Sequence record: MZ417521
Origin: Escherichia phage 132
Length of the DNA stretch: 64,000 nucleotides
Strand: one strand, 5' to 3'
The position numbers were made by a program, and so were the translations under genes. Every line of letters begins with the position of its first letter. Positions within the stretch are counted from its first letter, which is position 1. Shown one piece after another: positions 1-64,000 of this stretch. The notes beneath the pieces are model-generated. The model saw only the letters and a list, made by a program, of their open reading frames with translations. It was not told the DNA's origin and did not search any database.

Positions 1-1
1 A

Positions 2-2179
2 TTAAGCCGCAAGGGCCTTCATAGTTTTAGCGATTTGGGAAACTTCATCATCACTTAAAGAGTTGCGATAACCGATGAAGTCGGAAACAATACGGAATTT
101 CTTGGTAAACTCAGCAACCATTTTATCACTATTTTTTGAAGCATTACGTGATAATTCATCAAAGAGATTAGTTACTGTCCAGATATCATGACCGATGGTA
201 TCTTTTCCACCATTGAAATATACACCGCGTAATGAACTAACCATATTACCAAGTCGTGTATATTCTTCAGAAACTTCATCTGTACTGAAGTACTTCATCA
301 TAAAATCTAGTTCAGGATACTTGATAATTTTATCAATATATCGTTGAGCTGAACTTGAATAACCTACATACTTATCATAATCTACATCATCAAAAGCATC
401 TACATATAAATCACGCAAAGCTTCAAAAATACATTGGCACTGACCAAGTTCTTTTACCTTTTTCTGTAAAAGCGGACGAATAACATAAAATTCATTAATG
501 CCAATAAGATTAGCCATACGAATCAAAATATTCATAGATGGATGACAAAGTGATGTAGTACCATCCATAGAGAAAATATCAGAACGATGCATATACGCTA
601 CATAACCAGTAATTTCATCTGCTTCTGACGTAAGTGTAAACAGTTCCTCTTTTTCCCAGCGCCCGTCTTTAATTTTAAACTTAAACGCAGTAGCAGCTTT
701 AGGACGAGGAGCTTTACTTTTAACTGCCTTCGGAATATAACTTTTAACTAAAGCTTCAATTTCTGACAAATAATGAATGTTAACTTCATCACTTTCAAAC
801 ATTGCCATAATATCAGGAAGTAAATCAATCTGCGATTCTACTTCCGGATTAATAAACAGAAGACGCTCATTATGATGAATATTCAAAGTGTTATTAAATT
901 CACTATCATCTAACGCATGCGCTAATCCACGGACAATATTAACACGATTTTTAATATTATCAATAACGATATTAATTTTTGTTGTATTAATACCAAACAG
1001 ACGATAACTTGATGCAACGGCTGAAGTTTCATGGCTTTGCTTAATGCGTTTCAGTCGAGGGTCAAGATTTACTTCATACACAACTCCTGCATTGCATAAC
1101 TTACTGTCAGGTTCAAACATGCTCTGCATTTTCTTATATGACAGATTTTTAGTCGTGAATTTGACTGAATTACTAATCATATAATCTCGAGCAGAATACC
1201 CCATCTTCATCAATTCACGGTATGTGTGACGAGGAGATGTAGATTCTTTAAATCGTTTTACATCTTCATTAAATGCTTTCTCACTAAGCTCTTTAACTCG
1301 TTCAATAATATTTTTACGAGTGCGATCATCCAATGAAAGAGCTTCACGTGATGGAGCAATATCAAGTGAACCCATTGGAAATTTAATGTAATTCACTTCA
1401 TTACGAATGCTTAACCAGTTACGGTCTCTAATAACACCATCGATAGGATAAACAATACCGCCATAGATAGCATATAATCCACCACGATCAGGCCAGTATC
1501 TTTCTGGATTTACACCGTAATAGTCATCAAAATCCGGAAAATAATCAATTTCACGGTCAAGACCATTAATAATAGCCAAATCTTTGAACGGTCGCATGAT
1601 ATAAGAAACTTCATAAGCAAAGTTTCTAAAGTCTTTTTCTTCAACTGGAACTACGATTTCAATACCAGTTTTATCATCTGGACCCATTTCTTTTACGAAT
1701 GTAGGTTTAATCTGTGGACCATCACCATCCATGTAAGCTACATAACCACGAATTTCGCCTTTATGATATGAAGTAATACTAAATGTATCAGTATAACTAA
1801 ACGGAGATTTAGAACCTAAACCAAATCCGCCAATGAAATCGTTAGATTCAGCCTTAGATGAACTAAAGTATGAATTATACAACCCGGGAGAATTATCATC
1901 ACCTTGAATATCAAAATCGCTCATACCCGGACCAAAATCTCGACAAACAAATCGCGGATCTAATCGTCCTGGAACTTGAATGATAAATTTTTCAGGATTT
2001 CCATTGAGAGCATGGGCATCAATCATATTGGTAATCAATTCACGGACTACTGCGCGAATCTTGTTTGTATACAAATCAGATGACAGAATTTTAAATACTT
2101 TAGGAGATGCTGTGATGCTAAATGCTTTTGATTTAGAACCATTACCAAGAATTGTTTCTTTTTCAGTGGTGATAATCAT
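2..2179 (-). CDS. rIIA: rIIA membrane-associated protein (complete, 725 aa)
   Basis: 725-aa ORF with ATG at 2177-2179 and TAA at 2-4; N-terminal GHKL/HATPase-like region; length equals T4 rIIA; first gene of T4 map order. Confidence 0.88.
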
Positions 2180-2189
2180 AATTTCCTCA

Positions 2190-2393
2190 TTAATTCATAT
2201 TGCGTTTAATAACTTCAGCAACTTCTAGTAGTTCATCTTTAGTTGCAGTGTCGGATTGAATTTTATCTCTAATATCCTTAAAGCGGTTTTTAAACTCTTC
2301 GGCTTCTCCCATATCGAAAAAGCGTTGAATGATTCTATATTCTCGATGAATTGCTTTATCAAAAAGTTCTAAATTTACTTTATATGATTTCAT
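2190..2393 (-). CDS. small hypothetical protein (rIIA.1 position), 67 aa
   Basis: ATG-initiated ORF directly upstream of rIIA on the same strand; position matches T4 rIIA.1. Confidence 0.5.
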
Positions 2394-2418
2394 TTCAATA
2401 TCCTCATTTGCCCAATTA

Positions 2419-2448
2419 ATTATACCACATCCTTGTGGTAAAGTAAAC
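2419..2448 (-). promoter_or_regulatory. T4-type early promoter (-35 GTTTAC, 18-nt spacer, -10 TATAAT) reading toward rIIA.1/rIIA
   Basis: plus-strand gtaaac at 2443-2448 and attata at 2419-2424, i.e. GTTTAC-N18-TATAAT on minus strand. Confidence 0.6.
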
Positions 2449-4265
2449 TACTGGCTCATCCATTCTTTACGAAGGTCAGCATTATCCCCCATGAGCATTT
2501 CAAAAAGCTCTTTCCAGTTCTCAGGAAGTTTAACAACATCGTATACCGGATTTTGAATCATCTCACGATATTCAGATTTTTCCAAAGAGCCAAGTCCCTT
2601 AATATAACGGATGCTATGTTTAGGTAGAGCATCTTTGGCACTCTCATATTCAGCGACTGTATAAAACCATTCTTGTTTTTTACCGACCTGAGCGATGATT
2701 ACGGGAGTTTTGACGAAGCGAATTCTTCCTTGTTCAAACAGTTCTGGCCAATTACTAAAAAATCCGAGCAGAGAAGGATAAATGCTTCCTAGACCATCAT
2801 GGTCAGCATCGGTCATAATTGCAATATTGTGATAATTCAAGTTTTCAGCCTTTTCACCAAGAACTAATCCGGTGATTGCGCAAATATCAAACAGTTCTTT
2901 ATTTTTAAGCATATCAGCATATGACATACCCCAACTGTTGAGAACTTTACCACGCAATGGATAACCACCATGAAGTTCTTTATCACGAACATCAATAAGA
3001 TATCCGATAGCAGAATCACCCTCAGTCAAGAAAAGAGTAGTGTCAGCATCTTTACCACAAAGATTCGCTTTGATATGTTTATGAACCTTAGCTTTAGATG
3101 CCTTTTTAGCTGCTTTAGTTTCTGCTGCTTTTTCTGCCGCCAATTTACGAGCTAGTGCAGCTTCAATAATTGGCATCAAAATCGCTTCATTATTCAAAAT
3201 AGCACGTGAAATCTTTTTAGCATCAAGTTGAATATGACTACGGATTTCACCAAATGGAGAAGTCAAACGCTCTTTAGTTTGAGAATCAAATCGCATGTTT
3301 TTCATATCACGAACAAACATAACGATAGTCAAACATTCTTTAACACGCGCTTTAGTTACATCAATTTTGAACTTACGTTTGATTTGTGGAATAAGGTCTT
3401 CACAAATATCATCCATAACACAGTCAATGTGATGGCCACCATTCTTAGTGTGAATGTTATTCACGTAAGTTAATTGACGAAATCCATCCGGTGAACGACC
3501 AACCGCAATAGAACAATTTTCTTGTTCTTGAACGATAGCATGTTCATCATACTGTCGTGCATATTTCTTAAAATTGCCCTGAACCTTTTTACCATTAAAG
3601 GTAAATTGAATATCAGGATAAACAACAGCAAGTGTCTGGAGACGATCTAGCGTAATATCAAGATAAACTTGGGACAGCTCATTAGTTTCAAATGACATAA
3701 AATCAGGAATGAAAGTAACACGAGTTCCTTTCCATTTTCCAGGAATAGTTTCCCAGGATTTATTTTCCATGCCGTTTGAACAACGAACTACAATATTATT
3801 TTGACCATCGCCAGTTTCACCAACAAACATCACAGAAAAAATGTTTGTCAAACTAGAACCAACACCATTCATACCACCGGTGACGCGTTCTTTATCATCA
3901 CCGAAGTTACCACCTGCTTTTGGAATAGTCCACGCAGCAACAGGACCAGGAATTTCTTCACCGGTAGGTGTTTTAACCATCGCTTGTGGAATACCGCGAC
4001 CATTATCTTCAACTGTTACTTGATTGTTTTTAATAGTAACATTAATTTTATTTGCGAATTTAAACTTAGTACGAATACCTTCATCTACTGAGTTATCGAT
4101 AATTTCATCAATAAGCTTAACAAGACCAGGTACATACTGAACACTTTCCCATTTACCAAACAGAAAGCGCTCATGCATTTCATTAGCAGAAGAGCCAATA
4201 TACATGCCGCTACGCTTTTTGATATGTTCAATATCGCTCAGAATTTTAATTTCATTCTTAATCAT
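2448..4265 (-). CDS. 39: DNA topoisomerase II large (ATPase, GyrB-like) subunit, uninterrupted gp39 form (605 aa)
   Basis: GyrB-type ATPase motifs (EIIDNSVDE, NGRGIP); track start is GTG, ATG one codon in at 4263-4265 preceded by GAGGA; 605 aa as in phages where gene 39 is not split by gene 60. Confidence 0.88.
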   Translation of the reverse strand: MIKNEIKILSDIEHIKKRSGMYIGSSANEMHERFLFGKWESVQYVPGLVKLIDEIIDNSVDEGIRTKFKFANKINVTIKNNQVTVEDNGRGIPQAMVKTPTGEEIPGPVAAWTIPKAGGNFGDDKERVTGGMNGVGSSLTNIFSVMFVGETGDGQNNIVVRCSNGMENKSWETIPGKWKGTRVTFIPDFMSFETNELSQVYLDITLDRLQTLAVVYPDIQFTFNGKKVQGNFKKYARQYDEHAIVQEQENCSIAVGRSPDGFRQLTYVNNIHTKNGGHHIDCVMDDICEDLIPQIKRKFKIDVTKARVKECLTIVMFVRDMKNMRFDSQTKERLTSPFGEIRSHIQLDAKKISRAILNNEAILMPIIEAALARKLAAEKAAETKAAKKASKAKVHKHIKANLCGKDADTTLFLTEGDSAIGYLIDVRDKELHGGYPLRGKVLNSWGMSYADMLKNKELFDICAITGLVLGEKAENLNYHNIAIMTDADHDGLGSIYPSLLGFFSNWPELFEQGRIRFVKTPVIIAQVGKKQEWFYTVAEYESAKDALPKHSIRYIKGLGSLEKSEYREMIQNPVYDVVKLPENWKELFEMLMGDNADLRKEWMSQ

Positions 4266-4292
4266 CACTTATCCTCGTTTGGTTTCGGGAAT

Positions 4293-4317
4293 ATTATACT
4301 CCGGTAATCATAAAGCT
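4293..4317 (-). promoter_or_regulatory. possible middle-mode promoter (MotA-box-like AGCTTTA plus TATAAT) upstream of gene 39
   Basis: minus-strand TATAAT (plus 4293-4298) with AGCTTTA about 13 nt upstream, near the expected -30 MotA-box position. Confidence 0.3.
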
Positions 4318-4335
4318 AAAGGCCCGAAGGCCTTT
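4318..4335 (-). terminator. GC-rich tetraloop hairpin (ggcc-UUCG-ggcc on the transcript), terminator-like
   Basis: ggcccgaaggcc at 4321-4332 flanked by A/T runs, just 3' of the lipoprotein gene. Confidence 0.4.
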
Positions 4336-4595
4336 TATTTAAAACGGATAGTCGAATCTTTGAAGAATAGACCAGAACATACTGTTCCTTCTACTTTCTG
4401 CCCGGTAGGTCCAACAGCACGAAATCCAGTATGTTGGAAATCATTTTCAGAACAACCGAACCAATTATATCCAGTGATTTCAATATTAGTAAAACCACTT
4501 GAAGACAAAACTTTGGTTGCATTATCAGCATCAGTACATCCTACTAAAGACACTGTTAATACTAATGCTGCAATAGAACGATTAATATATTTCAT
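4335..4595 (-). CDS. putative lipoprotein, 86 aa
   Basis: N-terminal signal peptide with lipobox LVGC (MKYINRSIAALVLTVSLVGC); track start is GTG, first ATG at 4593-4595. Confidence 0.5.
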   Translation of the reverse strand: MKYINRSIAALVLTVSLVGCTDADNATKVLSSSGFTNIEITGYNWFGCSENDFQHTGFRAVGPTGQKVEGTVCSGLFFKDSTIRFK

Positions 4596-4600
4596 AATTT

Positions 4601-4972
4601 TCACTTAAATTTAATGGCTTGAAGAAGACTAATAATTCTCAAGCGACTTCTTTCATCTTTAACTGTAAAAGAAAGAGGGTCACCAGATTTCATAGTAATA
4701 GTACATTCAAAATCAAAATCTTCGGAAACTTCTTTGAAGAAGTCAAATTCTTCATCATAAATTAGAACATTACTCTGACAACTATGAAGAATTTTTCCAT
4801 CATTTCCAGATGCTGTACTAATCATTGTAACATTATGACCTTTCATATCTTCAATGATAAATTCACTAGTCAATATTACAGCATTAATAGAACTATTCCT
4901 ATTACTAGCAGAAAGTAGATATTTCTGTTCTTCACCTTCACGAATGCAATATTTCTTACCGATTTTAAACAT
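4601..4972 (-). CDS. hypothetical protein, 123 aa
   Basis: ATG-initiated ORF in operon context. Confidence 0.5.
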   Translation of the reverse strand: MFKIGKKYCIREGEEQKYLLSASNRNSSINAVILTSEFIIEDMKGHNVTMISTASGNDGKILHSCQSNVLIYDEEFDFFKEVSEDFDFECTITMKSGDPLSFTVKDERSRLRIISLLQAIKFK

Positions 4973-4974
4973 AA

Positions 4975-5151
4975 TTACCCTTTAAGTAAGTCGTAAAAAC
5001 CACCATTCACATGCTTAGGAGCAGAAGGCCGACGAGTAGACAAACGATGACATTTAGGGCAAACATCATTTTCTCGTTCAGAAATCTTTTTAATTTTTTC
5101 ATATTCATGCCCGCAATCTTCGGATTGGCATTTATAATCATACATTGGCAT
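4975..5151 (-). CDS. small zinc-ribbon protein (FmdB-like CxxC...CxxC), 58 aa; below the 60-aa cutoff of the ORF track
   Basis: ATG at 5149-5151 preceded by AAGGA; product MPMYDYKCQSEDCGHEYEKI...CPKCH; stop sits 2 nt before the next start. Confidence 0.45.
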   Translation of the reverse strand: MPMYDYKCQSEDCGHEYEKIKKISERENDVCPKCHRLSTRRPSAPKHVNGGFYDLLKG

Positions 5152-5153
5152 AA

Positions 5154-5579
5154 TTATTCCTTAAAGTGTGCTTTCAGCATTTGATACAAGGACCATGCCT
5201 GTTCATTATTTTCAATAGTAACTTTCATGACAGGAAATTCTGTGAAATCTTCTATTTGTTCTTGCTCTTTCTCTTCCTGCTCTTGCTCTTCAGCTGCCTG
5301 ATATGGATTTTCCACTTCATCAAAGAACTCGGCTTCGTTAGTAGAGAGCCAGATAAAGTTTTCGTCAAGGATATCACCATGTGTTGCATATCCAATTGTG
5401 CCAGTAAATGACATAATTTTAGTAGGACGACCAAGATGGTCAACATCTAAAATTTTAAAAGGATGCATACCTAAACGTCGTGCATAAATTCCGTTATCAG
5501 TATGGTCTTTAATAAAAGCTTCTTGAGCTTGTTTATTTTTAAATTGATACCATTTATTAACTTCAAATTTAATAGCCAT
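5154..5579 (-). CDS. hypothetical acidic protein, 141 aa (size and position of T4 goF)
   Basis: ATG ORF; glutamate-rich internal stretch; assignment by position and length only. Confidence 0.5.
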
Positions 5580-5794
5580 TAATAAATTTCCTTCCAGTAA
5601 GTTGTGCCATCTTCAGTAATTTCACGAAATACACCGTAAATTGGTTGTTTATCACCAACCTTTTCATACACATAAACCGAAGTCAAGTGAGTAAACTTAA
5701 CGGTATGTTCCTTTTGAACCACTACCAAATCTGGATCAAATAATACATCTTCAAATTCGTCATTAGTGCAATTCTGAACAATTTTACGTTTCAT
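5579..5794 (-). CDS. hypothetical protein, 71 aa (size and position of T4 cef)
   Basis: ATG ORF, 1-nt overlap with the downstream gene. Confidence 0.45.
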
Positions 5795-5807
5795 TACAAT
5801 TTCCTCA

Positions 5808-6077
5808 TTAATTAAACATTGGAGCGATACGTTTCAGAAGAGTAGCAGCACCTTTAGCGAATTTTACATCATGAAAAACAGTTTCTTCTTCTGTAACAAC
5901 TCGAACTTTAATATTTTCACAATCCCAATTTTTACGAACAATCTTCAAAAGCTGCAGTAAATCTTTACATTCAGCAATATCGATAACACATCCACGAGAA
6001 TCTTCCATTATCGCACGATAACCGTAAGCCATACCATAATCGTTAAAAGATTGCTCGATGATAATTAAGTTTTCCAT
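5808..6077 (-). CDS. hypothetical protein, 89 aa
   Basis: track start is TTG; ATG at 6075-6077 preceded by GGAGA. Confidence 0.45.
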   Translation of the reverse strand: MENLIIIEQSFNDYGMAYGYRAIMEDSRGCVIDIAECKDLLQLLKIVRKNWDCENIKVRVVTEEETVFHDVKFAKGAATLLKRIAPMFN

Positions 6078-6101
6078 TTTATTCTCCAAGTTATTTTCTG
6101 T

Positions 6102-6144
6102 ATCAGTAGTTGATATTGATATAGTACCATAATCAACTACTGAT
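6102..6144. repeat. perfect 13-bp inverted repeat (atcagtagttgat / atcaactactgat) with a 17-nt spacer containing a PeS-like promoter core
   Basis: left arm 6102-6114, right arm 6132-6144; spacer carries tatagtacc, matching the GGTACTATA core of the repeated promoter cassettes. Confidence 0.6.
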
Positions 6145-6173
6145 GTATATAGTTTTATGAAAAAATTTAAACT

Positions 6174-6665
6174 TTATGCATAGCGAGCTTTGCTGTAGTG
6201 TTTAATCCAACTTTCAGGAATGACTTTGTATGTTCCTAAAAATACCGTGTTGTACAGCTTAACACCGTCTTCTACCCACTGATCGGTAATGTATGCGCAC
6301 ATAGCACGAGTACGGTTAACAACCCCTTCCTCACCTTCAGTAAATTCAAACTCATAAGGAGCAACGAACTTAATAGCTTGACCGAGTTTCCACTTAAAGT
6401 CTACGCCTACATGCGAAGTATCAATCGTTTCAATTCCTTTAGCAGGAACAGCTTTTAAAAACGCAGACTCAAGAAATTTCGCACGAACATAGCCAAACTG
6501 GGGTTTAGACTTTCCATCTTTAGGAATGATACGCACTTTTACTTCAGAATCTTCATCTTTAACACCGTGTTTAAGCTGAATGCTTACAACTTCAACCAAT
6601 TTTCCTGCTGCTTTAGAACGGGATTTATCAGATACACGAGCAATTTCACCGATATTAATAATCAT
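6174..6665 (-). CDS. hypothetical protein, 163 aa (motB-region; paralog of 6739-7176)
   Basis: ATG ORF; C-terminal block ITDQWVEDGVKLYNTVFLGTYKVIPESW shared with the neighbouring ORF. Confidence 0.55.
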   Translation of the reverse strand: MIINIGEIARVSDKSRSKAAGKLVEVVSIQLKHGVKDEDSEVKVRIIPKDGKSKPQFGYVRAKFLESAFLKAVPAKGIETIDTSHVGVDFKWKLGQAIKFVAPYEFEFTEGEEGVVNRTRAMCAYITDQWVEDGVKLYNTVFLGTYKVIPESWIKHYSKARYA

Positions 6666-6709
6666 AGTTATCTCTCACTTGTTAAAAAGATTTTATACTC
6701 CACAGGACC

Positions 6710-6739
6710 ATTATACTCTGGTCCCAAGAGTTTGTAAAC
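6710..6739 (-). promoter_or_regulatory. T4-type early promoter
   Basis: gtaaac 6734-6739 and attata 6710-6715 on plus strand (GTTTAC-N18-TATAAT on minus). Confidence 0.55.
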
Positions 6740-7176
6740 TAGCTTACACGAACATTAATCACTGCGCTACGAGGAACTACAGAGTATTCTCCAGCATGAA
6801 CTACGTTCAGAAGTTCAACACCATCTTCAATCCACTGATCAGTCACCCATCCACCCACAGGATTCGCGAATGGACGACGAATATAAACTGCCTTACACAG
6901 CAGATCAGTTGGATCTTCAGGTTTTTCAATTTCTGTCAATAGACTAAAATCTTTTTCATAAATAATAAGCGGTGATACCATTCCATAATAGTTTCTAATT
7001 TCAATATACATCATACCGATAAGAATTCCGCTATTAACACTAATAACAGTAAAAGGATATCCGCCAGTTAAACCAAGAAGTTCACAAAACTTATTATGAG
7101 CTGTATTAGACAGTACCGAAAAATTCTTAATTTCATCAAATTTTTTCAATTGATAAACAGCATTATTTTTAATCAT
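6739..7176 (-). CDS. hypothetical protein, 145 aa (paralog of 6174-6665)
   Basis: ATG ORF; shares VTDQWIEDGVELLNVVHAGEYSVVPRS block with the adjacent gene. Confidence 0.55.
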   Translation of the reverse strand: MIKNNAVYQLKKFDEIKNFSVLSNTAHNKFCELLGLTGGYPFTVISVNSGILIGMMYIEIRNYYGMVSPLIIYEKDFSLLTEIEKPEDPTDLLCKAVYIRRPFANPVGGWVTDQWIEDGVELLNVVHAGEYSVVPRSAVINVRVS

Positions 7177-7186
7177 GATTTTCTCT

Positions 7187-7690
7187 TTAATTTAAAGTAA
7201 TAAAGCCTTTTAATTCGGCATGTGATTTGCGGAACATTACTTGGTGCCCGCCAATGATAACTTGATCATCTGGAACTTCGTATACAGCGAGATAAAATCC
7301 TTTAGAAGATAATTCTTCACGCTCTTCTCGTGTGAACCATCTCATCATATCATATTCGCTAGCGAAAGCAAAATGATAAAGAGCTATAAACCATCCTGGA
7401 ATATAGTGATCTACGCCTACATATTCTTCTTTCTCAAAATTAGTATTAATTGCTATATTAGCATTTTTAACTAATAATTTGTCTTCGTGTGGAAGAGGAA
7501 TTCTTTTATTATCATTACTATGATGCATAAAATTAGGTCTGTCATAACCTACGTGTAATAACCACTCTTCGCTCCATGAATCTATTATACTCCTGTATGG
7601 CGTTATTTGAACACAAAGATCTCGACGTATTGTTATAGCATCTTCATAATTAAGAATACTAAACGATGATTCAACACGATAAATTTTCAT
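7187..7690 (-). CDS. hypothetical protein, 167 aa
   Basis: track ORF extends into the promoter; ATG at 7688-7690 preceded by GAGGA chosen. Confidence 0.45.
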   Translation of the reverse strand: MKIYRVESSFSILNYEDAITIRRDLCVQITPYRSIIDSWSEEWLLHVGYDRPNFMHHSNDNKRIPLPHEDKLLVKNANIAINTNFEKEEYVGVDHYIPGWFIALYHFAFASEYDMMRWFTREEREELSSKGFYLAVYEVPDDQVIIGGHQVMFRKSHAELKGFITLN

Positions 7691-7717
7691 TTTATTATCC
7701 TCAGTAGCTATGGTGTT

Positions 7718-7747
7718 ATAGTACCACAACTAACCGAGGAAGTAAAC
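7718..7747 (-). promoter_or_regulatory. T4-type early promoter (-10 TACTAT variant)
   Basis: gtaaac 7742-7747, atagta 7718-7723 on plus strand; 18-nt spacer. Confidence 0.5.
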
Positions 7748-7753
7748 AACTTT

Positions 7754-8437
7754 TTATCGTTTTGTTGGAAGAGATAGAGGATCGCAATCTTCCTCTGATG
7801 GAGCATCTTCAAGACCCATAGCATATCGCAAAGCGTACTTCATCATCAGGATGTCTTTCGCACAGTCATGAATAGAATCATGTACAACGAATCCATCTAA
7901 AGTTCCCTTTGGAAGAGGACATGTGGTCATATCACGAACAAGCAGAAGTGCTTCAATTCTGGTACGAATATCACGCTGATTCCAGAATTTACATGGTTCT
8001 AACTTAAATGTGTCAAGCTCATTCTCAGATACACCATTAAGGCGTTGAATATCACGAATGAGATCGACTAAAATTGGAAAATCAAACGACATTCCACGGC
8101 ACCAGCCTTGAGATTTCCAAGGATCGATATTATGTGCATTGATGTAATCATTAAATTTCGCAATACCGTCGATAGTGCTTACATCTTCATCGGACGGTGC
8201 AATATTTTTTCGAGCTTCAGGAGATTGATTCTTCCACCATTCGATAGTACTTTTAGTAAAAAGACGATGTCCTTTTTGGCTTTTTAAATCAAATTTGATT
8301 TTAATGCCACGTGAAACTAATTCATCGAATGTTTCAACCACTTCTGGATTAGGGTCAAAAGCAATTACAGCTAAATCAATAACCGCTGCTTTTTCACCAC
8401 TTCCCATTGTTTCAAAATCTATAATAAAATCAAACAT
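7754..8437 (-). CDS. dexA: exonuclease A (DEDD-type 3'-5' exonuclease), 227 aa
   Basis: N-terminal DxE motif (FIIDFETMG); same length as T4 DexA; lies next to dda. Confidence 0.8.
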   Translation of the reverse strand: MFDFIIDFETMGSGEKAAVIDLAVIAFDPNPEVVETFDELVSRGIKIKFDLKSQKGHRLFTKSTIEWWKNQSPEARKNIAPSDEDVSTIDGIAKFNDYINAHNIDPWKSQGWCRGMSFDFPILVDLIRDIQRLNGVSENELDTFKLEPCKFWNQRDIRTRIEALLLVRDMTTCPLPKGTLDGFVVHDSIHDCAKDILMMKYALRYAMGLEDAPSEEDCDPLSLPTKR

Positions 8438-8694
8438 TAAATTTTCCTTGCTAAATCGCGAATTTGACCTACAGTATAGTCTTGAATATAAACTTTATTA
8501 ATAGGCTCATCAATAAATTTTGCCATAGATTCAATATCTTTTTGTATCTCTTTAAGACTGTATACTATCTTTGAAGCTTTTTCGCGAATAGTAATATTTT
8601 CAGGACCTGGATTTTCTTCAATGACAGCTTTAACATTTGTCATAAGAGATTTAAACTGGTACCAACTCAACTCAATCATTAATAATCGCCTCAT
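8437..8694 (-). CDS. small hypothetical protein, 85 aa (dexA.1/dexA.2 family)
   Basis: ATG ORF; resembles the next small ORF (...I-Q/N-DY-T/V-x-G-Q/E-I...). Confidence 0.45.
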   Translation of the reverse strand: MRRLLMIELSWYQFKSLMTNVKAVIEENPGPENITIREKASKIVYSLKEIQKDIESMAKFIDEPINKVYIQDYTVGQIRDLARKI

Positions 8695-8917
8695 AAAGAT
8701 AGCTAATTTCGCCTAAAACGTAATCATTGATTGTAACAGTTTTCACTTCACCACAAAAGAATTCTAACGCAATTAAATCTCGTTCAATTTCTTCTAATTG
8801 AAGCATCAACTTACTAGATTCAATTTTTACAGTTTCACGATTTTTACCATGAGCAATTTCATAAATTTCGCTAACTTTATCCTGAAGAAGATAAAACTGA
8901 TCTTTAGTTATTTCCAC
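8672..8917 (-). CDS. small hypothetical protein, about 81 aa
   Basis: track start is TTG; GTG at 8915-8917 with GAGGAAG 6 nt upstream proposed. Confidence 0.4.
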   Translation of the reverse strand: MEITKDQFYLLQDKVSEIYEIAHGKNRETVKIESSKLMLQLEEIERDLIALEFFCGEVKTVTINDYVLGEISYLYEAIIND

Positions 8918-9164
8918 GAATAGCTTCCTCAAATTTAATTAGTAATTTACAGACACTTTCATCTAGTGTAATTACCGTATCTGTATTACTGTGATATGAT
9001 TGTTTTTCAATTCGTTTAATTGCTAATATAGTATCACTTATAAGATAAAGCTTATGAAGGAGCTCAGCTCCTGTTACCATAACATCGAGATTATCTTGCT
9101 TATTAGTATGCTTCCTTATACCATCTATTAGACGATTTAAATATTTTGAATTGATGTTAATCAT
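8904..9164 (-). CDS. small hypothetical protein, 86 aa
   Basis: ATG ORF between dda and the dexA cluster. Confidence 0.45.
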   Translation of the reverse strand: MININSKYLNRLIDGIRKHTNKQDNLDVMVTGAELLHKLYLISDTILAIKRIEKQSYHSNTDTVITLDESVCKLLIKFEEAIRGNN

Positions 9165-9170
9165 ATAGCC

Positions 9171-10490
9171 TCACACATAAAACACATCATAACGACCACG
9201 TGTTACACCAACATAAAGAAGTTGTTGAGCTAATTCAGCATCTGCATAATGAATACAAGGCGTATAAATGAAAGCACGGTCTACAGACATACCCTGAGCT
9301 TTATGGAATGTTGATGCAGGAAGTGCTTTCACTTTACTAAACTGTGATTTAGCATCCCAAAAATCACTCCACGGAGCTTTTCCGCCTTTGTTCCAATTTT
9401 TATAAGTTTCTGCCGTTTTACCTAAAAACAGGTTAAACTTATATAGCTCTTCATCAGATGAAATTATTTTAATCTTTTCACGATAATATTCATCATCGCC
9501 ATAAGTTTCTACTGTTAAATCCCAATGACGAATTAAGTATTCTCCAGGAACACCACGAGCTTTAACAAACGTTGATGTATACTCTGCTTCTATAATACGA
9601 ACTAATTGTCCGTTATTAAAAATAATTTCTGACACAGGCTTTCCATCAATTTTATATGTTTTAATTAATGGTTCCTGCATTACAATAATTTCACCAACGA
9701 TAAAATCTTTATCAGTTTCAAAAATCTTTTTGCGAATAATGCTATTTAACTTATCAACAGATTTATTCGTAAATGCCATTACGCGATTTTCAAACAAATC
9801 ATCTAGCGATTTGACGATTGAAAAATAATTTACCATAAAATCGCGTAAAGCGGTATCACCAGTAAATCCACGTACTCCATGCCCGTCAACAATTTTATCA
9901 TAAATCCACTTACCGTTGCGAACATCAGTAGCTACATCAATAATAGGAGCATTACTGCGTTTAACTTCAGTGAGTTCACATTGATAAAAATCTTTGTGCG
10001 TAAAGAATGGACTGATATAAGCAGTGTTTTCTCCTGGGTCAACAGGTCTAATTTGCTTATTATCGCCTATTCCAATTATAGTACACCAAGGTGGAATAGT
10101 TGAAAGCAGAATTTTAAATAGCTTTCTATCATACATTGATACTTCGTCGCAGATTAATACTCTGCATTTAGCTAAATCCGGTACTTCTTTTTGTTCAAAA
10201 AGAACGTTTTCTTCGTATGTTACTGGGTTAATTTTAAGAATACTGTGAATAGTACTCGCTTCTTTCCCTGATAGTTTTGAAAGAATCTTTTTAGCTGCAT
10301 GTGTAGGAGCTGCTAAAATAATTCCAGTTTCGCCCGTAGATATTAAAGCTTCAATGATGAACTTAGTAAGAGTAGTCTTACCAGTACCAGCAGGTCCATT
10401 AATAGTTACATGATGTTTCTTTTCTTTGATAGCCCTCATAACGATGTTAAAGGCATTTTTCTGGCCTTCGGTCAAATCATCAAATGTCAT
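9171..10490 (-). CDS. dda: Dda DNA helicase (SF1B), 439 aa
   Basis: Walker A GPAGTGKT; product matches recalled T4 Dda almost residue for residue (MTFDDLTEGQKNAFNIV...), same length. Confidence 0.95.
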   Translation of the reverse strand: MTFDDLTEGQKNAFNIVMRAIKEKKHHVTINGPAGTGKTTLTKFIIEALISTGETGIILAAPTHAAKKILSKLSGKEASTIHSILKINPVTYEENVLFEQKEVPDLAKCRVLICDEVSMYDRKLFKILLSTIPPWCTIIGIGDNKQIRPVDPGENTAYISPFFTHKDFYQCELTEVKRSNAPIIDVATDVRNGKWIYDKIVDGHGVRGFTGDTALRDFMVNYFSIVKSLDDLFENRVMAFTNKSVDKLNSIIRKKIFETDKDFIVGEIIVMQEPLIKTYKIDGKPVSEIIFNNGQLVRIIEAEYTSTFVKARGVPGEYLIRHWDLTVETYGDDEYYREKIKIISSDEELYKFNLFLGKTAETYKNWNKGGKAPWSDFWDAKSQFSKVKALPASTFHKAQGMSVDRAFIYTPCIHYADAELAQQLLYVGVTRGRYDVFYV

Positions 10491-10798
10491 CGTAAATTCC
10501 CTGCAATTGGTATACTAACAATACGCCCAGTATCTAAAATTCGCCGATATAATCTTTGTGTGTCTACATCAGGCTTAACGTGTTTAACTTCTATTTTATT
10601 AAACCAAAACTTGCGTGGAGTCTCAACTAATCTCGGAATTCCCATACCTAAAGCTAGTTGATACTGCTCTTTAAGAGTTGTAAATACTTTATCAGCAATC
10701 TCCCTTTCAAAAAATACAGCAGGGCGATGTTCATCAAGAGGAACAGGCACCGCAAATCCATCTTTATCTCTATACACTATCGCATATACATAAAACAT
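10487..10798 (-). CDS. hypothetical protein, 103 aa (dda.1 position)
   Basis: ATG ORF overlapping dda start by 4 nt. Confidence 0.5.
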   Translation of the reverse strand: MFYVYAIVYRDKDGFAVPVPLDEHRPAVFFEREIADKVFTTLKEQYQLALGMGIPRLVETPRKFWFNKIEVKHVKPDVDTQRLYRRILDTGRIVSIPIAGNLR

Positions 10799-10799
10799 A

Positions 10800-11546
10800 T
10801 TATCCTCGGATAAGTTTAAAAATTGAACAATTTAGCGGGTATCCTCTTTTCAGTTTAAGTTTATCAATAAAAGACAAGTTTTGATACCGCTCTACACCTT
10901 GAATAATTTTATCACACATATCATATTGCATTTCTGCTTCTGACAACTTTTTCACAGTTTTCCAATCCGAGCCTTTAAGAAGAACGTTCAGTTTAACAAC
11001 TTCAGCGCCTTCTGCTATACGAGAACCATCAATACGAGCTTTGAGTGCTATAATCGTTAGCTTAACGTCAGAGGTTTGTTTTGATTTAGAAAGCTGAGAA
11101 ATGTGTTCAATTCGGTTTTCACGTTTTTTCTGTATAGCTTTAATTTGATTATAAGTCTTTTTGATTTTAGCCCATTTCTTTTCATCTAAATTTAGTTTAT
11201 GAACTTTTTTCGCAGATGAACGACCAATTCGCAAAGCAAATAAATCACGCTTTTCAATCAACTCTTCTAAAGTATAATCAGAACGAAATGTATTATACTT
11301 TTTCTTTACTGCAATAACATTCCCTTTAATGTATCCAACGTTATTATCAAAACGTTCTAATGATAATTTCTCTCCTTCAATACGATTATCAAAAGGTTCT
11401 CCCGAGTAAGCGCAAACTTTCTGATCTAAAATGTTCTTAATGTAATTGAAGTCTAAGTTAAAATCTTTAGAACGTCTTTTAGCTGATGCCTGAGTGTGCT
11501 CTAAACGACGTGTAATTTTACGAATTTGATTTTTAGACAGTTTCAT
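10800..11546 (-). CDS. basic hypothetical protein, 248 aa (position and size of T4 srd)
   Basis: ATG ORF; lysine/arginine-rich; assignment by synteny only. Confidence 0.45.
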   Translation of the reverse strand: MKLSKNQIRKITRRLEHTQASAKRRSKDFNLDFNYIKNILDQKVCAYSGEPFDNRIEGEKLSLERFDNNVGYIKGNVIAVKKKYNTFRSDYTLEELIEKRDLFALRIGRSSAKKVHKLNLDEKKWAKIKKTYNQIKAIQKKRENRIEHISQLSKSKQTSDVKLTIIALKARIDGSRIAEGAEVVKLNVLLKGSDWKTVKKLSEAEMQYDMCDKIIQGVERYQNLSFIDKLKLKRGYPLNCSIFKLIRG

Positions 11547-11575
11547 ATTTTTCTCACGGACGGTTAACTACTTAT

Positions 11576-11605
11576 ACTATATCATTTTTACTTCAGCTTG
11601 TAAAC
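11576..11605 (-). promoter_or_regulatory. T4-type early promoter (-10 TATAGT)
   Basis: gtaaac 11600-11605, actata 11576-11581 on plus strand; 18-nt spacer. Confidence 0.5.
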
Positions 11606-11661
11606 AACTTTATGAAAAATGCTTTAAAACTTTCATGGTATAATGAATCTAAGTCCTTCCA

Positions 11662-12264
11662 TTATAGATTAAATCCTTCAAAATCAAGAGTATAGATAGT
11701 GTATGTTGAATACTTTTTATACTCATATCTATCCGCAATTCTAAATACACTTCCAGCTGGTATCATTACTTCTTGTTCATCTGAAACTAATTCCATATTA
11801 CGATAGCGATGGCTATCCGGAAACTTAAAACTTGGGCTATATTCTTTACAACGTAGAGCTTTTATAGCATACTCCTGAAAATTAAATACCATAGGAGCTT
11901 TGAATTCAAAAATAACTTGCGTGTTGTATTCTAATCCAGAAGCAAAATGCAGAGCTATATTTTTATCATATGAAGCTGATACTACTTTATCAAATGTAAT
12001 AATATCAATTCCTTGATTTAACACTTGCTTAGTCTCAACTGGAACACCTCTCCAAAGAGGTTTATCGTTTGGAACCAAACGAGATTTGATTATTTCATTT
12101 AACCAAGAATGATCGTCTGGCTTATTAGTAATACAATGAATTAAAAGTTCAATTTCGGATAAATTAAATCCTTCAGAAAGTAATTCTTCACGAATAGAAG
12201 CACGCACAGATGCATCCATTGATTTGATTTTAAAATCTTTTAATTGCATTGCTGAATATTTCAT
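11662..12264 (-). CDS. modA: ADP-ribosyltransferase ModA, 200 aa
   Basis: ART-like motifs (LWRG, S-x-S, EQEVMIP); same length as T4 ModA; tandem with modB. Confidence 0.7.
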   Translation of the reverse strand: MKYSAMQLKDFKIKSMDASVRASIREELLSEGFNLSEIELLIHCITNKPDDHSWLNEIIKSRLVPNDKPLWRGVPVETKQVLNQGIDIITFDKVVSASYDKNIALHFASGLEYNTQVIFEFKAPMVFNFQEYAIKALRCKEYSPSFKFPDSHRYRNMELVSDEQEVMIPAGSVFRIADRYEYKKYSTYTIYTLDFEGFNL

Positions 12265-12884
12265 TCAACTACCTCAATATCATACACTTTAAATGTTCCA
12301 AATGAATCGTGTAATTTTTCTTTTGAAATAGAAGTTATTTTATACTTTCCAATTGGAATCATCCATTCTTGTTCACGCACAATCATCATTAAGTTATCAG
12401 TACGTTCTGAATCTAATCCATCAGTATCTTCATATGTATACTTAAACTCAGTATTAGGAGAAGAAAGTATAATATCGCTGATATGGTCAGAGTAATTAAA
12501 AGCTTTATCAGTTTTTAAGCGAAGTACTATTTCAGTGAAATATTCAGCATAAGAAAAAGAACACGCTGTATGCAAACTAGTAGTAAATGAATCTACTCTG
12601 TTCGTTGAAAACACTTCTCCAACTTGTAAATCTTTAATGAGTTCTTTTGTCGATTTTGATATACCACGATATAGCTGATAAGGCGATTTAGTTAAATGCT
12701 TTTTAACGATTTTATTCAACTGCTGATGAAGAGCTTCATTCTTTTTGGCTTCCATACATTGCCAAAGAACTGACTGCTCAAAGTCAGTAAATTTTTCACA
12801 GACTTTTTTATACATATCATATTGAAAATCGACACTTTCAGCTTTTATAGATAACTGTTCAACATCTGCGAGATTAATAATCAT
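12261..12884 (-). CDS. modB: ADP-ribosyltransferase ModB, 207 aa
   Basis: ART-like motifs (LYRG, STNRVDSFTTS, EQEWMIP); start moved to ATG 12882-12884 preceded by GGAGG, giving the T4 ModB length. Confidence 0.7.
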   Translation of the reverse strand: MIINLADVEQLSIKAESVDFQYDMYKKVCEKFTDFEQSVLWQCMEAKKNEALHQQLNKIVKKHLTKSPYQLYRGISKSTKELIKDLQVGEVFSTNRVDSFTTSLHTACSFSYAEYFTEIVLRLKTDKAFNYSDHISDIILSSPNTEFKYTYEDTDGLDSERTDNLMMIVREQEWMIPIGKYKITSISKEKLHDSFGTFKVYDIEVVE

Positions 12885-12910
12885 GATAGCCTCCATATAC
12901 TTCAGAAGCT

Positions 12911-12940
12911 ATCATATCATTGTTAGGAAGGAAAGTAAAC
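12911..12940 (-). promoter_or_regulatory. T4-type early promoter (-10 TATGAT)
   Basis: gtaaac 12935-12940, atcata 12911-12916 on plus strand; 18-nt spacer. Confidence 0.5.
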
Positions 12941-12951
12941 AACTTTTTGAA

Positions 12952-13134
12952 TTATTTTGCCCAGGGAGCCCAGGGCGGAGGGTCAAGATGGTATGAAGCT
13001 AGTTCTTCTAGAAGAGCATCTGGGGCTTCAATTCCATAATTCTGTAATACTATACGGTACTCTTTCTTATAATCACTAGAATCATTCTGGATATTCGTAG
13101 AATGATTATCTTCTAACATCTCAAATAAATCCAT
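12952..13134 (-). CDS. small hypothetical protein, 60 aa
   Basis: ATG ORF. Confidence 0.4.
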   Translation of the reverse strand: MDLFEMLEDNHSTNIQNDSSDYKKEYRIVLQNYGIEAPDALLEELASYHLDPPPWAPWAK

Positions 13135-13142
13135 ATTAATTC

Positions 13143-13625
13143 CTAGCGATAAAAACCAAAATAACGATTAGCTTCAATAATTTTTCTTTCTTCTTCGGAC
13201 ATTCTCCAACGTAGTCCAACATCAAAATGAGCCCAGACCATCTTAACAAATGCATTTATATCTTTAATATCTTCAATAATGAATGTTTTACTTTTAGAAG
13301 GTTGACCTGCTAAATTAAGTGCTAATTTAACGTTATCATCTTCAAACAGGTCAAAAAGACCATATTCATGAGCTCTTTTATAGCCTTTAATAGTTAAAGC
13401 TTCAGAAGAAGAAAACGGTGAATCAGTATTCTGCAAAATATCTTCAGTATGCTTTATAATTAGAATAACATTTTCTGGATATTTTCTTTCTTTTATATCT
13501 TTAATTAAAAGATCCGGATTTTCTGCTAAAGGAATAATTAATGAGCACTTTTTATCAAGCGTATTTACCGATTTACCTTCTTTAGACATAAATTCTATTG
13601 AATAATGTTTTGCTACTTCAATCAT
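13143..13625 (-). CDS. hypothetical protein, 160 aa (position and size of T4 mrh)
   Basis: ATG ORF; assignment by synteny only. Confidence 0.45.
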
Positions 13626-13778
13626 GTGATTTCCTCTTGCCTACTAATGGGCCGTCAGGAATTTTGTTTTCCTGGATATATTTCTCATTTTCTTCCATCA
13701 TTTTACTGCCAATTTTAAGAAGCAAATCCAATGCTTCATTTGCTTTAGCCTTGGCCTCTTCTAGCGTCATATCTCTGT

Positions 13779-13982
13779 TCATGATTTATCCCCATAGATG
13801 TCTCTCATCAATTTAAGCGCTGAGCGTTCTAATTTCTTTTCTTTCTCGGCACTAATCATTGATTTCATCCATTCTTCTGATTCGTTCTGCATTTCTTTAT
13901 TTGCCTGTTCAACCCAACCATCATCAATGTACATTGAGTTTGGTCTATTGAACCATTCAAACATTTTCTTCAGAACTTTCAT
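13779..13982 (-). CDS. small hypothetical protein, 67 aa
   Basis: ATG ORF. Confidence 0.4.
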
Positions 13983-14442
13983 TTGTTTTACCTAAAACAA
14001 CAGTAGGAGCATCATCAAATTCATGAATTTTTAGCAAATTTGGATGTAAACTATTCCATACAGAAGAAATAAAGTATGATAAAGCATCTTCACTTGCAAT
14101 TATAAATTTATTTCCTTTATCTATTTTCCAACTATATAGTGAATCGTACGAATAAAAAGATAAAGGCTTATCATTATATTGTTCTGCGCTAACATTAATG
14201 TATTCGGATTTAGTAAATGCTTCAATTGCTCTAAACGGAATATTTGGTACAGTTTCAATGATACCAATCTTTTTAAGCTTTATTTCAGCATCTTCTGGAA
14301 CTGGCATTGAAACGAAATTTTCTACGAGATACATTGGGTCACAATAACCCTTATCAATCATTACTGCTACTGTAATTGGAACATCTTTAGCAAACGACAT
14401 ACTATTACTGCTAATATACATTTCAAACAAAATCGCTTCCAT
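13957..14442 (-). CDS. hypothetical protein, about 161 aa
   Basis: track start is TTG; ATG at 14440-14442 preceded by GAGGA. Confidence 0.45.
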
Positions 14443-14450
14443 AATTTTCC

Positions 14451-14792
14451 TCAATCGCAAGATGTAGATGAACAACTAGAATCACAAGAACTTCCACACG
14501 AATCGCCCGTCCATACATGAACAGGAACATTAGTGTCATATGAATCAGAACTAGACTGTGTATTCTGTGCATTAGATGATGCAGTAGGTGTTGACCAGCG
14601 CCAAGGATTTTTATAATATTCTTGAGCTTCTTCGTAAGTCATAGTAACTGCTTCTACTGTTCCATCTCCCATATAAACATATTCAACTACAGTTAAAGGA
14701 AGGTAGTCGTTTGAAATAGGAACTACACCTTCTCCAGGAGCTGTAGAGAAAAAATCCGTAAAGAAATTTTTAAACCAGTTAAAGATAAACAT
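14451..14792 (-). CDS. hypothetical protein with Ser/Cys-rich C-terminal tail, 113 aa
   Basis: ATG ORF; hydrophobic N-terminus; C-terminus [18 protein letters not shown]. Confidence 0.45.
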
Positions 14793-14998
14793 TACAAAAA
14801 GCCTCTTTTGAATTCAACTTGCTTCTCGCCATAATCATATCGAATCTCTGCATTAAATTCAACAGAACCATCTGCATACATCATAAATGAATGCACAACA
14901 ACTTCTGTAGACCATGGCTGTAGTTCATATTTCTTCATTACATGTCGTGAAATGATAATATCTAAATCTTCATTTGGTTTAATCCAACGATTTAACAT
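14792..14998 (-). CDS. small hypothetical protein, 68 aa
   Basis: ATG at 14996-14998 with GAGGAG 6 nt upstream; directly downstream of an early promoter. Confidence 0.5.
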   Translation of the reverse strand: MLNRWIKPNEDLDIIISRHVMKKYELQPWSTEVVVHSFMMYADGSVEFNAEIRYDYGEKQVEFKRGFL

Positions 14999-15024
14999 AG
15001 TGCTCTCCTCTATAAGATAATTTT

Positions 15025-15054
15025 ATTATACCATACTCATTTTGGAAAGTAAAC
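15025..15054 (-). promoter_or_regulatory. T4-type early promoter
   Basis: gtaaac 15049-15054, attata 15025-15030 on plus strand; 18-nt spacer. Confidence 0.55.
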
Positions 15055-15064
15055 CAGTAAAATG

Positions 15065-15088
15065 AAAAAAGGACTCCCGAAGGAGTCC
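15065..15088 (-). terminator. intrinsic terminator downstream of soc (ggacucc-UUCG-ggagucc plus U-run)
   Basis: ggactcccgaaggagtcc at 15071-15088 preceded on plus strand by aaaaaa. Confidence 0.7.
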
Positions 15089-15096
15089 TTGAATTA

Positions 15097-15342
15097 TTAA
15101 CCACCAGTTACTTTCCACAAATCTTCGTTTGCGGCAATCCATTCAGTACGTTGATTTTCTTCATATACAGTAGTATATGCTGCTTTTTCTGAAGGGAATG
15201 TCTGGTAATGAGCGCCAGAAATTTTGTGAACGTCAGAATAAAGAGGGAAAGCTACAGAAATTTCCTTTCCTTCAATTTTCTTATTTCCATCTAATTTCTG
15301 CTCAAACGTTTTGATATTAACATAACCGCGAGTACTAGCCAT
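15097..15342 (-). CDS. soc: small outer capsid protein Soc
   Basis: 81-codon ORF matching recalled T4 Soc (MASTRGYVNIKTFEQKLDGNKKIEGKEISVAF...); late promoter upstream. Confidence 0.85.
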   Translation of the reverse strand: MASTRGYVNIKTFEQKLDGNKKIEGKEISVAFPLYSDVHKISGAHYQTFPSEKAAYTTVYEENQRTEWIAANEDLWKVTGG

Positions 15343-15372
15343 GTAATTCTCCTTTTATTTAAATTACATGAT

Positions 15373-15380
15373 TATTTATA
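15373..15380 (-). promoter_or_regulatory. T4 late promoter core TATAAATA upstream of soc
   Basis: plus-strand tatttata at 15373-15380, exact match to the gp55-dependent late promoter consensus. Confidence 0.6.
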
Positions 15381-15425
15381 ATAAATTCTCGCGGCTTTTA
15401 AGTCGTCGTTTAAATAAACGAGCTA

Positions 15426-15944
15426 TTAATAACCTCGGTCTTGACGAGCGAAGTTTTCAGCATTCTTCAGATAATAAAGTTTAAAGATTTCTTCAGCAGT
15501 AAGGCCGAGACCTTGGAACATGTTCAGAACGAAATGAAGAATATCAATCATTTCGAATTTAATTTCCAACTGGTCTTGTGGAGACAAATCAGTAATCAGA
15601 GTTTCACGACGTTCACCATGCTGCGACTTCCAAGGCTTCCATACAGCAGATGCATCTTTTTCGCCATTGCTCATACCACCAAGAGATGTCAGAAGTTCAC
15701 GGAATTCATCGTCAATATAATCTTTCTGATTACGCAGCCAATCGACAACTTCACCTGCAGTAGCCAAATCATCAGGATGACGGTTATATTCAGGTTTATC
15801 TTTAGCTAAACGAACCTGCAAAGATTTCTGCATATCAAGCATAACTTGCAGTGGGTCTTTTTCGTCACCGAGAATATCCCAGTATTCATTTTGAGCTTTA
15901 TCAGCGCCTTCGATCAGTTGCGAACATTCATTAAAGTAAGCCAT
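15426..15944 (-). CDS. 56: dCTP pyrophosphatase (dCTPase/dUTPase, MazG-like), 172 aa
   Basis: track ORF has a 31-codon upstream extension; ATG at 15942-15944 preceded by AGGA gives the T4 gp56 length. Confidence 0.8.
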   Translation of the reverse strand: MAYFNECSQLIEGADKAQNEYWDILGDEKDPLQVMLDMQKSLQVRLAKDKPEYNRHPDDLATAGEVVDWLRNQKDYIDDEFRELLTSLGGMSNGEKDASAVWKPWKSQHGERRETLITDLSPQDQLEIKFEMIDILHFVLNMFQGLGLTAEEIFKLYYLKNAENFARQDRGY

Positions 15945-16015
15945 TATTTTTCCTTTCAATTCATGGGTTAGTAGATTAATTATACAATAAATATATAAAG
16001 CAATAAGGAGGACAT

Positions 16016-16216
16016 ATGGTACAAAAATTAATGGCACTTGTTAATGCCATAAAAGGTAATAAAAAACGTATAGCTTTTACTATTTCTGCTATGATAGGAA
16101 TTTTACTCTGGAATTTTGTTTTATCACCAATTGCTATTGCTCATGGCGTTAATATTCCAGTAATTACTCTCGATACATTCGTAGATTTAGCATTTGCTTT
16201 GGTTGGGTTAATTTAA
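16016..16216 (+). CDS. small hydrophobic protein (two predicted TM helices), 66 aa; only plausible plus-strand gene
   Basis: ATG at 16016 preceded by AAGGAGG (16005-16011); sits in the 56-61 gap; stop overlaps the gene 61 stop. Confidence 0.4.
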   Translation: MVQKLMALVNAIKGNKKRIAFTISAMIGILLWNFVLSPIAIAHGVNIPVITLDTFVDLAFALVGLI

Positions 16217-17241
16217 ATCTTAGCATATTTAGATAGCCGCATTTTAGCCATCAACCCTTGGGCAATATTATTTTTCATATATTCCATAATTTGTTCAGGG
16301 GTTGCACCTTCCTTTCTAATCATATCATTAACATCTTTTGATTTCCAGGGAGATTTGTCCCAAAACATAACCCTTTCTCCTGCATCAACCAATTTAGTCA
16401 TTCGTTTAATAGTGTCAGGATGACGAGGTTCATTATCTAAAACCCATACACGTCTATCTTTAAATGGAACAATTTCTAGGTCTAATTGACCACCCGTAAT
16501 AGCTATACCGTTTTCAATAAAAAGTGAATCTATAGGTCCTTCTAGAACATATACATCACCATCTTTAACCCGTTCAACTCCATAGATTTTTGTTGCCTCA
16601 GGATAAGCTTTGATGGTGATATATTTTTGAGGAGCATCTTTCTTTAATGCACGTCCTTGAAAAGACTCAGCTTTTCCATTAGCATTATAAATTGGAATAA
16701 CAAGACGAGGCTCAGATATTTCCTTTTTATATGTTCCCGGTGCTATACTATTAACTAATTTAGGCCATTCGGTTGTAAACCAAAGATATTTCCATTTATC
16801 CTTTGGAATACAGCGAGCTTTTACGTATTTTATAATTGGATGGTCTTCCGCCAGTTTATCTAATCTAATACATGACGGAAGAGATTTAATTATTTTCTTC
16901 TCAGGTTGTTTAGAAAGTTCTTTAGGTTTTTCTACTGGACGACTTTTACCTTTTTCTTTTCTTATTTCAAAGATATATTCACGATATAAATCAGGTTCAA
17001 ACTCCTTTAAATATATTCCGATTGGTGCATGATAGTTACAGTTATAACAATGAATATTTCCTTCATTATTATCACCATAATACCATCCACGGGCTTTATT
17101 TTGGTCGGTTTTTGAATCTCCACAAACAGGGCATCTAAACCGCAATTTAAAAGTTGAACTATTATTTACTTGTGTGAATTTAGGTAAATGAGCTAATGCA
17201 CGATATGCAAACTCATTATCAATCCAAGGTATTGATGACAT
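16213..17241 (-). CDS. 61: DNA primase gp61, 342 aa
   Basis: N-terminal zinc ribbon (CPVCGDS...CYNC); same length as T4 gp61; adjacent to the helicase 41 region. Confidence 0.88.
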   Translation of the reverse strand: MSSIPWIDNEFAYRALAHLPKFTQVNNSSTFKLRFRCPVCGDSKTDQNKARGWYYGDNNEGNIHCYNCNYHAPIGIYLKEFEPDLYREYIFEIRKEKGKSRPVEKPKELSKQPEKKIIKSLPSCIRLDKLAEDHPIIKYVKARCIPKDKWKYLWFTTEWPKLVNSIAPGTYKKEISEPRLVIPIYNANGKAESFQGRALKKDAPQKYITIKAYPEATKIYGVERVKDGDVYVLEGPIDSLFIENGIAITGGQLDLEIVPFKDRRVWVLDNEPRHPDTIKRMTKLVDAGERVMFWDKSPWKSKDVNDMIRKEGATPEQIMEYMKNNIAQGLMAKMRLSKYAKI

Positions 17242-17243
17242 TT

Positions 17244-17408
17244 TTACTCTTCTTTTTCTTTAGATTCCTCTTTTTTCTTTTTAGGAATCTGTTCAGGACC
17301 TTTATTTACTACAGCGCCTGACGTTGTTCCAGTAGAGATATTTTCAGGATTACCACCTGAATCTCCAGCGACCATATCTTCTTTAATAAATTCTTTATAT
17401 GTTTTCAT
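17244..17408 (-). CDS. small protein with internal-protein-like N-terminus (MKTYKEFIKED...), 54 aa; below the ORF-track cutoff
   Basis: ATG at 17406-17408 preceded by AGAGGT; first 9 residues match the capsid-targeting sequence of T4 internal proteins; hand-translated. Confidence 0.4.
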   Translation of the reverse strand: MKTYKEFIKEDMVAGDSGGNPENISTGTTSGAVVNKGPEQIPKKKKEESKEKEE

Positions 17409-17409
17409 A

Positions 17410-18036
17410 TTAACCTCTATTCATAAAAGCATTAAAAATTTGATCGTCAATAGAAACTTTTACTTTAGACTGTTTTTCTGATGGCAATTCATATCCGCAT
17501 ATTACAATTTTGTGATCAATATCAAAATACACAGAAGCAATATGATTAATGATGTTTTCAGTAAAGTCTAAATCAACATCAATATCTTTTTGACCACAAC
17601 CTAAAGGATAAATAATGCGAGTAATTCGATTATCTTTAACAAAGATTCCACCGACATACTCTGTGCTGCGTTTAAAGTCTACACGCCGACGAAATGAAAA
17701 ATATTCAGGCTCTTTATGAGCTCGGCTCATAGGACACAACGAGTAACTAGAGTAAGAGATGTCAAATCCTACGCCTTCGATATGAGCCAAAGTGTCATGA
17801 TTAAACCAATTATAATCGTACGCCAAGTCCATTAGATTATAATATGTAAAAGGCACCGGATTAACATCACTAGTCACAAGCATATAATTAGCAACTGCTA
17901 TAATTTCGTTGTTTTTAACGAATACAAACCGTGATTGATGCGAATGACCTGGACCCGCGTTTTCACGATTAATGATATAACACTGGGCACCTTTATATTT
18001 GTACGTGTCTTTGCACTTGTGCATTTGATAAAGCAT
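17410..18036 (-). CDS. hypothetical protein, 208 aa
   Basis: ATG ORF between sp and gene 61. Confidence 0.5.
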   Translation of the reverse strand: MLYQMHKCKDTYKYKGAQCYIINRENAGPGHSHQSRFVFVKNNEIIAVANYMLVTSDVNPVPFTYYNLMDLAYDYNWFNHDTLAHIEGVGFDISYSSYSLCPMSRAHKEPEYFSFRRRVDFKRSTEYVGGIFVKDNRITRIIYPLGCGQKDIDVDLDFTENIINHIASVYFDIDHKIVICGYELPSEKQSKVKVSIDDQIFNAFMNRG

Positions 18037-18329
18037 TATTCACCTACCACTTCAGCGATGATATTTTTATTATTGAAGTTTTTATCACAATACAGAACGT
18101 AATTATACTGCATTACACCACCAGACTTAAGCTGTTTTTGTACTTCAACTTTCATTTCAGGGCGATCACGCTCAACGATATTCATAATATCTGCTTCAAT
18201 CTGAGTTTCAACCTCAGTCTGATCTGCAGTCATAGACCATTCGCACAAATCTTTATCATAACCTGCCATAGCAGGCTGAGCAGCACAAGAAGCTAAAGCA
18301 AAAATTGCAGCAAAAACAAATTTTTTCAT
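18036..18329 (-). CDS. sp: secreted protein, probable spackle (Sp), 97 aa
   Basis: cleavable signal peptide (MKKFVFAAIFALASCAAQPAMA); T4 Sp length; sits in the 61-41 interval. Confidence 0.55.
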   Translation of the reverse strand: MKKFVFAAIFALASCAAQPAMAGYDKDLCEWSMTADQTEVETQIEADIMNIVERDRPEMKVEVQKQLKSGGVMQYNYVLYCDKNFNNKNIIAEVVGE

Positions 18330-18357
18330 GATAATCTCCTCAGTAGTTTATGTTTAT

Positions 18358-18387
18358 ATAGTATCTCAATTTCTAACAAAAGTAAAC
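18358..18387 (-). promoter_or_regulatory. T4-type early promoter (-10 TACTAT)
   Basis: gtaaac 18382-18387, atagta 18358-18363 on plus strand. Confidence 0.5.
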
Positions 18388-18641
18388 TATTTTATTTCCT
18401 CAAGTTCATTAATCAATAAAAGTTCTCTGACGCTAAAAACAAAGAAAAATGTGTTCCCATCAACCAGAGCATGACCGCTAATAGAACACCCTCTGCGGAA
18501 TTTAGAAACTTCACAATCTAGAACTGTAAAGGGTTTTAATCCTATGACTTTAGCTGTGCGTCTATTCAGTTCACAACCACTTGCGAATTTTTCCAAATCT
18601 TCTTCTGATTTAAACTGATATTCTCTATTAACTAGCATCAT
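18387..18641 (-). CDS. small hypothetical protein, 84 aa
   Basis: ATG ORF. Confidence 0.45.
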   Translation of the reverse strand: MMLVNREYQFKSEEDLEKFASGCELNRRTAKVIGLKPFTVLDCEVSKFRRGCSISGHALVDGNTFFFVFSVRELLLINELEEIK

Positions 18642-18672
18642 TTTCTTTTCTCCGCGATTAGCTGATAGAATT

Positions 18673-18702
18673 ACTATAACACAACTCTATCAGCTTGTAA
18701 AC
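18673..18702 (-). promoter_or_regulatory. T4-type early promoter (-10 TATAGT)
   Basis: gtaaac 18697-18702, actata 18673-18678 on plus strand. Confidence 0.45.
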
Positions 18703-18704
18703 TA

Positions 18705-18947
18705 CTATTTTACTAGCATCAATAACTGTTTCTCTAACTTGACGATTTTACGAAAGTATCTTTTGCATTGACGAATCTGTCGCTTCGTAGGGCGCACAGC
18801 AAACTTAATAAATTCCACTCGACCAAATGGAGGGCTTTCTTCTGCTGGAATATCTAACACCAATTCCCACGTATCTGCAACAAGTGCTTTGAATTGAGTA
18901 TTTTTCCTAACATTATACGGAGTAGGTTTAAATAAAACCGTATGCAT
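18705..18947 (-). CDS. small hypothetical protein, about 80 aa
   Basis: track start is TTG; ATG at 18945-18947 preceded by GAGGG. Confidence 0.4.
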   Translation of the reverse strand: MHTVLFKPTPYNVRKNTQFKALVADTWELVLDIPAEESPPFGRVEFIKFAVRPTKRQIRQCKRYFRKIVKLEKQLLMLVK

Positions 18948-18948
18948 A

Positions 18949-19140
18949 TTACCCTCGCCAATCAGATTCAAAAACTTTTTTATCATTAACAAATGCTTTA
19001 ACTAAAGCTTTATTAACTTCAGCAAGTTGTGAAGTGACCCATAGAATTTGATCTTTATCAGACACATCCATAGTGATTTCTTTGGTAAACATATTACCAT
19101 TTTCAAACCAGCCAATAAAAACAATCTTTGCTAATTCCAT
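18949..19140 (-). CDS. small protein, 63 aa, at the position of T4 dmd
   Basis: ATG ORF immediately downstream of gene 41; sequence not recognised, assignment positional. Confidence 0.45.
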   Translation of the reverse strand: MELAKIVFIGWFENGNMFTKEITMDVSDKDQILWVTSQLAEVNKALVKAFVNDKKVFESDWRG

Positions 19141-19170
19141 AATAATTTCCCCAATTTAACCAACAAGACT

Positions 19171-19200
19171 ACTATACCATAGTCTTGTCAGATTGTAAAC
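19171..19200 (-). promoter_or_regulatory. T4-type early promoter (-10 TATAGT) overlapping an 8-bp inverted repeat
   Basis: gtaaac 19195-19200, actata 19171-19176; flanking caagacta/tagtcttg inverted repeat. Confidence 0.45.
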
Positions 19201-20627
19201 TAAAATTTTAATTCGTTTGCTAAAGCATCTAACTGGGCTCGAGTAGATTCATTTCTTTGATAGCGATTCTGCTCAGCTTGTATCTGTTGTGAACCTGCTA
19301 CTTCGTTCACTTCAGTTGGAGTAGAATCTTGTTCAATTTCTACCCATTTCTGATTTCCTTTTTGAACACCCATCAAAAACTTATTCCATTTATTCTTATC
19401 ACCATATCGTGATTTGATTTGCTTAATTAGTTGTTGTTCAGCAGCTGCTAACTCCTCGGTTTCAATGACCGCAAGCATAAAATCAGCTGTTGCTGGAAGA
19501 CCAGCAGATTCTGCAATATCACTCATGTTAACATCAGAAGAATCCCAAGCTTGTTTACCAACCTGCGCTGCAGTCCAAAGAACAGTTTCGGTTTCAACAG
19601 CCAGAGCACGCAATTCCTCTGCGATAGCTTTAACAGTTGTGTAACTATTTTCTGAATAAACTCTGATGCGGCAAGATTTACAAATACCTAGATAGTCAAC
19701 AATAATGATTGTTGGAACAAAATTTTTCTTGAGCTTTAATTCATTTAAAAGGGATCGAAATGTATTAGCGTCTGCTCCACCAGTAGGATACTGTTTAACG
19801 ATTAAACGCCCAAGAGTAGATTTCTCACGCCATTTTTCCATTTTTCCTTTATACTCAGCGTAAGAAATATGCCCATCATCAATGTCATCAAGAGAAACAT
19901 CAAGCATATTAGCGTCAATACGTTTAGCACAGACTTCTTCTGCCATTTCCATGGAAATGTAAAGAACATTATGTCCGAGCTGTAAATAATCTGCTGCTAA
20001 TGAACACAGACCTAATGACTTACCAACGTTAACGCCAGCCATTAAAACGTTCAGTGTTCCAGTTTCAGCTCCACCTTTCGTAATTTTGTTTAGAATTCTG
20101 AGTTTAAATGGAACTTTACGAGCTTTATTCATATAAGATAGCCAACGTGCTTCGTAGTCATCCATCCAATCATGACCAACGTAACTATCAAATGAAATTG
20201 ATAATGCTTGGCGCATGATGTCAGGAATAGCACCAACATCCGGCATTTTCTTATTTCGTTTTTCCGGAGGAAGCTCAGCATTAGTTTGAATTTCGATTAT
20301 TTTAGACGTAGCATTAAACATCGCTCTTTGCTGAACATATTTTTCTGTTTCTTTTATTAACCAACTGTGGTCTTCCGGAGAATCAGCTAGTTTTGAAATA
20401 AGTGTTTTTACACCAGAATATTCTGTTTCAGTAAATGAACTATTTTCTAATGCAACATTTAACGCATTAATAGATGGAACGCTATGATACTCATTGACAT
20501 GAGATTTAATTAATTTGAATGTATTTTTAGCTGGACCACTTTCAAAATATTCTGAATCCATATATGGCCAAACTTTTGAAAAATAAGCTTGATCAAATAT
20601 GAGATGAGAAAGAATAATTTCTACCAC
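19200..20627 (-). CDS. 41: replicative DNA helicase gp41 (DnaB-like), 475 aa
   Basis: matches recalled T4 gp41 (MVEIILSHLIFDQAYF...); Walker A GVNVGKS; GTG start at 20625-20627 with AGGAG 5 nt upstream. Confidence 0.9.
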   Translation of the reverse strand: MVEIILSHLIFDQAYFSKVWPYMDSEYFESGPAKNTFKLIKSHVNEYHSVPSINALNVALENSSFTETEYSGVKTLISKLADSPEDHSWLIKETEKYVQQRAMFNATSKIIEIQTNAELPPEKRNKKMPDVGAIPDIMRQALSISFDSYVGHDWMDDYEARWLSYMNKARKVPFKLRILNKITKGGAETGTLNVLMAGVNVGKSLGLCSLAADYLQLGHNVLYISMEMAEEVCAKRIDANMLDVSLDDIDDGHISYAEYKGKMEKWREKSTLGRLIVKQYPTGGADANTFRSLLNELKLKKNFVPTIIIVDYLGICKSCRIRVYSENSYTTVKAIAEELRALAVETETVLWTAAQVGKQAWDSSDVNMSDIAESAGLPATADFMLAVIETEELAAAEQQLIKQIKSRYGDKNKWNKFLMGVQKGNQKWVEIEQDSTPTEVNEVAGSQQIQAEQNRYQRNESTRAQLDALANELKF

Positions 20628-20636
20628 ACTTACTCC

Positions 20637-20981
20637 TTAAAAGAATTTAAATTTTTTCTTTGACCTTTTATTAAATGCATCTTGCAGTTGCATTGTAATA
20701 CATTTTTCTACATGAGGAGCTAACTCAGCTTTTCTTTCTTGGTCAAGAACAGCAAAGTCCATTACAACCTTTCCATCAACCCAATCCAGTTTAGTTACAT
20801 ACACTATATGTGTAGAACCATCTTCTAGTTTAATGACAATCTCCTGGATAACATTTTCCATAGCTGATTTAATTATCTTAAGAGATTCATTAAAAAGACG
20901 TTCTTTTCTTTCTTCTTCCCCCTCCGAAGAGGGGGATTCATCGATAATTTCTAGATCTAAATCTAAATCATCTTTATTCAT
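20637..20981 (-). CDS. hypothetical protein at the gene 40 position, about 114 aa
   Basis: track start is GTG; ATG at 20979-20981; contains the 20918-20935 GC hairpin in its coding sequence. Confidence 0.45.
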   Translation of the reverse strand: MNKDDLDLDLEIIDESPSSEGEEERKERLFNESLKIIKSAMENVIQEIVIKLEDGSTHIVYVTKLDWVDGKVVMDFAVLDQERKAELAPHVEKCITMQLQDAFNKRSKKKFKFF

Positions 20982-22155
20982 TAAATTCTTCCATATCACT
21001 TAACTGTTCTAGGTCAGTTTCTAAATCAGCAGCTGATTTACTTTTACTTTCTGGAGATTTAAATTTTTCAACCTTTGAGTTAATCAATTCATCAACTTCA
21101 GCTTCAACAATTTCATTACTATCAATAGCACCTAACTGATAAGCACGTTTAATAGCATCTCGGAATGGTTGATGCTTAAATAAAGGACCCCAGAATGTAG
21201 TGCAGTTAGTATCTTTTGCACGCCAAGATTTTTCTTCGCGAATCATCTCGCCGGTTTCTTCGTCAAGAAATTCACGAGCATACCAGCCATTTTTAGGTTT
21301 TACTACAAATCCTAATTCTAGAGCCATATCTAACAATCCAGAATAAGGATCGATACCGCCGTCAAATTTAACATCAATAAAGAATTTACTTTTTTCTTTA
21401 ACGGTACGAGATTTTTCTACATTTAGAACAAATTGATACCCCTGAAGATCAGAACCATCTTTAATCTGACGTTTACCGATAATGAATACAGTATCAGCCG
21501 AATACATTACACCTGTACCGCCTGTCATTACGGTTTTGCTAAACATTTCAATTGTTTCAATTGTATGGTTAACCGCAACACATGGAATATTTTTAATGCT
21601 AAAATAAGGAGTAACAATACGGAATAATGACTTCAGTGATTTAGCACGAGTCATATCTGCCACAGATTTTTCATTCAAGGCATCTTCTGTTTCTTTCTTA
21701 GAAGCCATATTACCGATTGAGTCGATGAATACAATAACTTTTTCACCGCGCTCAATAGCTTCAAGCTGATTCACCATATCAATTTTCAGCTGTTCAACTG
21801 ACTGGATTGGCGTATGAATTACACGTTCCGGGTCAACTCCCATGGATCGCAAATAAGCTGGAGTAATACCAAATTCGCTATCATAGAATAGACAAACCGC
21901 GTCAGGATATTTGTTCAAATATGCCGCAACCATAGTCAAAGACATATTTGATTTAAAGTGTTTAGAAGGCCCTGCGAAAATAGTTAAACCAGACTGCATA
22001 CCGCCATCAATCGCACCAGAAATAGCAATATTAAGCATTGGGATTTTTGTACGGATTACATCCTTTTCATTAAAGAATTTAGATGTAGTCAGTTCAGCAG
22101 TCATTTTAGAAGTGGAAGCTTTAATCAAACGGGATTTTAAATCTGCAATAGACAT
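20974..22155 (-). CDS. uvsX: UvsX recombinase (RecA-like), 393 aa
   Basis: Walker A GPSKHFKS; C-terminal two thirds match recalled T4 UvsX, N-terminus diverged. Confidence 0.92.
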   Translation of the reverse strand: MSIADLKSRLIKASTSKMTAELTTSKFFNEKDVIRTKIPMLNIAISGAIDGGMQSGLTIFAGPSKHFKSNMSLTMVAAYLNKYPDAVCLFYDSEFGITPAYLRSMGVDPERVIHTPIQSVEQLKIDMVNQLEAIERGEKVIVFIDSIGNMASKKETEDALNEKSVADMTRAKSLKSLFRIVTPYFSIKNIPCVAVNHTIETIEMFSKTVMTGGTGVMYSADTVFIIGKRQIKDGSDLQGYQFVLNVEKSRTVKEKSKFFIDVKFDGGIDPYSGLLDMALELGFVVKPKNGWYAREFLDEETGEMIREEKSWRAKDTNCTTFWGPLFKHQPFRDAIKRAYQLGAIDSNEIVEAEVDELINSKVEKFKSPESKSKSAADLETDLEQLSDMEEFNE

Positions 22156-22232
22156 TCATTTTTTCCATAGGCATCATTATATTTTCCTCACTGGTTAAAG
22201 ATAGAGTAATTATAACACAATAAATTTAGGCA

Positions 22233-23075
22233 TTAATCAACTGCTATTGGATGAATAGCATTAAACTTATAAAATGCTTCTGATTTTTCTTTACGCGAAA
22301 CACACATGCGAAGAACCTTTAATGGCTCGTCTTCTTCACCCAACGATTTTCGTTTTTCAATATTCGATGTTTTCCAACGAGCTTGCTCTGGAAACTCTCT
22401 ATTGATTTGCTCAAGCGCTCTATTATGTTTAGAATTACTACGAATTGAACTACACCCGCCAGGAGCTTGTGCTTTTCCAGATACAACCAGATATTTGAAC
22501 AAGGCCAAATGCGGATAACCTTGATTAATTAAATTGAGAAATGCATACATATCTTCGCATAAATCAATTTTTCCATACCCAATTTGTTCTGTCGTAAGTT
22601 TTCCAAGGTCATACCATGTATTCGTGAATCCATATGAATTTTCACGATAATTACCCCAAGATGAAGTAATTTTAAAAATTGGTAGACGAGCATGGCCATG
22701 ATAATACCCACAATCCATGGCATCTTCGACGTATTGAATCAATTCATAGAACTGTTCACGGGTCAATTGATTGACTTTATCCACACAACGACGGTCATCT
22801 CTTTTTCGCATTGAACTCATACGAATAGTAGTATCATCGTCAATCATCCAGATTCGTTGACCTGCATACATATCAGTAATTGCTTTACGAGTTCCAGCAA
22901 TTCCATTAACACCATCAGGAATAGTTATAATTTTAGCTCTAGACCCATAAGCATCATTATAAGCTTTTTCTTCGTGTTCACGCACTACAATATGAGGTTC
23001 ATAATTAGTCGGAAACATATCAAGGGCAGAAACTGCCCCTACACGTTGATAGCTCGGAATTACGAATTGAATCAT
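22233..23075 (-). CDS. putative DNA glycosyltransferase (DxD motif), about 280 aa, at the T4 beta-gt locus
   Basis: MIDDDT DxD-type motif; ATG at 23073-23075 forms an ATGA overlap with gene 42 stop; shorter than and dissimilar to T4 beta-gt. Confidence 0.45.
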   Translation of the reverse strand: MIQFVIPSYQRVGAVSALDMFPTNYEPHIVVREHEEKAYNDAYGSRAKIITIPDGVNGIAGTRKAITDMYAGQRIWMIDDDTTIRMSSMRKRDDRRCVDKVNQLTREQFYELIQYVEDAMDCGYYHGHARLPIFKITSSWGNYRENSYGFTNTWYDLGKLTTEQIGYGKIDLCEDMYAFLNLINQGYPHLALFKYLVVSGKAQAPGGCSSIRSNSKHNRALEQINREFPEQARWKTSNIEKRKSLGEEDEPLKVLRMCVSRKEKSEAFYKFNAIHPIAVD

Positions 23076-23812
23076 TTCCACTCACCGTTATAATCTTTTT
23101 TCACAATATGAGTTTCGCCAGTATTCCACCAATGATCAACCAAGTAAAAATGACGAGAATATACATGAAGACTTCCAACATTCCATATAATAGAACCTGC
23201 TTTATACTTACGAGTTGAATCGCCTGCATTCAAATCAGATACTAATTTATCTAATACGTATTTTTGCCATGCATAATCATTACGGAATCCGAAGACCACG
23301 TCATTTGAGCGCATGCTTACTACTGCATTGACTTTCTTATCACGAATCAGGTACTGTACTGTATTAGTACACATGAAATCTGACATACCATCTTTATTGT
23401 AGTCAAATTGCATGGATGGACGAGTATAAATCATGATACCACGTCGAGAATCAGGATTTTGACCAAGTTCAGCTAAACACATATCATACTGGGCATAGTT
23501 ATCTTCTGACCAAATAGCCCAGCCATAATTCGAGTTAATTTCGCCTTTAGAAGATGCTACCTGCTGCCAAATCTTTGGTGTTTCACCTGGAATATCTTTA
23601 ACAAACAGACTTTGAGACTTGTACCATTCAAGTTCACGCTGAATGTATTCATCATTAAGAGCGCCAAAAATAAACGGTTCATCTGCTACAAATGATGCGC
23701 CAATAATTTCAATAGTTTTAACGCCAGTTTTATCAACTACGAAATCTTTTTCTTTTAATGCAAGCCCCAAATGAAGACGGATTTCTTCAACTGTCATAGA
23801 GTCACTAATCAT
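23072..23812 (-). CDS. 42: dCMP hydroxymethylase, 246 aa
   Basis: thymidylate-synthase-like fold; same length as T4 gp42; position between the glycosyltransferase and imm. Confidence 0.85.
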   Translation of the reverse strand: MISDSMTVEEIRLHLGLALKEKDFVVDKTGVKTIEIIGASFVADEPFIFGALNDEYIQRELEWYKSQSLFVKDIPGETPKIWQQVASSKGEINSNYGWAIWSEDNYAQYDMCLAELGQNPDSRRGIMIYTRPSMQFDYNKDGMSDFMCTNTVQYLIRDKKVNAVVSMRSNDVVFGFRNDYAWQKYVLDKLVSDLNAGDSTRKYKAGSIIWNVGSLHVYSRHFYLVDHWWNTGETHIVKKDYNGEWK

Positions 23813-23819
23813 TTAAACC

Positions 23820-23969
23820 TCAATTGATACATTCATATTTAACTTGTAACAGTAATAAACCCCAACCTAAAATAATAGTTGGAATCATAAGAGGAACCGT
23901 TACACTATAGTATATACTTATTATAATCATCAAGATTAAAAGCAACACTGTTATAATTTTGCTTTTCAT
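23820..23969 (-). CDS. small hydrophobic peptide, 49 aa; below the ORF-track cutoff
   Basis: ATG at 23967-23969 in an ATGA overlap with imm stop; fills the 42-imm gap; hand-translated. Confidence 0.3.
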   Translation of the reverse strand: MKSKIITVLLLILMIIISIYYSVTVPLMIPTIILGWGLLLLQVKYECIN

Positions 23970-24217
23970 TCCTTCTCTCTGATGATAATTACCTGATTTG
24001 GTTGTGCAGACTTTTTAGTTTCACCAGCAATTGACCAAATAAATGTAATAAACCAACCAATAATTGACCAGTTAAACAGTAAAGATGTGAAAAAGATTCC
24101 TACTGTCGATTTTGACCCACGCATCAAGGCGATAAACCATGGAAGCATGTATATAATAATAGCCAACACACCTGAAACTAAAACCATAAAAATTGAACCT
24201 GCTACTAAAGTTTCCAT
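23966..24217 (-). CDS. imm: immunity (superinfection exclusion) membrane protein Imm, 83 aa
   Basis: two hydrophobic helices; T4 Imm length and position between 42 and 43. Confidence 0.6.
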   Translation of the reverse strand: METLVAGSIFMVLVSGVLAIIIYMLPWFIALMRGSKSTVGIFFTSLLFNWSIIGWFITFIWSIAGETKKSAQPNQVIIIREKE

Positions 24218-24224
24218 GTTTTCC

Positions 24225-24605
24225 TCACTTAGTCAAATTTTTTACACATGAATTATAAGAATTCACTACATACTCCATCGGAGCATTTTTACCGGTACGC
24301 CACTGGTAATTATTAGCCCAATTAGCCCAAAGCTCGGCGCAGTAGTTTTCAATTTTTTCTTCGCGTGTAATTACATCCGAATTACGATATGCTTGAGCAG
24401 ATTCATCTGGACGAATAGCTTCGTCAAAATTCGCCTGCATTTGTTCTACTGTCTGTTTTGGAGCTTCTTTATAACACTTGACATTAGGATTATAAAACTT
24501 GCTTGAACAGTTTACAATTTTTCCTACATCAGACTGATTTACTACCGGTCCTTGAGCTACACAGCCAGTAAGACCTAATGCAATAACCAAAATAGCGATT
24601 TTCAT
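24225..24605 (-). CDS. putative lipoprotein, about 126 aa
   Basis: track start is TTG; ATG at 24603-24605 behind the conserved PeS leader GGAGAATGAA; signal peptide with lipobox LTGC. Confidence 0.5.
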   Translation of the reverse strand: MKIAILVIALGLTGCVAQGPVVNQSDVGKIVNCSSKFYNPNVKCYKEAPKQTVEQMQANFDEAIRPDESAQAYRNSDVITREEKIENYCAELWANWANNYQWRTGKNAPMEYVVNSYNSCVKNLTK

Positions 24606-24630
24606 TTCATTCTCCAAATCTGTATCCGTA

Positions 24631-24672
24631 GTTGATAGTTGTATAGTACCACGGAAGAACAGGGATGTAAAC
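24631..24672 (-). promoter_or_regulatory. PeS-like early promoter cassette (GTTTAC-N18-TACTAT plus conserved leader)
   Basis: gtaaac 24667-24672, atagta 24643-24648; 20-bp block gttgatagttgtatagtacc (24631-24650) recurs at 49965, 52101 and, shortened, 55691. Confidence 0.55.
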
Positions 24673-24755
24673 AGTTTTGTGAAAAAATTTTTAATGAATT
24701 CAAAGGGTCCAGAATCATCTGTTTTTCATAAGTATAGATTTATATTACTTGTATG

Positions 24756-24776
24756 AAAAAGGGACCCGGAGGTCCC
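24756..24776 (-). terminator. intrinsic terminator downstream of gene 43 (gggacc-UCCG-ggtccc plus U-run)
   Basis: gggacccggaggtccc at 24761-24776 preceded on plus strand by aaaaa. Confidence 0.7.
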
Positions 24777-24789
24777 TAGATTTATTCTA

Positions 24790-27486
24790 TCAGCCAAACA
24801 GGAAGTCTAACGAAGCTTTTTCTTCATAGTCCATGCCAGCCGATTCACACATACCCGCAAGCGGTTTAACAAACGATTTTTGGAACAAAGTTGAGTAGTC
24901 AATCCAAGACAATACGTCAGAACGAATTTCTTTTGGAAGTTCTGTACCCGACGGCCAAGCAATGCACTTGTCGCCAAATGGATTTCCTTCACGTAATGGA
25001 AGAACCATTACCTTATTTCCATCCAAAATTGGAGCTACACCTAGACCGCTAACAGCTCGACGATAAGTTAGCACACCACGAATATGGAACGGGCATTTAA
25101 ATCCTGGCCAACCTTTATCATCATATTTCGCTATATCGTTCGCAGTTTTTACTTCAGCAATAACTTTATAGTCAAGTTGACGATATTCTTTCTCGAAGTT
25201 CTTGTAGTATTCTTGGACAGACTCTTCGCCTTCCTGAAGAATACGACGAATACTTTCTTCGAGAGCTTCTTGTACTGCTTTTGGTGTTGAACTCTGCTGA
25301 GTTTCCATACCCATGATTTTTAGATGCGGTTCAGCAAATCGCTTATCTTCCATATCATAAACGTTTAGAGCATAACGTTTTTTCGCTTTCCAAAATCCAC
25401 CAACACCCTTTGAACCAAGCGGAGGGCAAGAAATAGCTTCACGGTCCATATGCATCAGATGCTCGCGGTTATTCATATAATCACATAACTCACGATATGC
25501 AACATCAATCATAGGTTCCATCTTTTTCTTACCAAACTGATTCATGAATTCAACTAAATCATTTTGTTCTTTAAAGCGGTCAAGACCTACTTTTTCAATA
25601 ACTTTATCTACACAGACATATACCGAATCAGTATCACCCGCTGCGATGAAATCTTCACCATCAGTTCCACACACCTTATTCAGGTATTCATTAATTTTAC
25701 GAGCAATCCACTGAATACCAACTTGACCAAAAATTGTGATAGCAGTAGCATTTCGCAAATCATAGTAGCGGAAATGAATATTACCAAGAGCACCATAAAG
25801 ACTGTTAATAAGAATTTTACGGTTCAGCTGATTTGTGTTAGCAAGTGTAGCTGCTTTTTCACATTCTTCGATCAGACTATTAAGAACAGATTCAGTGTAA
25901 TTCGATAATTCATTTAAGAAATCATCATTGAACTTAACATATCGTTCAACTTCCGGTTTAGTTGAGCAAGACCCTGCGCCTTTCATAATAATCTTTTTAA
26001 TAGCTTCGGCATTCATTTCTTCAGCGAACATTTTCTTTTTCCAATCTTTACGCTGGAAAAATACTTTAGCAATTTCCTTTGGAATGATACCTTCTTGATG
26101 CTTATCATACATCCATCCATTCGGAGAACAAGAATATTCATCACTCGGTTTAGGAGCTGTTCCTGCGATATATTCATGAATTGGATGAACTTTAAACTGA
26201 CCACGAATAGTCTCAGGACTAATATTAACCTGACGAATAATGCTCGGATACAGAGACGTCAAGTCAAAACTCATAATATATCGACGAGCAATTGGTTTAG
26301 GTTCAAATACAAATGCACCCGGAAAACTTTGTTTAACGTGCGAACCTTGTTGAGGAATAACCTTATGTTCACCTTTCAATGAGTTAAAAATAATAGCATC
26401 CCAAGTTTTAATAGGACTCATTACACCAGAAAAAGGCATTTTAGCGTAATAAGACATACTTAAAACTAGATCGATAAACCCACGAATTTTATCAATTGCT
26501 TGAACTGATTCTACGTCAATGATGTTATAACTAATGTATCGTTGATGATTAGTCTCACGAAGTTTATTAATAGGACCGTCGTATGGCAATTTACCTTTTT
26601 TGGTTTCATGTTGAGCAACTGATTCCAAAGAGAATGATGGCAAATTAGTAAATGCGAATTTCTTGTACAAATCTAAATAATCAAGAATAGATACGCCATC
26701 AATAGAATAAATTTCTTTGCTACCGTACATATTTTGAATTAGTTTAGATTTTACTCGACCGATTGGAGAGAAGCGTTTCATACTGCGTTCGCCCAGAACC
26801 ATTTTAACACGATTCATGATATACGGAACGTCAAATCCCTCAATATTCCAACCGGTAAAAATAGCAGGTCGTTTCTGTTCCCAGAGATTAATATATTCCA
26901 TGAGCATATCACGCTCATTATCAAATGGCATATAAATTACTCGGTCAAGAATTTCTTGAGGAACTTCATCACCACCTTCACAGTCAAGTTTAGCAGCTAA
27001 CTTTGCATCCCATTTTGATACTGAACCGTACATTGAATTCAACAAATCAAAGACGTAAAAACGGTCGTCAATTGAATCATAATGAGTGATAGCATCAATT
27101 TCATATTCTGCTTTCATTGGGTCAGGAAATTTATCACCAGTAACCTCAATGTCGCAGTTAGCTACACGAACAAATTTTCGGTCATAAACAATTTCTGAAC
27201 CATATGTATCACTGATATAAGCGAGTTTAAAATCGTTCATACCAAGAGCTTCGAGACCGATGTCTTCCATTCGTTTCATCCAATCTCGGGCATCTTTCAT
27301 TGATGGAAATTTTTGAGGAGCGCAATTTTTACCATAAATGTCTTTGTATTTTGACTCTTCCTTACAATGCCTAAACATAGTCGGAAGATATTCTACTTCA
27401 CGAGTACGTTCCTTTCCGTTTTCATCAATATAACGTTCAACAATATTATTTCCGACTGTTTCGATAGAGATATAAAATTCTTTCAT
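24790..27486 (-). CDS. 43: DNA polymerase gp43 (family B), 898 aa
   Basis: full-length match to recalled T4 gp43 (MKEFYISIETVGNNIVERYIDENGKERTREVEYLP...); exonuclease and polymerase motifs (DIE, YGDTDS). Confidence 0.97.
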   Translation of the reverse strand: MKEFYISIETVGNNIVERYIDENGKERTREVEYLPTMFRHCKEESKYKDIYGKNCAPQKFPSMKDARDWMKRMEDIGLEALGMNDFKLAYISDTYGSEIVYDRKFVRVANCDIEVTGDKFPDPMKAEYEIDAITHYDSIDDRFYVFDLLNSMYGSVSKWDAKLAAKLDCEGGDEVPQEILDRVIYMPFDNERDMLMEYINLWEQKRPAIFTGWNIEGFDVPYIMNRVKMVLGERSMKRFSPIGRVKSKLIQNMYGSKEIYSIDGVSILDYLDLYKKFAFTNLPSFSLESVAQHETKKGKLPYDGPINKLRETNHQRYISYNIIDVESVQAIDKIRGFIDLVLSMSYYAKMPFSGVMSPIKTWDAIIFNSLKGEHKVIPQQGSHVKQSFPGAFVFEPKPIARRYIMSFDLTSLYPSIIRQVNISPETIRGQFKVHPIHEYIAGTAPKPSDEYSCSPNGWMYDKHQEGIIPKEIAKVFFQRKDWKKKMFAEEMNAEAIKKIIMKGAGSCSTKPEVERYVKFNDDFLNELSNYTESVLNSLIEECEKAATLANTNQLNRKILINSLYGALGNIHFRYYDLRNATAITIFGQVGIQWIARKINEYLNKVCGTDGEDFIAAGDTDSVYVCVDKVIEKVGLDRFKEQNDLVEFMNQFGKKKMEPMIDVAYRELCDYMNNREHLMHMDREAISCPPLGSKGVGGFWKAKKRYALNVYDMEDKRFAEPHLKIMGMETQQSSTPKAVQEALEESIRRILQEGEESVQEYYKNFEKEYRQLDYKVIAEVKTANDIAKYDDKGWPGFKCPFHIRGVLTYRRAVSGLGVAPILDGNKVMVLPLREGNPFGDKCIAWPSGTELPKEIRSDVLSWIDYSTLFQKSFVKPLAGMCESAGMDYEEKASLDFLFG

Positions 27487-27492
27487 AGATAT

Positions 27493-27523
27493 TCCTTAGT
27501 TTATAGCCCGAGTTATTAGGCTC
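27493..27523 (-). promoter_or_regulatory. gene 43 translational operator (hairpin AGCC-UAAUAACUC-GGCU followed by AAGGA)
   Basis: read from the minus-strand 5' leader of gene 43; gp43 autogenous translational repression is established for T4. Confidence 0.5.
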
Positions 27524-27540
27524 TTGATATATTATACTCC

Positions 27541-27560
27541 AAATAAGGGGCCGAAGCCCC
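27541..27560 (-). terminator. GC tetraloop hairpin (ggggc-UUCG-gcccc) between regA and gene 43
   Basis: ggggccgaagcccc at 27547-27560 followed on the transcript by UUAUUU. Confidence 0.45.
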
Positions 27561-27564
27561 TTGC

Positions 27565-27933
27565 TTAATTACCAATCGTATATTTAGGAACGAGTTTCCA
27601 TTCATGTTTTTGCTTAAAAGAAATAACTCGGAAGTTATTAGTTAAATCTTTCATAAAAGTTCTTTGACCGGGAGCGATTTCAATCAGTCCCCAATCTTCT
27701 AACAGCCATGCAATCGAATCACGACGAACTTCATCTTCTTCTGTCATTTCAACTTGGCGACCATCCATACGAAGCATTTCTTTAAAATGAACGATATAGT
27801 ATAGTCCTTTTTTCTGAAGAATATGACAGGATTGATACAGAACTTTATCTTTATTATTAGCAATTCCCATGCGAGTCAAAGTTTCTTTAACTTTCAGAAA
27901 ATCTTCAGGTTTTTTAAGAGTAATTTCAATCAT
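27565..27933 (-). CDS. regA: translational repressor RegA, 122 aa
   Basis: 122 aa, matching recalled T4 RegA; position upstream of 43. Confidence 0.85.
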   Translation of the reverse strand: MIEITLKKPEDFLKVKETLTRMGIANNKDKVLYQSCHILQKKGLYYIVHFKEMLRMDGRQVEMTEEDEVRRDSIAWLLEDWGLIEIAPGQRTFMKDLTNNFRVISFKQKHEWKLVPKYTIGN

Positions 27934-27934
27934 T

Positions 27935-28498
27935 TTACCATTCCAATGCTAGTTTTTTGAGTTGTTTCTGTTCTTTTACATTCTTAGTCACTTCTTTCAA
28001 AAAATCATCCGTGACTAAACCTTTTAGTTCTTTTAATACTAAAGGAAGTTTTCCATTTTTAGTAAGAATTGATTTATAGTTAATTGCATCATTTGTATTA
28101 ACTTGATACCGCTTAGCAAGTAACTTAATAATCAATACTTCGGTAGAATCTTCAACCAGTTTTGCCCATTTACCATATCTTTTACCCCGAGGAACAGCAG
28201 CCATCAGATAATTAAAATGGGCTTCATCGCTTAAACCTGATCCAATTAAATTCATAGCATATACAGCTGGCATGCACTCCGGAAATTGTGATAATGCATT
28301 CTCAACCATGTATTTTGAATAATCTTTTTGAGCAATAGAGCATTTAGTTTTATTATTGATAGCCCCAATTATTTCAAAAAACTCATTTTCAGCTTTTTCT
28401 TTAAAAGAATCAGCAGCAGATTGGACAGCTGTCCAATCTTTTGAATACCAAGCAACTTGATGCTCGTTTAATTGAATATCATCTTCAAATAAGCTCAT
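27935..28498 (-). CDS. 62: clamp loader small subunit gp62, 187 aa
   Basis: start set to ATG 28496-28498 ([22 protein letters not shown]...), matching recalled T4 gp62. Confidence 0.9.
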
Positions 28499-28499
28499 A

Positions 28500-29459
28500 T
28501 CACTTCCACTGCATTTCACATGCCAATTGAATGAAAAGATATGCTAAATGTAATTCAGTATTAGCCGCAATTCCATGATACTGGTTATTTTCACCAACAA
28601 TTTCATACATACGAATAATACTTTGCGGAGTTACGCGTGTATAGATTTCTTCAGCAAGTTTACCAACGAACCACGAATAATCAGCCGCATATTTTGGTGC
28701 TAAAGCTCTGAGTTGTTTAACATCTTTATTTTTGAGAGACTCAAGAACATCATCAATAGCACCACGATCGTTAGTAACCAGTGATAAAATACCAGCATCC
28801 AAAACACCTTTAGATGAATAACTATCGAGCTCACCAATAGTTTTACGAAAATCAGGAAAATTCTTTTTAACCAAAGCTGCTACAACTTTCATATCAGCTA
28901 TAGCAATTCCTTCATGCTTACAGATTTCAGTCAATCGACGAATCATCTGCTTCATCATTTCAATTTTATCTTCATCGGTTGGTTGACCGAATGTAATAAC
29001 TCGACAGCGTGACTGAAGCGGTTTAATAATACCATCAATATTGTTAGCAGTAATAATAATACTACAGTTTGAACTATAAGCTTCCATAAAGGAACGAAGA
29101 TGTCGCTGAGACTCTGCTAACCCTGAACGGTCAAATTCATCAATAACGATTACTTTTTGACGACCATCAAATGAAGCTGCGCTAGCAAAATTAGTCAAAG
29201 GACCACGAACGAAATCAATTTTACAATCTGACCCATTCACAAACATCATATCAGCATTTACATCATGACACAATGCTTTTGCTACGGTTGTTTTACCTGT
29301 TCCTGGAGAAGGAGAATGAAGAATAATATGTGGAATCTTACCTTTACTTGTAATAGATTTAAAGGTTTCTTTATCAAAGGCGGGAAGAATACATTCATCG
29401 ATAGTAGATGGACGATATTTCTGTTCAAGAATGTGTTCTTTTTCATTTACAGTAATCAT
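28500..29459 (-). CDS. 44: clamp loader ATPase gp44 (AAA+), 319 aa
   Basis: Walker A GTGKTT; start set to ATG 29457-29459 ([17 protein letters not shown]...), matching recalled T4 gp44. Confidence 0.92.
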
Positions 29460-29491
29460 AATTTCCTCATTCAAGTTTTAGTGTAAATTAT

Positions 29492-29509
29492 AAAGGGCCG
29501 AAGCCCTTT
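29492..29509 (-). terminator. GC tetraloop hairpin between genes 45 and 44
   Basis: aaagggccgaagcccttt palindrome at 29492-29509. Confidence 0.35.
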
Positions 29510-29510
29510 A

Positions 29511-30197
29511 TTAAAAATCGTGGGTAGAATCAGCTTCAAGAGCTACTACATAATTCGCATGTTCACCTTCAAATTTAGCAGCGCCTTGTTTACCTTTTGC
29601 CCAGAGCAGAAGTTTATAATTTCCTGGTTGCATTTTCATATTTGCCATATTGATAATGAAATTAAATGTATTTTCACCATCATAATCATCAAGAGTCAAA
29701 GAATATTTAACACGGGTCAAAGCAGAATCTTCTACTTTATTAAAACCGTTAATTACGATTTTACCTTCTTTTACTGTGATAGCAATTGTATCAATCTGCA
29801 GACCACGAGATACACGCAATAGCTGTTGAAGGTCTTCAGCTTTAATTTCAGTAACAACAGATGCTACCGGAAATGGAATTGGTTTATTAGGAGCAACTAC
29901 TGTACTCGGATCGGCTGCTGGCCAAAAAATTGTTGAACGGGCATCAGCAATTTTAATATTTCCATCTTCTGACTGGGAAATTTCTGCATCATCATTAACT
30001 AGAGACAGAATACCGAGAAAACCGTTCAAATCGTAAATTGCTACATCAAAATCAATAACGTCAGAAATATTTGCTTCCGCATAAGTTGTACCATTAACTG
30101 CTCGAGTCATAATAAATTGACCGGATTTAAGCATAATACCAGAGTTAATAGTAGCGAAATTTTTCAGCAGAGCAGTAGTATCTTTAGACAGTTTCAT
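29511..30197 (-). CDS. 45: sliding clamp gp45, 228 aa
   Basis: same length as T4 gp45; position between rpbA and 44. Confidence 0.85.
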   Translation of the reverse strand: MKLSKDTTALLKNFATINSGIMLKSGQFIMTRAVNGTTYAEANISDVIDFDVAIYDLNGFLGILSLVNDDAEISQSEDGNIKIADARSTIFWPAADPSTVVAPNKPIPFPVASVVTEIKAEDLQQLLRVSRGLQIDTIAITVKEGKIVINGFNKVEDSALTRVKYSLTLDDYDGENTFNFIINMANMKMQPGNYKLLLWAKGKQGAAKFEGEHANYVVALEADSTHDF

Positions 30198-30252
30198 GTA
30201 ATTTCCTTCAATTCAAATGAGATTTAATTTTATAATTAATTTAATAAAGCAA

Positions 30253-30642
30253 TTAACGATTAAAATCAGCCGCAATTGTTTCAGCAACAATTTGAGCAGC
30301 AACAATTAGACGTTCATCTGCATTACCGCAATAATCATCTTCAAGGCGTTCACCACATGAAGTCATAATAAATTTAGCACCAGCATTTAGAGATTCTGCC
30401 GTATGTTTGCGCATCAGTTCAATCCATTTATCACTCACTTCACGATCGATAGCTTCATAATACGCATGACGAGCAGGTGCAGATTTAATTTTGTTCTGGA
30501 TAACTTCCATTGCGTTATCAGAAAGAGACAAAACCCATGCTCGACGAATTTTATTTTGGTTTTGTGGATTTGATTCAGAACGCACGTGTTTTGGCTGAAT
30601 ATCTTTTACATCAACAGTATAATTCACAGTAATTTTAGTCAT
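30253..30642 (-). CDS. rpbA: RNA polymerase-binding protein RpbA, 129 aa
   Basis: T4 RpbA length and position next to gene 45. Confidence 0.6.
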
Positions 30643-30651
30643 AATACACCT

Positions 30652-30840
30652 TTAGTCATAATAATCAGTAACAGTCCAAGCTTCATTTCTGTTGGACATT
30701 ATTTTCGTATATTCTGCTTTAAATGCATTCTTAAGCATAGATTCAGTAACTATATGCTCTTCATTAGAAAAATTATTTCTCAGAATATATCGTTTTATTT
30801 CAGGAATAGTTAATAGATGTTGTCCAGTTGAATATTCCAT
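30652..30840 (-). CDS. small hypothetical protein, 62 aa
   Basis: ATG preceded by GGAGG. Confidence 0.45.
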   Translation of the reverse strand: MEYSTGQHLLTIPEIKRYILRNNFSNEEHIVTESMLKNAFKAEYTKIMSNRNEAWTVTDYYD

Positions 30841-30853
30841 GTTTTTCCTCCAT

Positions 30854-30889
30854 AGAGATTATACTCTAATAAATTAAAGCATAATCTCT
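30854..30889. repeat. perfect 9-bp inverted repeat (agagattat / ataatctct) with an 18-nt spacer between gene 46 and the downstream small gene
   Basis: arms at 30854-30862 and 30881-30889, just upstream of the GGAGG RBS of the 62-aa gene. Confidence 0.5.
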
Positions 30890-30895
30890 TATAAA

Positions 30896-32578
30896 TTAAA
30901 CCATTACAGTAAATCGACCAACTTTCTTCATTTGAAGATGCTGACCATATGCTTGTGGGTCATGGTCTCTATGTGAAATAACAAAAACATTAGTATTTTT
31001 TAAACTATCTAAAATAGTTGAAATAGCTTTTACGCCTTCAACATCAGTTGCTGAATCAAAAACTTCATCAAGAATTAGTGTGTTTATTTTAACACCTGAA
31101 ACTTTTTCAGCAATATCGCGCCAAGTAAATAAAAGAGCAATATCAATTCGTGCTTTTTCACCTTGACTAAATGAAGCATAACTAAAATCTTCACGACCAC
31201 GGGATTTAATTGTCTCATTAAATTCTTCATCTAATGTAAACACATAATCCGCTTCCATTATTTTAAGATAATGGTTAATCTGCTTATTAAATAATGGAAT
31301 GTACTTTTTAATAATAGCACCTTTAATACCAGAATCTTTGAGCATATCAGTCAAAATTCCTCTGTGGTATTTTTCCATTACTAAATTAGTTTTTGTCTTA
31401 ACAATTTTATCAAGTTCTTCTTGAAGCAGTGCTATTTCATCAGCATGGTCAATAAACTCAGATGATGCTTTTTCTATAGCCGCTTTAACTTTTTTAGCTT
31501 TATCTACCGTCGTGATTAAGGATTGCTTTTTATTGCGAATATCATTTGCCAGCGTCTGCTGGGTTTTAATATTATCTCGGTATTCATCAACAAGAACTTT
31601 TAAATTATCACGATGTGTTGAAAGCTGTTCAAAAGAATGCGTGCATTCAGAAATTTTATCTTTAATTTTAGAAACAACTTTATCACCGGAACTTAATTGT
31701 GACAAACAGGTTGGACATAATCCACCTTCGTGATACATATTAATGACTTTATTATACGAGTCAATTTTTGATTTAATTAAAAATGCTTCTTGACCGATTT
31801 TATTAAATGCATCAGTCGGGTCTTCATCCAAAACAATATTAACTAATCTTTCATTAGCTTCTTCTATTTCCGATTTTAGCGTTCTAGCTTCTTTTGCCAA
31901 ATCATCGTACATATTCTGCAGACGAGTAAGGTTGTCACCAGACAATTTTTTCTGGCGTTCAACATTATCATTATATATTTTAATTTGCTGGATAATACTA
32001 TCTTTTTTAACATCAAGCACTTGGTTTTGTGAATTTAATTCACGTATTAGTGCTTTATTAAGCTTATCCATTTCAGCTAATGTTCCTACCTCGAGCAGGT
32101 CTTCGACGAGTTTTCTTCTTGCAGGAGTGGATAGGCCCATGAAAGGGGTATATCCAGCCGTGCCGAGTACGACGATCTGTTTGAAACTGGCGTATGACAT
32201 TCCGATAAGCTGTTCAAATTCTGCTTGGAAATCTTTACTGCTGGCAGATTCATTAAGACGTGTACCGTTAACGGTGATTTCGAAAACATTTGGTTTTTGT
32301 CCTCTTTTGATATAGTACTTTTTCTCATCATATTCCATCCACAGTTCAACTAAAAGCTCTTTCTTATTTGTGCTGTTTATTAATTGGCCTTTCTTTACAT
32401 CACGAAATGGCTTGCCAAAAAGCCCAAATGTGATGGCTTCTAACATAGTAGACTTACCACCACCATTTCGTCCAGTAATAAGAGTTTTTTGAACCTTATC
32501 TAATTGAATGTCAATAGGATTTCCACCTACTGACATTATATTTTGATATCTAACTCGGTTTAGTTTAAAATTCTTCAC
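30896..32578 (-). CDS. 46: recombination/repair nuclease subunit gp46 (Rad50/SbcC-like ATPase), 560 aa
   Basis: Walker A GRNGGGKST, central coiled coil, signature and D-loop near C-terminus; T4 gp46 length; GTG start with AGGAA upstream. Confidence 0.85.
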   Translation of the reverse strand: MKNFKLNRVRYQNIMSVGGNPIDIQLDKVQKTLITGRNGGGKSTMLEAITFGLFGKPFRDVKKGQLINSTNKKELLVELWMEYDEKKYYIKRGQKPNVFEITVNGTRLNESASSKDFQAEFEQLIGMSYASFKQIVVLGTAGYTPFMGLSTPARRKLVEDLLEVGTLAEMDKLNKALIRELNSQNQVLDVKKDSIIQQIKIYNDNVERQKKLSGDNLTRLQNMYDDLAKEARTLKSEIEEANERLVNIVLDEDPTDAFNKIGQEAFLIKSKIDSYNKVINMYHEGGLCPTCLSQLSSGDKVVSKIKDKISECTHSFEQLSTHRDNLKVLVDEYRDNIKTQQTLANDIRNKKQSLITTVDKAKKVKAAIEKASSEFIDHADEIALLQEELDKIVKTKTNLVMEKYHRGILTDMLKDSGIKGAIIKKYIPLFNKQINHYLKIMEADYVFTLDEEFNETIKSRGREDFSYASFSQGEKARIDIALLFTWRDIAEKVSGVKINTLILDEVFDSATDVEGVKAISTILDSLKNTNVFVISHRDHDPQAYGQHLQMKKVGRFTVMV

Positions 32579-32838
32579 AAAAGATTCCTTTTAATGTATC
32601 TTTTAGACCATTCTATCATATCATCATAATCTAAAAAGTATTCATCAAATTCAGCCATGCAAACAACACCTTGTGCTGCTTTTGATGTGATATAAATTAT
32701 TCCAACATATCTAGAATCTTCTTCGGTGTAATCAATATTTGCTATGAATTCATCGTTAATGTCAAATGTCGAAAACTTCACAGTATGCATCCTTAATACA
32801 AGATACAGCCATATCTTGTAATGATTTAGGTGTGTCAT
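32575..32838 (-). CDS. small hypothetical protein, 87 aa
   Basis: ATG ORF overlapping neighbours; start uncertain. Confidence 0.35.
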   Translation of the reverse strand: MTHLNHYKIWLYLVLRMHTVKFSTFDINDEFIANIDYTEEDSRYVGIIYITSKAAQGVVCMAEFDEYFLDYDDMIEWSKRYIKRNLL

Positions 32839-33025
32839 TATCTAAAATGTTGAAGTTAAAAGATACAGCCCAGTCAGTGCAGACCGTGACCTTTTTAATA
32901 CAATTATCTTCAACCTCTAACGGTTCAAACCAATATTCAATAATTTCTTTATGCCCAATATCATCTTTTACTTCACATTCAAAATGCTGACTCATCATAA
33001 CATTTTTAAATTCATCAAAAGTCAT
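32762..33025 (-). CDS. small hypothetical protein, 87 aa
   Basis: ATG ORF overlapping gene 47 stop by 4 nt. Confidence 0.4.
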   Translation of the reverse strand: MTFDEFKNVMMSQHFECEVKDDIGHKEIIEYWFEPLEVEDNCIKKVTVCTDWAVSFNFNILDNDTPKSLQDMAVSCIKDAYCEVFDI

Positions 33026-34041
33026 TGTGTTGCCTCTACATATAACTGATTTGCATATTGAATAAGTGCTTCACGGTCAGAATCAGTGATGTCTGGAATT
33101 GCATTAATGTATTCTTCCATCAATGTCTGAAGAGATTGAACTTCAACTTCTTCGCTATCATCTGACTCAACAGAGTTATCAATCTTTGACACAACTCGTA
33201 ATGAATGCACAACTTTTTCTAGTTCAGATTCGAACTTCGTTAGATTTTTGTCTACATCAGTTACTATAACACGTACTGATAGATTTGTAAAATCTTTATA
33301 GTCAATTTTTCCCTTAAATGGGTATTGAATTCGACGATGCCAGGTAGTGTTGTTTGGAATAAATTCCATTCGTTCTGTTTCTGTATCAAACATCCAGAAC
33401 CCACGAGGGTCATTCTCGTCACCTGCAGTTAATGTCCATGGTGTCCCAATATATCTGACGTTAGCAGCCTCAGAGATAGTATGGAAGTGACCAGACCACA
33501 CCTCTTTATAAGTCTTAAGGAAATCAGGTTCAAGACCGTGAGATTTCATTCCTTTATAAAAATAAAATCCATTCAGTTCCCAGTGACCAACACAAAAAGA
33601 AGCAGATGAAGTTTTGATATGTTCAAGAATTTCACCAGTATTTTCTTCACACATCCAAGGAATTAAATCAATCAAACATCCGTCAAAATCTACTGTAGTA
33701 GGCTTATCATATACTTTAACATTAGGATATTTAGCCAAAAGCTCAGTAGAAGCATTTGGAGTTAAAGTATTTTTAAAGTGCATATCATGGTTTCCTACAA
33801 CAGTATGTAGGGTAATACCAGCATCATCAAGCATTTGAACTATTTCACGGGCGAACTCCATAGTTTTATGTGTGATTGCTTTTCGCACATCAAAAATATC
33901 GCCATATTGAATCCATGTAGTAATTCCATTTTTCTTAGAATATTCTATCGCCTGCTTAATTCCATCCAACTGGATTGATTGAACCCACTCATCATCGGCT
34001 TTAACGCCTAAATGCCAATCACCTAAATTTAAAATTTTCAT
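33022..34041 (-). CDS. 47: recombination/repair nuclease subunit gp47 (Mre11/SbcD-like phosphoesterase), 339 aa
   Basis: calcineurin-like phosphoesterase motifs (GDWH, GNHD, GHWE/GHFH); T4 gp47 length. Confidence 0.88.
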   Translation of the reverse strand: MKILNLGDWHLGVKADDEWVQSIQLDGIKQAIEYSKKNGITTWIQYGDIFDVRKAITHKTMEFAREIVQMLDDAGITLHTVVGNHDMHFKNTLTPNASTELLAKYPNVKVYDKPTTVDFDGCLIDLIPWMCEENTGEILEHIKTSSASFCVGHWELNGFYFYKGMKSHGLEPDFLKTYKEVWSGHFHTISEAANVRYIGTPWTLTAGDENDPRGFWMFDTETERMEFIPNNTTWHRRIQYPFKGKIDYKDFTNLSVRVIVTDVDKNLTKFESELEKVVHSLRVVSKIDNSVESDDSEEVEVQSLQTLMEEYINAIPDITDSDREALIQYANQLYVEATQ

Positions 34042-34178
34042 ATATCAAGAACCGTCATTGAAATGCAAAATAAAATTATTGAAATAAATCCATCTGGAGT
34101 GCTAAAGAACCCAATCCAACATGCTCTAGTGAACAAATAAAATGCTAGAAAAAGTATCACATATCCAAGAAATATCAT
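34038..34178 (-). CDS. small hydrophobic membrane peptide, 46 aa; below the ORF-track cutoff
   Basis: ATG at 34176-34178; stop overlaps gene 47 start (ATGA-type coupling); product MIFLGYVILFLAFYLF...; hand-translated. Confidence 0.35.
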   Translation of the reverse strand: MIFLGYVILFLAFYLFTRACWIGFFSTPDGFISIILFCISMTVLDI

Positions 34179-34201
34179 TATATCAAACTCCGTATAAAGC
34201 T

Positions 34202-34219
34202 AAAGGGCCGAAGCCCTTT
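34202..34219 (-). terminator. GC tetraloop hairpin overlapping the alpha-gt stop codon
   Basis: aaagggccgaagcccttt at 34202-34219; same sequence as the hairpin at 29492. Confidence 0.35.
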
Positions 34220-35420
34220 ATTTTGTAATAATGTCAAACTGTTCTTTAAAGCAGAAGCTTGAATCTTGATGCTGATACAAAAATTCATAAGCTTTTTCAC
34301 GTTCACGGTCATAAAGAGCTCGGTCAGATGACAGTTCTTTAATACGTTCAAATGTTGATTCCATGTCATTTTCATCAAACCAAACGATACCGCTATCATG
34401 AGAAATTAATGGAGTATTATCAACACGGAATTTTAAATTTTCGCCCGTAGATTTCCAAAATACCGGAATTGTTCCACATGCACCAAGCTCGAGATGAGTG
34501 TATTCTAAAGAACGCTGTAGATATTTTTTGTCCAACTTACTCAGCTGATAACCAAATCCGGATTTACTCATGCGTTCAAGCATTTCGCTATTTACATAAC
34601 GGTCGAGAATTTGCGTTGGCAAATTAGGAGCAATTTTAATTTGGTCTACTTGATGAAGACGATAATACTCGTATGGAATTCCTTTTTCTTTAATAGGAAT
34701 GAACGCTGGAGAACGTTCCAGACCTTCCATAATAGTACTTAGTCCTGCAGGTTTAAGATGTTTTTCGTGAAAATCAAACATCTGATAAAAGCCTTTCCAT
34801 GTAGTAGTACGACCAATCCAACGGTTGATATTCATGTTAATTTCAGAAACATCTTTCCAGTAGGTTGATCGAACCTTCGCAATATCCATAGGAGGCTGGA
34901 AGTTATATACGGTCGGTGCTTCTTCAATATCATCAAACAGAGAAACTGTTTCTGGATACCATTCTTTCATTAAAACTTTATTAAAATCACCATTATCAGA
35001 ATGGCTAAAAATAACATCAGCTCGACGAACAGTTTCTTCTAATCCCAAATTTCGGCGTAAAGAAAGAGAAGAATGGTCATGCTGATAAACTACAACACGA
35101 ACCGAAGGTTTAATATTATCAATAATTTTTTTATAGTTATTAATTGTGTCTTCTTCAACTGAAGTAGCAGGAACTGAATTGATAATTAGAATATCACAAT
35201 CATTTACCAACTTAAGTGTTTTATCGTATTCTTTTGCCAATAAAACCGGAATTGAAAATGACTTATAATCATGTGCGCAATTACGAGTAAATGATTTATC
35301 TTTAGCATAAACCAAAGTTACTTCATGACCATTTTTAATAAACCAATCACGTTGCTCAAGAGAAAATTTAGTTACACCGCAACCTTCAAGACCTCGAGCC
35401 ATAAAAATACATACTTTCAT
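34218..35420 (-). CDS. a-gt: DNA alpha-glucosyltransferase, 400 aa
   Basis: 400 aa with close match to recalled T4 alpha-gt (..CIFMARGLEGCGVTKFSLEQRDWFIKNGHEVTLVYAKDKSFTR..). Confidence 0.8.
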   Translation of the reverse strand: MKVCIFMARGLEGCGVTKFSLEQRDWFIKNGHEVTLVYAKDKSFTRNCAHDYKSFSIPVLLAKEYDKTLKLVNDCDILIINSVPATSVEEDTINNYKKIIDNIKPSVRVVVYQHDHSSLSLRRNLGLEETVRRADVIFSHSDNGDFNKVLMKEWYPETVSLFDDIEEAPTVYNFQPPMDIAKVRSTYWKDVSEINMNINRWIGRTTTWKGFYQMFDFHEKHLKPAGLSTIMEGLERSPAFIPIKEKGIPYEYYRLHQVDQIKIAPNLPTQILDRYVNSEMLERMSKSGFGYQLSKLDKKYLQRSLEYTHLELGACGTIPVFWKSTGENLKFRVDNTPLISHDSGIVWFDENDMESTFERIKELSSDRALYDREREKAYEFLYQHQDSSFCFKEQFDIITK

Positions 35421-35470
35421 TTAATATCCTCATTGTTTTGGTTTATTTTACCAAAAATTTATAAAGCAAT

Positions 35471-35490
35471 ATAGGAGCCGAAGCTCCTAT
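35471..35490 (-). terminator. GC tetraloop hairpin (aggagc-CGAA/UUCG-gctcct)
   Basis: ataggagccgaagctcctat at 35471-35490 overlapping the stop of the 57-aa ORF. Confidence 0.35.
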
Positions 35491-35660
35491 CCGCATAATA
35501 CGCCATACAGAGGCTCATTAGAGCTTCTAAATTTTATACGCTTATATGTTATAGTTCCTTCTGCTTTAGCTTTATCATGAGACTCTTTAAAACGTCTCAT
35601 CATTTCTACTTTAGAGGAACGAATTTTATTATAATCTATTTCAGAAGTCTGGGTGTTCAT
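35487..35660 (-). CDS. small hypothetical protein, 57 aa; below the ORF-track cutoff
   Basis: ATG at 35658-35660; fills the gap upstream of alpha-gt; hand-translated. Confidence 0.3.
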   Translation of the reverse strand: MNTQTSEIDYNKIRSSKVEMMRRFKESHDKAKAEGTITYKRIKFRSSNEPLYGVLCG

Positions 35661-35663
35661 CTT

Positions 35664-35867
35664 TCACAGTTGCCACCATTTTTTGACTTGATAAGAATCA
35701 ACCCACACTTTCATATTAGGGTCTGCTCTTACAATAGGAGGATTAACTTCTTTGATTGAACTATCATGGTATTCTTTTTCAGAAATTTTCACGCAAAGAT
35801 GACCATTCAAAGATTCAGTAAATCCTGCATTAATTTTAAGACGCTTGAATTTTACGTGTGTAAGCAT
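35664..35867 (-). CDS. small hypothetical protein, about 67 aa
   Basis: track start is TTG; ATG at 35865-35867 preceded by GAGGA. Confidence 0.4.
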   Translation of the reverse strand: MLTHVKFKRLKINAGFTESLNGHLCVKISEKEYHDSSIKEVNPPIVRADPNMKVWVDSYQVKKWWQL

Positions 35868-36153
35868 CAATCATATCCTCAATCTGCGATCTAGTAGTCT
35901 TCCAAAGAATACTAATGAGTTCATCGTTATATGGCTGTTTTAGAATATCCCGACTTTTCTTGATAGCATATTCGTATTGAGCAAAATTATTGTTTTCAGC
36001 TGCAATCTGAGCGTGTTTATAAAGACGGTTCAGTTCGCGTTTATTTTTAGACAATAACTTATTTGCTTTTCTTTCTGCTTCAAGACGGTTCTTTTCTTCA
36101 ATAAAAGAAATAAGCTTTTCCACTTCATCATTAATTTCGGGTTTATCAGTCAT
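35836..36153 (-). CDS. hypothetical protein, 105 aa
   Basis: ATG ORF. Confidence 0.45.
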   Translation of the reverse strand: MTDKPEINDEVEKLISFIEEKNRLEAERKANKLLSKNKRELNRLYKHAQIAAENNNFAQYEYAIKKSRDILKQPYNDELISILWKTTRSQIEDMIDAYTRKIQAS

Positions 36154-36154
36154 A

Positions 36155-36373
36155 TTATTTCTCTAATATAAAATAAAAATCATCATCTGTTAAATGATAC
36201 CGATAGTTTAATTCTACACCATTAGATTTAAAAGCGGTATCATACGGATTTTCTGGATCAATATCAATGTCAAGAGCTAAAACTTCCCTGAGATACATTT
36301 TAAGTAAATAGGGAATAGCTTCAACTTCAGGTATTTCTTCCAAGAATCCGGAGAGGTTAATCGTTAGCCTCAT
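36155..36373 (-). CDS. small hypothetical protein, 72 aa
   Basis: ATG ORF overlapping gene 55 stop. Confidence 0.45.
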
Positions 36374-36914
36374 ATAAAAAATCCAAACTAGGAGAATCGT
36401 CTACAACACTTTTCTTTTCAGCCCCTGGTGTTCTATAGGTTGATTCTTCGTAATGCGTCATTTTATCGTAGATGTCTTGAATAAAAGTTTCATCTACTAA
36501 CGCAACCATATCGTCGTCACGACTGTCATAGACATTGTGAACGAAGTAACTATATTTCTTTGCAACTTCCTTACGTTCTTTTTTAATACGTTGGACGAAT
36601 GCATTAAAACAAGCTTGAGTTATATATGCATGTGGGTTTTTATATTTCGTTTCATCAAAATTATGAAGCCCCTTAATAGAAGCTTCTATACCATCTGCAA
36701 TCATTTCTTGTTTCCAAGATTGGGTGTATCCTGAAAAGTTGAAACGTTTAGATAAGCCTTCTGCAATAAGCATAATGGCTAATCCGATAGTATCATTCTG
36801 ACGAACTACTTTATTTGGGTCTTTATTATTTGCTAATTCTGTTTTCCAATCAATAATAGCTTGTAAAAGCTCTTTATTGTTTACGTAATTATATTTAGGC
36901 TTAGTTTCTGACAT
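36357..36914 (-). CDS. 55: late-transcription sigma factor gp55, 185 aa
   Basis: start set to ATG 36912-36914 ([23 protein letters not shown]...), matching recalled T4 gp55. Confidence 0.85.
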
Positions 36915-36992
36915 TTTCACCTCTTAGCTCAATTCATAGATCTATTATATCATAATATTTGAAGATCTATCTTAAAGCATAGAGGATATCAG

Positions 36993-37262
36993 TTATCTAA
37001 GTAAACAGTATGCTTGGAACACTTTCTCCATCATCTTTTTAAATTCATGAATATCTATATAATGACTAGTTAAATCAGCATGATATAAAAAGTCTAAAAA
37101 CTTTTCATGTGTGCTAACATATTCGCTTTCATTTAATTCAGAAACATGGCTTTCCCAATATCCAACACCAGTCTTATTTGGGAAAAATGAAATTTTCATA
37201 TATTGGTCAACATAGAAAATTCCATAATTTTCAATAGTAATAGAAATATTAATAAATTTCAT
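36993..37262 (-). CDS. small hypothetical protein, 89 aa
   Basis: ATG ORF. Confidence 0.4.
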   Translation of the reverse strand: MKFINISITIENYGIFYVDQYMKISFFPNKTGVGYWESHVSELNESEYVSTHEKFLDFLYHADLTSHYIDIHEFKKMMEKVFQAYCLLR

Positions 37263-37480
37263 ACATTCATCAACTTAGCCGCTTCAAGAGCTGCATCTAG
37301 TGAATCAAATTGGTCAACGTATTCAATCAATTCGCCATAATTAGCGTATAACCACCATTGGCTAAATTCATACTCAAGGATGAATCCGTTTCCTTCAATT
37401 TGAGTTAAACCAATGCCATTTGTATTTACTTCATATCCGGCAAGACGTAAATCGTTAATAAGAGCTTCGTTCATATTCAT
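37259..37480 (-). CDS. small hypothetical protein, 73 aa
   Basis: ATG ORF, 4-nt overlaps on both sides. Confidence 0.45.
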   Translation of the reverse strand: MNMNEALINDLRLAGYEVNTNGIGLTQIEGNGFILEYEFSQWWLYANYGELIEYVDQFDSLDAALEAAKLMNV

Positions 37481-37803
37481 ACCTTAGTAATTTTCAGGTC
37501 AGCAAATTTTTTCTTGCGTTGATTTTTCATACGACGAATAGTTTTATCAGAAATTTCATGCTTTTGATAAGCTTTAGATTCTACACCAAAAGCTTTAACG
37601 TCAAATTCAGACAAGATATATTGAACCAACAATTCACGGATAGTATTTCGTCCAATTTTCTGATCATTCTGTTTCATCGTCTGATGAAGCTCTTTTTCCC
37701 ATTTATCCAAAATTTGAGGAGTTACAATATCGCCTTTTTCTAGCAAAGAAACTACTTTATCATATGCATAAGAATTGATGGCGTTTTTAATTTGAATAGT
37801 CAT
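37477..37803 (-). CDS. hypothetical protein, 108 aa
   Basis: ATG ORF. Confidence 0.45.
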   Translation of the reverse strand: MTIQIKNAINSYAYDKVVSLLEKGDIVTPQILDKWEKELHQTMKQNDQKIGRNTIRELLVQYILSEFDVKAFGVESKAYQKHEISDKTIRRMKNQRKKKFADLKITKV

Positions 37804-37835
37804 ACATTATCCTCAATTACATTAAAATTTTATTA

Positions 37836-37857
37836 TCCAAAAAGGGCCGAAGCCCTT
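37836..37857 (-). terminator. terminator-like GC tetraloop hairpin followed by a U-rich tract on the transcript
   Basis: aagggccgaagccctt at 37842-37857 overlapping the stop of the 66-aa gene. Confidence 0.5.
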
Positions 37858-38056
37858 AGCTAAACTGTTTGGCACCCTTCCAGCCTTCATACATCATTGC
37901 GGCTGATATTAATATTGCCCCTGAACAGCTTGAATATTTGTGATTCCAAAACCAGTTCAGAAAAACTTCGTCATCAATACCTTGGGCTATCATATTTTCA
38001 AAGAACTGACGACGAGCTTCGGCAATTCGTTGTGATAATTTAGATTCAGGATTCAT
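37856..38056 (-). CDS. small hypothetical protein, 66 aa
   Basis: ATG ORF. Confidence 0.4.
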   Translation of the reverse strand: MNPESKLSQRIAEARRQFFENMIAQGIDDEVFLNWFWNHKYSSCSGAILISAAMMYEGWKGAKQFS

Positions 38057-38188
38057 TTAAATTTTCCAATTGCCATTTTCATCAATGAATTTAATCCAGT
38101 CATTTACTGACCACTTGGTCGTATCGCCTTTTGGAGCAACATTTAAAGTGTATAATCCTTGTTTAAAAAGCATACGTTTGATATTCAT
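38057..38188 (-). CDS. small hypothetical protein, about 43 aa
   Basis: track ORF trimmed to ATG 38186-38188 (GAGGA upstream) to avoid a long overlap. Confidence 0.3.
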   Translation of the reverse strand: MNIKRMLFKQGLYTLNVAPKGDTTKWSVNDWIKFIDENGNWKI

Positions 38189-38195
38189 ATTTTCC

Positions 38196-38490
38196 TCAGC
38201 TGTAACGATAGCACTCGTTTGATTTACGTTTAGCAACTCGTTGAGAAGTATTATAATCAAAATCGTCATCAATGTAAACTGATTTTTTCAACTTTCTTAC
38301 TTCACTACGCAATTGACGATTTAGCTCATCTTTAACTTCTGAATCAATGCCTTTCATTCTACGCCATTTATCAGAGCGAAAAATGTTTTCAACCATATCT
38401 TTATGACTTACACCATCAGGAGCTTTACGCTTTCCGAAATAGTCATAATCACGTACTTTTAAATCTTTACGACGATACGTTTTACCCATG
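38196..38490 (-). CDS. basic hypothetical protein, about 98 aa
   Basis: ATG at 38488-38490; lysine/arginine-rich. Confidence 0.4.
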
Positions 38491-38658
38491 GAGTTTAATT
38501 TCCTTAGCAACTGAACTAAATACAGCACGGTCACAAATCATGTGTTTGTTCCATTTAAGTACAGTATAATGAACATCTAGATCATCTACTGCTGTAACAA
38601 TAACAATATGTCCGTTAACACGATAATACTGATCCTTTTTAATCTCTTTATCAACCAT
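38483..38658 (-). CDS. small hypothetical protein, 58 aa; below the ORF-track cutoff
   Basis: ATG at 38656-38658 preceded by GAGGA; stop overlaps the next start; hand-translated. Confidence 0.3.
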
Positions 38659-38688
38659 ATCAAATCCTCAAAGGCAATTCATATGTTA

Positions 38689-38718
38689 ATAATACCACAG
38701 TTTGAACTTCTTGTAAAC
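38689..38718 (-). promoter_or_regulatory. T4-type early promoter (-10 TATTAT)
   Basis: gtaaac 38713-38718, ataata 38689-38694 on plus strand. Confidence 0.45.
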
Positions 38719-38789
38719 AACTTTGTGAAATTATTTTAGGGAATGATAAGAAGTGAATGATAGTTAGAATGGTAATATACAGAATGTGA

Positions 38790-38810
38790 GAAAGAAAGGC
38801 CCAGAGGGCC
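38790..38810 (-). terminator. intrinsic terminator downstream of nrdH
   Basis: ggcccagagggcc hairpin at 38798-38810 with U-rich tract following on the transcript. Confidence 0.55.
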
Positions 38811-38814
38811 CGTC

Positions 38815-39123
38815 TTAGTCTTCTATGATATCTCTATCATATCCAAGTGAAATGAGAGTTTCTTTGAAGTGTTTAATGTTCTTTTGTCTAGAATCATTAA
38901 TGAAAATGACTGGATAACGAATGTTAAGAGATGTGAATCCAGCGCGTTTAGCAAGAGATACAATCAGTGGACGATCATACTCAATCTTACCATTATTTGT
39001 AAGAACTTTATAGAAAGTAAAAGGAGCATTGAGCTCCTTTAGAAGTTTTGTAACTGATTGACATCCAGGACAACGACCTACTTCATCTGGAATTCCATAG
39101 ACTTCAATCTTATTTTGTTTCAC
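38815..39123 (-). CDS. nrdH: glutaredoxin-like protein NrdH, 102 aa
   Basis: CPGC redox motif; T4 NrdH length; GTG start with AAGGA upstream. Confidence 0.7.
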   Translation of the reverse strand: MKQNKIEVYGIPDEVGRCPGCQSVTKLLKELNAPFTFYKVLTNNGKIEYDRPLIVSLAKRAGFTSLNIRYPVIFINDSRQKNIKHFKETLISLGYDRDIIED

Positions 39124-39125
39124 AA

Positions 39126-39338
39126 CTATTCCTTACTAAGAGCAGCATTCAGCTTGTTAGTAATTTTATCCAGACGCTTATTGAACTCACTAGAAGATAA
39201 GCCTTTTTCTGGAGAAATTAAGCTAATCACGAAAAATATAGCAATAAAAGGAATAAGAAAAATAGCACCAACTGCCATAAACAAAAAGAACGTTACAGTT
39301 GTAAGAAAATCAGCTAAACCTTTACGAAATTTATACAT
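39126..39338 (-). CDS. small membrane protein, 70 aa
   Basis: ATG ORF; central hydrophobic helix. Confidence 0.45.
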   Translation of the reverse strand: MYKFRKGLADFLTTVTFFLFMAVGAIFLIPFIAIFFVISLISPEKGLSSSEFNKRLDKITNKLNAALSKE

Positions 39339-39453
39339 ATTTTACCCTTAATTGATTAACCAAGCATTGATAAGCACTAAACTATATTGCGAATAAAATT
39401 CTGGACCAAAATGAAAAATCATATCATTTATAGTATCCATAATATAATTCAAT

Positions 39454-39924
39454 TTAATCATGTTTCCACACCCCATCAGTATTTGACCAAAGCCGCTGAT
39501 TATCTGATCCTCGCCACAGCTTTTTAGTCGGAAGATTTTTCTTATACTTCCCATCAATAATAACATCAACATATTTAAGCATTTCTAGTTGTTTAATATC
39601 TTCAAACTTATATCCTGTCCACAACCAAATGCTTTTATTGGGATAAAGATTTTTTACTGTTTGAACGATGCAATGAATAACATCTCGGTTATCAGGATAG
39701 AGAGGGTCACCTCCGGTTATAGTCAATCCTTCTATATAATCATTATTCAAACATTCAATCAATTGTTCTAGTGTTTCACCAGTGAATGGAATACCATTTC
39801 TAGCATTCCATGTTGATTTATTATAACACCCTTCACATTTATGCAAACAACCTGTAACGAAAAGAACGACCCTGCATCCAGGACCATTAACAAAGCAGCA
39901 CGGGTATATTCTGTCATAATTCAT
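39454..39924 (-). CDS. nrdG: anaerobic ribonucleotide reductase activating protein NrdG (radical SAM)
   Basis: CxxxCxxC cluster motif (CLHKCEGC); start set to ATG 39922-39924; position next to nrdD. Confidence 0.8.
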   Translation of the reverse strand: MNYDRIYPCCFVNGPGCRVVLFVTGCLHKCEGCYNKSTWNARNGIPFTGETLEQLIECLNNDYIEGLTITGGDPLYPDNRDVIHCIVQTVKNLYPNKSIWLWTGYKFEDIKQLEMLKYVDVIIDGKYKKNLPTKKLWRGSDNQRLWSNTDGVWKHD

Positions 39925-40751
39925 AATAATATCCAATTTTTCCAAGCTTCATCAGTAGAATTACAGCGTTTTAGTATAAGATGTCTAGAAACTTTTATGG
40001 CATTTGAGCACTTTTTAATTGAATCATATTTAATACCGTCAACTGAAACGGTTTTGCTAGTTGGAGAAATTTTTCCATACATTGGATTTTTTGAACCAAC
40101 TTGAAGTCCTTTTAAAGCTTTTGAAAGCTTTTGTCTAGATTCCAATGACATGGGAGAATTCTTTTTACCTTCAATAATTCGCTTGCGATGAAGTTCGCGT
40201 TCTTCTTCACTCAAAGAATTGTAATATTTTTTAACACCGTTTGATATAGATAATTTATCTTTCTCAGACCGCTCTCCAGCTAATTTACTTCTAACATCTT
40301 TTCGCTTCATAGCTATGCTTACGGCTTTATTTAAATTTGCTTGATGCTCTGGCGTACGTTTATATTTCTTTAAAGCACGTGAAATAGCTATTTTAGTTTC
40401 TTCTGTTCTCTTTTTACCTTTATTTGCTAAACTATTTTTGTGGCGATGTTCAAGTGTCTGTTCATAAGCAGTTCCACCTTTTCCACCGGGTTTAATATTA
40501 TATGTATTTTCTTTTAGACAATACTCTTCGGTTACAAGTTCAGCTTCTTTATCATACATTTGTTTTTCATTATCAAAAACATGTAAAATTTCTTTATTAA
40601 AATTTTTTCTACCATATTTTAATAAAGCGGCACGAATCAATGTTCCTGATCCCATATAACCGTCATTTATGTTATCGGTGCTATGCGCACCGATATATTC
40701 CTTTGAATTAATTATATTTGTTATTTTATAAATTATATAATACCTATGCAT
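39921..40751 (-). CDS. free-standing GIY-YIG homing endonuclease (seg-like), 276 aa
   Basis: N-terminal GIY-YIG motif (YIIYKITN...EYIGAHS); basic C-terminal repeats typical of NUMOD-type DNA-binding tails; wedged between nrdG and nrdD with overlaps on both sides. Confidence 0.75.
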   Translation of the reverse strand: MHRYYIIYKITNIINSKEYIGAHSTDNINDGYMGSGTLIRAALLKYGRKNFNKEILHVFDNEKQMYDKEAELVTEEYCLKENTYNIKPGGKGGTAYEQTLEHRHKNSLANKGKKRTEETKIAISRALKKYKRTPEHQANLNKAVSIAMKRKDVRSKLAGERSEKDKLSISNGVKKYYNSLSEEERELHRKRIIEGKKNSPMSLESRQKLSKALKGLQVGSKNPMYGKISPTSKTVSVDGIKYDSIKKCSNAIKVSRHLILKRCNSTDEAWKNWILL

Positions 40752-42561
40752 GTTTTACTCGTTTTACCATTTCTTTCATTTTACCTAAATTCCATGGAAC
40801 AACGCTAGGAGTTCCAAGATATCCGCATGTTCTTCTTATGGTGTTCATCTTTTTAGGATCAGTTTCTCCACAAATAGAACAAACAAATCCGTTTTCAGTA
40901 GGAGTCATTTCATGGGTACTTCCGCATGTAAAACATTTATCTACTGGCATATTAACACCAAAATAATCTAAATGTTGTGCAGCATAATCCCATACAGCCT
41001 CAAGACCCTTTAGGTTATTTTTCATATCAGGAAGTTCAACATAAGAAATGTGACCACCTGTCGCAATGAAATGATATGGGGCTTCGCGAGAAATCTTTTC
41101 AAATGGAGTAATATTTTCTTCTACTGAAACGTGGAAACTGTTAGTGTACCAGCCTTTATCGGTAACATCTTTTACACTTCCATATTTTTCGGTATCAAGT
41201 TTACAGAAGCGATAGCACAGGTTTTCAGCAGGAGTAGAATACAAACTAAAAGCAAAACCAGTTCTTTCAGTCCATTGTTTAAGATGAGTATTCATTTTAG
41301 TTAAAATTTCTTGTCCAATATCACGACCAACAAGAATATTCAATTCGTGAATACCAATGTATCCTAGGGACACTGAACTTCTACCGTTTTTAAATAACTC
41401 AATTATGTCATCGTCAGGTTTAAGACGAACCCCGAATGCACCTTCTTGGTAAAGAATAGGAGCAACAGTCGCTTTAACTCCTTTTAAGGAACTAATTCTA
41501 CACATCAATACTTCAAAACATAAATCCATTCGTTCATTGAACAATTCAGTAAATTTCTGTTCATTGAACTGTGTTCCAATATAAGAATCTAACGCAATAC
41601 GAGGAAGATTCAGTGTTACAACACCAAGATTATTACGTCCATCAAGAATTTCATTACCAGTCGAATCTTTCCATACGCCCAAGAAACTACGGCAACCCAT
41701 TGGAGAAACAGGAATAGATGAACCTGTGATAGCTTTATTGTTCTTAGCCGAAATGATGTCAGGATACATTCTTTTGCTTGCACACTCTAGAGCAAGCTGC
41801 TTAATATCATAGTTCGGATCGTCTTTATAAAGATTAACACCTTCTTCAACGAACATAACAAGCTTAGGGAAAATAGGAGTTATCCCATCACGACCGAGAC
41901 CTTTAATGCGATTTTTCAGAATTGCTTTCTGAATCATTCGTTCAGTCCAGTCAGTTCCCGTACCAAATGTAATTGTTACAAAAGGCGTTTGTCCGTTTGA
42001 ACTAAAGAGAGTATTTACTTCATATTCATAAGCTTGGAACGCATCGTATACGTCTTTTTCTGTTTTAGACTGGGCGTAATTCAACGCGTCAGCGATTTGC
42101 CATTTTTCTGCGTCCTCAATATGTTTTGCATAGGTGCGTTTAACATAAGGAGAAAGGACTTTATCTACATTCGCAAAAGTCGTTCCACCATATTGATGGG
42201 AAGCAACCTGTGCAGTAATTTGTGCCATAATTGCAGTAGCAACGCCAATTGATTTAGGAGTTTCAATCTGTGCATTACCGAGCTTAAATCCGTTCTCAAG
42301 CATTCCTTTTAAATCTACTAAACAGCAATTAGTAAATGGAAGAGCAGGGGAATAATCAATATCGTGGAAATGGATAATTCCGCTTTCATGCGCTTTCATA
42401 ATAAAAGACGGGACCATATTTTTGGCAATGTGTTTAGACACAATACCAGCCATAAGGTCCCGTTGAGTTGGAAAAACACGAGAATCTTTATTAGCATTCT
42501 CGTTTAAAAGGTCTTTATTAGTTTTATGAATTAATCCTTCAATTTCTTTTTCAATTGTCAT
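40744..42561 (-). CDS. nrdD: anaerobic ribonucleotide reductase NrdD (glycyl radical enzyme), 605 aa, intronless
   Basis: C-terminal glycyl radical motif RRTCGYLG and zinc ribbon (CFTCGS...CSICG); T4 NrdD length as one ORF. Confidence 0.9.
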   Translation of the reverse strand: MTIEKEIEGLIHKTNKDLLNENANKDSRVFPTQRDLMAGIVSKHIAKNMVPSFIMKAHESGIIHFHDIDYSPALPFTNCCLVDLKGMLENGFKLGNAQIETPKSIGVATAIMAQITAQVASHQYGGTTFANVDKVLSPYVKRTYAKHIEDAEKWQIADALNYAQSKTEKDVYDAFQAYEYEVNTLFSSNGQTPFVTITFGTGTDWTERMIQKAILKNRIKGLGRDGITPIFPKLVMFVEEGVNLYKDDPNYDIKQLALECASKRMYPDIISAKNNKAITGSSIPVSPMGCRSFLGVWKDSTGNEILDGRNNLGVVTLNLPRIALDSYIGTQFNEQKFTELFNERMDLCFEVLMCRISSLKGVKATVAPILYQEGAFGVRLKPDDDIIELFKNGRSSVSLGYIGIHELNILVGRDIGQEILTKMNTHLKQWTERTGFAFSLYSTPAENLCYRFCKLDTEKYGSVKDVTDKGWYTNSFHVSVEENITPFEKISREAPYHFIATGGHISYVELPDMKNNLKGLEAVWDYAAQHLDYFGVNMPVDKCFTCGSTHEMTPTENGFVCSICGETDPKKMNTIRRTCGYLGTPSVVPWNLGKMKEMVKRVKHA

Positions 42562-43031
42562 TTTAAACTCTTTCTAAGCTGCTTCTTAAATGAAGCTATT
42601 AATTGTGTTTTAGTGTCAGATTCATTATATTCAAATCCTCTTTGAAGCATCTCAGCCATCATTTCCTCTTTTCCTAAACGAGAAAATTCCTTTGATTTAT
42701 CTCCAACAAAGTTAGGGTGAATATTATTTTGGGTGTAATCGGATTTTAAATAAGTAAGTAAATTTTCTAACCATTCAAGATAATCAACACCTTGTCCCTT
42801 TAAGCCAGAACGATTAAATTTGTGTTTCATTTGACCTTCTGCTGCATTACAGAGATTACAGAGCAATCCACGTACCTTTCCAGCTTTCGGTCCATTTAAT
42901 TCATGGTCATGGTCAAGGTGATTAGCTTGAACATCAGGATTTAATTCTCGTTGGCAAATTAAGCATTTACCGTTTTGTGCATTATAAAATTTTTGTTTTT
43001 CTTCTTTGTATAATTTGCCAGTCAATAACAT
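42558..43031 (-). CDS. 49: endonuclease VII (Holliday junction resolvase), 157 aa
   Basis: zinc-binding N-terminus (CLICQ...HLDHDH) and T4 gp49 length. Confidence 0.85.
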   Translation of the reverse strand: MLLTGKLYKEEKQKFYNAQNGKCLICQRELNPDVQANHLDHDHELNGPKAGKVRGLLCNLCNAAEGQMKHKFNRSGLKGQGVDYLEWLENLLTYLKSDYTQNNIHPNFVGDKSKEFSRLGKEEMMAEMLQRGFEYNESDTKTQLIASFKKQLRKSLK

Positions 43032-43080
43032 AATAAAACCCTTACCTTAAATAGATAAGGGTATTTATTATTTTCAAGTA

Positions 43081-43527
43081 TTAAAACGCTCGGTCAGAAA
43101 AAGAAATTTGAGTTTCAAGCCATTCAATATATTCTGCCGCAGCTTGCATCAAATTTCCTTCATAACCATCGTTATTTTCTTGCGCAGCCAATTTAGCTAA
43201 TGCATATGAAATGCGTTCACCTTGAAAAGCGGCTTTAGGTTTATGAATAGCTTGATCAACTCGTTCTACAACTTCTTCAATTTCGCCATTTTCTACTGAT
43301 TCAGTATTCCACAAGCACCAATACGTAATTGGCTTATCATAGATGTTAATAATCTTTCCGTCAGAAAGTTCAATTTCAATAATTCCAGTATCAGGTTCTA
43401 TATCATCTTCGCATTCTTTTGCAAGTTCACGAACTTTAAAGACAGTACCTGCACTAAGTTCCGGCCAGTAATTACACAACCCTATATCAGCACGATTAAT
43501 TCTAAACCACTTATCTACTGTAATCAT
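43081..43527 (-). CDS. hypothetical protein, about 148 aa (position of T4 pin)
   Basis: track start is TTG; ATG at 43525-43527 preceded by GGAGA. Confidence 0.4.
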   Translation of the reverse strand: MITVDKWFRINRADIGLCNYWPELSAGTVFKVRELAKECEDDIEPDTGIIEIELSDGKIINIYDKPITYWCLWNTESVENGEIEEVVERVDQAIHKPKAAFQGERISYALAKLAAQENNDGYEGNLMQAAAEYIEWLETQISFSDRAF

Positions 43528-43650
43528 GTCCCATCTCCATATCAATTAAGTCATTTATCGTTGGTTCATTATATACTGTTTCTTCATCAGTGTAAACCGG
43601 TTCTTCCGGCTCTGGCTCTACTGTTTCCCATCTAGCCGTCCACCAAGGTT

Positions 43651-43959
43651 TTATAGCGTAATCCATTCTCGTACTGTCTGAGTTACTACACGTTCTCGTA
43701 GTTCAACTAACTCAACAGTTGGAACTGCATAATACCAGTCAGAATGATAAGAACCTGAACGGCATTCATTTACGGAAACATGTACATTATGTTTTGGGCT
43801 AAAATAAACACACTGCCGATATTGGCATTTGCCATCTTGTACCCAGTCTTCTATTTCGACGGGTTTAAGATAATCCGAAAAATCGAAATCATAATTTTCT
43901 GAAAATGCATCATGGTCTTCGATTATTTCACTCAAAACTGCATCAACATCGTAAATCAT
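43651..43959 (-). CDS. hypothetical protein, 102 aa
   Basis: ATG ORF. Confidence 0.45.
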   Translation of the reverse strand: MIYDVDAVLSEIIEDHDAFSENYDFDFSDYLKPVEIEDWVQDGKCQYRQCVYFSPKHNVHVSVNECRSGSYHSDWYYAVPTVELVELRERVVTQTVREWITL

Positions 43960-43961
43960 AT

Positions 43962-44177
43962 TTACCCCAGTTTAACCATACAATCGCCATATTTCCATTT
44001 AGAAATAGACTTTTCACCATTAGAATAATAAACTTCGAGTTTAGCGCGGCCATTTTTAATTTGAATAACCTTTGCTGTCATCAAAGTTCCATATCCATAA
44101 TAAACTGCAACCTCATCACCCACATATACCGCGCTTCCGCGGTAGTCATGGATATAATCAGTTCCTTCAAGCATCAT
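43962..44177 (-). CDS. small hypothetical protein, 71 aa
   Basis: ATG ORF overlapping nrdC stop. Confidence 0.45.
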   Translation of the reverse strand: MMLEGTDYIHDYRGSAVYVGDEVAVYYGYGTLMTAKVIQIKNGRAKLEVYYSNGEKSISKWKYGDCMVKLG

Positions 44178-44437
44178 TTAAAGTATTCCCGCAATTGGTC
44201 AAATCCACCAATATGACTTCCATCAGGAGCAAATACTTGTGGCATCGTCAAACCAATTTGAGTATCACGACCTAGTTTAGTCAGAAGCTCAGCGATTTTC
44301 TCATCATCAAAAACACCTTTTTCCGGCATAATGTTGATAAATTCAAACGGCTGTTTCTTCACGGTCAAAAGACGTTTTGCATTATCGCAATACACACATT
44401 TGTGGATGTTGCTATCATAACCATATACTTTAAACAT
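44174..44437 (-). CDS. nrdC: thioredoxin/glutaredoxin NrdC, 87 aa
   Basis: CVYC active-site motif; T4 NrdC length. Confidence 0.8.
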   Translation of the reverse strand: MFKVYGYDSNIHKCVYCDNAKRLLTVKKQPFEFINIMPEKGVFDDEKIAELLTKLGRDTQIGLTMPQVFAPDGSHIGGFDQLREYFK

Positions 44438-44438
44438 A

Positions 44439-44681
44439 TTATTCCTTAATTCCTAGTACTTGTTTAAAAATCTCGTCATAATCAAGACTTTGGCCCGTTT
44501 GTTCTTTATGTTTGTATATAATATCACTTACTTCTGATAGCATATTTTTATATGAACGAGTTAAAGCAGATTTAAGAACGCTATATCTATCAGGAAATTT
44601 ACCGTGTTCATTATAATAAGCTATTGCTAATTCACGGACTGCTTTTTCAGCAATCTCCATATATTCTTTACGCTTGGTCAT
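44439..44681 (-). CDS. small hypothetical protein, about 80 aa
   Basis: track start is TTG; ATG at 44679-44681. Confidence 0.4.
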
Positions 44682-44985
44682 TTTCTTCTCTCTCAAATCG
44701 GTGTTTGCAATGACGACATTTATATTCAAGCTCTGGTTTACGCCAGTTAATCAATTGGACCTGTTCAGTACCACATTTTGGGCAGTTCGGAACATTCTTA
44801 GAAGCCCTTTCGCGGCGTTCAACCATAACCATAATGGCATCCCAAGCAGGAGGTTTAAAGTCTAGATCGTCACAGCCATGAATCTTTCCACGCATTTCTA
44901 AATCGTCTTCTTCACCAGCCATAATAATTTTAATTAGACTGGAATTACTTGAAGCTGCAATATCTTCTAATAAGCGCTTTTTCAT
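44668..44985 (-). CDS. small zinc-ribbon protein, 105 aa
   Basis: ATG preceded by GAGG; C-terminal CPKCG...CRHCKH. Confidence 0.45.
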
Positions 44986-45911
44986 TTCAATACCTCAATA
45001 GCATTACGTAAACCATTTGCTTTGGCGGTTAAAGCCTTAAGAACTTTAGTATGCTCTTCAATCTGTTTTTCAACTTCAATTAAGCGTGTATTAAGATATT
45101 CGCGTTCTTCACTCAGGTTATCAATCTTTTCTACTTTAGGTTCTTTTACAACTGGCTTATATGTATTAGGATTCTTCAGTTTAATTAGAATGCGTGAACT
45201 GTATAACATTGAACCATTATCTTCGGTTTCGTCATACATTTCTACTACGTCCATAATTTTTAACATCATGCGGAGTTTATAAGACAACGAACGAATAGTT
45301 TTGTTGTGCTTATTAATTTCTCTAGCGTTCATGGTGCCGAGATTACGTGAGTAATAATAAGGAACCTGGATATTAATTAATACTGATGAACCACCTGGCT
45401 TGTGTGTTACTTCATCAGCAATAACCCAGTCCTTAACATGAACTGTATTTGTACGGTCATCGCCCGCAGTAAATAGTTTACGAGCATGCTTAAAAAGCAT
45501 ATTCACTTGGTCATTGAATTGACAAGCGAATTTATCAGCAAATTTAGTTTCAGGAATGGTAGATAACCAATCAGCCAAATGGGTCTTTTTAACATCGTTA
45601 ACAATAGTAAATTCAACCAAATCGGTTATAGATGTCGCAGATTTAATGAAGCTCGGCTTCATAAAGTTTTTAATGTTATCGCGAGCTACGGTAGAAGATA
45701 ACATACGAGAACGTTTAAACCATTCAAGCAAATTGCCTAACGAATGAGAATAAGCGTTTTGAGTATCTTTACAGATATGATTTTCCTGGCCAACATATTG
45801 AAGGAAATCACGAAGAATATTATTGATTACTGCTCTGTGCCCGATTTGATAATTACGGTGTTTAGTAATAAGACTGTCAAAATAATCAATATAATGTTTA
45901 CGAGTTTTCAT
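44982..45911 (-). CDS. tandem paralog family member 1 (309 aa) with C-terminal coiled coil
   Basis: ATG ORF; shares core blocks and a C-terminal heptad-repeat helix with the next three genes. Confidence 0.6.
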   Translation of the reverse strand: MKTRKHYIDYFDSLITKHRNYQIGHRAVINNILRDFLQYVGQENHICKDTQNAYSHSLGNLLEWFKRSRMLSSTVARDNIKNFMKPSFIKSATSITDLVEFTIVNDVKKTHLADWLSTIPETKFADKFACQFNDQVNMLFKHARKLFTAGDDRTNTVHVKDWVIADEVTHKPGGSSVLINIQVPYYYSRNLGTMNAREINKHNKTIRSLSYKLRMMLKIMDVVEMYDETEDNGSMLYSSRILIKLKNPNTYKPVVKEPKVEKIDNLSEEREYLNTRLIEVEKQIEEHTKVLKALTAKANGLRNAIEVLK

Positions 45912-45963
45912 GTTCTTCTCACTTAGTTAATGATTTATACTCCGAGCCATCCTTGGCTTTAAA

Positions 45964-46965
45964 TTACTTAATTAACTGTAAAGCTTGTTCAAGACGATCC
46001 AGGCGATTAACAGATTCTTCCCAAATCCTTTTAGCCTGTTCATATTCTTTCTGCGCTTTATTAGAAATTTCTAGAGCTTCTTTATAAGCTTTTTCTAATG
46101 CAATAACTTCTGGACGAATTTCTACCGATTCAGGTGAATCATCAAGATTATCCATTAATTCCTCAAGGGTAGTTTCTTCTTTAGGAGTATTCACAATTTC
46201 TTCGCATTTTTGTTGGTAAATTTCTTTATCAGTTAGTGAATAAGCACACTTTACTTCACGAAGACTAACTACAATTTTGTATCCTTCCCAACCGCACACA
46301 TTCTTAAAAGGATAAGTATGAATATTTTCTACTGTTTCCATACAAAGTAGTGCAGTCTCTAATTGACGAGTTATATCACTAGCAATTGAGAAAAATTTAT
46401 TAATGTTCTTTTGATTAGCTTCTGGTGTAAAAAATCCATAATTCACAAAAATAGCTGCTTTATTTTTATCAAGTTCATATTCTTTTATGATAATCATATC
46501 AGAAGCCCAAGGATGAATTTGACGATAATCGCCATAGCATAATTTAGAAGCTGATTTTAGAATTTGCTTTTTGAAAAGTCTGAAATTACTAATCCAACGA
46601 CGAGTAAAAATATTCTCAGGGTCTTCTTTAATATTAAGATGATAAGAATTAACATCACCGAACCAATTATATCCTACTACATCTTTAGTTCGTTTAATTT
46701 CTTTCCCAAATTTACCAAGAATATCTTGATTAACTAAATATGAAAGAAGACGAGAACCTTTAAATGTTTCCTTAATGTCATCTTTATATTCGCGACTAGA
46801 AATTTTATGAACTTCATGGATAAATTTGCTGGAAGAAACAATGCTTACATCAATATTATTGAGCCATTGATTGATAATGGAAATCACGCTATTCTGACTA
46901 GACACAGGTTTAACTTTATCATCAATAACGCTGTTGAATGATTTGATATATTCATTACGAGTCAT
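45964..46965 (-). CDS. tandem paralog family member 2 (333 aa)
   Basis: ATG preceded by GAGGAG; block FTRRWISNFRLFKKQILKSASKL aligns with RIEWRFIALFRRQLKQILSTASRL of member 3. Confidence 0.6.
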   Translation of the reverse strand: MTRNEYIKSFNSVIDDKVKPVSSQNSVISIINQWLNNIDVSIVSSSKFIHEVHKISSREYKDDIKETFKGSRLLSYLVNQDILGKFGKEIKRTKDVVGYNWFGDVNSYHLNIKEDPENIFTRRWISNFRLFKKQILKSASKLCYGDYRQIHPWASDMIIIKEYELDKNKAAIFVNYGFFTPEANQKNINKFFSIASDITRQLETALLCMETVENIHTYPFKNVCGWEGYKIVVSLREVKCAYSLTDKEIYQQKCEEIVNTPKEETTLEELMDNLDDSPESVEIRPEVIALEKAYKEALEISNKAQKEYEQAKRIWEESVNRLDRLEQALQLIK

Positions 46966-46993
46966 ATTAATCTCCTCAGTAGAAAGTAAGAAT

Positions 46994-47023
46994 ATTATAC
47001 CACATCCCTGTGGTAAAGTAAAC
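46994..47023 (-). promoter_or_regulatory. T4-type early promoter; near-identical copy of the promoter at 2419-2448
   Basis: gtaaac 47018-47023, attata 46994-46999; about 32 bp (attataccacatccctgtggtaaagtaaacta) differ by one base from 2419-2450. Confidence 0.55.
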
Positions 47024-48051
47024 TAGTTCAGTGCATTTAGTGCATTGTTCAGTTTAGAACGTTGCTTCGTGAGATTTTTGACTTTTTCTTGAGCTTTTTC
47101 TAGTGCCTTTTCAACTTCTAACATTTCATTAGTTGCTTTAACGAGTTCATCATCTACTGCTTTAAGAGACTTCTCAATCGCATCTGCATGCCATTTTTCA
47201 ACAGGTTTAAGACTCGGATTTTCAATAGGAAGAAAATTCACTTTATTGAATTTCCATGCATCCTTATTACCTGAACTATACATCCAAAATTTAGGATCGT
47301 TTGATGAGTAATTGGATAAATTTAAATTTAAGTTATCTTGCACTTCTTGCTTTTTCTCTTGCGTGACTTCGTCCTTTCTCAAAAAATCGTATTTAAATGA
47401 AACGATCATATCAAGTTCATACGTTGTTGTATGTTCCCAATTTCGCTCAAAATGAGGTAAAATCTTAGACTGAACAGCGGCAACAACATCCATATACTTA
47501 AATGCTTCTGTTAACTGCGATTTAAGGCATTCGCAAATTGAAAGAGAATTTTTTGTATTAGGTTTAAAGCTAATTCGTGCAGTTCTATTATTTTCTTTTA
47601 ATGGTCTTACTTCCATCTGAAGAGTATAACCATCAAATTTCAGATTCTTTAAGTTAATATCAGAACCTTTTAATCGACTCGCAGTTGATAAAATTTGCTT
47701 TAATTGTCTACGGAACAGAGCAATAAATCTCCATTCAATACGATAATGATTTGGATTGAAAAATCCAGATGATAAATCGACCTTACTTTGACCAACGCCT
47801 TGAACAAATAGAGGATTTTTATAATCAATAGTTTTACAGAAATCGGTAAGCTGCTCACGAGCCGTCATTTGTGTAATATACCCTGCTTCGCTAAAATTAC
47901 GCACCCATTCGCTGCTGTTCAGATGCTTAAAGGCATGAATGGAACAATTAACTTTATCAGGGTCTAAATTATTTTGGCACAAAAATGTCATAACGTCACG
48001 AGTATAGCTGGCATTACGAACCATATCTTCAATTTGAGAACGAGTTTTCAT
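47023..48051 (-). CDS. tandem paralog family member 3 (342 aa)
   Basis: ATG ORF; conserved core plus C-terminal coiled coil. Confidence 0.6.
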   Translation of the reverse strand: MKTRSQIEDMVRNASYTRDVMTFLCQNNLDPDKVNCSIHAFKHLNSSEWVRNFSEAGYITQMTAREQLTDFCKTIDYKNPLFVQGVGQSKVDLSSGFFNPNHYRIEWRFIALFRRQLKQILSTASRLKGSDINLKNLKFDGYTLQMEVRPLKENNRTARISFKPNTKNSLSICECLKSQLTEAFKYMDVVAAVQSKILPHFERNWEHTTTYELDMIVSFKYDFLRKDEVTQEKKQEVQDNLNLNLSNYSSNDPKFWMYSSGNKDAWKFNKVNFLPIENPSLKPVEKWHADAIEKSLKAVDDELVKATNEMLEVEKALEKAQEKVKNLTKQRSKLNNALNALN

Positions 48052-48059
48052 GGTGTTCC

Positions 48060-48950
48060 TTAAGATTTAAGTAAATCAACAATTTTAATCAGCTTTTCAC
48101 GCTCAGATTTAGCTTTACTACTCAATCCAGATAGTCTGAAAATTTCATCGTCATATTGTTGAATAGAAATATTCAGCTCTTCAATCTGCTTATTAAAATA
48201 ATCAATTTGTTCAGAATGTTTTTCGTTACTACGAACTGGTACAGGTTTTGTAGGCAATTTGGTTGAACTGGATTCATCCGGGCGATAAATTAAAATACAA
48301 CTTGAACCAATAGGGCATTTTGCACCAGATGAATATTCTAATGTTCCAGCTTCTTTTAAAACTTCAAAAGCTAAACAGAGATGATGTCCCATATTAACAT
48401 AATCTGTAGAGCGAGCTCTGATGTAATAATCATCTCTGCGAATACTAAATTTAAAGCATTTAAGGTCTTCTGTATTATTGGTCTTAAAAATCATTTGTTT
48501 ATCTAGACCTTTAGCTAATCGAGCGCCTAATGCTAATAATCGTCGTTGATTTTCCCACAAATCCGCAATCATTTGATCGAATGATAATTTCGGCATTAGT
48601 CGACCATAAAGGTCATATCCTTTATTATAATTACGAAGAATTTCACTCGCATTAATACGAGACAACGCTCCAATTTTATTAAGGGCTTTCATAATGCGAT
48701 TAGATAAACTCATTCCAGACCCATTTGTTCGCTGTAGATGTTTTTCTAATCCAAACCCAATATCAACTTTAAATTTATCTAAAATTTCGGCATGAACATC
48801 TCTGTCAATAACATTCAAATCCAAAGTTGGGTTAAATTTATGAAAAAATTTATCTGGCTCTCCACGACGAAATACAGTCCATTCATTCATCATTTTTTTA
48901 TTAACTAAAGATTTAATTACTGCATTGACATTATTAATTACTACTGACAT
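48060..48950 (-). CDS. tandem paralog family member 4 (about 296 aa)
   Basis: track start is GTG; ATG at 48948-48950 preceded by GAGGA; block NQRRLLALGARLAKGL aligns with the family core. Confidence 0.55.
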   Translation of the reverse strand: MSVVINNVNAVIKSLVNKKMMNEWTVFRRGEPDKFFHKFNPTLDLNVIDRDVHAEILDKFKVDIGFGLEKHLQRTNGSGMSLSNRIMKALNKIGALSRINASEILRNYNKGYDLYGRLMPKLSFDQMIADLWENQRRLLALGARLAKGLDKQMIFKTNNTEDLKCFKFSIRRDDYYIRARSTDYVNMGHHLCLAFEVLKEAGTLEYSSGAKCPIGSSCILIYRPDESSSTKLPTKPVPVRSNEKHSEQIDYFNKQIEELNISIQQYDDEIFRLSGLSSKAKSEREKLIKIVDLLKS

Positions 48951-48957
48951 ATTTTCC

Positions 48958-49365
48958 TCACTCAATTTCAATTTTACTAAATACACAGAATATGATTGAA
49001 CAGACTACATAAGCGCCACACACGGATTGAACTAATACCATCCCAAAGAACCAAACAATATTATCAAACAATGTCTGTTTTACGTCGAAAGGACGTAAAC
49101 TTACAGTAATATTATCACCTTTTTCTATTGAAGAATACATCTCTGGGGAAATATATTCACTAAATCTATAACCATCTTTGAGTTCATATACGGCAATAAA
49201 CGATAAACTAGACCCTTTTCCTTGTGTTCCTGTAATGGTATTAACTACAGTAACATCATAATCTTTATAATGCATATAATCATTAATTGCGTAATAACCA
49301 TATGCAATTACTACACATAAACAACATATCAATAAATTCAATCTTTTAATTATCAACTGTTTCAT
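48958..49365 (-). CDS. membrane protein, 135 aa
   Basis: ATG ORF; N- and C-terminal hydrophobic helices. Confidence 0.5.
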   Translation of the reverse strand: MKQLIIKRLNLLICCLCVVIAYGYYAINDYMHYKDYDVTVVNTITGTQGKGSSLSFIAVYELKDGYRFSEYISPEMYSSIEKGDNITVSLRPFDVKQTLFDNIVWFFGMVLVQSVCGAYVVCSIIFCVFSKIEIE

Positions 49366-49420
49366 AATAATCTCAATTAAAAGGGCTTAGAACCATTATA
49401 CCATCCTTGGTATAAAGCGG

Positions 49421-49948
49421 TTATGCGAGTACCGTCTTTAACCGTTCTTCAAACTTCCGAAGAGTATTTTGGCGTTCAGCTCTTTGCTTTTTGTAAGTTT
49501 CAATACGCTCTGAAATGAGAGTGTATCGTTCATTTACTGATTCTTTCATAAAATCAGGAATTTCACGAGAAGCTTTAATCTCGTCAAATTTATCAATAAC
49601 AGCTTGCTCTTCAGCAATTAAGTTATCATACATTAAAATATCTTTCTTGATAAACTCAATATCTTCTTGAGTTACACGAGATAATTTAGATGCTTTATCC
49701 TTTTTGTACTGTTCGTTAGTATCACGAGACCAGTGTAATGTACGATTTTTATTCGTATTTTTGTAAATTTCTACAATACCAATCTCATCAATAATAACGA
49801 TCCAATTCCAACGGGATTTGTAAATTTGTCCTCCATCAACAGTGATTTCACCTCCGATTGAGATGTCATTAAAGAACTTGCTTTGCGCTTCAGATTTAAA
49901 TTTACCATCGTTGTAATTTACTAAGTTGAAAATATCTTTAGCGTTCAT
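49421..49948 (-). CDS. hypothetical protein with C-terminal coiled coil, 175 aa
   Basis: ATG directly behind a PeS promoter-leader cassette. Confidence 0.55.
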   Translation of the reverse strand: MNAKDIFNLVNYNDGKFKSEAQSKFFNDISIGGEITVDGGQIYKSRWNWIVIIDEIGIVEIYKNTNKNRTLHWSRDTNEQYKKDKASKLSRVTQEDIEFIKKDILMYDNLIAEEQAVIDKFDEIKASREIPDFMKESVNERYTLISERIETYKKQRAERQNTLRKFEERLKTVLA

Positions 49949-49964
49949 TTTCTGTTCCTCCGTA

Positions 49965-50006
49965 GTTGATAGTTGTATAGTACCACAGAGGAACAGTCTT
50001 GTAAAC
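49965..50006 (-). promoter_or_regulatory. PeS-like early promoter cassette
   Basis: gtaaac 50001-50006, atagta 49977-49982; conserved 20-bp block 49965-49984; flanked by 7-bp inverted repeat gttcctc/gaggaac. Confidence 0.55.
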
Positions 50007-50008
50007 CA

Positions 50009-50311
50009 CTAAAAGAAACTTCTTTCACAATTTTTTCCACTGAACCATGCGCTTACCGCTTTCTTAGTCTCAGGAGCAGTGTTATCCATAAACCATTCAA
50101 AGGCAGCCTTTTTATGATTCTGGAGGGCTTCTCGGGCTTTAATCTGCTCACGGTCTATTAACACTAACATATGAGCCTTTCTTGTCACCATGGGCTTCTT
50201 ATGATTTTTTGAATACTCCCAATCATTTGTCCATCGCATCGTTGTTGCGAACTGATGAACCGCGTCTTTAATTTTAGTTTCATAAATTTCACGAGCCTTT
50301 GAGTATAACAT
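50009..50311 (-). CDS. hypothetical protein, about 100 aa
   Basis: ORF with GGAGG inside the first codons of the track start; ATG at 50309-50311 has better spacing. Confidence 0.4.
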   Translation of the reverse strand: MLYSKAREIYETKIKDAVHQFATTMRWTNDWEYSKNHKKPMVTRKAHMLVLIDREQIKAREALQNHKKAAFEWFMDNTAPETKKAVSAWFSGKNCERSFF

Positions 50312-50393
50312 CATTACCTCCATTTACCAGTTTAATTCTAGTCATCTTTTTAATGGCAGTCCATATAATCTATTTCTGAACTGCCTTTTTGTC

Positions 50394-51113
50394 TTAGGAT
50401 TCTTCTAAATGTCTTTTCTGAAAAGTTGATACCATACTACGATACGGTTCATTTGGATACCCGTGTTTTATAGCTTCCTTTGTAAATTTTCTCCATCCAT
50501 ATTTAGTTTCTTTCCAAAGCTCGAATAATTCATCTTCATATTGCCATATAGTTAAATGAGAACGCTTTGCAGCTTTAATTCCATTAATATGCTTTTCTTT
50601 TACTACAGGATTGCTTAGTTTCTTTTTAATAATATTACTAACTTTTCTAACAAAAACTGGGTCCTTATATCGTTGCGAAGTTTTTATTGAAGTGTTTAAT
50701 TTAGCTTCCGGCGTGGATGTGACCTCTTTCATCTTTTTCTTCATATGCTGTATATGATTAGGATTTTTCCATAAATTTATAGAATGCTTTTTGCATTTTA
50801 TCCTAGTTTCATCTGCAACCTTTCCTCCTTCACCCCCGTATGACAGGTTAACACAGTTTTTTCCATATTTCAATTTACCTGCCATGATATATAATATTTC
50901 AGCTTGTACCATTTTATCATAATTATCAAAAACTTCTAAAACCGTTTTTGATAATATGTGGTCATTTGACACTTTTACACGTTCTATATAATTTCCACTA
51001 CCAACATACGAATCATTGATGTTATTAGTTATATGTCGACCATAATAGTATTTCTTAATACCTGTCTTTAAATTTAATATTTCAGTTTTATAGATAGTAA
51101 AATATTTTTTCAT
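50394..51113 (-). CDS. free-standing GIY-YIG-like homing endonuclease, 239 aa
   Basis: N-terminal FTIYKTEI...YYYGRH (GIY-YIG-like with YYG); basic C-terminal half; start ATG overlaps the stop of the AAA+ gene. Confidence 0.6.
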   Translation of the reverse strand: MKKYFTIYKTEILNLKTGIKKYYYGRHITNNINDSYVGSGNYIERVKVSNDHILSKTVLEVFDNYDKMVQAEILYIMAGKLKYGKNCVNLSYGGEGGKVADETRIKCKKHSINLWKNPNHIQHMKKKMKEVTSTPEAKLNTSIKTSQRYKDPVFVRKVSNIIKKKLSNPVVKEKHINGIKAAKRSHLTIWQYEDELFELWKETKYGWRKFTKEAIKHGYPNEPYRSMVSTFQKRHLEES

Positions 51114-52078
51114 TTTAATAATACCGTTTCAGCAATTTCTTCCCAATGATTTTTGTCGGTCATAATGAAGTCAGCAAGATAAAGAGCAGTACGCAGTGAA
51201 ACATTGCGTAAACGATTAACATTGACTTTCATCCATGATAATGCTTTATAAGTTTCTTCATCAGAAAGACCGCGCTTTTGCATCATGTCAGTTGAAAGAA
51301 TAACATCTTCAACCCTGACCATAATTTCTTCATTAGTATGAACACCCAAATCTAAATAAACTGAGCGGGACACTAATGCTTGTAAATGTGGAGCAAGTTT
51401 AGTACCACGGTCTAATTCGCGGTCAATGTCAACGTTTGTGATAAAAACAATCGTTCCTTTAAATTCAAACTCACGGTCAATGCCTTTTTCTTCTAAGTAA
51501 GAAGATGCAGTGCTCCAGCAGACTTTACGGGTCTCTCCAGTGTCCAGAGCAGCTTTTAGAAGATTAAGAATGTCCATATCAGAGAAAACATCCACATCAT
51601 CAATCAAAAGGACAGAATTCTCTTCACGATTGTTCCAAAGCTGCTCATAAAGACCAATACCAGAGATTTTACCATTAATGCTTTTATATTCAATGTATCC
51701 ATTATCATTTGCTTTATTTAAAGCTTTATCTAAAGAATACGTTTTACCAATACCTGCTGCGCCAGAGATAATTAATGAACGAATATTTCCATTAATAATA
51801 CCATTCGTCATCATTCCCATAACATTAAATCTTTTATTAATGCGGGTTTTCATATCTTCATATGATTCTTTAACTTCTTCAACTTTTACACCATCATATG
51901 AAATATCTGATTTGTAAACCCAAACACCGCGACGTTTACCGTCAATTTCAACAAAAACTTTACCATCTCCTTGTGCATCTACCGGAGCATTATCTGGGAA
52001 CCATTCGCCTAAGAGCTCAAAAGTTCCAGAGATTTCTTTACCGAAGTAGATACCCTTATTGATAGTTACAGTTTTCAT
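51110..52078 (-). CDS. AAA+ ATPase, about 322 aa
   Basis: Walker A GAAGIGKT and Walker B LLIDDVD; start set to ATG 52076-52078 because the track ORF runs through the upstream terminator and promoter. Confidence 0.6.
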   Translation of the reverse strand: MKTVTINKGIYFGKEISGTFELLGEWFPDNAPVDAQGDGKVFVEIDGKRRGVWVYKSDISYDGVKVEEVKESYEDMKTRINKRFNVMGMMTNGIINGNIRSLIISGAAGIGKTYSLDKALNKANDNGYIEYKSINGKISGIGLYEQLWNNREENSVLLIDDVDVFSDMDILNLLKAALDTGETRKVCWSTASSYLEEKGIDREFEFKGTIVFITNVDIDRELDRGTKLAPHLQALVSRSVYLDLGVHTNEEIMVRVEDVILSTDMMQKRGLSDEETYKALSWMKVNVNRLRNVSLRTALYLADFIMTDKNHWEEIAETVLLK

Positions 52079-52100
52079 TTTATTCTCCAAATCTGTATCA

Positions 52101-52142
52101 GTTGATAGTTGTATAGTACCATAAAGCTTTATGCTTGTAAAC
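52101..52142 (-). promoter_or_regulatory. PeS-like early promoter cassette driving the AAA+ ATPase gene
   Basis: gtaaac 52137-52142, atagta 52113-52118; conserved block 52101-52120; leader GATACAGATTTGGAGAAT-AAA-ATG nearly identical to the copy at 24.6 kb. Confidence 0.55.
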
Positions 52143-52164
52143 CGTTTTGTGAAAAAATTTCTGA

Positions 52165-52192
52165 AATAAAAAAAGGGAGCCCGAAGGCTCCC
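52165..52192 (-). terminator. intrinsic terminator (gggagcc-UUCG-ggcuccc plus U-run) downstream of the NTase-like gene
   Basis: gggagcccgaaggctccc at 52175-52192 preceded on plus strand by aaataaaaaaa. Confidence 0.7.
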
Positions 52193-52194
52193 TA

Positions 52195-53208
52195 TCATTT
52201 ATAATAACTTCGGTGGTTTTCAAGATAAACCCTCTCAAGGAAGTCATCCCAGAAACCCATGTCTACTTTTTGCTGCATACCGTTCTTAGAAGCTTCAATG
52301 GATGCTGCTTCTACTTGATCGACCACATCTTCCAAAAACTCTTGAACAGTTTTAAATGGATGTTTACCCAACTTCACGTCGAGAATAAATGGAGCATCTT
52401 GGAGTGGATAAACCAAGTCGCCAGTTTTGTAAATTTCCAATAGTTGGAGTCCACCACGACAAGCATGACTCAAAGCTTTCCAGTCAATACCCTCATTCGC
52501 TTCAGCTTTACGAGCACGTTCGCCGTATTCAGCATCAAGTTTATTCAAAGACTGCTTAAGCTCAATAAGAGAAAGAGTTGTCTGATATTTACGACCCAAC
52601 ACAGTATAGAACGTTTGTGGGCCTGTTTTCTCATGATTGTGGAACACCCATTCACAGAACTCGTTTTCTGGAAGACGATGCTTAATATCTTCAACTTTAG
52701 TTCGACGCTGCTTAATGGAACCGTCTTCTTGGTAATCAACCCATTGCTCGGGGATTTGATTAACTACTTTCAATACATCACGTAATGCAGCCAAACGAGA
52801 ACCCTTGACACCGTATTTAGAAGCTTGCTTGCGGACATATCCTAAATATGATTTCATGTTAGTCGTATAAAAACGAGAACGGTTGTCTTGAATAAACTTC
52901 CACACATCAGGCAAATCAGATTTAACCACTAGTTCAGGTGGAGTGTGAAGCATATCTAATGCTACAGTTTCACCATCTGCTGCTAATTTAAAGAAATATT
53001 TAAGACTGTATAGTTCATGGTCAATATCATCTTTAGTGTTTTTAGATGATGTGTTGTTAGTATTTTTACTCATGTGCTCTTTAACATTTCCAATAAGAAT
53101 ATCGCGAGCAGGAGGAACAAAGATTTCTTTAAAATCTACATCAGATTCTGGAGTAGAAGTTCCATAAAGATGACTACCAAAATAGCTTTTCATTACTGTT
53201 TTCATCAT
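52195..53208 (-). CDS. nucleotidyltransferase-like protein (Pol-beta superfamily signature), 337 aa
   Basis: N-terminal G-S-x3-G-x6-D-V-D (YFGSHLYGTSTPESDVDF) and a later acidic strand candidate (VALDML); about 280 aa helical C-terminal region. Confidence 0.5.
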   Translation of the reverse strand: MMKTVMKSYFGSHLYGTSTPESDVDFKEIFVPPARDILIGNVKEHMSKNTNNTSSKNTKDDIDHELYSLKYFFKLAADGETVALDMLHTPPELVVKSDLPDVWKFIQDNRSRFYTTNMKSYLGYVRKQASKYGVKGSRLAALRDVLKVVNQIPEQWVDYQEDGSIKQRRTKVEDIKHRLPENEFCEWVFHNHEKTGPQTFYTVLGRKYQTTLSLIELKQSLNKLDAEYGERARKAEANEGIDWKALSHACRGGLQLLEIYKTGDLVYPLQDAPFILDVKLGKHPFKTVQEFLEDVVDQVEAASIEASKNGMQQKVDMGFWDDFLERVYLENHRSYYK

Positions 53209-53666
53209 TCAGCCTTATATTCAATAACAGGACATACTTTAGCTTTACGAGCTTTTAAAAATTCAACGATAACCGATTTCTTGGGTTGAATAGGAGGTAA
53301 ACCTTTATACGCCCTATCAATATTTTCTACGTGTAAAGCATAATCCTTTTTCCATTTATAATCTTTATATTTTTCACGCAAATGTACAGGAATAACAAAT
53401 GAACCGATAATAAGTAAAACGAGCAAAATGGCAAGTATAAATGCTGATGGAAGAAGAGTCCATAAACTACCGAAAATAAGCCAACGTTGTAGGCTTTCTG
53501 CACAAATAATTGTTAGCCCTACGAGTATAGCACATCCAAAAATAGAAACGAAAAATGTAGGAATGGCAATAGACCAAAAATATGCGCATAGTGTCTTAGG
53601 TCGTTGCCATTCATCGTTAAACAATTTGAATAATTTATAGTGCCAAGAGTTTTCATTAATAATCAT
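53205..53666 (-). CDS. membrane protein, 153 aa
   Basis: ATG ORF; 2-3 predicted TM helices; ATGA-type overlap with the NTase-like gene. Confidence 0.5.
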   Translation of the reverse strand: MIINENSWHYKLFKLFNDEWQRPKTLCAYFWSIAIPTFFVSIFGCAILVGLTIICAESLQRWLIFGSLWTLLPSAFILAILLVLLIIGSFVIPVHLREKYKDYKWKKDYALHVENIDRAYKGLPPIQPKKSVIVEFLKARKAKVCPVIEYKAE

Positions 53667-53668
53667 AA

Positions 53669-54190
53669 TTATCCTTTCATTGAAGGCGTAACAGTTGTTA
53701 AATACCTAATCATAGCCTCAGCTTCTGATTTTGATAGTGAAATTTCTTCACCGTTTTGACGAATAGAAATAAAATCTGGATGACGGTCACCACCAGCTTT
53801 TAAAACACACATATAAGTATCAGTTTCATCTTCAATATCTGAAATAATTGAAGCAGTTCCGCATGAATGTGGTTTTTGATAAATCAATGCAGCTTTTCTT
53901 CCACCGTTTGACTGTTCATAAACTTTTAATACATCAAACAAATCACTTCTTTTATCAATAGCTAAAATGTTATTTTCATCTTCAATGTTAAATCCTTCGG
54001 ATACTTCATAAAGTGTTACCCATAAATCACCGATGTCAATAACAGCATTTACTTTTCCACGGCTTTCAAGAGTATGACAAATTTTCTTGATTTCGTCATA
54101 ACTCATTTTAATAATATCATCTCCTTGACTAAGAAAGATGTCATTTTTAAATTCAACACGAATTAAACCGCTTTCACTTGAAATAAACAT
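53669..54190 (-). CDS. hypothetical protein, 173 aa (paralog of 54197-54730)
   Basis: ATG ORF; C-terminus SKSEAEAMIRYLTTVTPSM resembles TKDEAIALKTYLDSVIPTM of the neighbour. Confidence 0.5.
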   Translation of the reverse strand: MFISSESGLIRVEFKNDIFLSQGDDIIKMSYDEIKKICHTLESRGKVNAVIDIGDLWVTLYEVSEGFNIEDENNILAIDKRSDLFDVLKVYEQSNGGRKAALIYQKPHSCGTASIISDIEDETDTYMCVLKAGGDRHPDFISIRQNGEEISLSKSEAEAMIRYLTTVTPSMKG

Positions 54191-54196
54191 ATTTCC

Positions 54197-54730
54197 TCAC
54201 TTTGAAATCATAGTTGGAATAACAGAATCAAGATAAGTCTTTAGTGCAATAGCTTCGTCTTTGGTAAATGTGACAATATGCGATCGAAAATCATCAATTT
54301 GACGAATAGTTAAGACATCTCCATCTTCATAACATTTTGATACGTTTAAAACAGTTTCATCATTCTGATTGCAAGCGTTAGTAATAATAGCATTGCAATT
54401 TTTAAACCATTTTAAACTATGTTTTCTTTCATTAGAATCATAAAAATATTTAATGTAAGTTATAAAATTATCCCAATTATTAATTGATAAGCACATTGAC
54501 TCGCTTTTAATATTAAATCCTGGGCATGAAGAATAAAAATGAATTTTATGCTCATCATTAATGCTTACAATTTTATCAGTATAAGGATATTCAATTTGGG
54601 TTAAATGAATGATTTCACTAGGTGTAAAATACAGCATATCGTCTTCTTGTGTCAAACGATACATATTATTTACTTTTTCTATAGCCAATTCACCAAAAAG
54701 CGGACTAACTTCTAATACTAATCGTTTCAT
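54197..54730 (-). CDS. hypothetical protein, about 177 aa (paralog of 53669-54190)
   Basis: track start is GTG at 54754; ATG at 54728-54730 used; start uncertain. Confidence 0.45.
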   Translation of the reverse strand: MKRLVLEVSPLFGELAIEKVNNMYRLTQEDDMLYFTPSEIIHLTQIEYPYTDKIVSINDEHKIHFYSSCPGFNIKSESMCLSINNWDNFITYIKYFYDSNERKHSLKWFKNCNAIITNACNQNDETVLNVSKCYEDGDVLTIRQIDDFRSHIVTFTKDEAIALKTYLDSVIPTMISK

Positions 54731-54889
54731 ATTGATTCTCTTTGACTCACTCACAATTACATACTCCTTTGAATAATATCAATAATGTTGTTCACCAGAT
54801 TATAAGTAAACATTGGGTAATTATATTGAATCATCACATACACAACAAACAAAATTTTCATTCTCTTCTCCTTGACAGTTGACAAGATT

Positions 54890-54919
54890 ACTATACCATA
54901 ACCTTGCCAACTTGTAAAC
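54890..54919 (-). promoter_or_regulatory. T4-type early promoter (-10 TATAGT) in a 330-bp gap
   Basis: gtaaac 54914-54919, actata 54890-54895 on plus strand; 18-nt spacer. Confidence 0.45.
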
Positions 54920-55084
54920 CATTAAATGACGTTTTCAATAAAATTCTGAAGCTTTGTGTGAGCATCAACCATGATTTTCATTTCTTCTTTGGCGAAAGCT
55001 GTACCTCTTTCCCGAGCAGAATACTCATAGTCAGAAACTGCATTAGCATATTCTTCAATTAGCTTCATTAAAAACATCTGCTTT

Positions 55085-55279
55085 TCAGTTTTCATTATTC
55101 CACCTAATCATTTCAAGATATTGAACTAACTTAGCTTTGGATTTATCCAAATCCTTTTTAGCTGCTTCTATACCGTCGTATGAATATCCTTCACAATGCT
55201 CAACTGCCAATTGATATGAATCTATTTCAATATCACGTGCTAATTTAATGATTTTTTCAAACTGTTCGCGTGTTAGCAT
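55085..55279 (-). CDS. small hypothetical protein, 64 aa
   Basis: ATG ORF. Confidence 0.4.
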   Translation of the reverse strand: MLTREQFEKIIKLARDIEIDSYQLAVEHCEGYSYDGIEAAKKDLDKSKAKLVQYLEMIRWNNEN

Positions 55280-55281
55280 AA

Positions 55282-55485
55282 TTAAACTCTCGTATTATGA
55301 TCGATAATTTCATCAAGAAACATATCTAACGCTTCTAAAGCATTATCAACTTTAGCTTCAAGTTCATCAATACCTTTATTTGCAATGCCTGACGAAAACC
55401 AAGCAAAGTCACTAAGTTCCTCATCTGCTTTACGAATTGAAGCCACTAATTCCTTAATTTTATCCGCTTGTTCGATACTAATCAT
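55282..55485 (-). CDS. small hypothetical protein, about 67 aa
   Basis: ATG at 55483-55485 chosen over the longer track ORF. Confidence 0.35.
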   Translation of the reverse strand: MISIEQADKIKELVASIRKADEELSDFAWFSSGIANKGIDELEAKVDNALEALDMFLDEIIDHNTRV

Positions 55486-55673
55486 TATTCCACCACATAT
55501 GAAAGAGAGAATATTGCACATGCCATGTGAGTTGCAACTTCATCACACATATTATAACGTTTCTTAAGAAGTTCTACAAGTTCTTCACTAGTAACTTCAT
55601 CCATGTCGACGAAAAAATCACCATTAATGATGACGTAGATATTTCCTTCTTGATTGAGTGCTTCAATTTTCAT
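55485..55673 (-). CDS. small acidic hypothetical protein, about 62 aa
   Basis: ATG at 55671-55673 behind PeS leader AAGAGGAGAACATC. Confidence 0.4.
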
Positions 55674-55690
55674 GATGTTCTCCTCTTTAT

Positions 55691-55730
55691 CCGATAGTTG
55701 TATAGTACCACGGCTCAAACGAAAAGTAAA
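55691..55730 (-). promoter_or_regulatory. PeS-like early promoter cassette
   Basis: gtaaac 55725-55730, atagta 55701-55706; 18-bp core block 55691-55708 (the first two bases of the 20-bp block differ). Confidence 0.5.
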
Positions 55731-55741
55731 CCGGTAAAATG

Positions 55742-55763
55742 AAAAAAGTCTCCCGAAGGAGAC
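55742..55763 (-). terminator. intrinsic terminator (gucucc-UUCG-ggagac plus U-run)
   Basis: gtctcccgaaggagac at 55748-55763 preceded on plus strand by aaaaaa. Confidence 0.7.
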
Positions 55764-55768
55764 TAATG

Positions 55769-56155
55769 TTATTCGAGGGAAAGAAGATATTTACTCTGGT
55801 AAAACATTCCAGTAATATCATCTATCGTGCTTTGGATGGCTGGAGGCATTTCTTTATAAATGCTGTTAGATTGGTCTAGTATGCGATCAATCATTTTAAT
55901 TGTGTCGGTAGGAAGTTTACTAGCATCTGGAATTGAAGGTGTGTATTTTCTACCAGAATACCCCAAATACTGCTCACCAAATTTGTCAATCAAATCTGGT
56001 AACTCAGAAAAAATAAAATCGTATGCTTTGTGCCTAGCATAACTTTTAGTTTCAAAATGTGCAGAATGAAAATAAGCTTGCGCAGCCATTAATAAACCTA
56101 AGTATTCATCTGCCTTTGAAGGTTTTCCACTTTGTGAAAAGTCGCTGAATTTCAT
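55769..56155 (-). CDS. hypothetical protein, 128 aa (rI.-1 position)
   Basis: ATG ORF immediately downstream of rI. Confidence 0.5.
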
Positions 56156-56445
56156 TCAGTCTCCAATTTAATGTTCATAATTCTAGCGTATGATTGTGCC
56201 ATCTCCGCGCCTCGTTCTATACATTCAAAATCAGAAGAGCACGGGTCATTTTTATAGGTCGTTCTCATAAAACTATAGAACTGTTCAGATGATTCTACGC
56301 TTTTATTTTCAAAAAGCATATAAACGTGCCTAATACCAGATTCCATAAATTTATCAAAATGAGGATCGACATTCGCTTCAATCGATGGAGATAAAACAAA
56401 TGACAATCCTAGCATGGCAAAAAGTGCCGTTGCTTTTAAGGCCAT
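56152..56445 (-). CDS. rI: lysis inhibition regulator RI (antiholin), 97 aa
   Basis: matches recalled T4 RI (MALKATALFAMLGLSFVLSPSIEANVDPHFDKF...); signal-anchor N-terminus. Confidence 0.85.
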   Translation of the reverse strand: MALKATALFAMLGLSFVLSPSIEANVDPHFDKFMESGIRHVYMLFENKSVESSEQFYSFMRTTYKNDPCSSDFECIERGAEMAQSYARIMNIKLETE

Positions 56446-56457
56446 AAAGGCCTCCTA

Positions 56458-56670
56458 TCATTTTTGTCCTGTATTTACTTTATGCCGATGCACGGCCTTA
56501 ACTTTATCAAGGTATTTTTCAAAATTTCGCAATCTAGTATAGTCTGCCGGAGATTGGTTGAGTGATACTTCTCGACGCAAAGCTGAAATGATATTTCCAA
56601 CTTCCCTACGAATTTCATCTAATTGAAGAACAGTAAGATTGCGAAGTTGCTTTTCAGTTAATTGTAGCAT
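56458..56670 (-). CDS. small hypothetical protein, 70 aa (rI.1 position)
   Basis: ATG ORF between tk and rI. Confidence 0.45.
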
Positions 56671-56712
56671 ATATACCCCTTTAGTTAGATAAACCTATTT
56701 ATAACTTTTGCA

Positions 56713-57294
56713 CTAACCGAGTTTTTTAGTTAATTCATTCCAATGTTTTCTACACAAAGAAACATAAATTTCATCACCAATACAGATTTGATTACCTTCT
56801 TTAACTGGTGTTCCATCTTCCATTAATCGAGCTGTCATAATCGCTTTTTTGCCGCAATGACAAACTGCCTTTAGTTCAATAAGTTTATCTGCAATCGCTA
56901 AAAGTTCTTTAGAACCTTCAAACAATTTTCCAGCGAAATCAGTCCTTAATCCATAAGCCATAACAGGAACATTATATGTATCAACAATTCGACTCAATTG
57001 ATGCACCTGTTCAGTTTTTAAAAACTGAGCTTCATCTACAAATACGCAATGAATATCTTTTTGTGCTTCAGCCCATTTATAGAACTCGAAAATATCCATA
57101 TCATCTGTAATAATATTCGCTTCCTGTTTAATTCCAATGCGAGAAACAACTTCACAGACAGAATCGCGAGTATCAATAGCGGGTTTAAGAACTAATACAC
57201 TCATTCCACGTTCTTTATAATTATGTGCGGCAGTCAAAAGAGAAGCAGATTTTCCAGCATTCATTGCTGCATAAGTAAAAATTAAACTCGCCAT
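56713..57294 (-). CDS. tk: thymidine kinase, 193 aa
   Basis: P-loop AMNAGKS, DEAQF Walker B, C-terminal zinc-binding CHCG...C..C; T4 Tk length. Confidence 0.9.
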   Translation of the reverse strand: MASLIFTYAAMNAGKSASLLTAAHNYKERGMSVLVLKPAIDTRDSVCEVVSRIGIKQEANIITDDMDIFEFYKWAEAQKDIHCVFVDEAQFLKTEQVHQLSRIVDTYNVPVMAYGLRTDFAGKLFEGSKELLAIADKLIELKAVCHCGKKAIMTARLMEDGTPVKEGNQICIGDEIYVSLCRKHWNELTKKLG

Positions 57295-57303
57295 ATCACC
57301 TTC

Positions 57304-57489
57304 TTAAAGCGTATTCACATAAGCTATTAATTCATTTTCTTTCTTATCAAACCGATCAGCAAATTCTTCCTGCTGTTCGGGAGATAACGGGCCGTATTCA
57401 TCATAAAAGGTGTTTGCTTCTGTATGCTCATCTAGAAGTTCATGGATAAGCTCAAATAATTTATCTTTTTGTTCTTTACTCAGACTCAT
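57304..57489 (-). CDS. small acidic hypothetical protein, 61 aa
   Basis: ATG ORF. Confidence 0.45.
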   Translation of the reverse strand: MSLSKEQKDKLFELIHELLDEHTEANTFYDEYGPLSPEQQEEFADRFDKKENELIAYVNTL

Positions 57490-57659
57490 ATATTAATTTC
57501 CAGGAGTTTTAAAATAATTCGCTTTTGCTTAAATATTTCCATAGTTAAATGACCAGTATCTTTTTGACCGATTCCAATGGCAAAACCTTTATTAACAGCG
57601 AGTTCAATTAAATTATCAAGCTCACGTAACACTTCGTATTGTAACTCAAAACTATTCAT
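57486..57659 (-). CDS. small hypothetical protein, 57 aa; below the ORF-track cutoff
   Basis: ATG at 57657-57659; stop forms an ATGA overlap with the next start; hand-translated. Confidence 0.3.
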   Translation of the reverse strand: MNSFELQYEVLRELDNLIELAVNKGFAIGIGQKDTGHLTMEIFKQKRIILKLLEINI

Positions 57660-57862
57660 TTTGGTTTACCTTCTTTAACGAAATCTGGATAAGGATAAAA
57701 TCCCGAATAAAATCCTTCACCTTTATGATTGATACATCCTTTATTAGAACAATAGCACCAATAATCGAAATCACAAGCCATTTCATCGTTGCATAAAGCA
57801 AAAACAACCGGCCACTTACACTTTTCACAATAGGCATTTTTAAGAATACTAGTTTGGCTCAT
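57656..57862 (-). CDS. small cysteine-rich protein, about 68 aa
   Basis: ATG at 57860-57862; 10 Cys including CEKCKW and CYCSNKGC. Confidence 0.4.
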   Translation of the reverse strand: MSQTSILKNAYCEKCKWPVVFALCNDEMACDFDYWCYCSNKGCINHKGEGFYSGFYPYPDFVKEGKPK

Positions 57863-58071
57863 AACCATGTCACCTTCAAGCAATATTCTTCTACATGCTG
57901 TTTACGACCTTTCTTATCAATAAAGGTATATTCAACGAATGTTCCAATGTAGTCTTTATCTACATCATGTAGGCTATTAATTGGGCATTTAGTACGGCAA
58001 ATGCGTTCCCATTGACGAATAATTTCTGCTTTGTTTTTAGGATCAAACGGATGCGGGTAATGCACTTTCAT
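57859..58071 (-). CDS. small hypothetical protein, 70 aa
   Basis: ATG ORF. Confidence 0.45.
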   Translation of the reverse strand: MKVHYPHPFDPKNKAEIIRQWERICRTKCPINSLHDVDKDYIGTFVEYTFIDKKGRKQHVEEYCLKVTWL

Positions 58072-58522
58072 AATCCACCACTATTAAATCAATATCAGGA
58101 GTAAACATGTCGATTAATTTAGAAACCTTATCCCAATCACCGCCAGCAATACCACAACCTATGCGTGGAATGTAAATTACTGGTTTAAACAAAAGGGTTT
58201 CTGCCTGTAGATTTAATTCTATCATGCAGTTTACTAAAGCACCATAATCAAGATTAGGACCTGGTTCGTATTGCGTATACAGGTTATAGCATATACCAAA
58301 ACCATTAGGTTTATGTTTAAAAACAATAGACATATCGCCTAATTTATCACGCGAACCATATTCAGTTGTGGTCTTATCTATTTCTAAAATTTTGGGATAG
58401 GCTCTTGCTAATTGACCCGCTACACCTGAACCCATAGTATGAAAACAGTTACACCCATGCGCAATAATATTACCTTGAAGAAATAGGGCGACAATATCGC
58501 CCTTGATATATTTTACAATCAT
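58043..58522 (-). CDS. macro-domain protein (ADP-ribose binding/processing fold), 159 aa
   Basis: macro-domain-like motifs: N-terminal GDIV...AHGCNC...GSGVAGQ and C-terminal IPRIGCGIAGGDW. Confidence 0.55.
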   Translation of the reverse strand: MIVKYIKGDIVALFLQGNIIAHGCNCFHTMGSGVAGQLARAYPKILEIDKTTTEYGSRDKLGDMSIVFKHKPNGFGICYNLYTQYEPGPNLDYGALVNCMIELNLQAETLLFKPVIYIPRIGCGIAGGDWDKVSKLIDMFTPDIDLIVVDYESALPASV

Positions 58523-58866
58523 CTAGTACTCAATCCTCGATTATAAGAATCTACCAAACGGTCAACCATTGAATGACAAGCGGCTTTATCTTTCTCCTCC
58601 GCAACTGAACATTCTAAGGTATTCCACTTTTTAGCATATCGTTTTAATAATGTATCGTTTTTGTATCTGCTTGATTTATCTCTTTCTCCGTCTTTATATG
58701 CATATATTAATTTCTGTGCAAATTCAGCTTGGCATGCTTTATTTTTCCCACAATAATCTGCCGCAGTGCGGTTTACATATTCTCTAATTTCAGTATATGA
58801 TGTATCTGCTGACGCAGAAGCAGAAAATGAAATTAATCCTATACATAAAACCAAAATTTTAGTCAT
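58519..58866 (-). CDS. secreted cysteine-containing protein, 115 aa (vs position)
   Basis: cleavable signal peptide (MTKILVLCIGLISFSASASA); four Cys in mature part. Confidence 0.5.
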   Translation of the reverse strand: MTKILVLCIGLISFSASASADTSYTEIREYVNRTAADYCGKNKACQAEFAQKLIYAYKDGERDKSSRYKNDTLLKRYAKKWNTLECSVAEEKDKAACHSMVDRLVDSYNRGLSTR

Positions 58867-59404
58867 TTACTATTTCCAAAAGTTTATTATTTTTAAGGTA
58901 ATTAGCCTTTTCTAGGACTTCAGAAGCATATTTAGAACCTGCTTTAACATTCCATCCCGAATTATAAGAGGATATTGCTTTTCTTATATCGCCCTTATGT
59001 ATATTTAACCAATAAGAAAGTTCAATGTACGCCCAGGAAGCTGAATTGGACCGTTTATTCAACATTCTTTTTATTTCAGCATCAGTCATATTATAACCAA
59101 GTTCCTTAACTCTTGCTCGCATAGTAGGCAAATAATTTTGGAACATTCCATAAGCGTGATGCTTTGGTTTAGATTTTAAATTAACTCCGCCAGAGCTTTC
59201 TTGCCATAAAATGGCTGCCATTATATGACCCAATCCACTCTTGTGGATATTTTTGTGTGTTTTATATTTTCCATCCTTAGAAAATTGTTCCCCGAATTGA
59301 TACGCGTAACGCATGTTATCGAGTTGGACATTACTGAAAGTATGCTCGGAGCTATGTGCCATCATTGAAATGGCCAATAGACCAGCGAGTAGTGCTTTTC
59401 TCAT
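58859..59404 (-). CDS. secreted soluble lytic transglycosylase-like protein, 181 aa
   Basis: signal peptide; SLT-family motifs (ILWQESSGG, GMFQ, YNSG). Confidence 0.65.
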   Translation of the reverse strand: MRKALLAGLLAISMMAHSSEHTFSNVQLDNMRYAYQFGEQFSKDGKYKTHKNIHKSGLGHIMAAILWQESSGGVNLKSKPKHHAYGMFQNYLPTMRARVKELGYNMTDAEIKRMLNKRSNSASWAYIELSYWLNIHKGDIRKAISSYNSGWNVKAGSKYASEVLEKANYLKNNKLLEIVND

Positions 59405-59411
59405 GCTTACC

Positions 59412-59873
59412 TCATTGAGTTTTAATTACTGCTTTAGAAGCCTTTCCTGGTAAACGACGACTGTTGATAATTGCCATCCTGCATTGAAGTGACGGGTTTT
59501 TGAACTTCTCATTAGGCTTACAAACTGTAAATCCAAGCCAAAGATTTCCATCTGTGATTTCTAAACGCCCAGGACGATATTCAACACCATCAATAAAATC
59601 CTCGTCAATGTCAGGACGCGGAGGCATACTCAGGAATTCATTAACTTCTAAAACATGGTCTTTTATTTTATGGAATAATTCAAAAACATATGTCTCATCA
59701 ATCTCCCGTTGAATTGCGCGATCAAGAAGATGCTGAGAATATTTTAGATGAAACGATGAGACCCCTGCTGCTTTTGATGCCTCACGAATCTCATTGTTAA
59801 TTTGACGAAACTCCGACTCAAAGTGACGACGAAGCTTATTTCGACGGATAAAAACTTCTGTATTGATAGTCAT
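59412..59873 (-). CDS. regB: endoribonuclease RegB, 153 aa
   Basis: T4 RegB length and N-terminus; ATG preceded by AGGAG and an early promoter. Confidence 0.8.
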   Translation of the reverse strand: MTINTEVFIRRNKLRRHFESEFRQINNEIREASKAAGVSSFHLKYSQHLLDRAIQREIDETYVFELFHKIKDHVLEVNEFLSMPPRPDIDEDFIDGVEYRPGRLEITDGNLWLGFTVCKPNEKFKNPSLQCRMAIINSRRLPGKASKAVIKTQ

Positions 59874-59900
59874 GTTATTCTCCTCTTAACTGATAGAAAA

Positions 59901-59930
59901 ATTATACCACAGTCAAGAGGAAAAGTAAAC
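59901..59930 (-). promoter_or_regulatory. T4-type early promoter upstream of regB
   Basis: gtaaac 59925-59930, attata 59901-59906 on plus strand. Confidence 0.55.
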
Positions 59931-59932
59931 AG

Positions 59933-60211
59933 TTATTCTTTAAATCTAATCAATTTATTCATAGACTTTGAAACTTCTGCACGAACCTCATGCAGATTTT
60001 TGAGCTGTTCAAGACGCTGCGTATAGTAAGCAATTTCATCTTCTTCGAGACAGTCCTGTGAATCTTCTTTAAGATAACGTGCATAGTCCTGAAAAGCGTT
60101 ACGAACTACTTCCTGGAAATCATCAAGACTTTGAATTTTCTTAGGAGCAGCAGATACACGACGAGGGGCAGTATAATACTCATAACCAAACCCTGCGCTT
60201 AATTGAGCCAT
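59933..60211 (-). CDS. small hypothetical protein, about 92 aa
   Basis: track start is GTG; ATG at 60209-60211 preceded by GAGGA. Confidence 0.4.
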
Positions 60212-60477
60212 TAGTATTTTTCCTCTGGTTGGAACACTGCACGACAAGCCCACATACTGGCTTCTTTGAGTTTCGCTTTAGCAATAGTTAACTGATCGAG
60301 GCTTTCAGCATAATTCTTCGCGAATTCACAGTCTTCGCAATTATCTAGTGCTTCCCAAAATTCATCATATAAAGCGTCAAAGATAAGTCCTAAACGAACT
60401 TCAGCGTCTTTAATAGCATTTACTTTACCGATTTTTTCGTCGGTATGTGGCTTATAACCTTTAATATCTTCAATCAT
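60211..60477 (-). CDS. small acidic protein, about 88 aa, at the relative position of T4 vs.4
   Basis: ATG at 60475-60477 with GAGGAAG 6 nt upstream; sequence not recognised. Confidence 0.4.
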
Positions 60478-60691
60478 ATTTGACTTCCTCACCAGTGCAT
60501 AAATCATATTCAACTAAACGAATAGGTTCATGAATGCCATATCCTTGAACAGAAATTTCTGTAGTAGGATAAATTCCATTAATATCACCCATGTTCCATG
60601 CTTCGTTAAATTGCTGTTCGCCTGAATTACTAAACCATTCGGCGAAAGCATTTAGCACATCTTCAGAACCTTCAATAATTATCTTTGCCAT
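60470..60691 (-). CDS. small acidic hypothetical protein, 73 aa
   Basis: ATG ORF. Confidence 0.45.
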   Translation of the reverse strand: MAKIIIEGSEDVLNAFAEWFSNSGEQQFNEAWNMGDINGIYPTTEISVQGYGIHEPIRLVEYDLCTGEEVKYD

Positions 60692-61053
60692 TACAAACTC
60701 TCGGTAAAGGTACGAGCGATAACGTCGCGCTGCTGTTCCGGAGTCAGAGAGTTAAAGCGAACTGCATAACCGGATACACGGATGGTCAGCTGCGGATATT
60801 TTTCCGGATGCTTAACTGCATCTTCCAGAGTTTCACGACGCAGAACGTTAACGTTCAGGTGTTGACCACCTTCAATTTTAACTGTAGGCTGTGGCTCAAT
60901 TTCAATTTCACGGGCATGCAAACCATAGAAAATTTCTGGGTCTACAAAAGAGTCCTCTTTAAAGGTTTTAGAAACGATAATTCGTGCTTGAATACCATCT
61001 TCAAAATAAATAGTACCTTTATGTGTGCCTTCAAGAATTTGATATGCTTTCAT
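60691..61053 (-). CDS. autonomous glycyl radical cofactor (GrcA/YfiD-like), 120 aa
   Basis: C-terminal glycyl radical motif [25 protein letters not shown], as at the C-terminus of pyruvate formate-lyase and E. coli GrcA. Confidence 0.7.
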
Positions 61054-61060
61054 ATAAACC

Positions 61061-61441
61061 TCAATTAGAAAATAAATTTATCCAAGATTGTTCTTTAATT
61101 AAAAACGGCTCAGAATCATATGCCATTAAACTTTGGGTAATTAATCCTTTAAAAGGTCCATCAATAAATTCCATGGTAAAATATGGAATTTTATTCATTA
61201 ATCTTGCATTAGGAGCAGTGCACAAAACTCTGCATCCTTTGAATACGCCTTTTTGTAATTTGTATTGCTTAGGATAAAATTCGCTCAAGACGTTGTTATT
61301 TGCCAAAATTTCAAAATGATTCACCAATTTATTTTTAATAGTTTTTGGCGAAAAATAAAGATATTCGAAAAGTTGCGTATCTGTCATCATTGCATCCCAA
61401 TTACGAAAAACTGTGGACGAGTAATACCACCAATGCAACAT
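61061..61441 (-). CDS. hypothetical protein, up to 126 aa (start uncertain)
   Basis: ATG ORF overlapping the upstream gene by 55 nt; alternative ATG at 61388-61390. Confidence 0.4.
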
Positions 61442-61926
61442 TTACTATTGCAGCAGTAATGTACAGTGTCAATATGGACACTATAAATTTTATCCATATC
61501 AGGAGCTTTAACAGGCTCATCAATTATATACAAAATTCGCGAAAGCAATAAACCCCTGAACTTGCTTCCTTTATTGCCAATAAAACTACGGACAGAATCA
61601 GTAAATAAGCGGAATCGAATATCATCGCTAGAATAACGAGAAAATTCTTTTTTAATGTGGCCTGCAGAAATTTTAGCATAAGCTGAAGTATTAGAAAGAA
61701 CAATAACTGTTCCACCGTCATACAGCCAATTAACAGCAAAATTAGTTACTGCGGTCGATTTACCTGATTGTCTGCCACCGTCTAAACGAAGTGTACAATA
61801 CTGCTTGAGTACGTCTTCAAATGGTGGGGCATAACCGTTCTTACAAATTTCTTCTACTCTAGCATCAGAATGGTGTGTAAAAGCATTCATCAGGGATAGA
61901 TAAGGACCAGTTAAAAATGTTCTCAT
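61387..61926 (-). CDS. P-loop NTPase-like protein, about 179 aa
   Basis: Walker A-like GGRQSGKST and Walker B-like ILYIIDEP; track start is GTG, ATG at 61924-61926 chosen. Confidence 0.4.
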   Translation of the reverse strand: MRTFLTGPYLSLMNAFTHHSDARVEEICKNGYAPPFEDVLKQYCTLRLDGGRQSGKSTAVTNFAVNWLYDGGTVIVLSNTSAYAKISAGHIKKEFSRYSSDDIRFRLFTDSVRSFIGNKGSKFRGLLLSRILYIIDEPVKAPDMDKIYSVHIDTVHYCCNSKCCIGGITRPQFFVIGMQ

Positions 61927-62006
61927 TTTATTCTCTCTAAGTTTGGGCCATTCCATGGCGCATGAATTGTCCATTTCTGTATTTACCACTCCAAGTAATT
62001 ATGAAT

Positions 62007-62036
62007 ATACTATCACAATTCTAGGAGAAAGTAAAC
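62007..62036 (-). promoter_or_regulatory. possible early promoter (weak -10 TAGTAT)
   Basis: gtaaac 62031-62036; -10 candidate 62007-62012. Confidence 0.3.
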
Positions 62037-62038
62037 TG

Positions 62039-62341
62039 TTATTTACCTTTAATTACTTTAGCTGCTTCGATAGCCGCTTGCTGAAGGTCATCCATAGACA
62101 TACCGAATTTAGAAGCAAAGTTATCAATTTTCTTTTCGACAGCATTCAAAGGCTTGGCCTGTTTACCTTCATTAGCGCCAGGAAGAGCGAGAATACGCTC
62201 TTTGTCAATATAAAGGCTTACAAGTTTCTTACGGTCTTTATCGGACAAATCGTGAAATGAATGAGCCTTTTTATTTATAGCGGCTTCTAATTTACCTGCA
62301 CTCACTCGCGCTTCAGTAATAAATTCTTGATATGTTTTCAT
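62039..62341 (-). CDS. ipII: internal protein II with capsid-targeting sequence, 100 aa
   Basis: N-terminus MKTYQEFITEA matches the T4 internal-protein capsid-targeting sequence; T4 IPII length. Confidence 0.65.
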   Translation of the reverse strand: MKTYQEFITEARVSAGKLEAAINKKAHSFHDLSDKDRKKLVSLYIDKERILALPGANEGKQAKPLNAVEKKIDNFASKFGMSMDDLQQAAIEAAKVIKGK

Positions 62342-62362
62342 ATGTTTCCTTTAAATGTAAAT

Positions 62363-62377
62363 AGGCCGTATAGGCCT
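62363..62377 (-). terminator. short GC hairpin (aggcc-GUAUA-ggccu) between ipIII and ipII
   Basis: aggccgtataggcct palindrome at 62363-62377. Confidence 0.3.
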
Positions 62378-62379
62378 TA

Positions 62380-62958
62380 TTAATTACCACGGGCTGCATT
62401 AGCAACGGCGTAAGCGTACTGAACATTAGCGTCTTTAAACGTACCTTTAGAGGTGTCTATTTCTGCCTTAAAGCCGCCTTTAGCCATAACATCGGCAAAT
62501 TCTTTACGGAAAGCCATTGCATCAAGACCTTTCCATGATGATTTATGCTTGGCAAATTCAAGACCAGCGTAGTTGACAGCTTTAGCCAATTTATTATCAA
62601 TGACCCATTTACCAGCTTTAGGCACAAACACCGGGCCTTTCTGTTTAGAGAATAGTTTTAAATTCCAGCGACGAAGGTCACCGTCGGCTTTAACAAAAGC
62701 TGCGTCTAAGTTACTAGCAACAACATCTTCAATATGAGCAAATTTAAGCCCATCAACTTCAATATTTAGATCGTTACGCCAGCGTAGTCCTTCCCAAGCG
62801 AAGGCTTTAAAATCAGAAGCTTTTGTGGCTAGATATCGTTCAAGTGGAGCAGTTTTAGGATCAAAGCCGTTTCCGCCACGATAATTCCACTCGTCCTTAT
62901 TAATGCCTTGGACTTTTCCTGCAAAGGCCTCGGCGATAAATTCTTTATATGTTTTCAT
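62380..62958 (-). CDS. ipIII: internal protein III with capsid-targeting sequence, 192 aa
   Basis: N-terminus MKTYKEFIAEA; size close to T4 IPIII. Confidence 0.65.
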   Translation of the reverse strand: MKTYKEFIAEAFAGKVQGINKDEWNYRGGNGFDPKTAPLERYLATKASDFKAFAWEGLRWRNDLNIEVDGLKFAHIEDVVASNLDAAFVKADGDLRRWNLKLFSKQKGPVFVPKAGKWVIDNKLAKAVNYAGLEFAKHKSSWKGLDAMAFRKEFADVMAKGGFKAEIDTSKGTFKDANVQYAYAVANAARGN

Positions 62959-63022
62959 TTTTTGTTTCCTTGTTTGTTTTGATAGAGTAATTATACCATA
63001 TTAATACTTAAGCGTAAACAAT

Positions 63023-63283
63023 TTAAGCTTTACCGCCAGAAATAATTCCGAAGTTGTTAAAATCGTATTCAATATCGTCAACATCTACTTTAGGACTTGC
63101 TACGACATAAGCAATTTCACTACGTTTTGCATAGGTGTTGATTTCTTTACCATCGCCACCTAAGAAAGAATACCCATTACGTTTTAATGAGCCAAAGTCT
63201 TCCGCATCACCAATGAAAGCTTTAACTTTAAATTTTGGACCTTTGGCATCTGCTTCAATGATAAATTCTTGGTACATTTTCAT
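63023..63283 (-). CDS. additional internal-protein-like protein with capsid-targeting sequence, 86 aa
   Basis: N-terminus MKMYQEFIIEA; third member of the tandem IP cluster. Confidence 0.55.
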   Translation of the reverse strand: MKMYQEFIIEADAKGPKFKVKAFIGDAEDFGSLKRNGYSFLGGDGKEINTYAKRSEIAYVVASPKVDVDDIEYDFNNFGIISGGKA

Positions 63284-63289
63284 TTTTCC

Positions 63290-63703
63290 TTAGTAAATTG
63301 ATTTACCATAGTATTTGTACCAAGTCGGGCGCTGAGCAATTTTTTCATCTAAGCGAGCTTGACTTATCGCAATGGACGCTTCGGACGGGACATAATTATT
63401 ACGAAATTCGACAGGGATGTCGGAAATATCCTGGACAGTCGTGTCCTTGATTTTGAAACCACGTTTCAAGCATTCAGCGATTAGCTCGATTTGACGTAAA
63501 CGTAAAAATTCGAGTTTGTCGTAAAAGAATGTTACGTGACCTGTGCCTAAGATAAATGTTGGAGAGATTTTAAAATCCTTTACACGTTTACCGTTTTGAA
63601 CATGTTTACGGACTGCACCAAATACGCGTGGTAATTCACGATACTCAGCCATAAGATGTTGGTCGGTCAGTTCAGAAACAAGTGTTAAATTGATACGAGT
63701 CAT
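63290..63703 (-). CDS. denV: endonuclease V (pyrimidine dimer DNA glycosylase), 137 aa
   Basis: start set to ATG 63701-63703 (GGAGG 5 nt upstream); product matches recalled T4 EndoV ([34 protein letters not shown]...). Confidence 0.93.
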
Positions 63704-63730
63704 AATTTCCTCCAAGTAGTTGATGAATGT

Positions 63731-63760
63731 ATAGTATCAAAGTCCTTGGAGGAAGTAAAC
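63731..63760 (-). promoter_or_regulatory. T4-type early promoter (-10 TACTAT) upstream of denV
   Basis: gtaaac 63755-63760, atagta 63731-63736 on plus strand. Confidence 0.5.
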
Positions 63761-63761
63761 A

Positions 63762-64000
63762 CTATTTTTCTGAAGCGCCTGAGATATATTTTTCAAGACG
63801 TTGTTTCATTAGCGAGCCGTTCTTAGCGATTTCTTCTGGTTTATCGCACATACGCAACAAGGCTTCAAGCTTAACGATATCGCTGGTACGTTCAAATTTG
63901 CGAGTATCTATCTTACTAGCAAGTTCAGAAATACGTGCTAATAGACTTTCAGCTTCAACCAAAGCTGCACCTAGCTTAGTTGCAAATGTGTCAGTAGCTT
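63762..64000 (-). CDS. 3' portion of a gene whose start lies beyond the window end
   Basis: reading frame stays open to position 64000 with no in-frame ATG inside the window; track start is TTG. Confidence 0.35.
   Translation of the reverse strand, partial: ATDTFATKLGAALVEAESLLARISELASKIDTRKFERTSDIVKLEALLRMCDKPEEIAKNGSLMKQRLEKYISGASEK

Follow-up and report, generated by a model that had tools for sequence, protein, structure and literature searches.

The window (the whole stretch of DNA analysed here, 64 kb in length) belongs to a T4-like phage of the genus Tequatrovirus, a distinct mosaic which over the whole window is about 96% identical to the best-matching genomes, phage ECO4 among them; at the locus considered here ECO4 is the best match, with 99.9% identity. 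Genes 56 and 61, both encoded on the minus strand, are separated by an interval (15945-16212) containing a single open reading frame (ORF), on the plus strand. The features of this junction are listed below.

15426-15944, minus strand: gene 56 (dCTPase/dUTPase), 172 aa; phrog_173, E=1.5e-46, and Pfam dUTPase_2; 73% amino acid identity with T4 gp56.
15979-16003, minus strand: predicted MotA-type middle promoter of gene 56, with MotA box TTGCTTTA (16003-15996), an 11-nt spacer and the -10 element TATAAT (15984-15979).
15986-15993, plus strand: predicted gp55 late promoter AATAAATA, matching TATAAATA at 7 of 8 positions, inside the spacer of the opposite-strand middle promoter.
16004-16005, no strand: cargo slot, at the junction AAGCAAT/AAGGAGG, where the window-to-T4 and window-to-T2 homology blocks break; also from the annotation of phage LH2.
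16004-16011, plus strand: Shine-Dalgarno sequence TAAGGAGG, 4 nt ahead of the ORF ATG.
16016-16216, plus strand: gene for a small membrane protein of 66 aa, as predicted from hydropathy and an AlphaFold2 model; phrog_2024, E=8e-31; dN/dS 0.07-0.3.
16021-16050, minus strand: weak terminator-like hairpin with U-tract on the gene 61 strand, within ORF codons 6-12; folding energy -8.9 kcal/mol (z=-2.4) for the window and T4 alike.
16213-17241, minus strand: gene 61, DNA primase, 342 aa; phrog_47, E=9e-107; 98.5% identity with T4 gp61.

In the preliminary description of this DNA the distance between genes 56 and 61 had been put at about 270 bp, and it measures 268 bp; the 66-aa hydrophobic plus-strand ORF, preceded by an AAGGAGG ribosome-binding site and converging on gene 61, is likewise confirmed, with two hydrophobic segments in its product. 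The stop codons of the ORF (16214-16216) and of gene 61 (16213-16215) overlap inside the four nucleotides TTAA, while the true start of gene 56 is the ATG at 15944, the ORF list having given an upstream GTG. The further claim that this is the lone plus-strand gene of the window agrees with the annotation of ECO4, in which the 66-aa ORF is the sole plus-strand coding sequence of the equivalent stretch and its product, gp056, is 100% identical to the window protein.

In the T4 reference (NC_000866) gene 56 (16270-16785) is followed by dam (16846-17625), by an unannotated gap of 310 bp and by gene 61 (17935-18963); the position given for oriA, 16763, falls within the 5' end of gene 56. The T4 map given in the preliminary description was thus right in placing dam between genes 56 and 61 and mistaken in placing gene 69 there; in the T4 sequence X01416 (1984) the name "gene 69" (Macdonald and Mosig) designates the long reading frame downstream of the promoter P(M)16.53, on the soc side of this promoter, a frame that corresponds to what are today gene 56 and segF. 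Dam, an N6-adenine methyltransferase of the MethyltransfD12 type, was sought both as homology to T4 Dam and as a catalytic DPPY-type motif IV within an ORF. A tblastn search of the 64-kb window with T4 Dam gives a best E value of 5, with no homolog, and those of the window's reading frames that reach 100 codons contain no [DNS]PP[YFW] motif, so that the claimed absence of a Dam-like protein with a DPPY motif from the window is borne out by both approaches; the same tblastn search of the whole ECO4 record (168.6 kb) gives a best E value of 1.8, again with no homolog.

When the locus is compared with those of T4, T2 and T6, as had been suggested at the outset, T4 and T2 are seen to carry both dam and the small ORF, and T6 to be compact and dam-less. 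The layout of the window (gene 56, a bidirectional promoter region of about 70 bp, then the plus-strand ORF of 66 aa, overlapping gene 61 by 4 nt) is shared by T6, RB32, ECO4 and most other Tequatrovirus phages, and the compact junction is also found in the Mosigvirus phages ST0 and RB69, in the Gelderlandvirus Melville and in the Kanagawavirus CIP9. By tblastn, the 66-aa protein is recovered in 692 phage records, about 500 of them at 90% identity or more (Tequatrovirus), and T4-type Dam at the same level of identity in about 182; since these figures, both of which contain RefSeq/GenBank duplicates, stand at about 500 against about 182, roughly two thirds of the Tequatrovirus genomes would be without dam. 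The compact junction is not unusual: it is the majority state in Tequatrovirus, T6 included, and recurs in RB69 and in five other genera, and the dam-less arrangement is already known and is the commonest one, so that the missing dam is unremarkable.

Alignment of the window with T4 and with T2 breaks exactly between the MotA box of gene 56 (ending in AAGCAAT) and the ribosome-binding site of the ORF (beginning with AAGGAGG). At this point T4 has dam (780 bp) plus about 110 bp, and both T4 and T2 carry a dam cassette of about 880 bp; in T2 dam is accompanied by an ORF of 181 aa belonging to phrog_8706 (locus L003, 1865-2410), and in phage LH2 the position is taken by an HNH homing endonuclease (locus L033, 847-1497). 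By annotation, HNH homing endonucleases occupy the slot also in phages WL-3, RPN226 and GRNsp7. As judged from these alignments, the 56-61 interval is a cargo slot, of which the window phage has the empty version. The empty form being common to several genera, parsimony favours a gain of dam by insertion in the T4/T2 lineage over its loss elsewhere; since no cargo is present here, phage-directed GATC methylation should be lacking, unless a methylase is encoded outside the window. That the small ORF might be a substitute for dam is ruled out by T4 and T2, which have both. The main outcome of the comparison is a correction of the map: T4-like coliphages normally have the 56-61 junction without dam, and dam, the HNH endonuclease and another ORF are optional cargo of one precise slot. 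The soc-side flank of gene 56 is a second variable slot: soc lies only 83 nt after gene 56 in the window (15097-15944); segF, which T4 has, is absent beside gene 56, only remote GIY-YIG paralogs being found in the window, near 40.5 and 50.8 kb; and the soc.1/soc.2 ORFs that T2, RB32-like phages and T6 have beside gene 56 are missing as well.

The same ORF is present in T4 itself, at 17738-17938 on the plus strand, inside the 310-bp gap between dam and gene 61; 61 of its 66 residues are identical to those of the window protein, the five differences being all conservative, and it has the same Shine-Dalgarno sequence, the heptamer ATAAATA 21 nt upstream of its ATG and the same overlap with gene 61. 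T2 also has the 66-aa ORF. In NC_000866 it is unannotated, as it is in X01416, where it lies on the reverse strand from position 595 down to 395; the exact T4 protein, sought in a collection of 15 billion proteins, occurs only in assemblies of raw reads and has no NCBI or UniRef accession. In relatives the gene is annotated as encoding a hypothetical protein (RB32ORF030w, RB69ORF029w), and a literature search found no description of it. In the T6 record AP018814 the ATG is replaced by ATT (locus L004, 2501-2503), the annotated coding sequence beginning at Met6, which suggests that the full-length protein may be dispensable in culture; the ATT may represent a knock-down in a laboratory strain or a rare start codon, or else the first five residues may be dispensable.

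The ORF belongs to an already catalogued hypothetical family, phrog_2024, whose profile is matched over all of its 65 positions by ORF residues 2-66 (E=8.2e-31); distant members of the family likewise map to it. A profile search of 1.84 billion cluster representatives returned 16 clusters only, and the family is accordingly narrow. Two types can be told apart: type A is that of Tequatrovirus and Mosigvirus and of the leading gene in the Gaprivervirus tandem, whose other gene is of type B, the type found also in Klebsiella T4-like phages; more divergent members are known from Jiaodavirus, Gelderlandvirus, Kanagawavirus and Moonvirus. RB69ORF029w (Mosigvirus) and the type-B paralogs share with the window ORF the phrog_2024 assignment, the position and orientation next to the primase gene and the upstream heptamer, while identity to the window ORF is 48-54% for type A and about 20% for type B. 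The Gaprivervirus genes follow one another, A then B, at a distance of 9 nt (2495-2692 and 2701-2901 in VR25, locus L006; also in loci L020, L021 and L029); ATAAATA precedes the first gene only, and the 4-nt overlap with gene 61 is kept by the second.

Within groups the pairwise dN/dS is 0.07-0.3, and between genera synonymous sites are saturated while the protein can still be aligned; W32, N33, P38 and G44 are invariant, P48 and G64 nearly so. This constraint, together with conservation across at least seven genera, places the ORF beyond chance, and on the pattern of substitutions it is a real gene under purifying selection. It might be objected that the ORF is not a gene, and that what is conserved belongs to the other strand, namely to the 3' untranslated region and terminator that follow gene 61 and to the 56/dam promoter region; the terminator-like hairpin of the gene 61 strand does lie within the ORF, and the T4 ORF has gone unannotated since 1984. 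The hairpin, however, is specific to Tequatrovirus, being absent in the Mosigvirus, Gaprivervirus and type-B loci, and therefore cannot account for the conservation of the ORF, of which it is ruled out as the cause. Moreover, frame, length (57-70 aa) and motifs (WN..P..A..G..P) are kept at 20-50% identity, dN/dS is far below 1 and a strong Shine-Dalgarno sequence precedes the start codon in all lineages examined, so that this objection is hardly credible.

The relation of the gene to its neighbour is equally constant. The ORF and gene 61 are convergent at each of the 27 loci examined, at gp61 identities going down to 60%, and 26 of these loci keep the 4-nt stop-stop overlap; at the remaining one, in the Jiaodavirus PKO111, 19 nt separate the two genes, and the GC-rich hairpin aaggggcttcggcccctt between them (locus L030, 1692-1711) looks like a bidirectional terminator. 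The conserved overlap, and the lack of any plus-strand terminator-like site in 16000-20700, would suit a role at the RNA level, in which a late convergent plus-strand transcript, antisense to gene 61, shuts down the primase mRNA, the peptide being secondary. Against this stand the strong purifying selection on the protein with saturated synonymous sites, not expected of a purely antisense role, the spacing and intervening hairpin in PKO111, and the fact that T4 late transcription is not known to require such control; an antisense function as the main one thus appears very unlikely.

The promoter arrangement was read from sequence. The predicted middle promoter of gene 56 conforms to the MotA pattern, (a/t)(a/t)TGCTT(t/c)A followed at about 12 bp by a TAnnnT -10 element, and aligns with T4 P(M)16.53, annotated in X01416 with the mot-box ATTGCTT and the -10 element TATAAT; on this alignment it is the equivalent of P(M)16.53, the oriA primer promoter. 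In T4 a MotA-dependent transcript has been tied to oriA priming, and in the same review of replication oriA is placed outside the regions of transcriptional divergence (PMC3016281). Should the late promoter on the plus strand prove real, then in dam-less phages the promoter of oriA type would coincide exactly with a local point of transcriptional divergence.

Late promoters (gp55/gp33/gp45-dependent) were recognised by the octamer TATAAATA at -13 to -6, with transcription expected to begin about 6 nt downstream of it, which puts the predicted late starts at about 15999 in the window and about 17722 in T4. The heptamer ATAAATA is found 16-22 nt upstream of the ATG in loci of the window/T6 type and of the T4/T2 type, in Mosigvirus, Gaprivervirus, type-B, Jiaodavirus and Kanagawavirus loci, with different flanks; the exception is Melville, which has only ATTAAATA. 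The octamer is perfect in three lineages (L019, L027 and CIP9), and in most lineages its first base is A, G or C instead of T; in the late promoters of T4's relatives conservation of the -13 T is low (Nolan 2006, PMC1524935). In the dam-less form the heptamer is contributed by the spacer of the middle promoter and in T4 and T2 by the right end of the dam cassette, two unrelated contexts from which an identical motif thus arises at an identical spacing from the ATG. Over the two strands of the 64-kb window the heptamer is depleted about five-fold (8 observed, against 40.7 +/- 7 expected), and the eight sites lie at 6958, 15373, 15987, 17608, 43062, 56696, 61006 and 62272. Half of them are found 22-30 nt before a Shine-Dalgarno sequence and ATG, namely those of soc, of the 66-aa ORF, of gene 49 (43062, minus strand) and of a 70-aa ORF (56696, minus strand); soc is a known late gene, its promoter P(L)15.32 being annotated in X01416. 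The plus-strand heptamer at 17608 is antisense inside a 61.2-like gene and has neither Shine-Dalgarno sequence nor ORF behind it.

As late genes lying in the early region of T4, soc and gene 49 resemble the small ORF in having an isolated heptamer at this distance amid early and middle transcription; they differ from it in sharing the strand of their early neighbours, whereas the 66-aa ORF is encoded on the strand opposite to its neighbours, in convergent orientation with gene 61. No sigma-70-like promoter was found on the plus strand between gene 56 and the ORF. The published HMM-based list of RB69 late promoters, which has nothing upstream of RB69ORF029w, counts against a late reading; on the motif evidence set out above, the ORF is nonetheless probably expressed late.

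The hydropathy profile of the protein shows a basic amphipathic N-terminus (residues 1-18, net charge +5) and two hydrophobic segments (19-42 and 49-66), connected by the loop HGVNIP, with D53 and D57 inside the second. AlphaFold2, run on an alignment of 45 sequences, gives a model of three helices (2-12, 16-42 and 52-63), its mean pLDDT being 83.7. One transmembrane segment, residues 21-41, has been predicted in RB69ORF029w (Nolan 2006, PMC1524935). A cytoplasmic N-terminus is to be expected from the positive-inside rule; from the model, the second helix would either span the membrane or re-enter it. Sequence searches of Pfam, NCBIfam, PADLOC and the PDB gave no match for the protein, so that any functional guess has to be drawn from its anatomy alone, and a fold search of BFVD returned family members only, one of which is named "Holin" by its submitter. 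As for toxins, a single member of the 45 matches a toxin family, Ldr_toxin, at E=0.1, which is noise; nor is the arrangement that of a type I toxin-antitoxin pair, the antisense strand being gene 61 read-through with no discrete sRNA gene evident.

Class II holins and pinholins, such as S68 of phage 21, are about 65-70 aa long, have two hydrophobic helices and are expressed late. The 66-aa protein is similar in size, in its two hydrophobic segments and in its predicted late promoter, and the Asn in the middle of the membrane and the acidic residues on one face of the C-terminal helix would suit oligomerisation; it could accordingly accumulate late in the inner membrane and there form pores in the manner of a holin or pinholin, or regulate a holin, and so tune the timing of lysis or lysis inhibition. 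To this may be added the "Holin" entry just mentioned, carried by one member in UniProt/BFVD, and the weak match of a distant member (P0117) to the holin family phrog_3427 (E=5e-4). The entry, however, is an unverified database name, and the weak match may come from hydrophobic composition; none of the 45 members matches a Pfam holin family, even at E<=10, and the second helix is modelled at only 12 residues. Unlike the genes of class II holins, moreover, this gene never adjoins an endolysin gene or lysis cassette, its neighbours being genes 56 and 61 in all T4-like loci; in ECO4 the homolog of the e-type lysozyme (gp151, annotated as "glycoside hydrolase family protein") is encoded about 48 kb away, and according to the same annotation the T holin, the antiholins RI and RIII and the spanins are already present. 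A holin-related function is for these reasons considered rather unlikely.

Outside the T4-like phages, remote members of phrog_2024 (E 5e-6 to 8e-5) were found in three other settings: 17 nt upstream of a 352-aa RelA/SpoT-domain gene (locus L034, 129-308); at the end of a prophage, after tail-fibre-like genes and beside host genes (locus L035, 4001-4213); and between a gene for a tail-tip protein/Endonuclease_7 and a serine recombinase (locus L036, 5001-5210). A search for a lysis cassette around them gave no convincing case. Positions at the ends of late operons or prophages are typical of exclusion or immunity genes of the cor, lom and llp types. The placement of the remote members after tail genes (L036, L035) or beside the RelA/SpoT-domain gene (L034) would thus be compatible with an envelope-directed accessory ("moron-like") protein, which would be made late and counter superinfection, the loss of progeny on cell debris or a membrane-based host defence. 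These contexts, however, are short and without functional annotation, and the matches that define them are in the range of E values given above; Imm and Sp, the exclusion proteins known from T4, are made early, and neither PADLOC nor any other family search gives a match, which makes this an unlikely reading of the gene.

The explanation that we prefer, and hold to be likely, is that the junction is the basic, dam-less form of a variable slot of T-even phages, flanked by the middle promoter of gene 56 and by a late-transcribed gene for an inner-membrane protein. The two flanks would be fixed, with the MotA promoter on the minus strand and the small conserved gene on the plus strand, and the optional cargo would enter between the MotA box and the ribosome-binding site of the small gene. 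Late in infection the gp55-type promoter AATAAATA would direct transcription from about 15999, and the mRNA would have a leader of 17 nt that includes a strong ribosome-binding site. The product would be an inner-membrane protein whose basic amphipathic N-terminus stays in the cytoplasm; a full transmembrane helix at about 19-42, in which W32, N33 and P38 are invariant, would be joined by a short loop to another hydrophobic helix, itself bearing a conserved acidic residue. In this scheme the anatomy of the junction, its distribution, the purifying selection and the occurrence of the gene in T4 are demonstrated here, and late timing, membrane topology and any function of the protein are what we infer; as to the last of these, the best guess is a role at the cell envelope late in infection, for instance in lysis timing, membrane permeability or exclusion.

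The broader proposition is that a late gene has been overlooked in T4 and in almost all enterobacterial T-even phages, a gene whose 66-aa inner-membrane product would act at the envelope or whose transcript would act antisense to gene 61, with divergent transcription at the oriA promoter in dam-less phages; here we consider the balance to be even. What the analysis adds is a gene which the T4 reference does not annotate, with a fixed convergent overlap on the primase gene and a conserved predicted late-promoter core. Because the annotation is missing from the reference, genome-wide screens and proteomics relying on it would miss the gene; that of the T4 gap, conserved across at least seven genera, is a cheap and well-defined target in a model phage. 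As regards annotation in general, the T2 and T6 records contain product names that are plainly wrong, such as "terminase", "ferredoxin" and "head morphogenesis".

Follow-up and report, generated by a model that had tools for sequence, protein, structure and literature searches.

Gene 61.1 of T4-like phages joins an internal-protein-type N-terminus to a segment homologous to the maturation site of the capsid protein gp23

We analyzed a 64,000-nucleotide stretch of Escherichia phage 132 (sequence record MZ417521; hereafter the window) and found that a 54-codon gene at positions 17244-17408, on the minus strand, encodes a protein that starts like the T4-type internal proteins (IPs) and continues with a segment homologous to the maturation site and N-fist of gp23. 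The gene itself, T4 gene 61.1, is known. What is new here is the gp23 homology, a hydrophobic-x-Glu site kept across the family, and late promoters of the gene outside the T4 genus. Together with the N-terminus, these features all point toward head assembly and the prohead protease. They lend partial support to the proposal of a first-pass annotation that the product carries a capsid-targeting sequence.

The reading frame was recovered from an ORF listing with a minimum length of 20 aa. It has an ATG start, as the first-pass annotation had described, and 54 codons followed by a TAA stop at 17244-17246; the 54 residues of the product are MKTYKEFIKEDMVAGDSGGNPENISTGTTSGAVVNKGPEQIPKKKKEESKEKEE. 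It had gone unlisted, as had been supposed, only on account of its length, which falls below the default cut-off of 60 aa. The emphasis on an overlooked ORF did not survive, since this is T4 gene 61.1 (NP_049649, UniProt P39228), annotated in T4 and in hundreds of T4-like genomes. In a comparison with the T4 protein, 52 of 54 residues are identical, the two substitutions being Y4 here for F4 in T4 and T26 here for I26 in T4. The T4 gene also has the same length, the same operon, and the same slot between 61.2 (adfA) and gene 61. The profile phrog_1823 matches over its whole length (E 7e-34, residues 1-54 on profile positions 1-54). In the literature searched, gp61.1 appears only in two gene tables, and the T4 protein carries no assigned function.

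Gene 61.1 encodes a real, conserved, dispensable small protein. The gene is conserved in 1493 phage records and in 52 clusters at 50% identity, and occurs in Straboviridae infecting Escherichia, Klebsiella, Acinetobacter, Aeromonas, and Vibrio. Values of dN/dS between lineages range from 0.03 to 0.29, with dS saturated, and the gene is under strong purifying selection. In the HIDEN-SEQ insertion data, T4 61.1 took insertions at 13 of 13 sites and is thus non-essential on the laboratory host; such dispensability is the norm among internal proteins. Pfam and NCBIfam hold no family for 61.1 or for the long form described below, and 61.1 has no Pfam match at E<=1. A word-indexed search with the 54-aa protein returned 17 close relatives only, and it was an exhaustive profile search that revealed the long forms. 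The AF2 model of the 54-aa protein has low confidence (pLDDT 60) and is mostly coil, which predicts a largely disordered protein, so no fold-based inference was drawn from it.

The gene is tightly packed between its neighbors. Upstream, on the same strand, lies gene 61.2 (17410-18036), which encodes the 208-aa anti-DarT factor A (adfA), as identified from Pfam PF23813 (E 3e-136) and the annotation of relatives. Its stop codon at 17410-17412 is separated by 1 nt from the 61.1 ATG at 17406-17408. The ribosome-binding site AGAGGT noted in the first pass is present at 17413-17418 on the minus strand, within the final codons of 61.2 (AGA GGT TAA), and places GAGG 7 nt before the ATG. Downstream, gene 61 (16213-17241, minus strand; ORF call and annotations), encoding the DNA primase, begins 2 nt past the 61.1 stop, and the last 61.1 codons (GAA GAG) double as the purine-rich stretch before its ATG. 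The early operon reads dmd-61.4-sp-adfA-61.1-61, so that 61.1 shares it with the anti-defence genes dmd, tifA (61.4), and adfA. The term "anti-TA island" has been used for this region, and its remaining genes have been described as "attractive anti-toxin candidates" (bioRxiv 10.1101/2022.04.14.488369). In the window, as in T4, P8, SF2-1, and G28, 61.1 is found directly upstream of gene 61, with gene 41 and the dmd cluster on its own upstream side. The slot upstream of the primase gene is also occupied by 61.1 in a Dhakavirus, in Karamvirus-like phages (with one 73-aa ORF between), and in KVP40-type phages.

Codons 1-10 (17379-17408) encode MKTYKEFIKE, an IP-type, targeting-like propeptide. We scanned all six frames of the window for K[TSM][YF][QKE][ED][FV][ILMV]xE and found four occurrences, each after a start codon, compared with none in 300 shuffles. 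One is 61.1; the others begin IP-type genes on the minus strand of the ORF list, namely a 100-aa gene (62039-62341, MKTYQEFITE), a 192-aa gene (62380-62958, MKTYKEFIAE), and an 86-aa gene (63023-63283, MKMYQEFIIE). All three belong to PHROG "internal virion/head protein" families (phrog_7857, phrog_5341, and phrog_2667). The first 24 nt of 61.1 are identical to those of two of them at 23 positions. The likeness to the IP genes at 62-63 kb, which the first-pass annotation had pointed out, is thus real and not due to chance.

Mutagenesis of the IPIII targeting sequence has shown that positions 4 and 7 matter for targeting and positions 8 and 10 for processing (PMC9026906). Y4, F7, I8, and E10 of 61.1 match all four determinants (targeting consensus MKTYQEFIAE), and I8-K9-E10, the I-x-E site proposed earlier, fits the I/L-x-E rule for gp21, with a putative cut between E10 and D11. 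Across T4-type IPI, IPII, and IPIII and the IP-locus proteins, which are likewise small and dispensable, the N-terminal decapeptide is identical to that of 61.1 at 8-9 of 10 positions and ends in I-x-E. In recent work (bioRxiv 10.1101/2025.11.20.689424), the presence of this N-terminal signal was enough for a protein to count as packaged and of IP type.

There are also differences from the internal proteins. Gene 61.1 belongs to the early cluster of replication and anti-defence genes and not to the hypervariable IP loci; the IP locus of the window is 45 kb away. The IP cargo is a folded basic protein, whereas that of 61.1 is predicted to be a disordered acidic peptide of 44 residues. Its predicted mature form has a pI of 5.0, compared with 9.5-9.7 for the 100- and 192-aa IPs and 5.3 for the 86-aa IP-like protein. 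The P1' residue is Asp in 61.1 and Ala in gp23 and in the IP genes of this window, which counts against processing and packaging. Nor is the motif confined to proteins known from the head: UvsW.1, which is not known as a head protein, carries a very similar N-terminus in a Dhakavirus (8 of 10 residues); T4 UvsW.1 starts MLLEFKQFLYE|AS. In a single genome, that of Dhakavirus CLB_P2, the start of 61.1 (MKSFKEVMNE) is nearer to that of its own UvsW.1 (MKSFKEVIYE) than to the IP-like starts MKTYNEFLNE and MKTYQEFSKS.

The remainder of the protein resembles gp23. Codons 6-46 (17271-17393) are homologous to gp23 residues 61-101, a segment containing the maturation site, the N-fist (residues 66-91; PMC7136217), and the start of the N-arm. 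BLASTP aligned 61.1 with gp23 without gaps (16 of 37 residues identical, E 1e-8), and hhalign, using a gp23 N-terminal profile of 9 sequences, gave a probability of 98.4% (E 8.5e-15). A word-indexed search with the gp23 N-terminus returned fragments only. Among 177,635 PDB sequences, gp23 chains were the sole matches of the 61.1 family profile (E 2.3e-5). Over 41 ungapped columns the cleavage Glu is in register: E10 of 61.1 aligns with gp23 E65, the residue after which gp21 cuts (LTE65|A66). The GD, NIA.G.TSGAV, and GP elements are kept, and a basic patch follows in both (MVRR in gp23, KKKK in 61.1). The homology extends upstream of the N-terminus of mature gp23* into positions P1-P5, whose known role in gp23 is that of protease site. 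In the prohead, this gp23 segment lies inside, is disordered, and probably touches the scaffold (PMC9546572). The core of 61.1, about 30 Gly/Ser-rich residues (MVAGDSGGNPENISTGTTSGAVVNKGP), and the Glu before it are the best-conserved part of the protein. The HK97-fold body of gp23 (A, P, and I domains) is missing and Pfam PF07068 gives no match, so 61.1 is a paralogue of one gp23 segment and not a capsid protein; the names "major capsid protein" and "major capsid domain-containing protein" given to it in GenBank overstate the relationship. The N-fist itself is missing from some distant T4-like capsid proteins, such as P0082. Codons 43-54 (17247-17282) form a Lys-rich, then acidic tail, KKKKEESKEKEE, of which the Lys/Arg run is conserved in the family and the rest is variable. 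T6-like phages were found to carry a frameshifted 62-aa tail variant of 61.1.

A motif of the type [ILVM]-x-E was found at most 7 residues before the MVAGD core in 56 of 68 family members, long forms included, and 2-residue insertions restore a cleavage-type motif (KLNE, KLTE, RLKE). The long forms (phrog_2086; 120-250 aa) occur in Karamvirus/CC31-like, KVP40-like, Aeromonas, and Acinetobacter T4-like phages, where they occupy the syntenic slot of 61.1. They carry the 61.1 module at the C-terminus, in the form [hydrophobic]-x-E-(A/D/E/S)-MVAGDSGG...NIASG.TSG...KGP...KKRK, and some read YLTEAEVAGDSGG where gp23 reads FLTEAEIGGDHGY. A Karamvirus protein of 164 aa has its putative site at LNE|E-MVAGD. 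In place of the targeting-type decapeptide they have an N-terminal, mostly helical domain of about 100 residues; the absence of a targeting-type N-terminus from these forms speaks against packaging. The AF2 model of this domain reaches a pLDDT of 78-89 in residues 10-70 only, and a Foldseek comparison with the PDB gave no match (best E 4.6). An HMM of the domain matched nothing in the window and nothing in one complete short-form genome, and the idea that T4 carries the domain as a separate gene was rejected on these grounds.

We analyzed the promoters of 61.1 and found that, in relatives beyond the T4 genus, the gene usually has a late promoter of its own, with TATAAATA at -21 or -24. In 12 of 35 IMG/VR loci a perfect TATAAATA falls in the interval from -45 to -12 relative to the ATG, its position being -21, -24, or -32; the expected number is 0.086. 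Perfect late promoters stand directly upstream of 61.1 in five sequence-distinct lineages; phages of the JS98/Dhakavirus type have one, and in a Klebsiella phage the late-promoter sequence upstream of the gene is MKTYKEFVKLNE. The CLB_P2 genome has only 26 TATAAATA sites, nine of them on the forward (early-gene) strand; these include sites before an IP-like gene (36 nt), the e lysozyme gene (30 nt), inh (41 nt), and 61.1 (21 nt). A late promoter in relatives fits action of 61.1 at the time of head assembly; it could equally serve the primase gene downstream.

Within the T4 genus only a decayed form of the late promoter remains (TATGAATA), and transcription of the gene comes from the early operon alone. 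The window contains three TATAAATA sites in 64 kb, all elsewhere, and no perfect late promoter before 61.1; the transcript class of T4 61.1 is "early" only. The IP genes of the window also have no TATAAATA just upstream, and one has an extended -10 early promoter, so early expression is no bar to packaging. A label-free proteome time course of T4 quantified Dmd (60 aa), 61.4, Sp, and 61.2 but did not detect gp61.1 (P39228). As 61.1 has a good 27-residue tryptic peptide, this suggests low abundance. The main text of a mass-spectrometry study of T4 heads (13 sites in 9 proteins) makes no mention of 61.1.

Taken as a whole, these data are perhaps best explained if 61.1 is a prohead-targeted peptide, cut by gp21 and retained in or on the head, an explanation that we hold tentatively and put a little short of an even chance. 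The protein would then have three parts: a 10-residue targeting-like start with a gp21-type site (I-K-E|D), a core of about 30 residues, and a Lys-rich tail. It would be recruited, as the prohead assembles, to the scaffolding core, where the internal proteins and the uncleaved gp23 N-terminus also sit. Judging from its sequence, 61.1 is probably a substrate of the head protease. Cleavage after Glu10 would release a largely disordered peptide of 44 residues and 4.6 kDa, which would stay in or on the head and could later act as an injected accessory or anti-defence peptide, like IPI and IPII, or as a capsid-associated N-fist surrogate. Small prohead-core and long-propeptide ejection proteins, such as T4 gp67 and gp68 and those of SPN3US and phiKZ, offer a working analogy: these are small or propeptide-bearing proteins that go to the core, where the prohead protease shortens them by a cut after Glu (PMC9958956, PMC5694885). 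The likeness is one of analogy, with no sequence relationship claimed, and gp67 and gp68 score as essential in HIDEN-SEQ, whereas 61.1 does not. The capsid-targeting reading of the first pass is plausible. It gains from the IPIII determinants, the gp23 homology, the conserved site, and the late promoters of relatives, and loses from the early-only transcription in T4 and the lack of a perfect late promoter in the T4-type gene, from the absence of gp61.1 in the T4 proteome time course and its omission from the main text of the head study, and from the acidic peptide and the likeness to UvsW.1.

It is also conceivable, though rather unlikely, that 61.1, made early from its operon, acts in the cytoplasm as an accessory or anti-defence protein and never enters the head. 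It would then be a mimic of the gp23 N-terminus and gp21 site that serves as decoy or competitor for a host immunity sensor watching the capsid protein or the activity of the prohead protease, or that buffers gp21 activity. An operon shared with dmd, tifA, and adfA, all three of them proven counter-defence genes, its early transcript class in T4, its dispensability on the laboratory host, and the gp23 homology found by BLASTP, by hhalign, and in the PDB would all suit such a role. Host CBASS defence is triggered when gp21 cuts an L-P-E loop (PMC12991175), so a gp21-substrate mimic would have a target. However, an early decoy leaves unexplained both the perfect late promoters in five sequence-distinct lineages and the fact that IP-type targeting residues have been kept at positions 4 and 7, and the main text of the HIDEN-SEQ study reports no host-specific phenotype for 61.1. 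Nor is any defence system known to read gp23 residues 61-101; the Lit/Gol determinant lies further downstream, at about residues 93-122.

Two further explanations take less account of the head. That 61.1 is a replication-linked peptide with a basic tail, working with the primase or helicase, functionally tied to gene 61 by close linkage and translational coupling, and carrying its capsid-like sequences as evolutionary leftovers, would agree with its constant position just upstream of gene 61 (in T4-type, Dhakavirus, Karamvirus-like, and KVP40-type phages), with the 2-nt gap and purine-rich leader that link the two genes, and with the Lys/Arg-rich tail. We consider this very unlikely. Adjacency is weak evidence because gene order in the module is conserved for all genes, and no similarity to any replication protein was found in Pfam, NCBIfam, or the PDB. 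All 13 sites in 61.1 were hit, while gene 61 itself scores only "Intermediate". Moreover, the best-conserved part of 61.1 is the gp23-like core with its Glu, and a leftover would not be best conserved. Scarcely credible is the notion of a non-functional relic or chance ORF, in which recombination had joined a gene 23 fragment to the 5' end of an IP gene and no protein is made. The protein is indeed very short, predicted to be mostly disordered (pLDDT 60), and missing from the T4 proteome time course, but it is conserved in Straboviridae of five host genera (52 clusters at 50% identity), its dN/dS is 0.03-0.29 with saturated dS, it has a good, correctly spaced Shine-Dalgarno sequence, and in many lineages it has its own late promoter.

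A further idea, which we regard as unlikely, is that gp61.1 is a free-standing, protease-processed copy of the N-fist that acts on the capsid itself. The cut protein could dock in N-fist sockets, for example those left unfilled by neighbors beside gp24 or portal vertices, or could instead compete with gp23 N-termini for scaffold or protease; in either case, it would tune maturation or expansion or add to head stability. A corollary of this idea concerns the signal. In the short forms, the IP-type targeting peptide meets the gp23-like core precisely at the cleavage Glu, which suggests that one and the same signal, in evolution and in mechanism, underlies the IP targeting sequence and the last residues of the gp23 propeptide ([YF]-x-x-F-[IL]-x-E|A).

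Gene 61.1 is a long-known gene that has been without a function for 30 years. The proposed reading, if right, also provides a simple sequence rule by which such proteins can be sought across the Straboviridae: a targeting-type start or a long N-domain, a hydrophobic-x-Glu site, the MVAGDSGG core, a Lys tail, and a late promoter. As hosts sense both gp21 activity, through CBASS, and capsid proteins, a conserved mimic of the capsid and of its protease site is a reasonable counter-defence candidate. If the proposed prohead targeting and processing are true, the T4 head, the best studied of phage heads, would gain one more prohead-targeted, gp21-processed component, and the first to carry as cargo a duplicated capsid-protein element in place of an unrelated anti-restriction protein. 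The targeting signal of the internal proteins would then be linked to the maturation site of gp23.

The 54-codon ORF at 17244-17408 (minus strand, ATG start, product MKTYKEFIKEDMVAGDSGGNPENISTGTTSGAVVNKGPEQIPKKKKEESKEKEE from the ORF call) is an already annotated gene. The window is a segment of a Tequatrovirus (T4-like) genome, and the 2.2 kb surrounding the ORF are 97-98% identical to hundreds of T4-like phages of Escherichia, Shigella and Yersinia, where the ORF is mostly labeled "hypothetical protein" or "gp61.1" and sometimes "major capsid domain-containing protein". The first-pass annotation had called it unlisted and proposed comparison with the T4 61.x ORFs. Its counterpart in T4, flanked by 61.2 and gene 61, is gene 61.1 (NP_049649); the T4 and window proteins differ at two residues (F4 and I26 in T4). 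The gene was thus missing only from the first-pass ORF track, solely because of the 60-aa minimum used there. The ATG start, the 54 codons, the ribosome-binding site and the omission of an ORF under 60 aa were all confirmed by the ORF call and by reading the sequence. The minus-strand DNA 5' of the ATG is AATAGAGGTTAATATG, with a GAGG Shine-Dalgarno 7 nt ahead of the ATG. The 208-aa upstream gene ends with a TAA 1 nt ahead of the ATG, and the 342-aa downstream gene begins with its own ATG 2 nt past the stop.

The neighbors are all encoded on the minus strand: the primase gene 61 (16213-17241), then 61.2, which is adfA and encodes the anti-DarT factor (Pfam PF23813, E 3e-136), and beyond it sp, 61.4 (tifA), dmd and gene 41. 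Strong sigma-70-type early promoters were found 5' of dmd and of 61.4 and none directly 5' of 61.1, which therefore lies inside an early operon. A terminator-like hairpin is located 3' of gene 61 (minus strand, 16050-16031). A 66-aa hydrophobic ORF (16016-16216, plus), convergent with gene 61 and overlapping its 3' end, is a "hypothetical protein" in relatives (e.g. locus L001, 2686-2886). AdfA is itself named "putative major capsid protein" in some GenBank records (Shigella phage SF2-1, locus L002, 866-1492; Salmonella phage pSe_SNUABM_01) despite its clear PF23813 match, and capsid-type names recur likewise for 61.1.

Because of this odd GenBank name, we compared 61.1 with the major capsid protein gp23. 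BLASTP aligned residues 2-38 with T4 gp23 57-93 without gaps (16/37 identical, E 1e-8). A comparison of profiles from 65 family members and nine gp23 N-termini with hhalign placed residues 6-46 on gp23 61-101 (probability 98.4%, E 8.5e-15). In an unbiased search of the family profile against all PDB sequences, T4 gp23 chains were the only matches (E 2.3e-5). This register puts I8-K9-E10 of 61.1 on L63-T64-E65 of gp23, where the prohead protease gp21 cuts after E65; the numbering of mature gp23 from residue 66 agrees. The next ~26 residues (66-91) form the N-fist, an unusual element in contact with four subunits and contributing to the Soc site; in the unexpanded prohead it is disordered, inside the shell and probably touching the scaffold (PMC9958956; PMC9546572; PMC7136217). 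Aeromonas-type gp23 (…EINE followed by AVVTGDHNYDATQIAQGANSGAAVGVGP) is nearer still to the 61.1 consensus, and one long-form 61.1 reads YLTEAEVAGDSGG against FLTEAEIGGDHGY in gp23. Judged by these alignments, 61.1 is paralogous to a single segment of gp23. No Pfam Gp23 match was found for 61.1, and this together with its mere 54 aa rules it out as a capsid protein.

A tblastn search detected the gene in 1493 phage records, with phages of Escherichia, Acinetobacter, Aeromonas and Vibrio among them, and an exhaustive profile search gave 52 clusters at 50% identity. Together with dN/dS of 0.03-0.29 between short-form lineages, at saturated synonymous change, this spread shows 61.1 to be a real and constrained gene. 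It is non-essential in T4, with 13/13 sites hit in a transposon-type essentiality screen (bioRxiv 10.1101/2025.11.20.689424, supplementary file 7).

The family has two architectures. Short forms have 50-70 aa and many begin MK.[FY].[ED][FV][ILVM].E. Long forms (phrog_2086; 120-250 aa), which include gp61.1 of KVP40-type phages, are likewise located between gene 41 and the primase gene and carry the shared module C-terminally, behind a ~100-residue domain. This domain is predicted, with moderate confidence, to be helical; for the gp23-like module the prediction is disorder. Foldseek found no PDB relative of the N-domain, and no counterpart of it was found in the window or in a complete short-form genome. 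The common module is [hydrophobic]-x-E-(A/D/E/S)-MVAGDSGG..NIASG.TSG.V..KGP…KK(R/K)K. An [ILVM]-x-E lies no more than 7 residues ahead of the core in 56/68 members and is recreated in lineages with a two-residue insertion (…FVKLNE, …FMKLTE and …FIRLKE, each followed by D). The gp23 residues upstream of A66 serve as a protease site, so the conservation of these pre-core residues in 61.1 is what argues most strongly, at the sequence level, for retention of a gp21-type site in the family.

Several members (P0040, P0043, P0061, P0066) end in K[TS][FY]xE[FW] after the Lys tail, and others (P0038, P0053, P0055; 247-251 and 149 aa) have an extra ~100-residue C-terminal domain with a targeting-like FKQFVE start directly after it; an amphipathic motif is thus possible at either end of the module. 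In the window the Lys tail (17247-17282, minus) is encoded by A-runs. T6-/G28-like phages (17 contigs; L003 1494-1682; P0002, P0004) have a frameshifted 62-aa variant (…KKKKRNLKKKKSKNVINTLD) that overlaps the gene 61 start, so the Lys run is conserved and the acidic tail end is not.

The proposed likeness of the N-terminus to the internal protein (IP) genes at 62-63 kb proved real. These three genes match PHROG "internal virion/head protein" families and begin MKTYQEFITE (100 aa), MKTYKEFIAE (192 aa) and MKMYQEFIIE (86 aa). In a six-frame scan, K[TSM][YF][QKE][ED][FV][ILMV]xE had exactly four sites in the 64 kb, all directly after a start codon, in the three IP genes and 61.1, and none in 300 shuffles. 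The first 24 nt of 61.1 are identical to two IP genes at 23 positions. The IP locus (62039-63283, minus; order 86, 192, 100 aa) adjoins denV. After processing, its 86-aa protein would be acidic (predicted pI 5.3), as against pI 9.5-9.7 for the other two, so not all cargos of the locus are basic.

As summarized in PMC9026906, mutagenesis of the IPIII targeting sequence assigned targeting mainly to residues 4 and 7 and processing to 8 and 10, and Asp at position 10 blocked cutting and not targeting (Mullaney and Black 1996). 61.1 has Y4 (F4 in T4), F7, I8 and E10, and the short forms maintain an aromatic residue at 4, F/V at 7, a hydrophobic residue at 8 and Glu at 10 throughout. The N-terminal signal alone has been taken to mark a packaged protein, as for the anti-McrBC protein Bas37_0260 (bioRxiv 10.1101/2025.11.20.689424). 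In the whole genome of the Dhakavirus CLB_P2 (OL770107.1), the 61.1 start MKSFKEVMNE (70165, +) is closest to that of the UvsW.1 homologue (144482, -), MKSFKEVIYE followed by AS (8/10 aa, 25/30 nt), and less like the IP-like genes MKTYNEFLNE and MKTYQEFSKS. T4 UvsW.1, a recombination-helicase partner, also has a targeting-like N-terminus ending in I/L-x-E (MLLEFKQFLYE followed by AS). Since UvsW.1, which is not known as a head protein, has a similar start, the motif is suggestive and not diagnostic.

T4 61.1 RNA is classed as "early", and the label-free table in the PMC9697503 supplements, which has values for Dmd, 61.4, Sp and 61.2, contains no gp61.1 (P39228). The T4 late-promoter box TATAAATA occurs at only three sites in the window, against a mean of 10.7 in shuffles, and is therefore depleted; none was found near 61.1. 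The best match, TATGAATA (17418-17425, minus; one mismatch; -17 to the ATG), lies within the last codons of adfA. In the IMG/VR loci, a perfect box is present within 45 nt upstream of the ATG in 12/35 (expected 0.086), with 11 boxes at -21 or -24 and the twelfth at -32; these 12 loci belong to five sequence-distinct lineages. In 21 of the other 23, a sequence agreeing with the box at 6 or 7 of its 8 positions (xATAAATA, xTTAAATA or similar) lies between -17 and -27; among these 21 are the five loci of T4 type, which have TATGAATA at -17. CLB_P2 has only 26 perfect boxes in 172 kb, nine on the forward (early-gene) strand, including those ahead of an IP-like gene (36 nt), e lysozyme (30 nt), inh (41 nt) and 61.1 (21 nt). 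Given these boxes in relatives, ancestral 61.1 appears to have had a dedicated late promoter, as other genes for head-internal proteins do. The one-mismatch remnant inside the adfA end suggests that the T4 genus lost it by decay where adfA abuts the gene.

The best-supported reading, in which we place slightly less than even confidence, is that gp61.1 would reach the prohead core via its targeting-type N-terminus, its gp23-like segment or both, and be cut by gp21 after Glu10, leaving a 44-residue, 4.6 kDa peptide in or on the head. This peptide is predicted to be acidic (pI 5.0), which in comparison with the basic IPs counts against packaging, and largely disordered. Asp at P1', the similar N-terminus of UvsW.1 and the decay of the late promoter in T4 also weigh against it, as does the lack of direct detection of gp61.1 in the T4 label-free proteome and in the accessible part of a T4 head mass-spectrometry paper. 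Early-only expression does not exclude packaging, because no TATAAATA was found directly 5' of the window's IP genes either, one of them has an extended -10 early promoter, and IPIII protein increases from the first time points (PMC9697503). One of the window's three perfect TATAAATA boxes, at 62272-62279 (minus), inside the 100-aa IP-type gene (62039-62341) and ~60 nt past its start, may drive a downstream late gene.

We consider it rather unlikely that gp61.1 is instead an unpackaged early anti-defence decoy mimicking gp23 and the gp21 site; such a decoy would fit the dmd-tifA-adfA "island" and host sensing of gp21 cleavage but leaves the late promoters unexplained. A primase-linked function, for which the sole supports are adjacency and the basic tail, is less probable still, and a relic, contradicted by the conservation, is highly improbable.

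In the searchable literature we found gp61.1 in gene tables only, and no account of its in-register homology to the gp23 maturation site and N-fist, its family-wide cleavage-type motif, its two architectures or its late promoter. Annotation pipelines had already noticed the gp23 similarity, as the automated name "major capsid domain-containing protein" indicates. Under the packaging reading, 61.1 is a candidate for the group of head proteins that are targeted to the capsid and processed by gp21, with an unusual cargo. Its mimicry of gp23 is of interest to T4 specialists and offers a hypothesis open to direct test.

Follow-up and report, generated by a model that had tools for sequence, protein, structure and literature searches.

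The 280-residue open reading frame that lies between uvsX and gene 42 of Escherichia phage 132 is in all probability a T2/T6-type beta-glucosyl-HMC-alpha-glucosyltransferase (ba-gt), the enzyme that adds the second glucose, and this assignment gives the best account of the data as a whole. The analysis covered a 64,000-nucleotide stretch of the phage sequence (MZ417521), referred to below as the window. Our own analysis shows the identity of the protein, its synteny and fold, the conserved motifs and the pathway genes; the chemistry and the defence phenotypes come from published work on orthologues. The original prediction, made from the letters and an ORF list, had placed a 280-aa ORF with a DxD motif (MIDDDT) at the locus where T4 carries beta-gt, had seen it overlap gene 42 through ATGA and had noted a T4-like alpha-gt elsewhere. 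The ORF, the overlap itself, the motif (residues 77-82) and the alpha-gt gene were all found, and their positions are collected in Table 1 with those of the other features.

Table 1. Features of the ba-gt locus and of the hydroxymethylcytosine (hmC) pathway in the window.
Feature	Position	Strand	Details
ba-gt (g-gt / TAGT), very probable beta-glucosyl-HMC-alpha-glucosyltransferase	22233..23075	-	843 nt; 280 aa + TAA (22233-22235); ORF and translation
ATGA overlap, gene 42 stop / ba-gt start	23072..23075	-	TGA 23072-23074, ATG 23073-23075
R11 codon (CGT), beta1-alpha1 loop	23043..23045	-	R11 in 83/83; His only in phage T2
DxD codons D79-D80-D81, putative metal/UDP-sugar binding motif	22833..22841	-	D79 81/83, D80 83/83, D81 82/83; directly after strand beta4 (74-78)
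E174-D175 codons ('CED', start of helix 174-184)	22551..22556	-	D175 83/83, E174 71/83
Gene 42, dCMP hydroxymethylase (makes hm-dCMP)	23072..23812	-	246 aa, 96% identical to T4 gp42; PF00303; upstream of ba-gt
uvsX	20974..22155	-	393 aa, 91% identical to T4 UvsX; downstream of ba-gt, 77-bp spacer
a-gt, DNA alpha-glucosyltransferase (expected to make the acceptor of ba-gt)	34218..35420	-	400 aa, 91% identical to T4 a-gt; PF11440, E = 2.4e-236
Gene 56, dCTPase/dUTPase (excludes dCTP)	15426..15944	-	phrog_173, E = 3.1e-46; 72% identical to T6 gp56

The program-made ORF list starts the gene at a GTG (23081) and gives it 282 residues. We place the true start at the ATG at 23075, because the homologues all open with MIQFVIPSY and are annotated as 843 nt. 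On the minus strand the junction of gene 42 and ba-gt reads GGTGAGTGGAAATGATTCAA, and a Shine-Dalgarno-like GGTGA is found 5 nt upstream of the ba-gt ATG. An identical 4-nt ATGA overlap is annotated in T2, T6 (AP018814), Geo, Solly, QOTSP and NR1. Judged from this arrangement, translation of ba-gt is likely to be coupled to that of gene 42 through the ATGA. Scans of positions 21900-24900 gave 15 promoter-like sites (12.2 in shuffled sequence) and three terminator-like sites (1.5 in shuffles), neither count being above chance; a terminator-like hairpin (23041-23021) sits within the first codons of ba-gt.

The window protein and that of T2 are 97.9% identical (six of 280 positions differ), and three substitutions separate the window protein from that of T6, besides a stop codon in that T6 record. 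N24 and Y269 distinguish the window protein from both. Its R106 corresponds to H106 of T6, and its R11, N40, G55 and P251 stand where T2 has H11, Y40, D55 and S251. Y269 occurs in none of the seven orthologues compared and falls in an unconserved C-terminal region. This alignment, which had been proposed as a check, bears out the suspected likeness to the second-glucose transferases of T2 and T6, as do two profile matches. One is to phrog_842, 'beta-glucosyl-HMC-alpha-glucosyltransferase' (E = 3.7e-87), and the other is to the Pfam family TAGT (TET-associated glycosyltransferase, PF20691), where residues 4-207 match profile positions 3-205 of 205 with 38.4 bits against a gathering cutoff of 27.5. 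The E-value of the Pfam match is modest (1.6e-9), and the T-even enzymes are therefore a divergent branch of TAGT. The T2/T6 enzymes (named ba-gt, g-gt or ggt; e.g. YP_010067197.1 and XYW65403.1) have 280 residues, occupy the same slot between 42 and uvsX, co-occur with alpha-gt and have all conserved motifs in common with the window copy; the gene is intact in the window but carries a lesion in each of the two public T6 records.

A tblastn search of 50,697 phage records with the window protein found homologues in 688, of which 470 (T2 and T6 among them) have 95-99% identity. The closest record is 98.9% identical and none reaches 100%. Most of these records are annotated as beta-glucosyl-HMC-alpha-glucosyltransferase. 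T4-type beta-gt, at an identity of at least 90%, is found in 29 phage records, largely T4 and its derivatives. The original prediction had implied that the locus is unusual, and these counts do not bear that out: ba-gt between 42 and uvsX is what most Tequatrovirus phages have, and T4 beta-gt is the rare exception. In a published survey the pairing of alpha-GT and beta-GT seen in T4 occurs in only 6 of 753 genomes, the usual combination being alpha-GT or beta-GT together with a TAGT (PMC13216743), and the position of the TAGT gene has been described as syntenic with T4 beta-GT (PMC13390438).

The surroundings of the gene fit this picture. The 9-kb neighbourhood is 97% nucleotide-identical to T6, RB3 and many other Tequatrovirus genomes and has their gene order (43 / imm.1 / imm / 42 / ba-gt / uvsX / 40 / 41); T6, T2 and Geo all have 42 / ba-gt / uvsX in this order. 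The high identity and conserved gene order therefore mark this as an ordinary T6/RB3-like Tequatrovirus locus, and the ORF as the T2/T6 orthologue. Elsewhere in the window, the gene for gp56, part of the core hmC pathway, is a divergent mosaic allele, with 72% identity to T6 against about 97% for the surroundings. About 35 positions distinguish the window a-gt from the alleles of T4, T6 and Geo, to which it is 91% identical, and these differences cluster at residues 47-52 and 254-276. The window a-gt is the commoner of two alleles, present at an identity of at least 99% in 419 phage records, and the a-gt of QOTSP is 99.5% identical to it. The divergent gp56 and the 91% a-gt allele are typical T-even mosaicism.

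No solved relative of ba-gt turned up in a sequence search of the PDB, which returned chance matches only (E > 1), and the fold was therefore examined through a model. A word-indexed homologue search yielded 10 proteins, and an exhaustive profile search of 1.84 billion representatives was needed to collect 934 family members (E <= 1e-3). Conservation was read from an alignment of 83 diverse full-length family representatives (16-76% identity). R11, D80, D175 and G207 are invariant in all 83, and I6, P7, D79, D81, G186, G206 and R212 are nearly so. The AlphaFold2 model built from the family alignment (pLDDT 94.4, pTM 0.92) is a single Rossmann-like alpha/beta/alpha domain. GT-A glycosyltransferases (WrtF, chondroitin polymerase, TarS and TarP) make up most of its best Foldseek matches, with structurally related sugar-nucleotidyltransferases such as RmlA ranked lower. 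As modelled, ba-gt is a GT-A protein with its DxD at the canonical position, unlike the GT-B alpha- and beta-gt of T4. The fold agrees with that of a published AF3 model of the T6 protein, which was described as GT-A and sister to GT2 and was assigned to PF20691 (PMC13216743). The TAGT family, a GT-A family that is sister to CAZy GT2, has the GT-A fold and the DxD in common with the window protein; it differs in that its presumed acceptor is 5hmC itself, whereas the expected acceptor of the window enzyme is a glucose already on the DNA.

The product of the T2 and T6 enzymes has a beta-1,6 linkage and is made from UDP-alpha-glucose. Inversion is therefore needed, in keeping with a GT2-like inverting mechanism. 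If E174-D175 is the counterpart of the (T)ED motif in GT2 enzymes, D175 would be the catalytic base of an inverting GT-A enzyme; the roles that we assign to D79, D81 and D175 follow from conservation and from this analogy.

We propose the following route for the window phage. Gp42 would make hm-dCMP and gp56 would remove dCTP, so that the phage DNA contains 5-hydroxymethylcytosine. Alpha-gt, a retaining GT-B enzyme, would put alpha-glucose on about three-quarters (~75%) of the hmC. The GT-A enzyme ba-gt, expressed from the gene 42 message and probably by stop/start coupling at the ATGA, would bind UDP-glucose via a divalent metal held by D79 and D81. With D175 as general base it would add a second glucose, with inversion, at the 6-OH of the first; the product would be beta-1,6-glucosyl-alpha-glucosyl (gentiobiosyl) hmC. 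Transfer of a beta-1,6 glucose from UDP-glucose to alpha-glucosyl-hmC is supported for the orthologues, and by analogy the window protein would catalyse the same reaction.

The modification pattern of the window phage is accordingly a matter of comparison with its relatives. We predict that it is T6-like, with about 25-35% bare hmC, about 60-70% gentiobiosyl-hmC, little alpha-monoglucosyl-hmC and no beta-glucosyl-hmC, because the relatives that have been measured carry near-identical a-gt and ba-gt and because R11 and the invariant residues are intact. The window protein shows 3-4 residue differences from each of the ba-gt proteins of QOTSP, NR1 and Solly. For these three phages the LC-MS that the original prediction had proposed as a check has been published; it gave about one-third hmdC and about two-thirds alpha-gentiobiosyl-mdC, while alpha-glc-mdC was present as a trace and beta-glc-mdC was absent (PMC13390438). 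The predicted ratio is less certain than the identity of the enzyme, because phages whose gene is intact reach different levels of second glucosylation: T2 reaches 5%, Geo, EL and BGP about 40%, with an intermediate 1:2:2 pattern, and T6 and others about 66-72% (PMC13390438).

That range lends some weight to a different outcome, in which the window enzyme is a T2-like hypomorph, or weakly active, and the DNA is mainly alpha-monoglucosylated with a few percent of gentiobiosyl-hmC. The T2 ORF is intact and yet gives a low level, Geo, EL and BGP are intermediate (PMC13390438), and sequence by itself is an unproven predictor of the level. We consider this outcome improbable. The window protein has R11 and P251, the sole positions that separate T2 from QOTSP, NR1 and Solly; all its invariant residues are intact, it has none of the seven substitutions that are unique to Geo among the orthologues compared, and the start context and ATGA overlap are conserved.

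It is much less likely still that ba-gt is a functional substitute for T4 beta-gt, glucosylating bare hmC directly and so filling the sites that alpha-gt leaves empty. The gene sits at the T4 b-gt position, the Pfam family TAGT takes its name from TET-associated enzymes that presumably act on 5hmC, and some phages with neither alpha-GT nor beta-GT have a solitary TAGT homologue (PMC13216743). However, T2, T6 and the Durham Tequatrovirus phages, whose proteins are near-identical, keep about 25-33% of their hmC unglucosylated and contain no detectable beta-glc-mdC (PMC13390438, PMC11078745). In T6 delta-ba-gt, moreover, alpha-glucosyl-hmC presumably amounts to about 75%, which argues that the enzyme acts on sites that are already alpha-glucosylated (PMC11078745; bioRxiv 10.64898/2026.02.25.707755).

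The comparison with T4 beta-gt itself is clear. BLASTP of ba-gt against the 351-aa T4 protein found no similarity (best E = 2.2), so that there is no full-length alignment, as the original prediction had anticipated. A Pfam search found no PF09198 match in ba-gt, while T4 b-gt itself scores 9.4e-98, and tblastn detected no T4-type beta-gt anywhere in the 64-kb window (best E = 1.3). BLASTP also found no similarity to T4 alpha-gt. Membership of the T4 beta-gt family (PF09198 / GT63) was rejected on the negative BLASTP and Pfam results. Ba-gt and T4 beta-gt (PF09198, GT63, GT-B, PDB 1JG7) both occupy the slot downstream of gene 42, and in general terms both serve to complete hmC hypermodification; by analogy, ba-gt is also expected to use UDP-glucose as donor with an inverting, beta-linked outcome. 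T4 beta-gt differs in being GT-B rather than GT-A, in its 351 rather than 280 residues, and in accepting bare hmC rather than alpha-glucosyl-hmC. T4 b-gt also lies 23 nt from gene 42 and is followed by segA, whereas the window ba-gt overlaps gene 42 and has no segA beside it. The site that segA occupies in T4, between uvsX and b-gt, is empty in the window, and the only SegA-like matches in the window lie away from the uvsX/ba-gt spacer.

Transfer of a sugar other than glucose, such as arabinose in RB69 and other Mosigvirus phages, would give a hypermodification unlike those of T4 and of T2/T6, and although sugar specificity is unreadable from sequence and RB69 had been raised by the original prediction, this can practically be discounted: the protein has 97-99% identity to enzymes from phages with gentiobiose in their DNA, the alignment with RB69 ORF003c found no similarity (BLASTP best E = 1.1), the window locus is without the extra genes that RB69 has between polymerase and uvsX, and Mosigvirus chemistry has been revised to 5-arabinosyl-dC, made by a different pathway (PMC13390438). 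ORF003c is, like ba-gt, a phage DNA sugar transferase that acts on a modified cytosine, but it has 366 residues, is predicted to be GT-B, lies at another locus beside rIIA/gene 39 and transfers another sugar (PMC6024577). Membership of the RB69-type arabinosyltransferases was rejected on the negative BLASTP result against ORF003c.

If the window protein is, as we believe, the T2/T6-type second-glucose enzyme, its product should matter for defence. Deletion of ba-gt leaves T6 with alpha-glucosyl-hmC only and raises its sensitivity to Brig1 (PMC11078745), and BapA frees glucose from T6 delta-g-gt DNA but not from wild-type T6 DNA (bioRxiv 10.64898/2026.02.25.707755). In the window phage, gentiobiosyl-hmC would withstand the Brig1 glycosylase, which excises alpha-glucosyl-hmC, and GmrSD/BrxU-type enzymes would still cut. 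As a discovery this is minor, since the GT-A fold, the product and the role in evading the Brig1 glycosylase have all been published; papers from 2018-2026 already describe the gene, its synteny with T4 beta-gt, the fold, the T6 deletion phenotypes and LC-MS of the relatives. The use of the result lies in annotation: it predicts gentiobiosyl-hmC, not beta-glucosyl-hmC, in the window phage. The predicted modification bears on which type IV enzymes and DNA glycosylases can restrict the phage, on which restriction enzymes will work and on sequencing chemistries.

The alignments also draw attention to phage T2, in which ba-gt has His at the family-invariant Arg11; the window protein has Arg11. The beta1-alpha1 loop of GT-A enzymes, where this residue is located, lines the nucleotide pocket. 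Searched with tblastn, the N-terminal 23-mer of the T2 protein has an exact match in 8 of the 683 phage records with the gene, namely the T2 records and SV76, whose genome is of T2 size. A pattern scan of IMG/VR gave no contig with His11 and five with Arg11, a very small sample. Compared with QOTSP, NR1 and Solly, which are high in gentiobiosyl-hmC, T2 has only two specific changes, R11H and P251S. N40Y and G55D, which T2 has in common with those three phages, were rejected as the cause of its low activity. R11H is thus a candidate, on sequence grounds, for the change that may underlie the 60-year-old difference between T2 and T6 (5% against 72% gentiobiosyl-hmC). We suggest, tentatively and with somewhat more doubt than conviction, that residue 11 is a switch for the extent of di-glucosylation, that the window phage with its Arg11 is of the full-activity T6 type and that the gap between T2 and T6 arises from R11H. 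Were this true, the modification pattern, and hence the sensitivity to Brig1-type glycosylases, would be predictable from sequence. We found no statement of the R11H explanation of the T2/T6 difference in the literature examined.

T6 is the phage that defined gentiobiosyl-hmC, and both independent public T6 genome records have a lesion in ba-gt. In MH550421 a CAG to TAG change places an amber codon at codon 10, and the gene is annotated as 261 aa from M20. In AP018814/NC_054907 an in-frame 3-nt deletion turns MIDDDT into MIDDT, with loss of one Asp of the DxD region. These lesions may be sequencing errors or loss-of-function variants of laboratory stocks.

The names given to the gene in GenBank are confused. 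In the RB3-group records KM606994-KM606999 the GT-A ba-gt carries the gene name 'b-gt', while the true T4-type beta-gt of RB55 (KM607002) is named beta-glucosyl-HMC-alpha-glucosyl-transferase; elsewhere ba-gt appears as 'beta-glucosyltransferase' or 'thymidylate synthase'. Between gene 42 and imm there is a hydrophobic ORF of 49 aa (23820..23969, minus strand; phrog_3610). T2 and Geo conserve this ORF and have it annotated, and it is missing from the annotations of T4 and T6 (MH550421). The window also contains two genes for Seg-like GIY-YIG homing endonucleases, at 39921..40751 and 50394..51113 on the minus strand (phrog_314, E = 3.6e-60 and 1.8e-30). Over 115 aa the first of these has 46% identity to T4 SegA, and its gene overlaps the end of a 605-aa ORF (40744-42561), which from its position we take to be nrdD.

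Follow-up and report, generated by a model that had tools for sequence, protein, structure and literature searches.

Dispersed cassettes of Escherichia phage 132 as probable T4-type early promoters: insertion hot spots and leader hairpins in a known class of elements

A 20-bp block recurs at five sites in the stretch of Escherichia phage 132 DNA analysed here (64,000 nucleotides, sequence record MZ417521; hereafter the window), and we found that the five copies are very probably T4-type early promoters (Pe) together with their 5' leaders, which would secondarily serve as portable homology for recombination. Promoter activity in phage 132 itself is what we infer from the orthology with T4. Neither name is new for this element, which has been described as a T4 early promoter and as a PeSL-type cassette. 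Strong early promoters of T4-like phages were mapped decades ago, and the PeSL name came later. The new content of this study is modest and consists of site-by-site evidence on insertion hot spots and a hairpin architecture supported by covariation.

The window showed an identity of 93-97% to T4, T6, T2 and several hundred other Tequatrovirus genomes, and bases 11 to ~66400 of T4 (AF158101) form its collinear counterpart. Judged by this comparison, the window is a segment of a Tequatrovirus (T4/T6-like) genome. The GC skew and the T4 annotation both give the minus strand as the coding strand, and the repeated block is therefore read as the reverse complement, GGTACTATACAACTATCAAC. The five copies are located directly 5' of an 89-aa ORF preceding cef, and of imm.1, nrdC.8, nrdC.10 and mobD.5 (Table 1). 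The imm.1 product is a DUF5481 protein with a lipoprotein-type signal that ends in LTGC, and the nrdC.10 product gave weak matches to P-loop NTPases. Three IP genes with a conserved MK(T/M)Y(K/Q)EFI leader are present at 62.0-63.3 kb. The first-pass annotation described the copies as bracketing the accessory genes. Each copy in fact precedes one such gene, and only the copies at 49965 and 52101 flank a block, which contains nrdC.10, an endonuclease-like ORF (50394-51113) and nrdC.9.

Exact matches to the 20-mer GTTGATAGTTGTATAGTACC were found at 24631, 49965 and 52101, as had been claimed, and copies with three mismatches at 6109-6128 and 55690-55709. The expectation for such matches in shuffled sequences was 0.00 on average, indicating that the recurrence is far above chance. 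The copy at 6109-6128 corresponds to the degenerate one previously placed within 6102-6144. The 18-bp version previously given at 55691 does exist as a shortened copy, but the copy lies at 55690 and its identity covers the last 17 bases (55693-55709). On the minus strand, the block comprises the TGn-extended -10 (TGGTACTAT) and the first transcribed bases of a sigma-70 early promoter of the T4 type, whose UP element is followed by GTTTAC, by a spacer of 18 nt (17 nt if TTTACA is taken as the -35) and by TACTAT. On the 3' side of the block, after 28-43 nt, GGAG/GAGG is followed by ATG. The GTTTAC -35 was thought to accompany every copy; it is present in four of the five, but at the 6109 copy and at its T4 orthologue ATATAC stands in its place. 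The 6109 copy has kept TGG-TACTAT despite this -35, and it may be weak or inactive, given the poor -35. Its sequence is identical in T4, whose ORF is internally deleted.

Comparison of the window with itself supported the view that three copies have a nearly identical leader, RBS and ATG (6071-6101, 24599-24629 and 52072-52102; family D9, 74-94% identity). An upstream UP block similar to AAATTTTTTCACAAAAC (family D4) is common to the 24631, 52101 and 6109 copies, and the DNA upstream of the 55690 and 49965 copies is A/T-rich too, being less similar to AAATTTTTTCACAAAAC. Looser members of the repeat family (family D1) were found at 18340-18387 and 63713-63760. The largest dispersed repeat families of the window are all parts of such cassettes or of their terminators. 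When the whole window was searched for the pattern GTTTAC-N-TAnnnT, 17 sites were obtained, every one of them on the minus strand; a generic sigma-70 scan of the window was not discriminating (44 sites, as compared with 35.8 expected).

The same cassettes are present at the orthologous T4 positions 27080, 53943, 55384 and 58780, and T4 has one more upstream of e.8. In the T4 record U76612 (GenBank), "early promoter 54.4" and "early promoter 57.9" are annotated together with a terminator 5' of each, as are the -35/-10 signals of nrdC.8; their window counterparts are the copies at 52101, 55690 and 49965, respectively. T4 early promoters are described as UP/-35/TGn/-10 promoters with additional consensus regions, and P8.1 is among those named (PMC2988021). 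T4 site 8218 is the positional counterpart of window site 7747, and the two were equated with P8.1 from the map-unit name alone. Besides having orthologues in T4, four copies match the -35/spacer/TGn-TAnnnT arrangement fully, and A/T-rich UP sequences are present. In comparison with the T4 early promoters (54.4, 57.9 and P8.1), the window sites have the same positions as given by orthologous genes, the same elements, the same strand and the same upstream terminators, and they differ in small variants only, such as the leader GATACAG in the window and GATACGG in T4, or the imm.1 spacer, which reads ATCCCTG.. in the window and AAGACTG.. in T4. Position and the T4 annotation indicate that the block is conserved mainly through the function of all its parts in the promoter or the leader.

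Immediately upstream of the 52101 and 55690 copies we found hairpins that resemble terminators, having UUCG loops and T-runs. Since these two copies directly follow an intrinsic terminator, each of them would open an insulated transcription unit. The terminator-like hairpin 3' of gene 43 is located ~100 nt upstream of the imm.1 promoter, and phage Lutter has an annotated terminator at the equivalent position. The nrdC.8 cassette has no terminator upstream, and nrdC.9 ends at 50009. In the mechanism that we propose, the host sigma-70 RNA polymerase would read the UP element, GTTTAC(A/T), the 18-nt spacer ending in TGG, and TACTAT, and transcription would start ~7 nt 3' of TACTAT, within the conserved ACAACTATCAAC. 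The resulting leader would be short, with a GGAG Shine-Dalgarno sequence and then the ATG(AAA) start. Such promoters would be active immediately after infection and would drive the accessory early genes (the 89-aa ORF, imm.1, nrdC.8, nrdC.10 and mobD.5).

Table 1. Predicted early-promoter cassettes of the window, with associated hairpins and terminators
Feature	Position	Strand	Parts	Remarks
Degenerate copy 5' of the 89-aa ORF (5808-6077) preceding cef	6075..6185	-	UP-like region; ATATAC 6145-6150; TGG + TACTAT 6121-6126; 43-nt leader; ATG 6075-6077	
Inverted repeat at the 6109 copy	6102..6144	-	ATCAGTAGTTGAT / ATCAACTACTGAT, perfect 13 bp	z -4.8
imm.1 early-promoter cassette	24603..24707	-	UP ~24673-24707; -35 GTTTAC 24667-24672; 18-nt spacer; TGG + TACTAT 24643-24648; leader 24606-24642 with GGAG; ATG 24603-24605; exact 20-mer 24631-24650	T4 orthologue at 27080
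Intrinsic-terminator-like hairpin 3' of gene 43	24755..24778	-	AGGGACCTCCGGGTCCC then T5	
nrdC.8 early-promoter cassette	49946..50006	-	-35 50001-50006; -10 49977-49982; ATG 49946-49948; exact 20-mer 49965-49984	T4 U76612 -35/-10 signals at the orthologous site
nrdC.8 hairpin	49952..49996	-		fold -23.2 kcal/mol, z -6.7
nrdC.10 cassette	52076..52193	-	terminator 52174-52193 (GGGAGCCTTCGGGCTCCC then T7); UP; -35 52137-52142; -10 52113-52118; leader; ATG 52076-52078; exact 20-mer 52101-52120	orthologue of T4 "early promoter 54.4" and its terminator
mobD.5 cassette	55671..55764	-	terminator 55747-55764 (GTCTCCTTCGGGAGAC then T6); -35 55726-55731; -10 55702-55707; ATG 55671-55673	orthologue of T4 "early promoter 57.9" and its terminator
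regB early promoter	59871..59930	-		same architecture, outside the five copies; z -5.9
denV early promoter	63713..63760	-		looser member of the repeat family; z -5.9

Both function and common descent account for the similarity of the copies. Between the UP element and the ATG, the imm.1 and nrdC.10 copies hardly differ except in their spacers, which are unrelated; this is the pattern expected under selection on functional parts. The imm.1, nrdC.8 and T4 e.8 copies have related spacers, and the spacers of nrdC.10 and mobD.5 are unrelated to the others. We found that the T4 e.8 cassette combines an imm.1-type spacer with a 6109-type leader, that the T4 imm.1 spacer is half of the nrdC.8 type, and that the T2 promoter at the imm.1 site consists of the imm.1 upstream part joined to the nrdC.8 spacer and leader. 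Similarly, a 3-nt deletion of the nrdC.10 type is present in the imm.1 leader of T6, and GATACAG is found in both window copies at sites where T4, T6 and T2 have GATACGG. These sequence comparisons indicate that the dispersed copies probably exchange sequence with one another, the concerted change being seen at few positions. The recombination system of T4 is very active. A dispersed near-identity of ~100 bp could provide it with portable homology, leading to exchange between copies and, at some sites, to the gain or loss of small-ORF modules, in line with the PeSL model; recombination of this kind would be the mechanism behind the observed junctions and chimeric cassettes.

The window was aligned to T4, T6, T2, PST and eight IMG/VR contigs, from which 12 genomes the background indel rate was taken, and samples for each cassette junction were drawn from about 500 Tequatrovirus records. 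The scans of IMG/VR covered few T-even loci: the 17-mer was found in 30 stretches, NrdC.8 at 8 loci and RegB at 11. At the nrdC.11/nrdC.10 junction (copy 52101), insertions were found in 23 of the 54 sampled genomes, in at least five size classes (about +260, +430, +480, +620 and +740 bp). The T2 insert at this junction contains a 162-aa ORF with its own promoter and terminator, and is flanked by direct repeats of terminator, UP and -35 (CCCTTTT..ATTTCAAAAATTTTTCACAAA..GTTTAC). In another genome (contig L039), three ORFs are inserted, with the left junction within the 20-mer, after ACAACTATCAA. At 43/imm.1 (copy 24631), an extra ORF of ~245 bp lies between the promoter and imm.1 in 32 of the 41 sampled genomes and is absent from the window, T4, T6 and PST; what separates the two forms is a deletion from one start region to another, with the repeated ATGAAAAT at its endpoints. 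At motB/cef (copy 6109), the region of the 89-aa ORF is kept in 213 of 501 records, namely those with a coverage of at least 80% of the query. Most other records, including T4, show a ~200 bp internal deletion of the ORF that starts eight bases past the ATG, and a third class has its break at the upstream edge of the cassette.

The suggestion that copies coincide with indel boundaries is thus sustained for 52101, 24631 and 6109, where junctions fall inside the cassette, but not for nrdC.8 and mobD.5. No gene-sized indel was found at nrdC.9/nrdC.8 (49965) or rI.-1/mobD.5 (55690) in the samples from about 500 Tequatrovirus records, and boundaries at these two sites appear only in more distant genera. 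Most other indels of the region involve homing-endonuclease genes, an intron or swaps of small ORFs within operons, away from promoters, and include segA, segF, mobA-D, I-TevII and the endonuclease-like ORF mentioned above. Early promoters as a class were not enriched at indels in a rough tally, in which ~4 of 26 distinct indel sites had an early promoter within 100 bp, while such a promoter was present at ~15 of 110 gene junctions. The support for shuffling is the structure of the junctions at three hot spots, not an overall enrichment.

PeSLs were described in phi1/RB49 by Arbiol et al. (2010) as units in which an AT-rich region and an early promoter are combined with a Shine-Dalgarno sequence, an ATG and a stem-loop, the last at one of five possible positions; promoter activity, terminator activity and mini-circles were demonstrated (PMC2839356). 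Comeau et al. (2014) applied it to PST and T4, for which the consensus is TTTACW-N17-TAYWAT and the stems lie just upstream of the promoter (PMC4122927). This consensus fits all five window copies, except for the -35 of the 6109 copy. The PeSL composition is also found in the window: a terminator stem-loop immediately precedes each of 52101 and 55690, another lies ~100 nt ahead of 24631, and stems around the -10 are present at the 6109 and 49965 copies. Like PeSLs (PMC2839356, PMC4122927), the window cassettes are composite units repeated in hyperplastic regions, 5' of small accessory ORFs and, at three of the five sites, near indels. The published PST/T4 stems upstream of the promoter are terminators, whereas the window adds stems that enclose the -10, in two of the five copies and in many other early promoters, a subclass described only for phi1/RB49. 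Unlike the general PeSL picture, two of the five window sites show no plasticity within the genus. In the T-even IP loci, according to the account of Repoila et al. (1994) given in PMC2839356, variable small genes are surrounded by conserved repeats of an early promoter with translation signals, and shuffling by homologous recombination between these flanking repeats was proposed; with respect to the blocks covered by that account, the five window copies sit outside the IP loci. The PeSL-type reading made in the first-pass annotation is accordingly borne out, given that the T4 orthologues are annotated early promoters and that three of the five sites are indel boundaries, but the expansion of the name as "promoter-early-stop" was wrong and should be "promoter-early stem-loop" (PMC2839356, PMC4122927).

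Pure convergence on an optimal promoter/leader consensus, with no part in recombination or gene shuffling, would explain why the conserved stretches are known functional elements (UP, -35, TGn, -10 and Shine-Dalgarno), and it agrees with the unrelated spacers of nrdC.10 and mobD.5, the monomorphic nrdC.8 and mobD.5 sites and the lack of promoter enrichment at indel sites in the rough tally. We consider it unlikely, as it does not account for the related imm.1, nrdC.8 and e.8 spacers, in a part of the promoter for which we know of no sequence requirement, for cassettes that are chimeric between genomes, for junctions within cassette homology (the T2 direct repeats, the L039 junction in the 20-mer and the ATGAAAAT endpoints at imm.1), or for at least five different insertions at the nrdC.10 site. 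Quite improbable, in our view, is the existence of dedicated mobile elements as in the PeSL mini-circle model, in which circles of promoter plus ORF move, possibly with the help of a stem-loop-specific protein. The T2 module 5' of nrdC.10, flanked by direct repeats, has a geometry that could be excised as a circle, a Pe + denV module is placed differently in the window and in T4, and mini-circles have been shown experimentally for phi1/RB49 (PMC2839356). However, general homologous or microhomology recombination suffices, the endpoints being 8-bp ATGAAAAT repeats and 3-bp microhomologies, and the stem-loop sequences differ among copies, so that they offer no common recognition site for a protein. 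The probability that the repeats are att sites of an integrative element is negligible. This reading has in its favor that the T6 RefSeq record NC_054907 places a misc_feature "attL" (24507-24546) on the imm.1 cassette, a label that resembles an automatic prophage-finder call on a dispersed repeat. An attachment site would belong to a pair of direct repeats around an element with an integrase, but there are five or more copies in one orientation, each 5' of a start codon, and the genome is that of a virulent T-even phage. The att-site assignment was rejected, the sequence being annotated as a promoter in T4 (U76612). We therefore prefer the interpretation of the copies as early promoters that secondarily provide homology for recombination.

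Inverted repeats that would place the -10 in a hairpin loop were earlier reported for several copies. This is the case for the 6109 and 49965 copies, but the other three have no significant hairpin around the -10 (z -1.8, +0.6 and -1.35 at 24631, 52101 and 55690, respectively); the one at the imm.1 copy (z -1.8) was taken as chance, since T4 does not keep it. The perfect 13-bp pair reported at 6102/6132 is real (6102-6114 / 6132-6144; fold -20.1 kcal/mol, z -4.8), and its stem encloses the -10 and leaves the Shine-Dalgarno sequence free. At the 49965 copy, the reported 7-bp repeat (49954/49988) exists (z -6.7) but is longer than stated, having 9 perfect pairs (49952-49960 / 49988-49996) and 15 pairs when G.U is included. 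The 5' arm of this hairpin lies in the promoter spacer, the -10 and the start site lie in the loop, and the 3' arm lies over the nrdC.8 Shine-Dalgarno sequence GGAGG. A more distant relative (L042) keeps the nrdC.8 pairing with different arms, CTCCAGTAG/CTACTGGAG.

Among the early promoters of the window, 11 of 21 folded at -14 kcal/mol or below, as compared with 2% of random 55-mers in our tally. The spacer together with its own leader folded at -11.1 kcal/mol, in comparison with -7.0 kcal/mol with the leaders of other promoters (permutation p < 5e-5, n = 21). The regB promoter, which is not one of the five copies, has a spacer that pairs with the leader and the Shine-Dalgarno sequence (UUUUCCUCUUGACUG / CAGUUAAGAGGAGAA), and 8 of the 15 pairs of this hairpin were changed on both sides across 9 lineages. 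The regB covariation score was 0.256, as compared with 0.122 in shuffles (0 of 500 reached 0.256) and 0.03-0.09 in slid controls, with the arms aligned by hand-anchoring on CUCC/GGAG, a less neutral procedure. The regB pairing is found with different arms in Tequatrovirus, Mosigvirus, Gelderlandvirus, Karamvirus, Kagamiyamavirus, Dhakavirus, Jiaodavirus and further contigs. When the regB promoter regions were aligned with MAFFT and folded with RNAalifold, no consensus structure was obtained, the stems being shifted in register. The denV hairpin also hides the Shine-Dalgarno sequence, with the arms TTCCTCCAAG/CTTGGAGGAA in the window and CTCCTGTAG/CTACAGGAG in the T4 orthologue. Compensatory changes were thus found at denV (T4 vs. 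window) and at nrdC.8 (window vs. L042) as well. A geometry in which the 3' arm contains the Shine-Dalgarno sequence and the 5' arm precedes the transcription start was observed at 49965 (nrdC.8), regB, denV and P8.1, and is absent from 6109, 24631, 52101 and 55690. We also compared the folding of the two strands. The sense strand folded at -18.4 kcal/mol and the antisense strand at -15.0 kcal/mol (p = 2.6e-4), but random 55-mers chosen for stable sense folds matched this difference; sense/antisense folding and G.U counts were rejected as evidence for RNA over DNA, the same bias being present in random 55-mers.

The complementarity of the spacer to the leader and the Shine-Dalgarno sequence at 49965, regB, denV and P8.1 would allow a read-through RNA to hide the RBS. 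Because transcription would start downstream of the 5' arm, the hairpin could form in read-through transcripts only; transcripts from the gene's own promoter would lack the 5' arm, leaving the RBS free for translation. This arrangement suggests that such early genes may be translated from their own promoters only. The 6109 stem spares the Shine-Dalgarno sequence, and silencing of read-through RNA is therefore not applicable to that copy. In T4, RBS-sequestering hairpins with an internal promoter are known for e, soc, 49, I-TevI and segB; in the e/soc type, the long read-through RNA is silent and the promoter-proximal RNA is translated, and the cases given are late genes (PMC3014915, PMC2988022). 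The window hairpins resemble those of e, soc and I-TevI in having the 5' arm upstream of an internal start and the 3' arm over the Shine-Dalgarno sequence or the AUG. They differ from them in two respects, having an early sigma-70 promoter as the internal promoter and the -35/-10 spacer as the 5' arm; a similar effect on translation is presumed by analogy. The late promoter and late gene that characterize the e/soc/I-TevI set are not found for the window hairpins; the mechanism may be alike.

A wider proposal, which we put forward tentatively and regard as possible rather than probable, is that many early sigma-70 promoters are embedded in hairpins and that their spacers have been selected to pair with their own leaders, forming a general device of "promoter-gated translation". 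With the same reserve, regB, denV, nrdC.8 and motB.2 may be given as examples of promoter-gated genes, which would be silent on delayed-early/middle read-through RNA. As a separate observation, promoter-gated control of regB would fit the stated need for its tight control. The inverted repeats might instead act as signals at the level of DNA or transcription, i.e., as an aid to melting through a cruciform, an attenuator or terminator, or a site of RNA processing or stability. A PeSL stem-loop terminates transcription in a reporter (Arbiol et al., PMC2839356), the hairpins at 6109, 18702, 19200 and 54919 enclose the -10 only and lie off the Shine-Dalgarno sequence, and the strand comparison is compatible with such a role, its bias being present in random sequence too. 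Nevertheless, we find this alternative rather doubtful, because no U-run follows the hairpins at 49965 and 6109, because at least three of the four Shine-Dalgarno bases are paired in 20 of 28 strong hairpins, and because the invariant core of the regB stem, CUCC/GGAG, is the Shine-Dalgarno sequence itself. In addition, none of the three window promoters that directly follow a strong terminator (52101, 55690 and 15054) shows a strong hairpin; this trend is weak, with as few as three cases versus 0, and fits a redundancy of the two devices.

Strong early promoters are the means by which the phage seizes the host RNA polymerase, and a role of these elements in shuffling has been published for the same phage group. 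In the comparison of roughly 500 relatives, 43/imm.1, nrdC.11/nrdC.10 and motB/cef proved to be real hot spots of insertion, with junctions inside the cassette, while the other copies were invariant, which tempers the general PeSL claim. It also appears that automatic annotation mislabels these repeats, as represented by "attL" in the T6 RefSeq record. The complementarity of spacer and leader, together with the covariation across genera, points to a testable layer of translational control for immediate-early genes, a type of control given for late genes only in the reviews PMC3014915 and PMC2988022. If promoter-gated translation is true, it would extend the late-gene paradigm of e, soc and I-TevI to immediate-early genes, and would explain the conserved, covarying spacers across at least eight genera.

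Comparison of sequences around the early promoters revealed that the motif YCTATCAA(C/A), found in the versions agacctatcaac, taccctatcaa and acaactatcaac, lies at about +3 to +11 of many of these promoters and is kept across several genera. If transcription starts about 7 nt past the -10 element, this motif would form the 5' end of the mRNA. In L039, one of the related loci compared with the window, one indel junction falls exactly at the motif.

Two labels in database records concern, or may concern, the repeats of the window. The feature named 'attL' in the T6 RefSeq record (NC_054907, 24507-24546) is the early-promoter cassette of imm.1, equivalent to window 24631-24672. This label looks like an artefact, in which an automatic prophage or repeat finder was misled by the dispersed promoter repeat. 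The record of Kha5h (NC_054905) carries an 'ori type 2 repeat' feature, located somewhere under the 801-bp motB-cef match, and it may relate to window 6102-6144.

Self-comparison of the window yielded the repeat family D6, which consists of near-identical GGGCC-GAAG-GCCC hairpins, with 100% identity across 22 nt between two copies. These are probably intrinsic terminators or RNA-stability hairpins that follow core replication genes.

Coordinates of the features described in the text
Feature	Sequence	Position	Strand	Remark
YCTATCAA(C/A) in initial transcribed region	window	24631-24642		example; also in related loci L041-L043, L058, L062
D6 hairpins	window	4317-4338, 27544-27565, 29491-29512, 34201-34222, 37840-37861		
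162-aa ORF inserted upstream of nrdC.10	T2 (L045)	29790-30275		
239-aa ORF, nrdC.10 to nrdC.9 interval	window	50394-51113	-	
denV	window	63290-63703		own early promoter at 63760
86-aa internal-protein gene	window	63023-63283		
ipIII-like gene	window	62380-62958		
ipII-like gene	window	62039-62341		
Sites of T4 differences (missing genes or glucosyltransferase swap)	window	2783-2848, 15380-16005, 22143-23090, 35411-35436, 42023-42026		

The order of genes in window 61990-63760 is unlike that in T4, where denV follows downstream of ipII; in the window it is placed upstream of the three internal-protein genes, all of which start with MK(T/M)Y(K/Q)EFI. The denV genes of the window and T4 share only 78% identity. 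As compared with T4, the window is without the mobA/gene 60 insertion, segF, dam, segA, mobB and the nrdD intron with I-TevII, and the beta-glucosyltransferase is replaced by a substitute matching the T2/T6-type beta-glucosyl-HMC-alpha-glucosyltransferase.

The 239-aa ORF is present in T6, but not in T4 or PST, and its T6 counterpart is annotated as 'DNA endonuclease'. A Pfam search with this ORF gave no matches at E <= 0.01; the N-terminus looks GIY-YIG/seg-like. At the nrdC.11/nrdC.10 junction, the 162-aa ORF of T2 was also found at the same site in HMD-9, HY01, PEC04 and SV76 among the genomes sampled, and in some records it is named 'ModA' or 'RNA polymerase ADP-ribosylase'. The T2-type ORF would represent an ADP-ribosyltransferase-like accessory gene that is borne on a promoter-terminator module.
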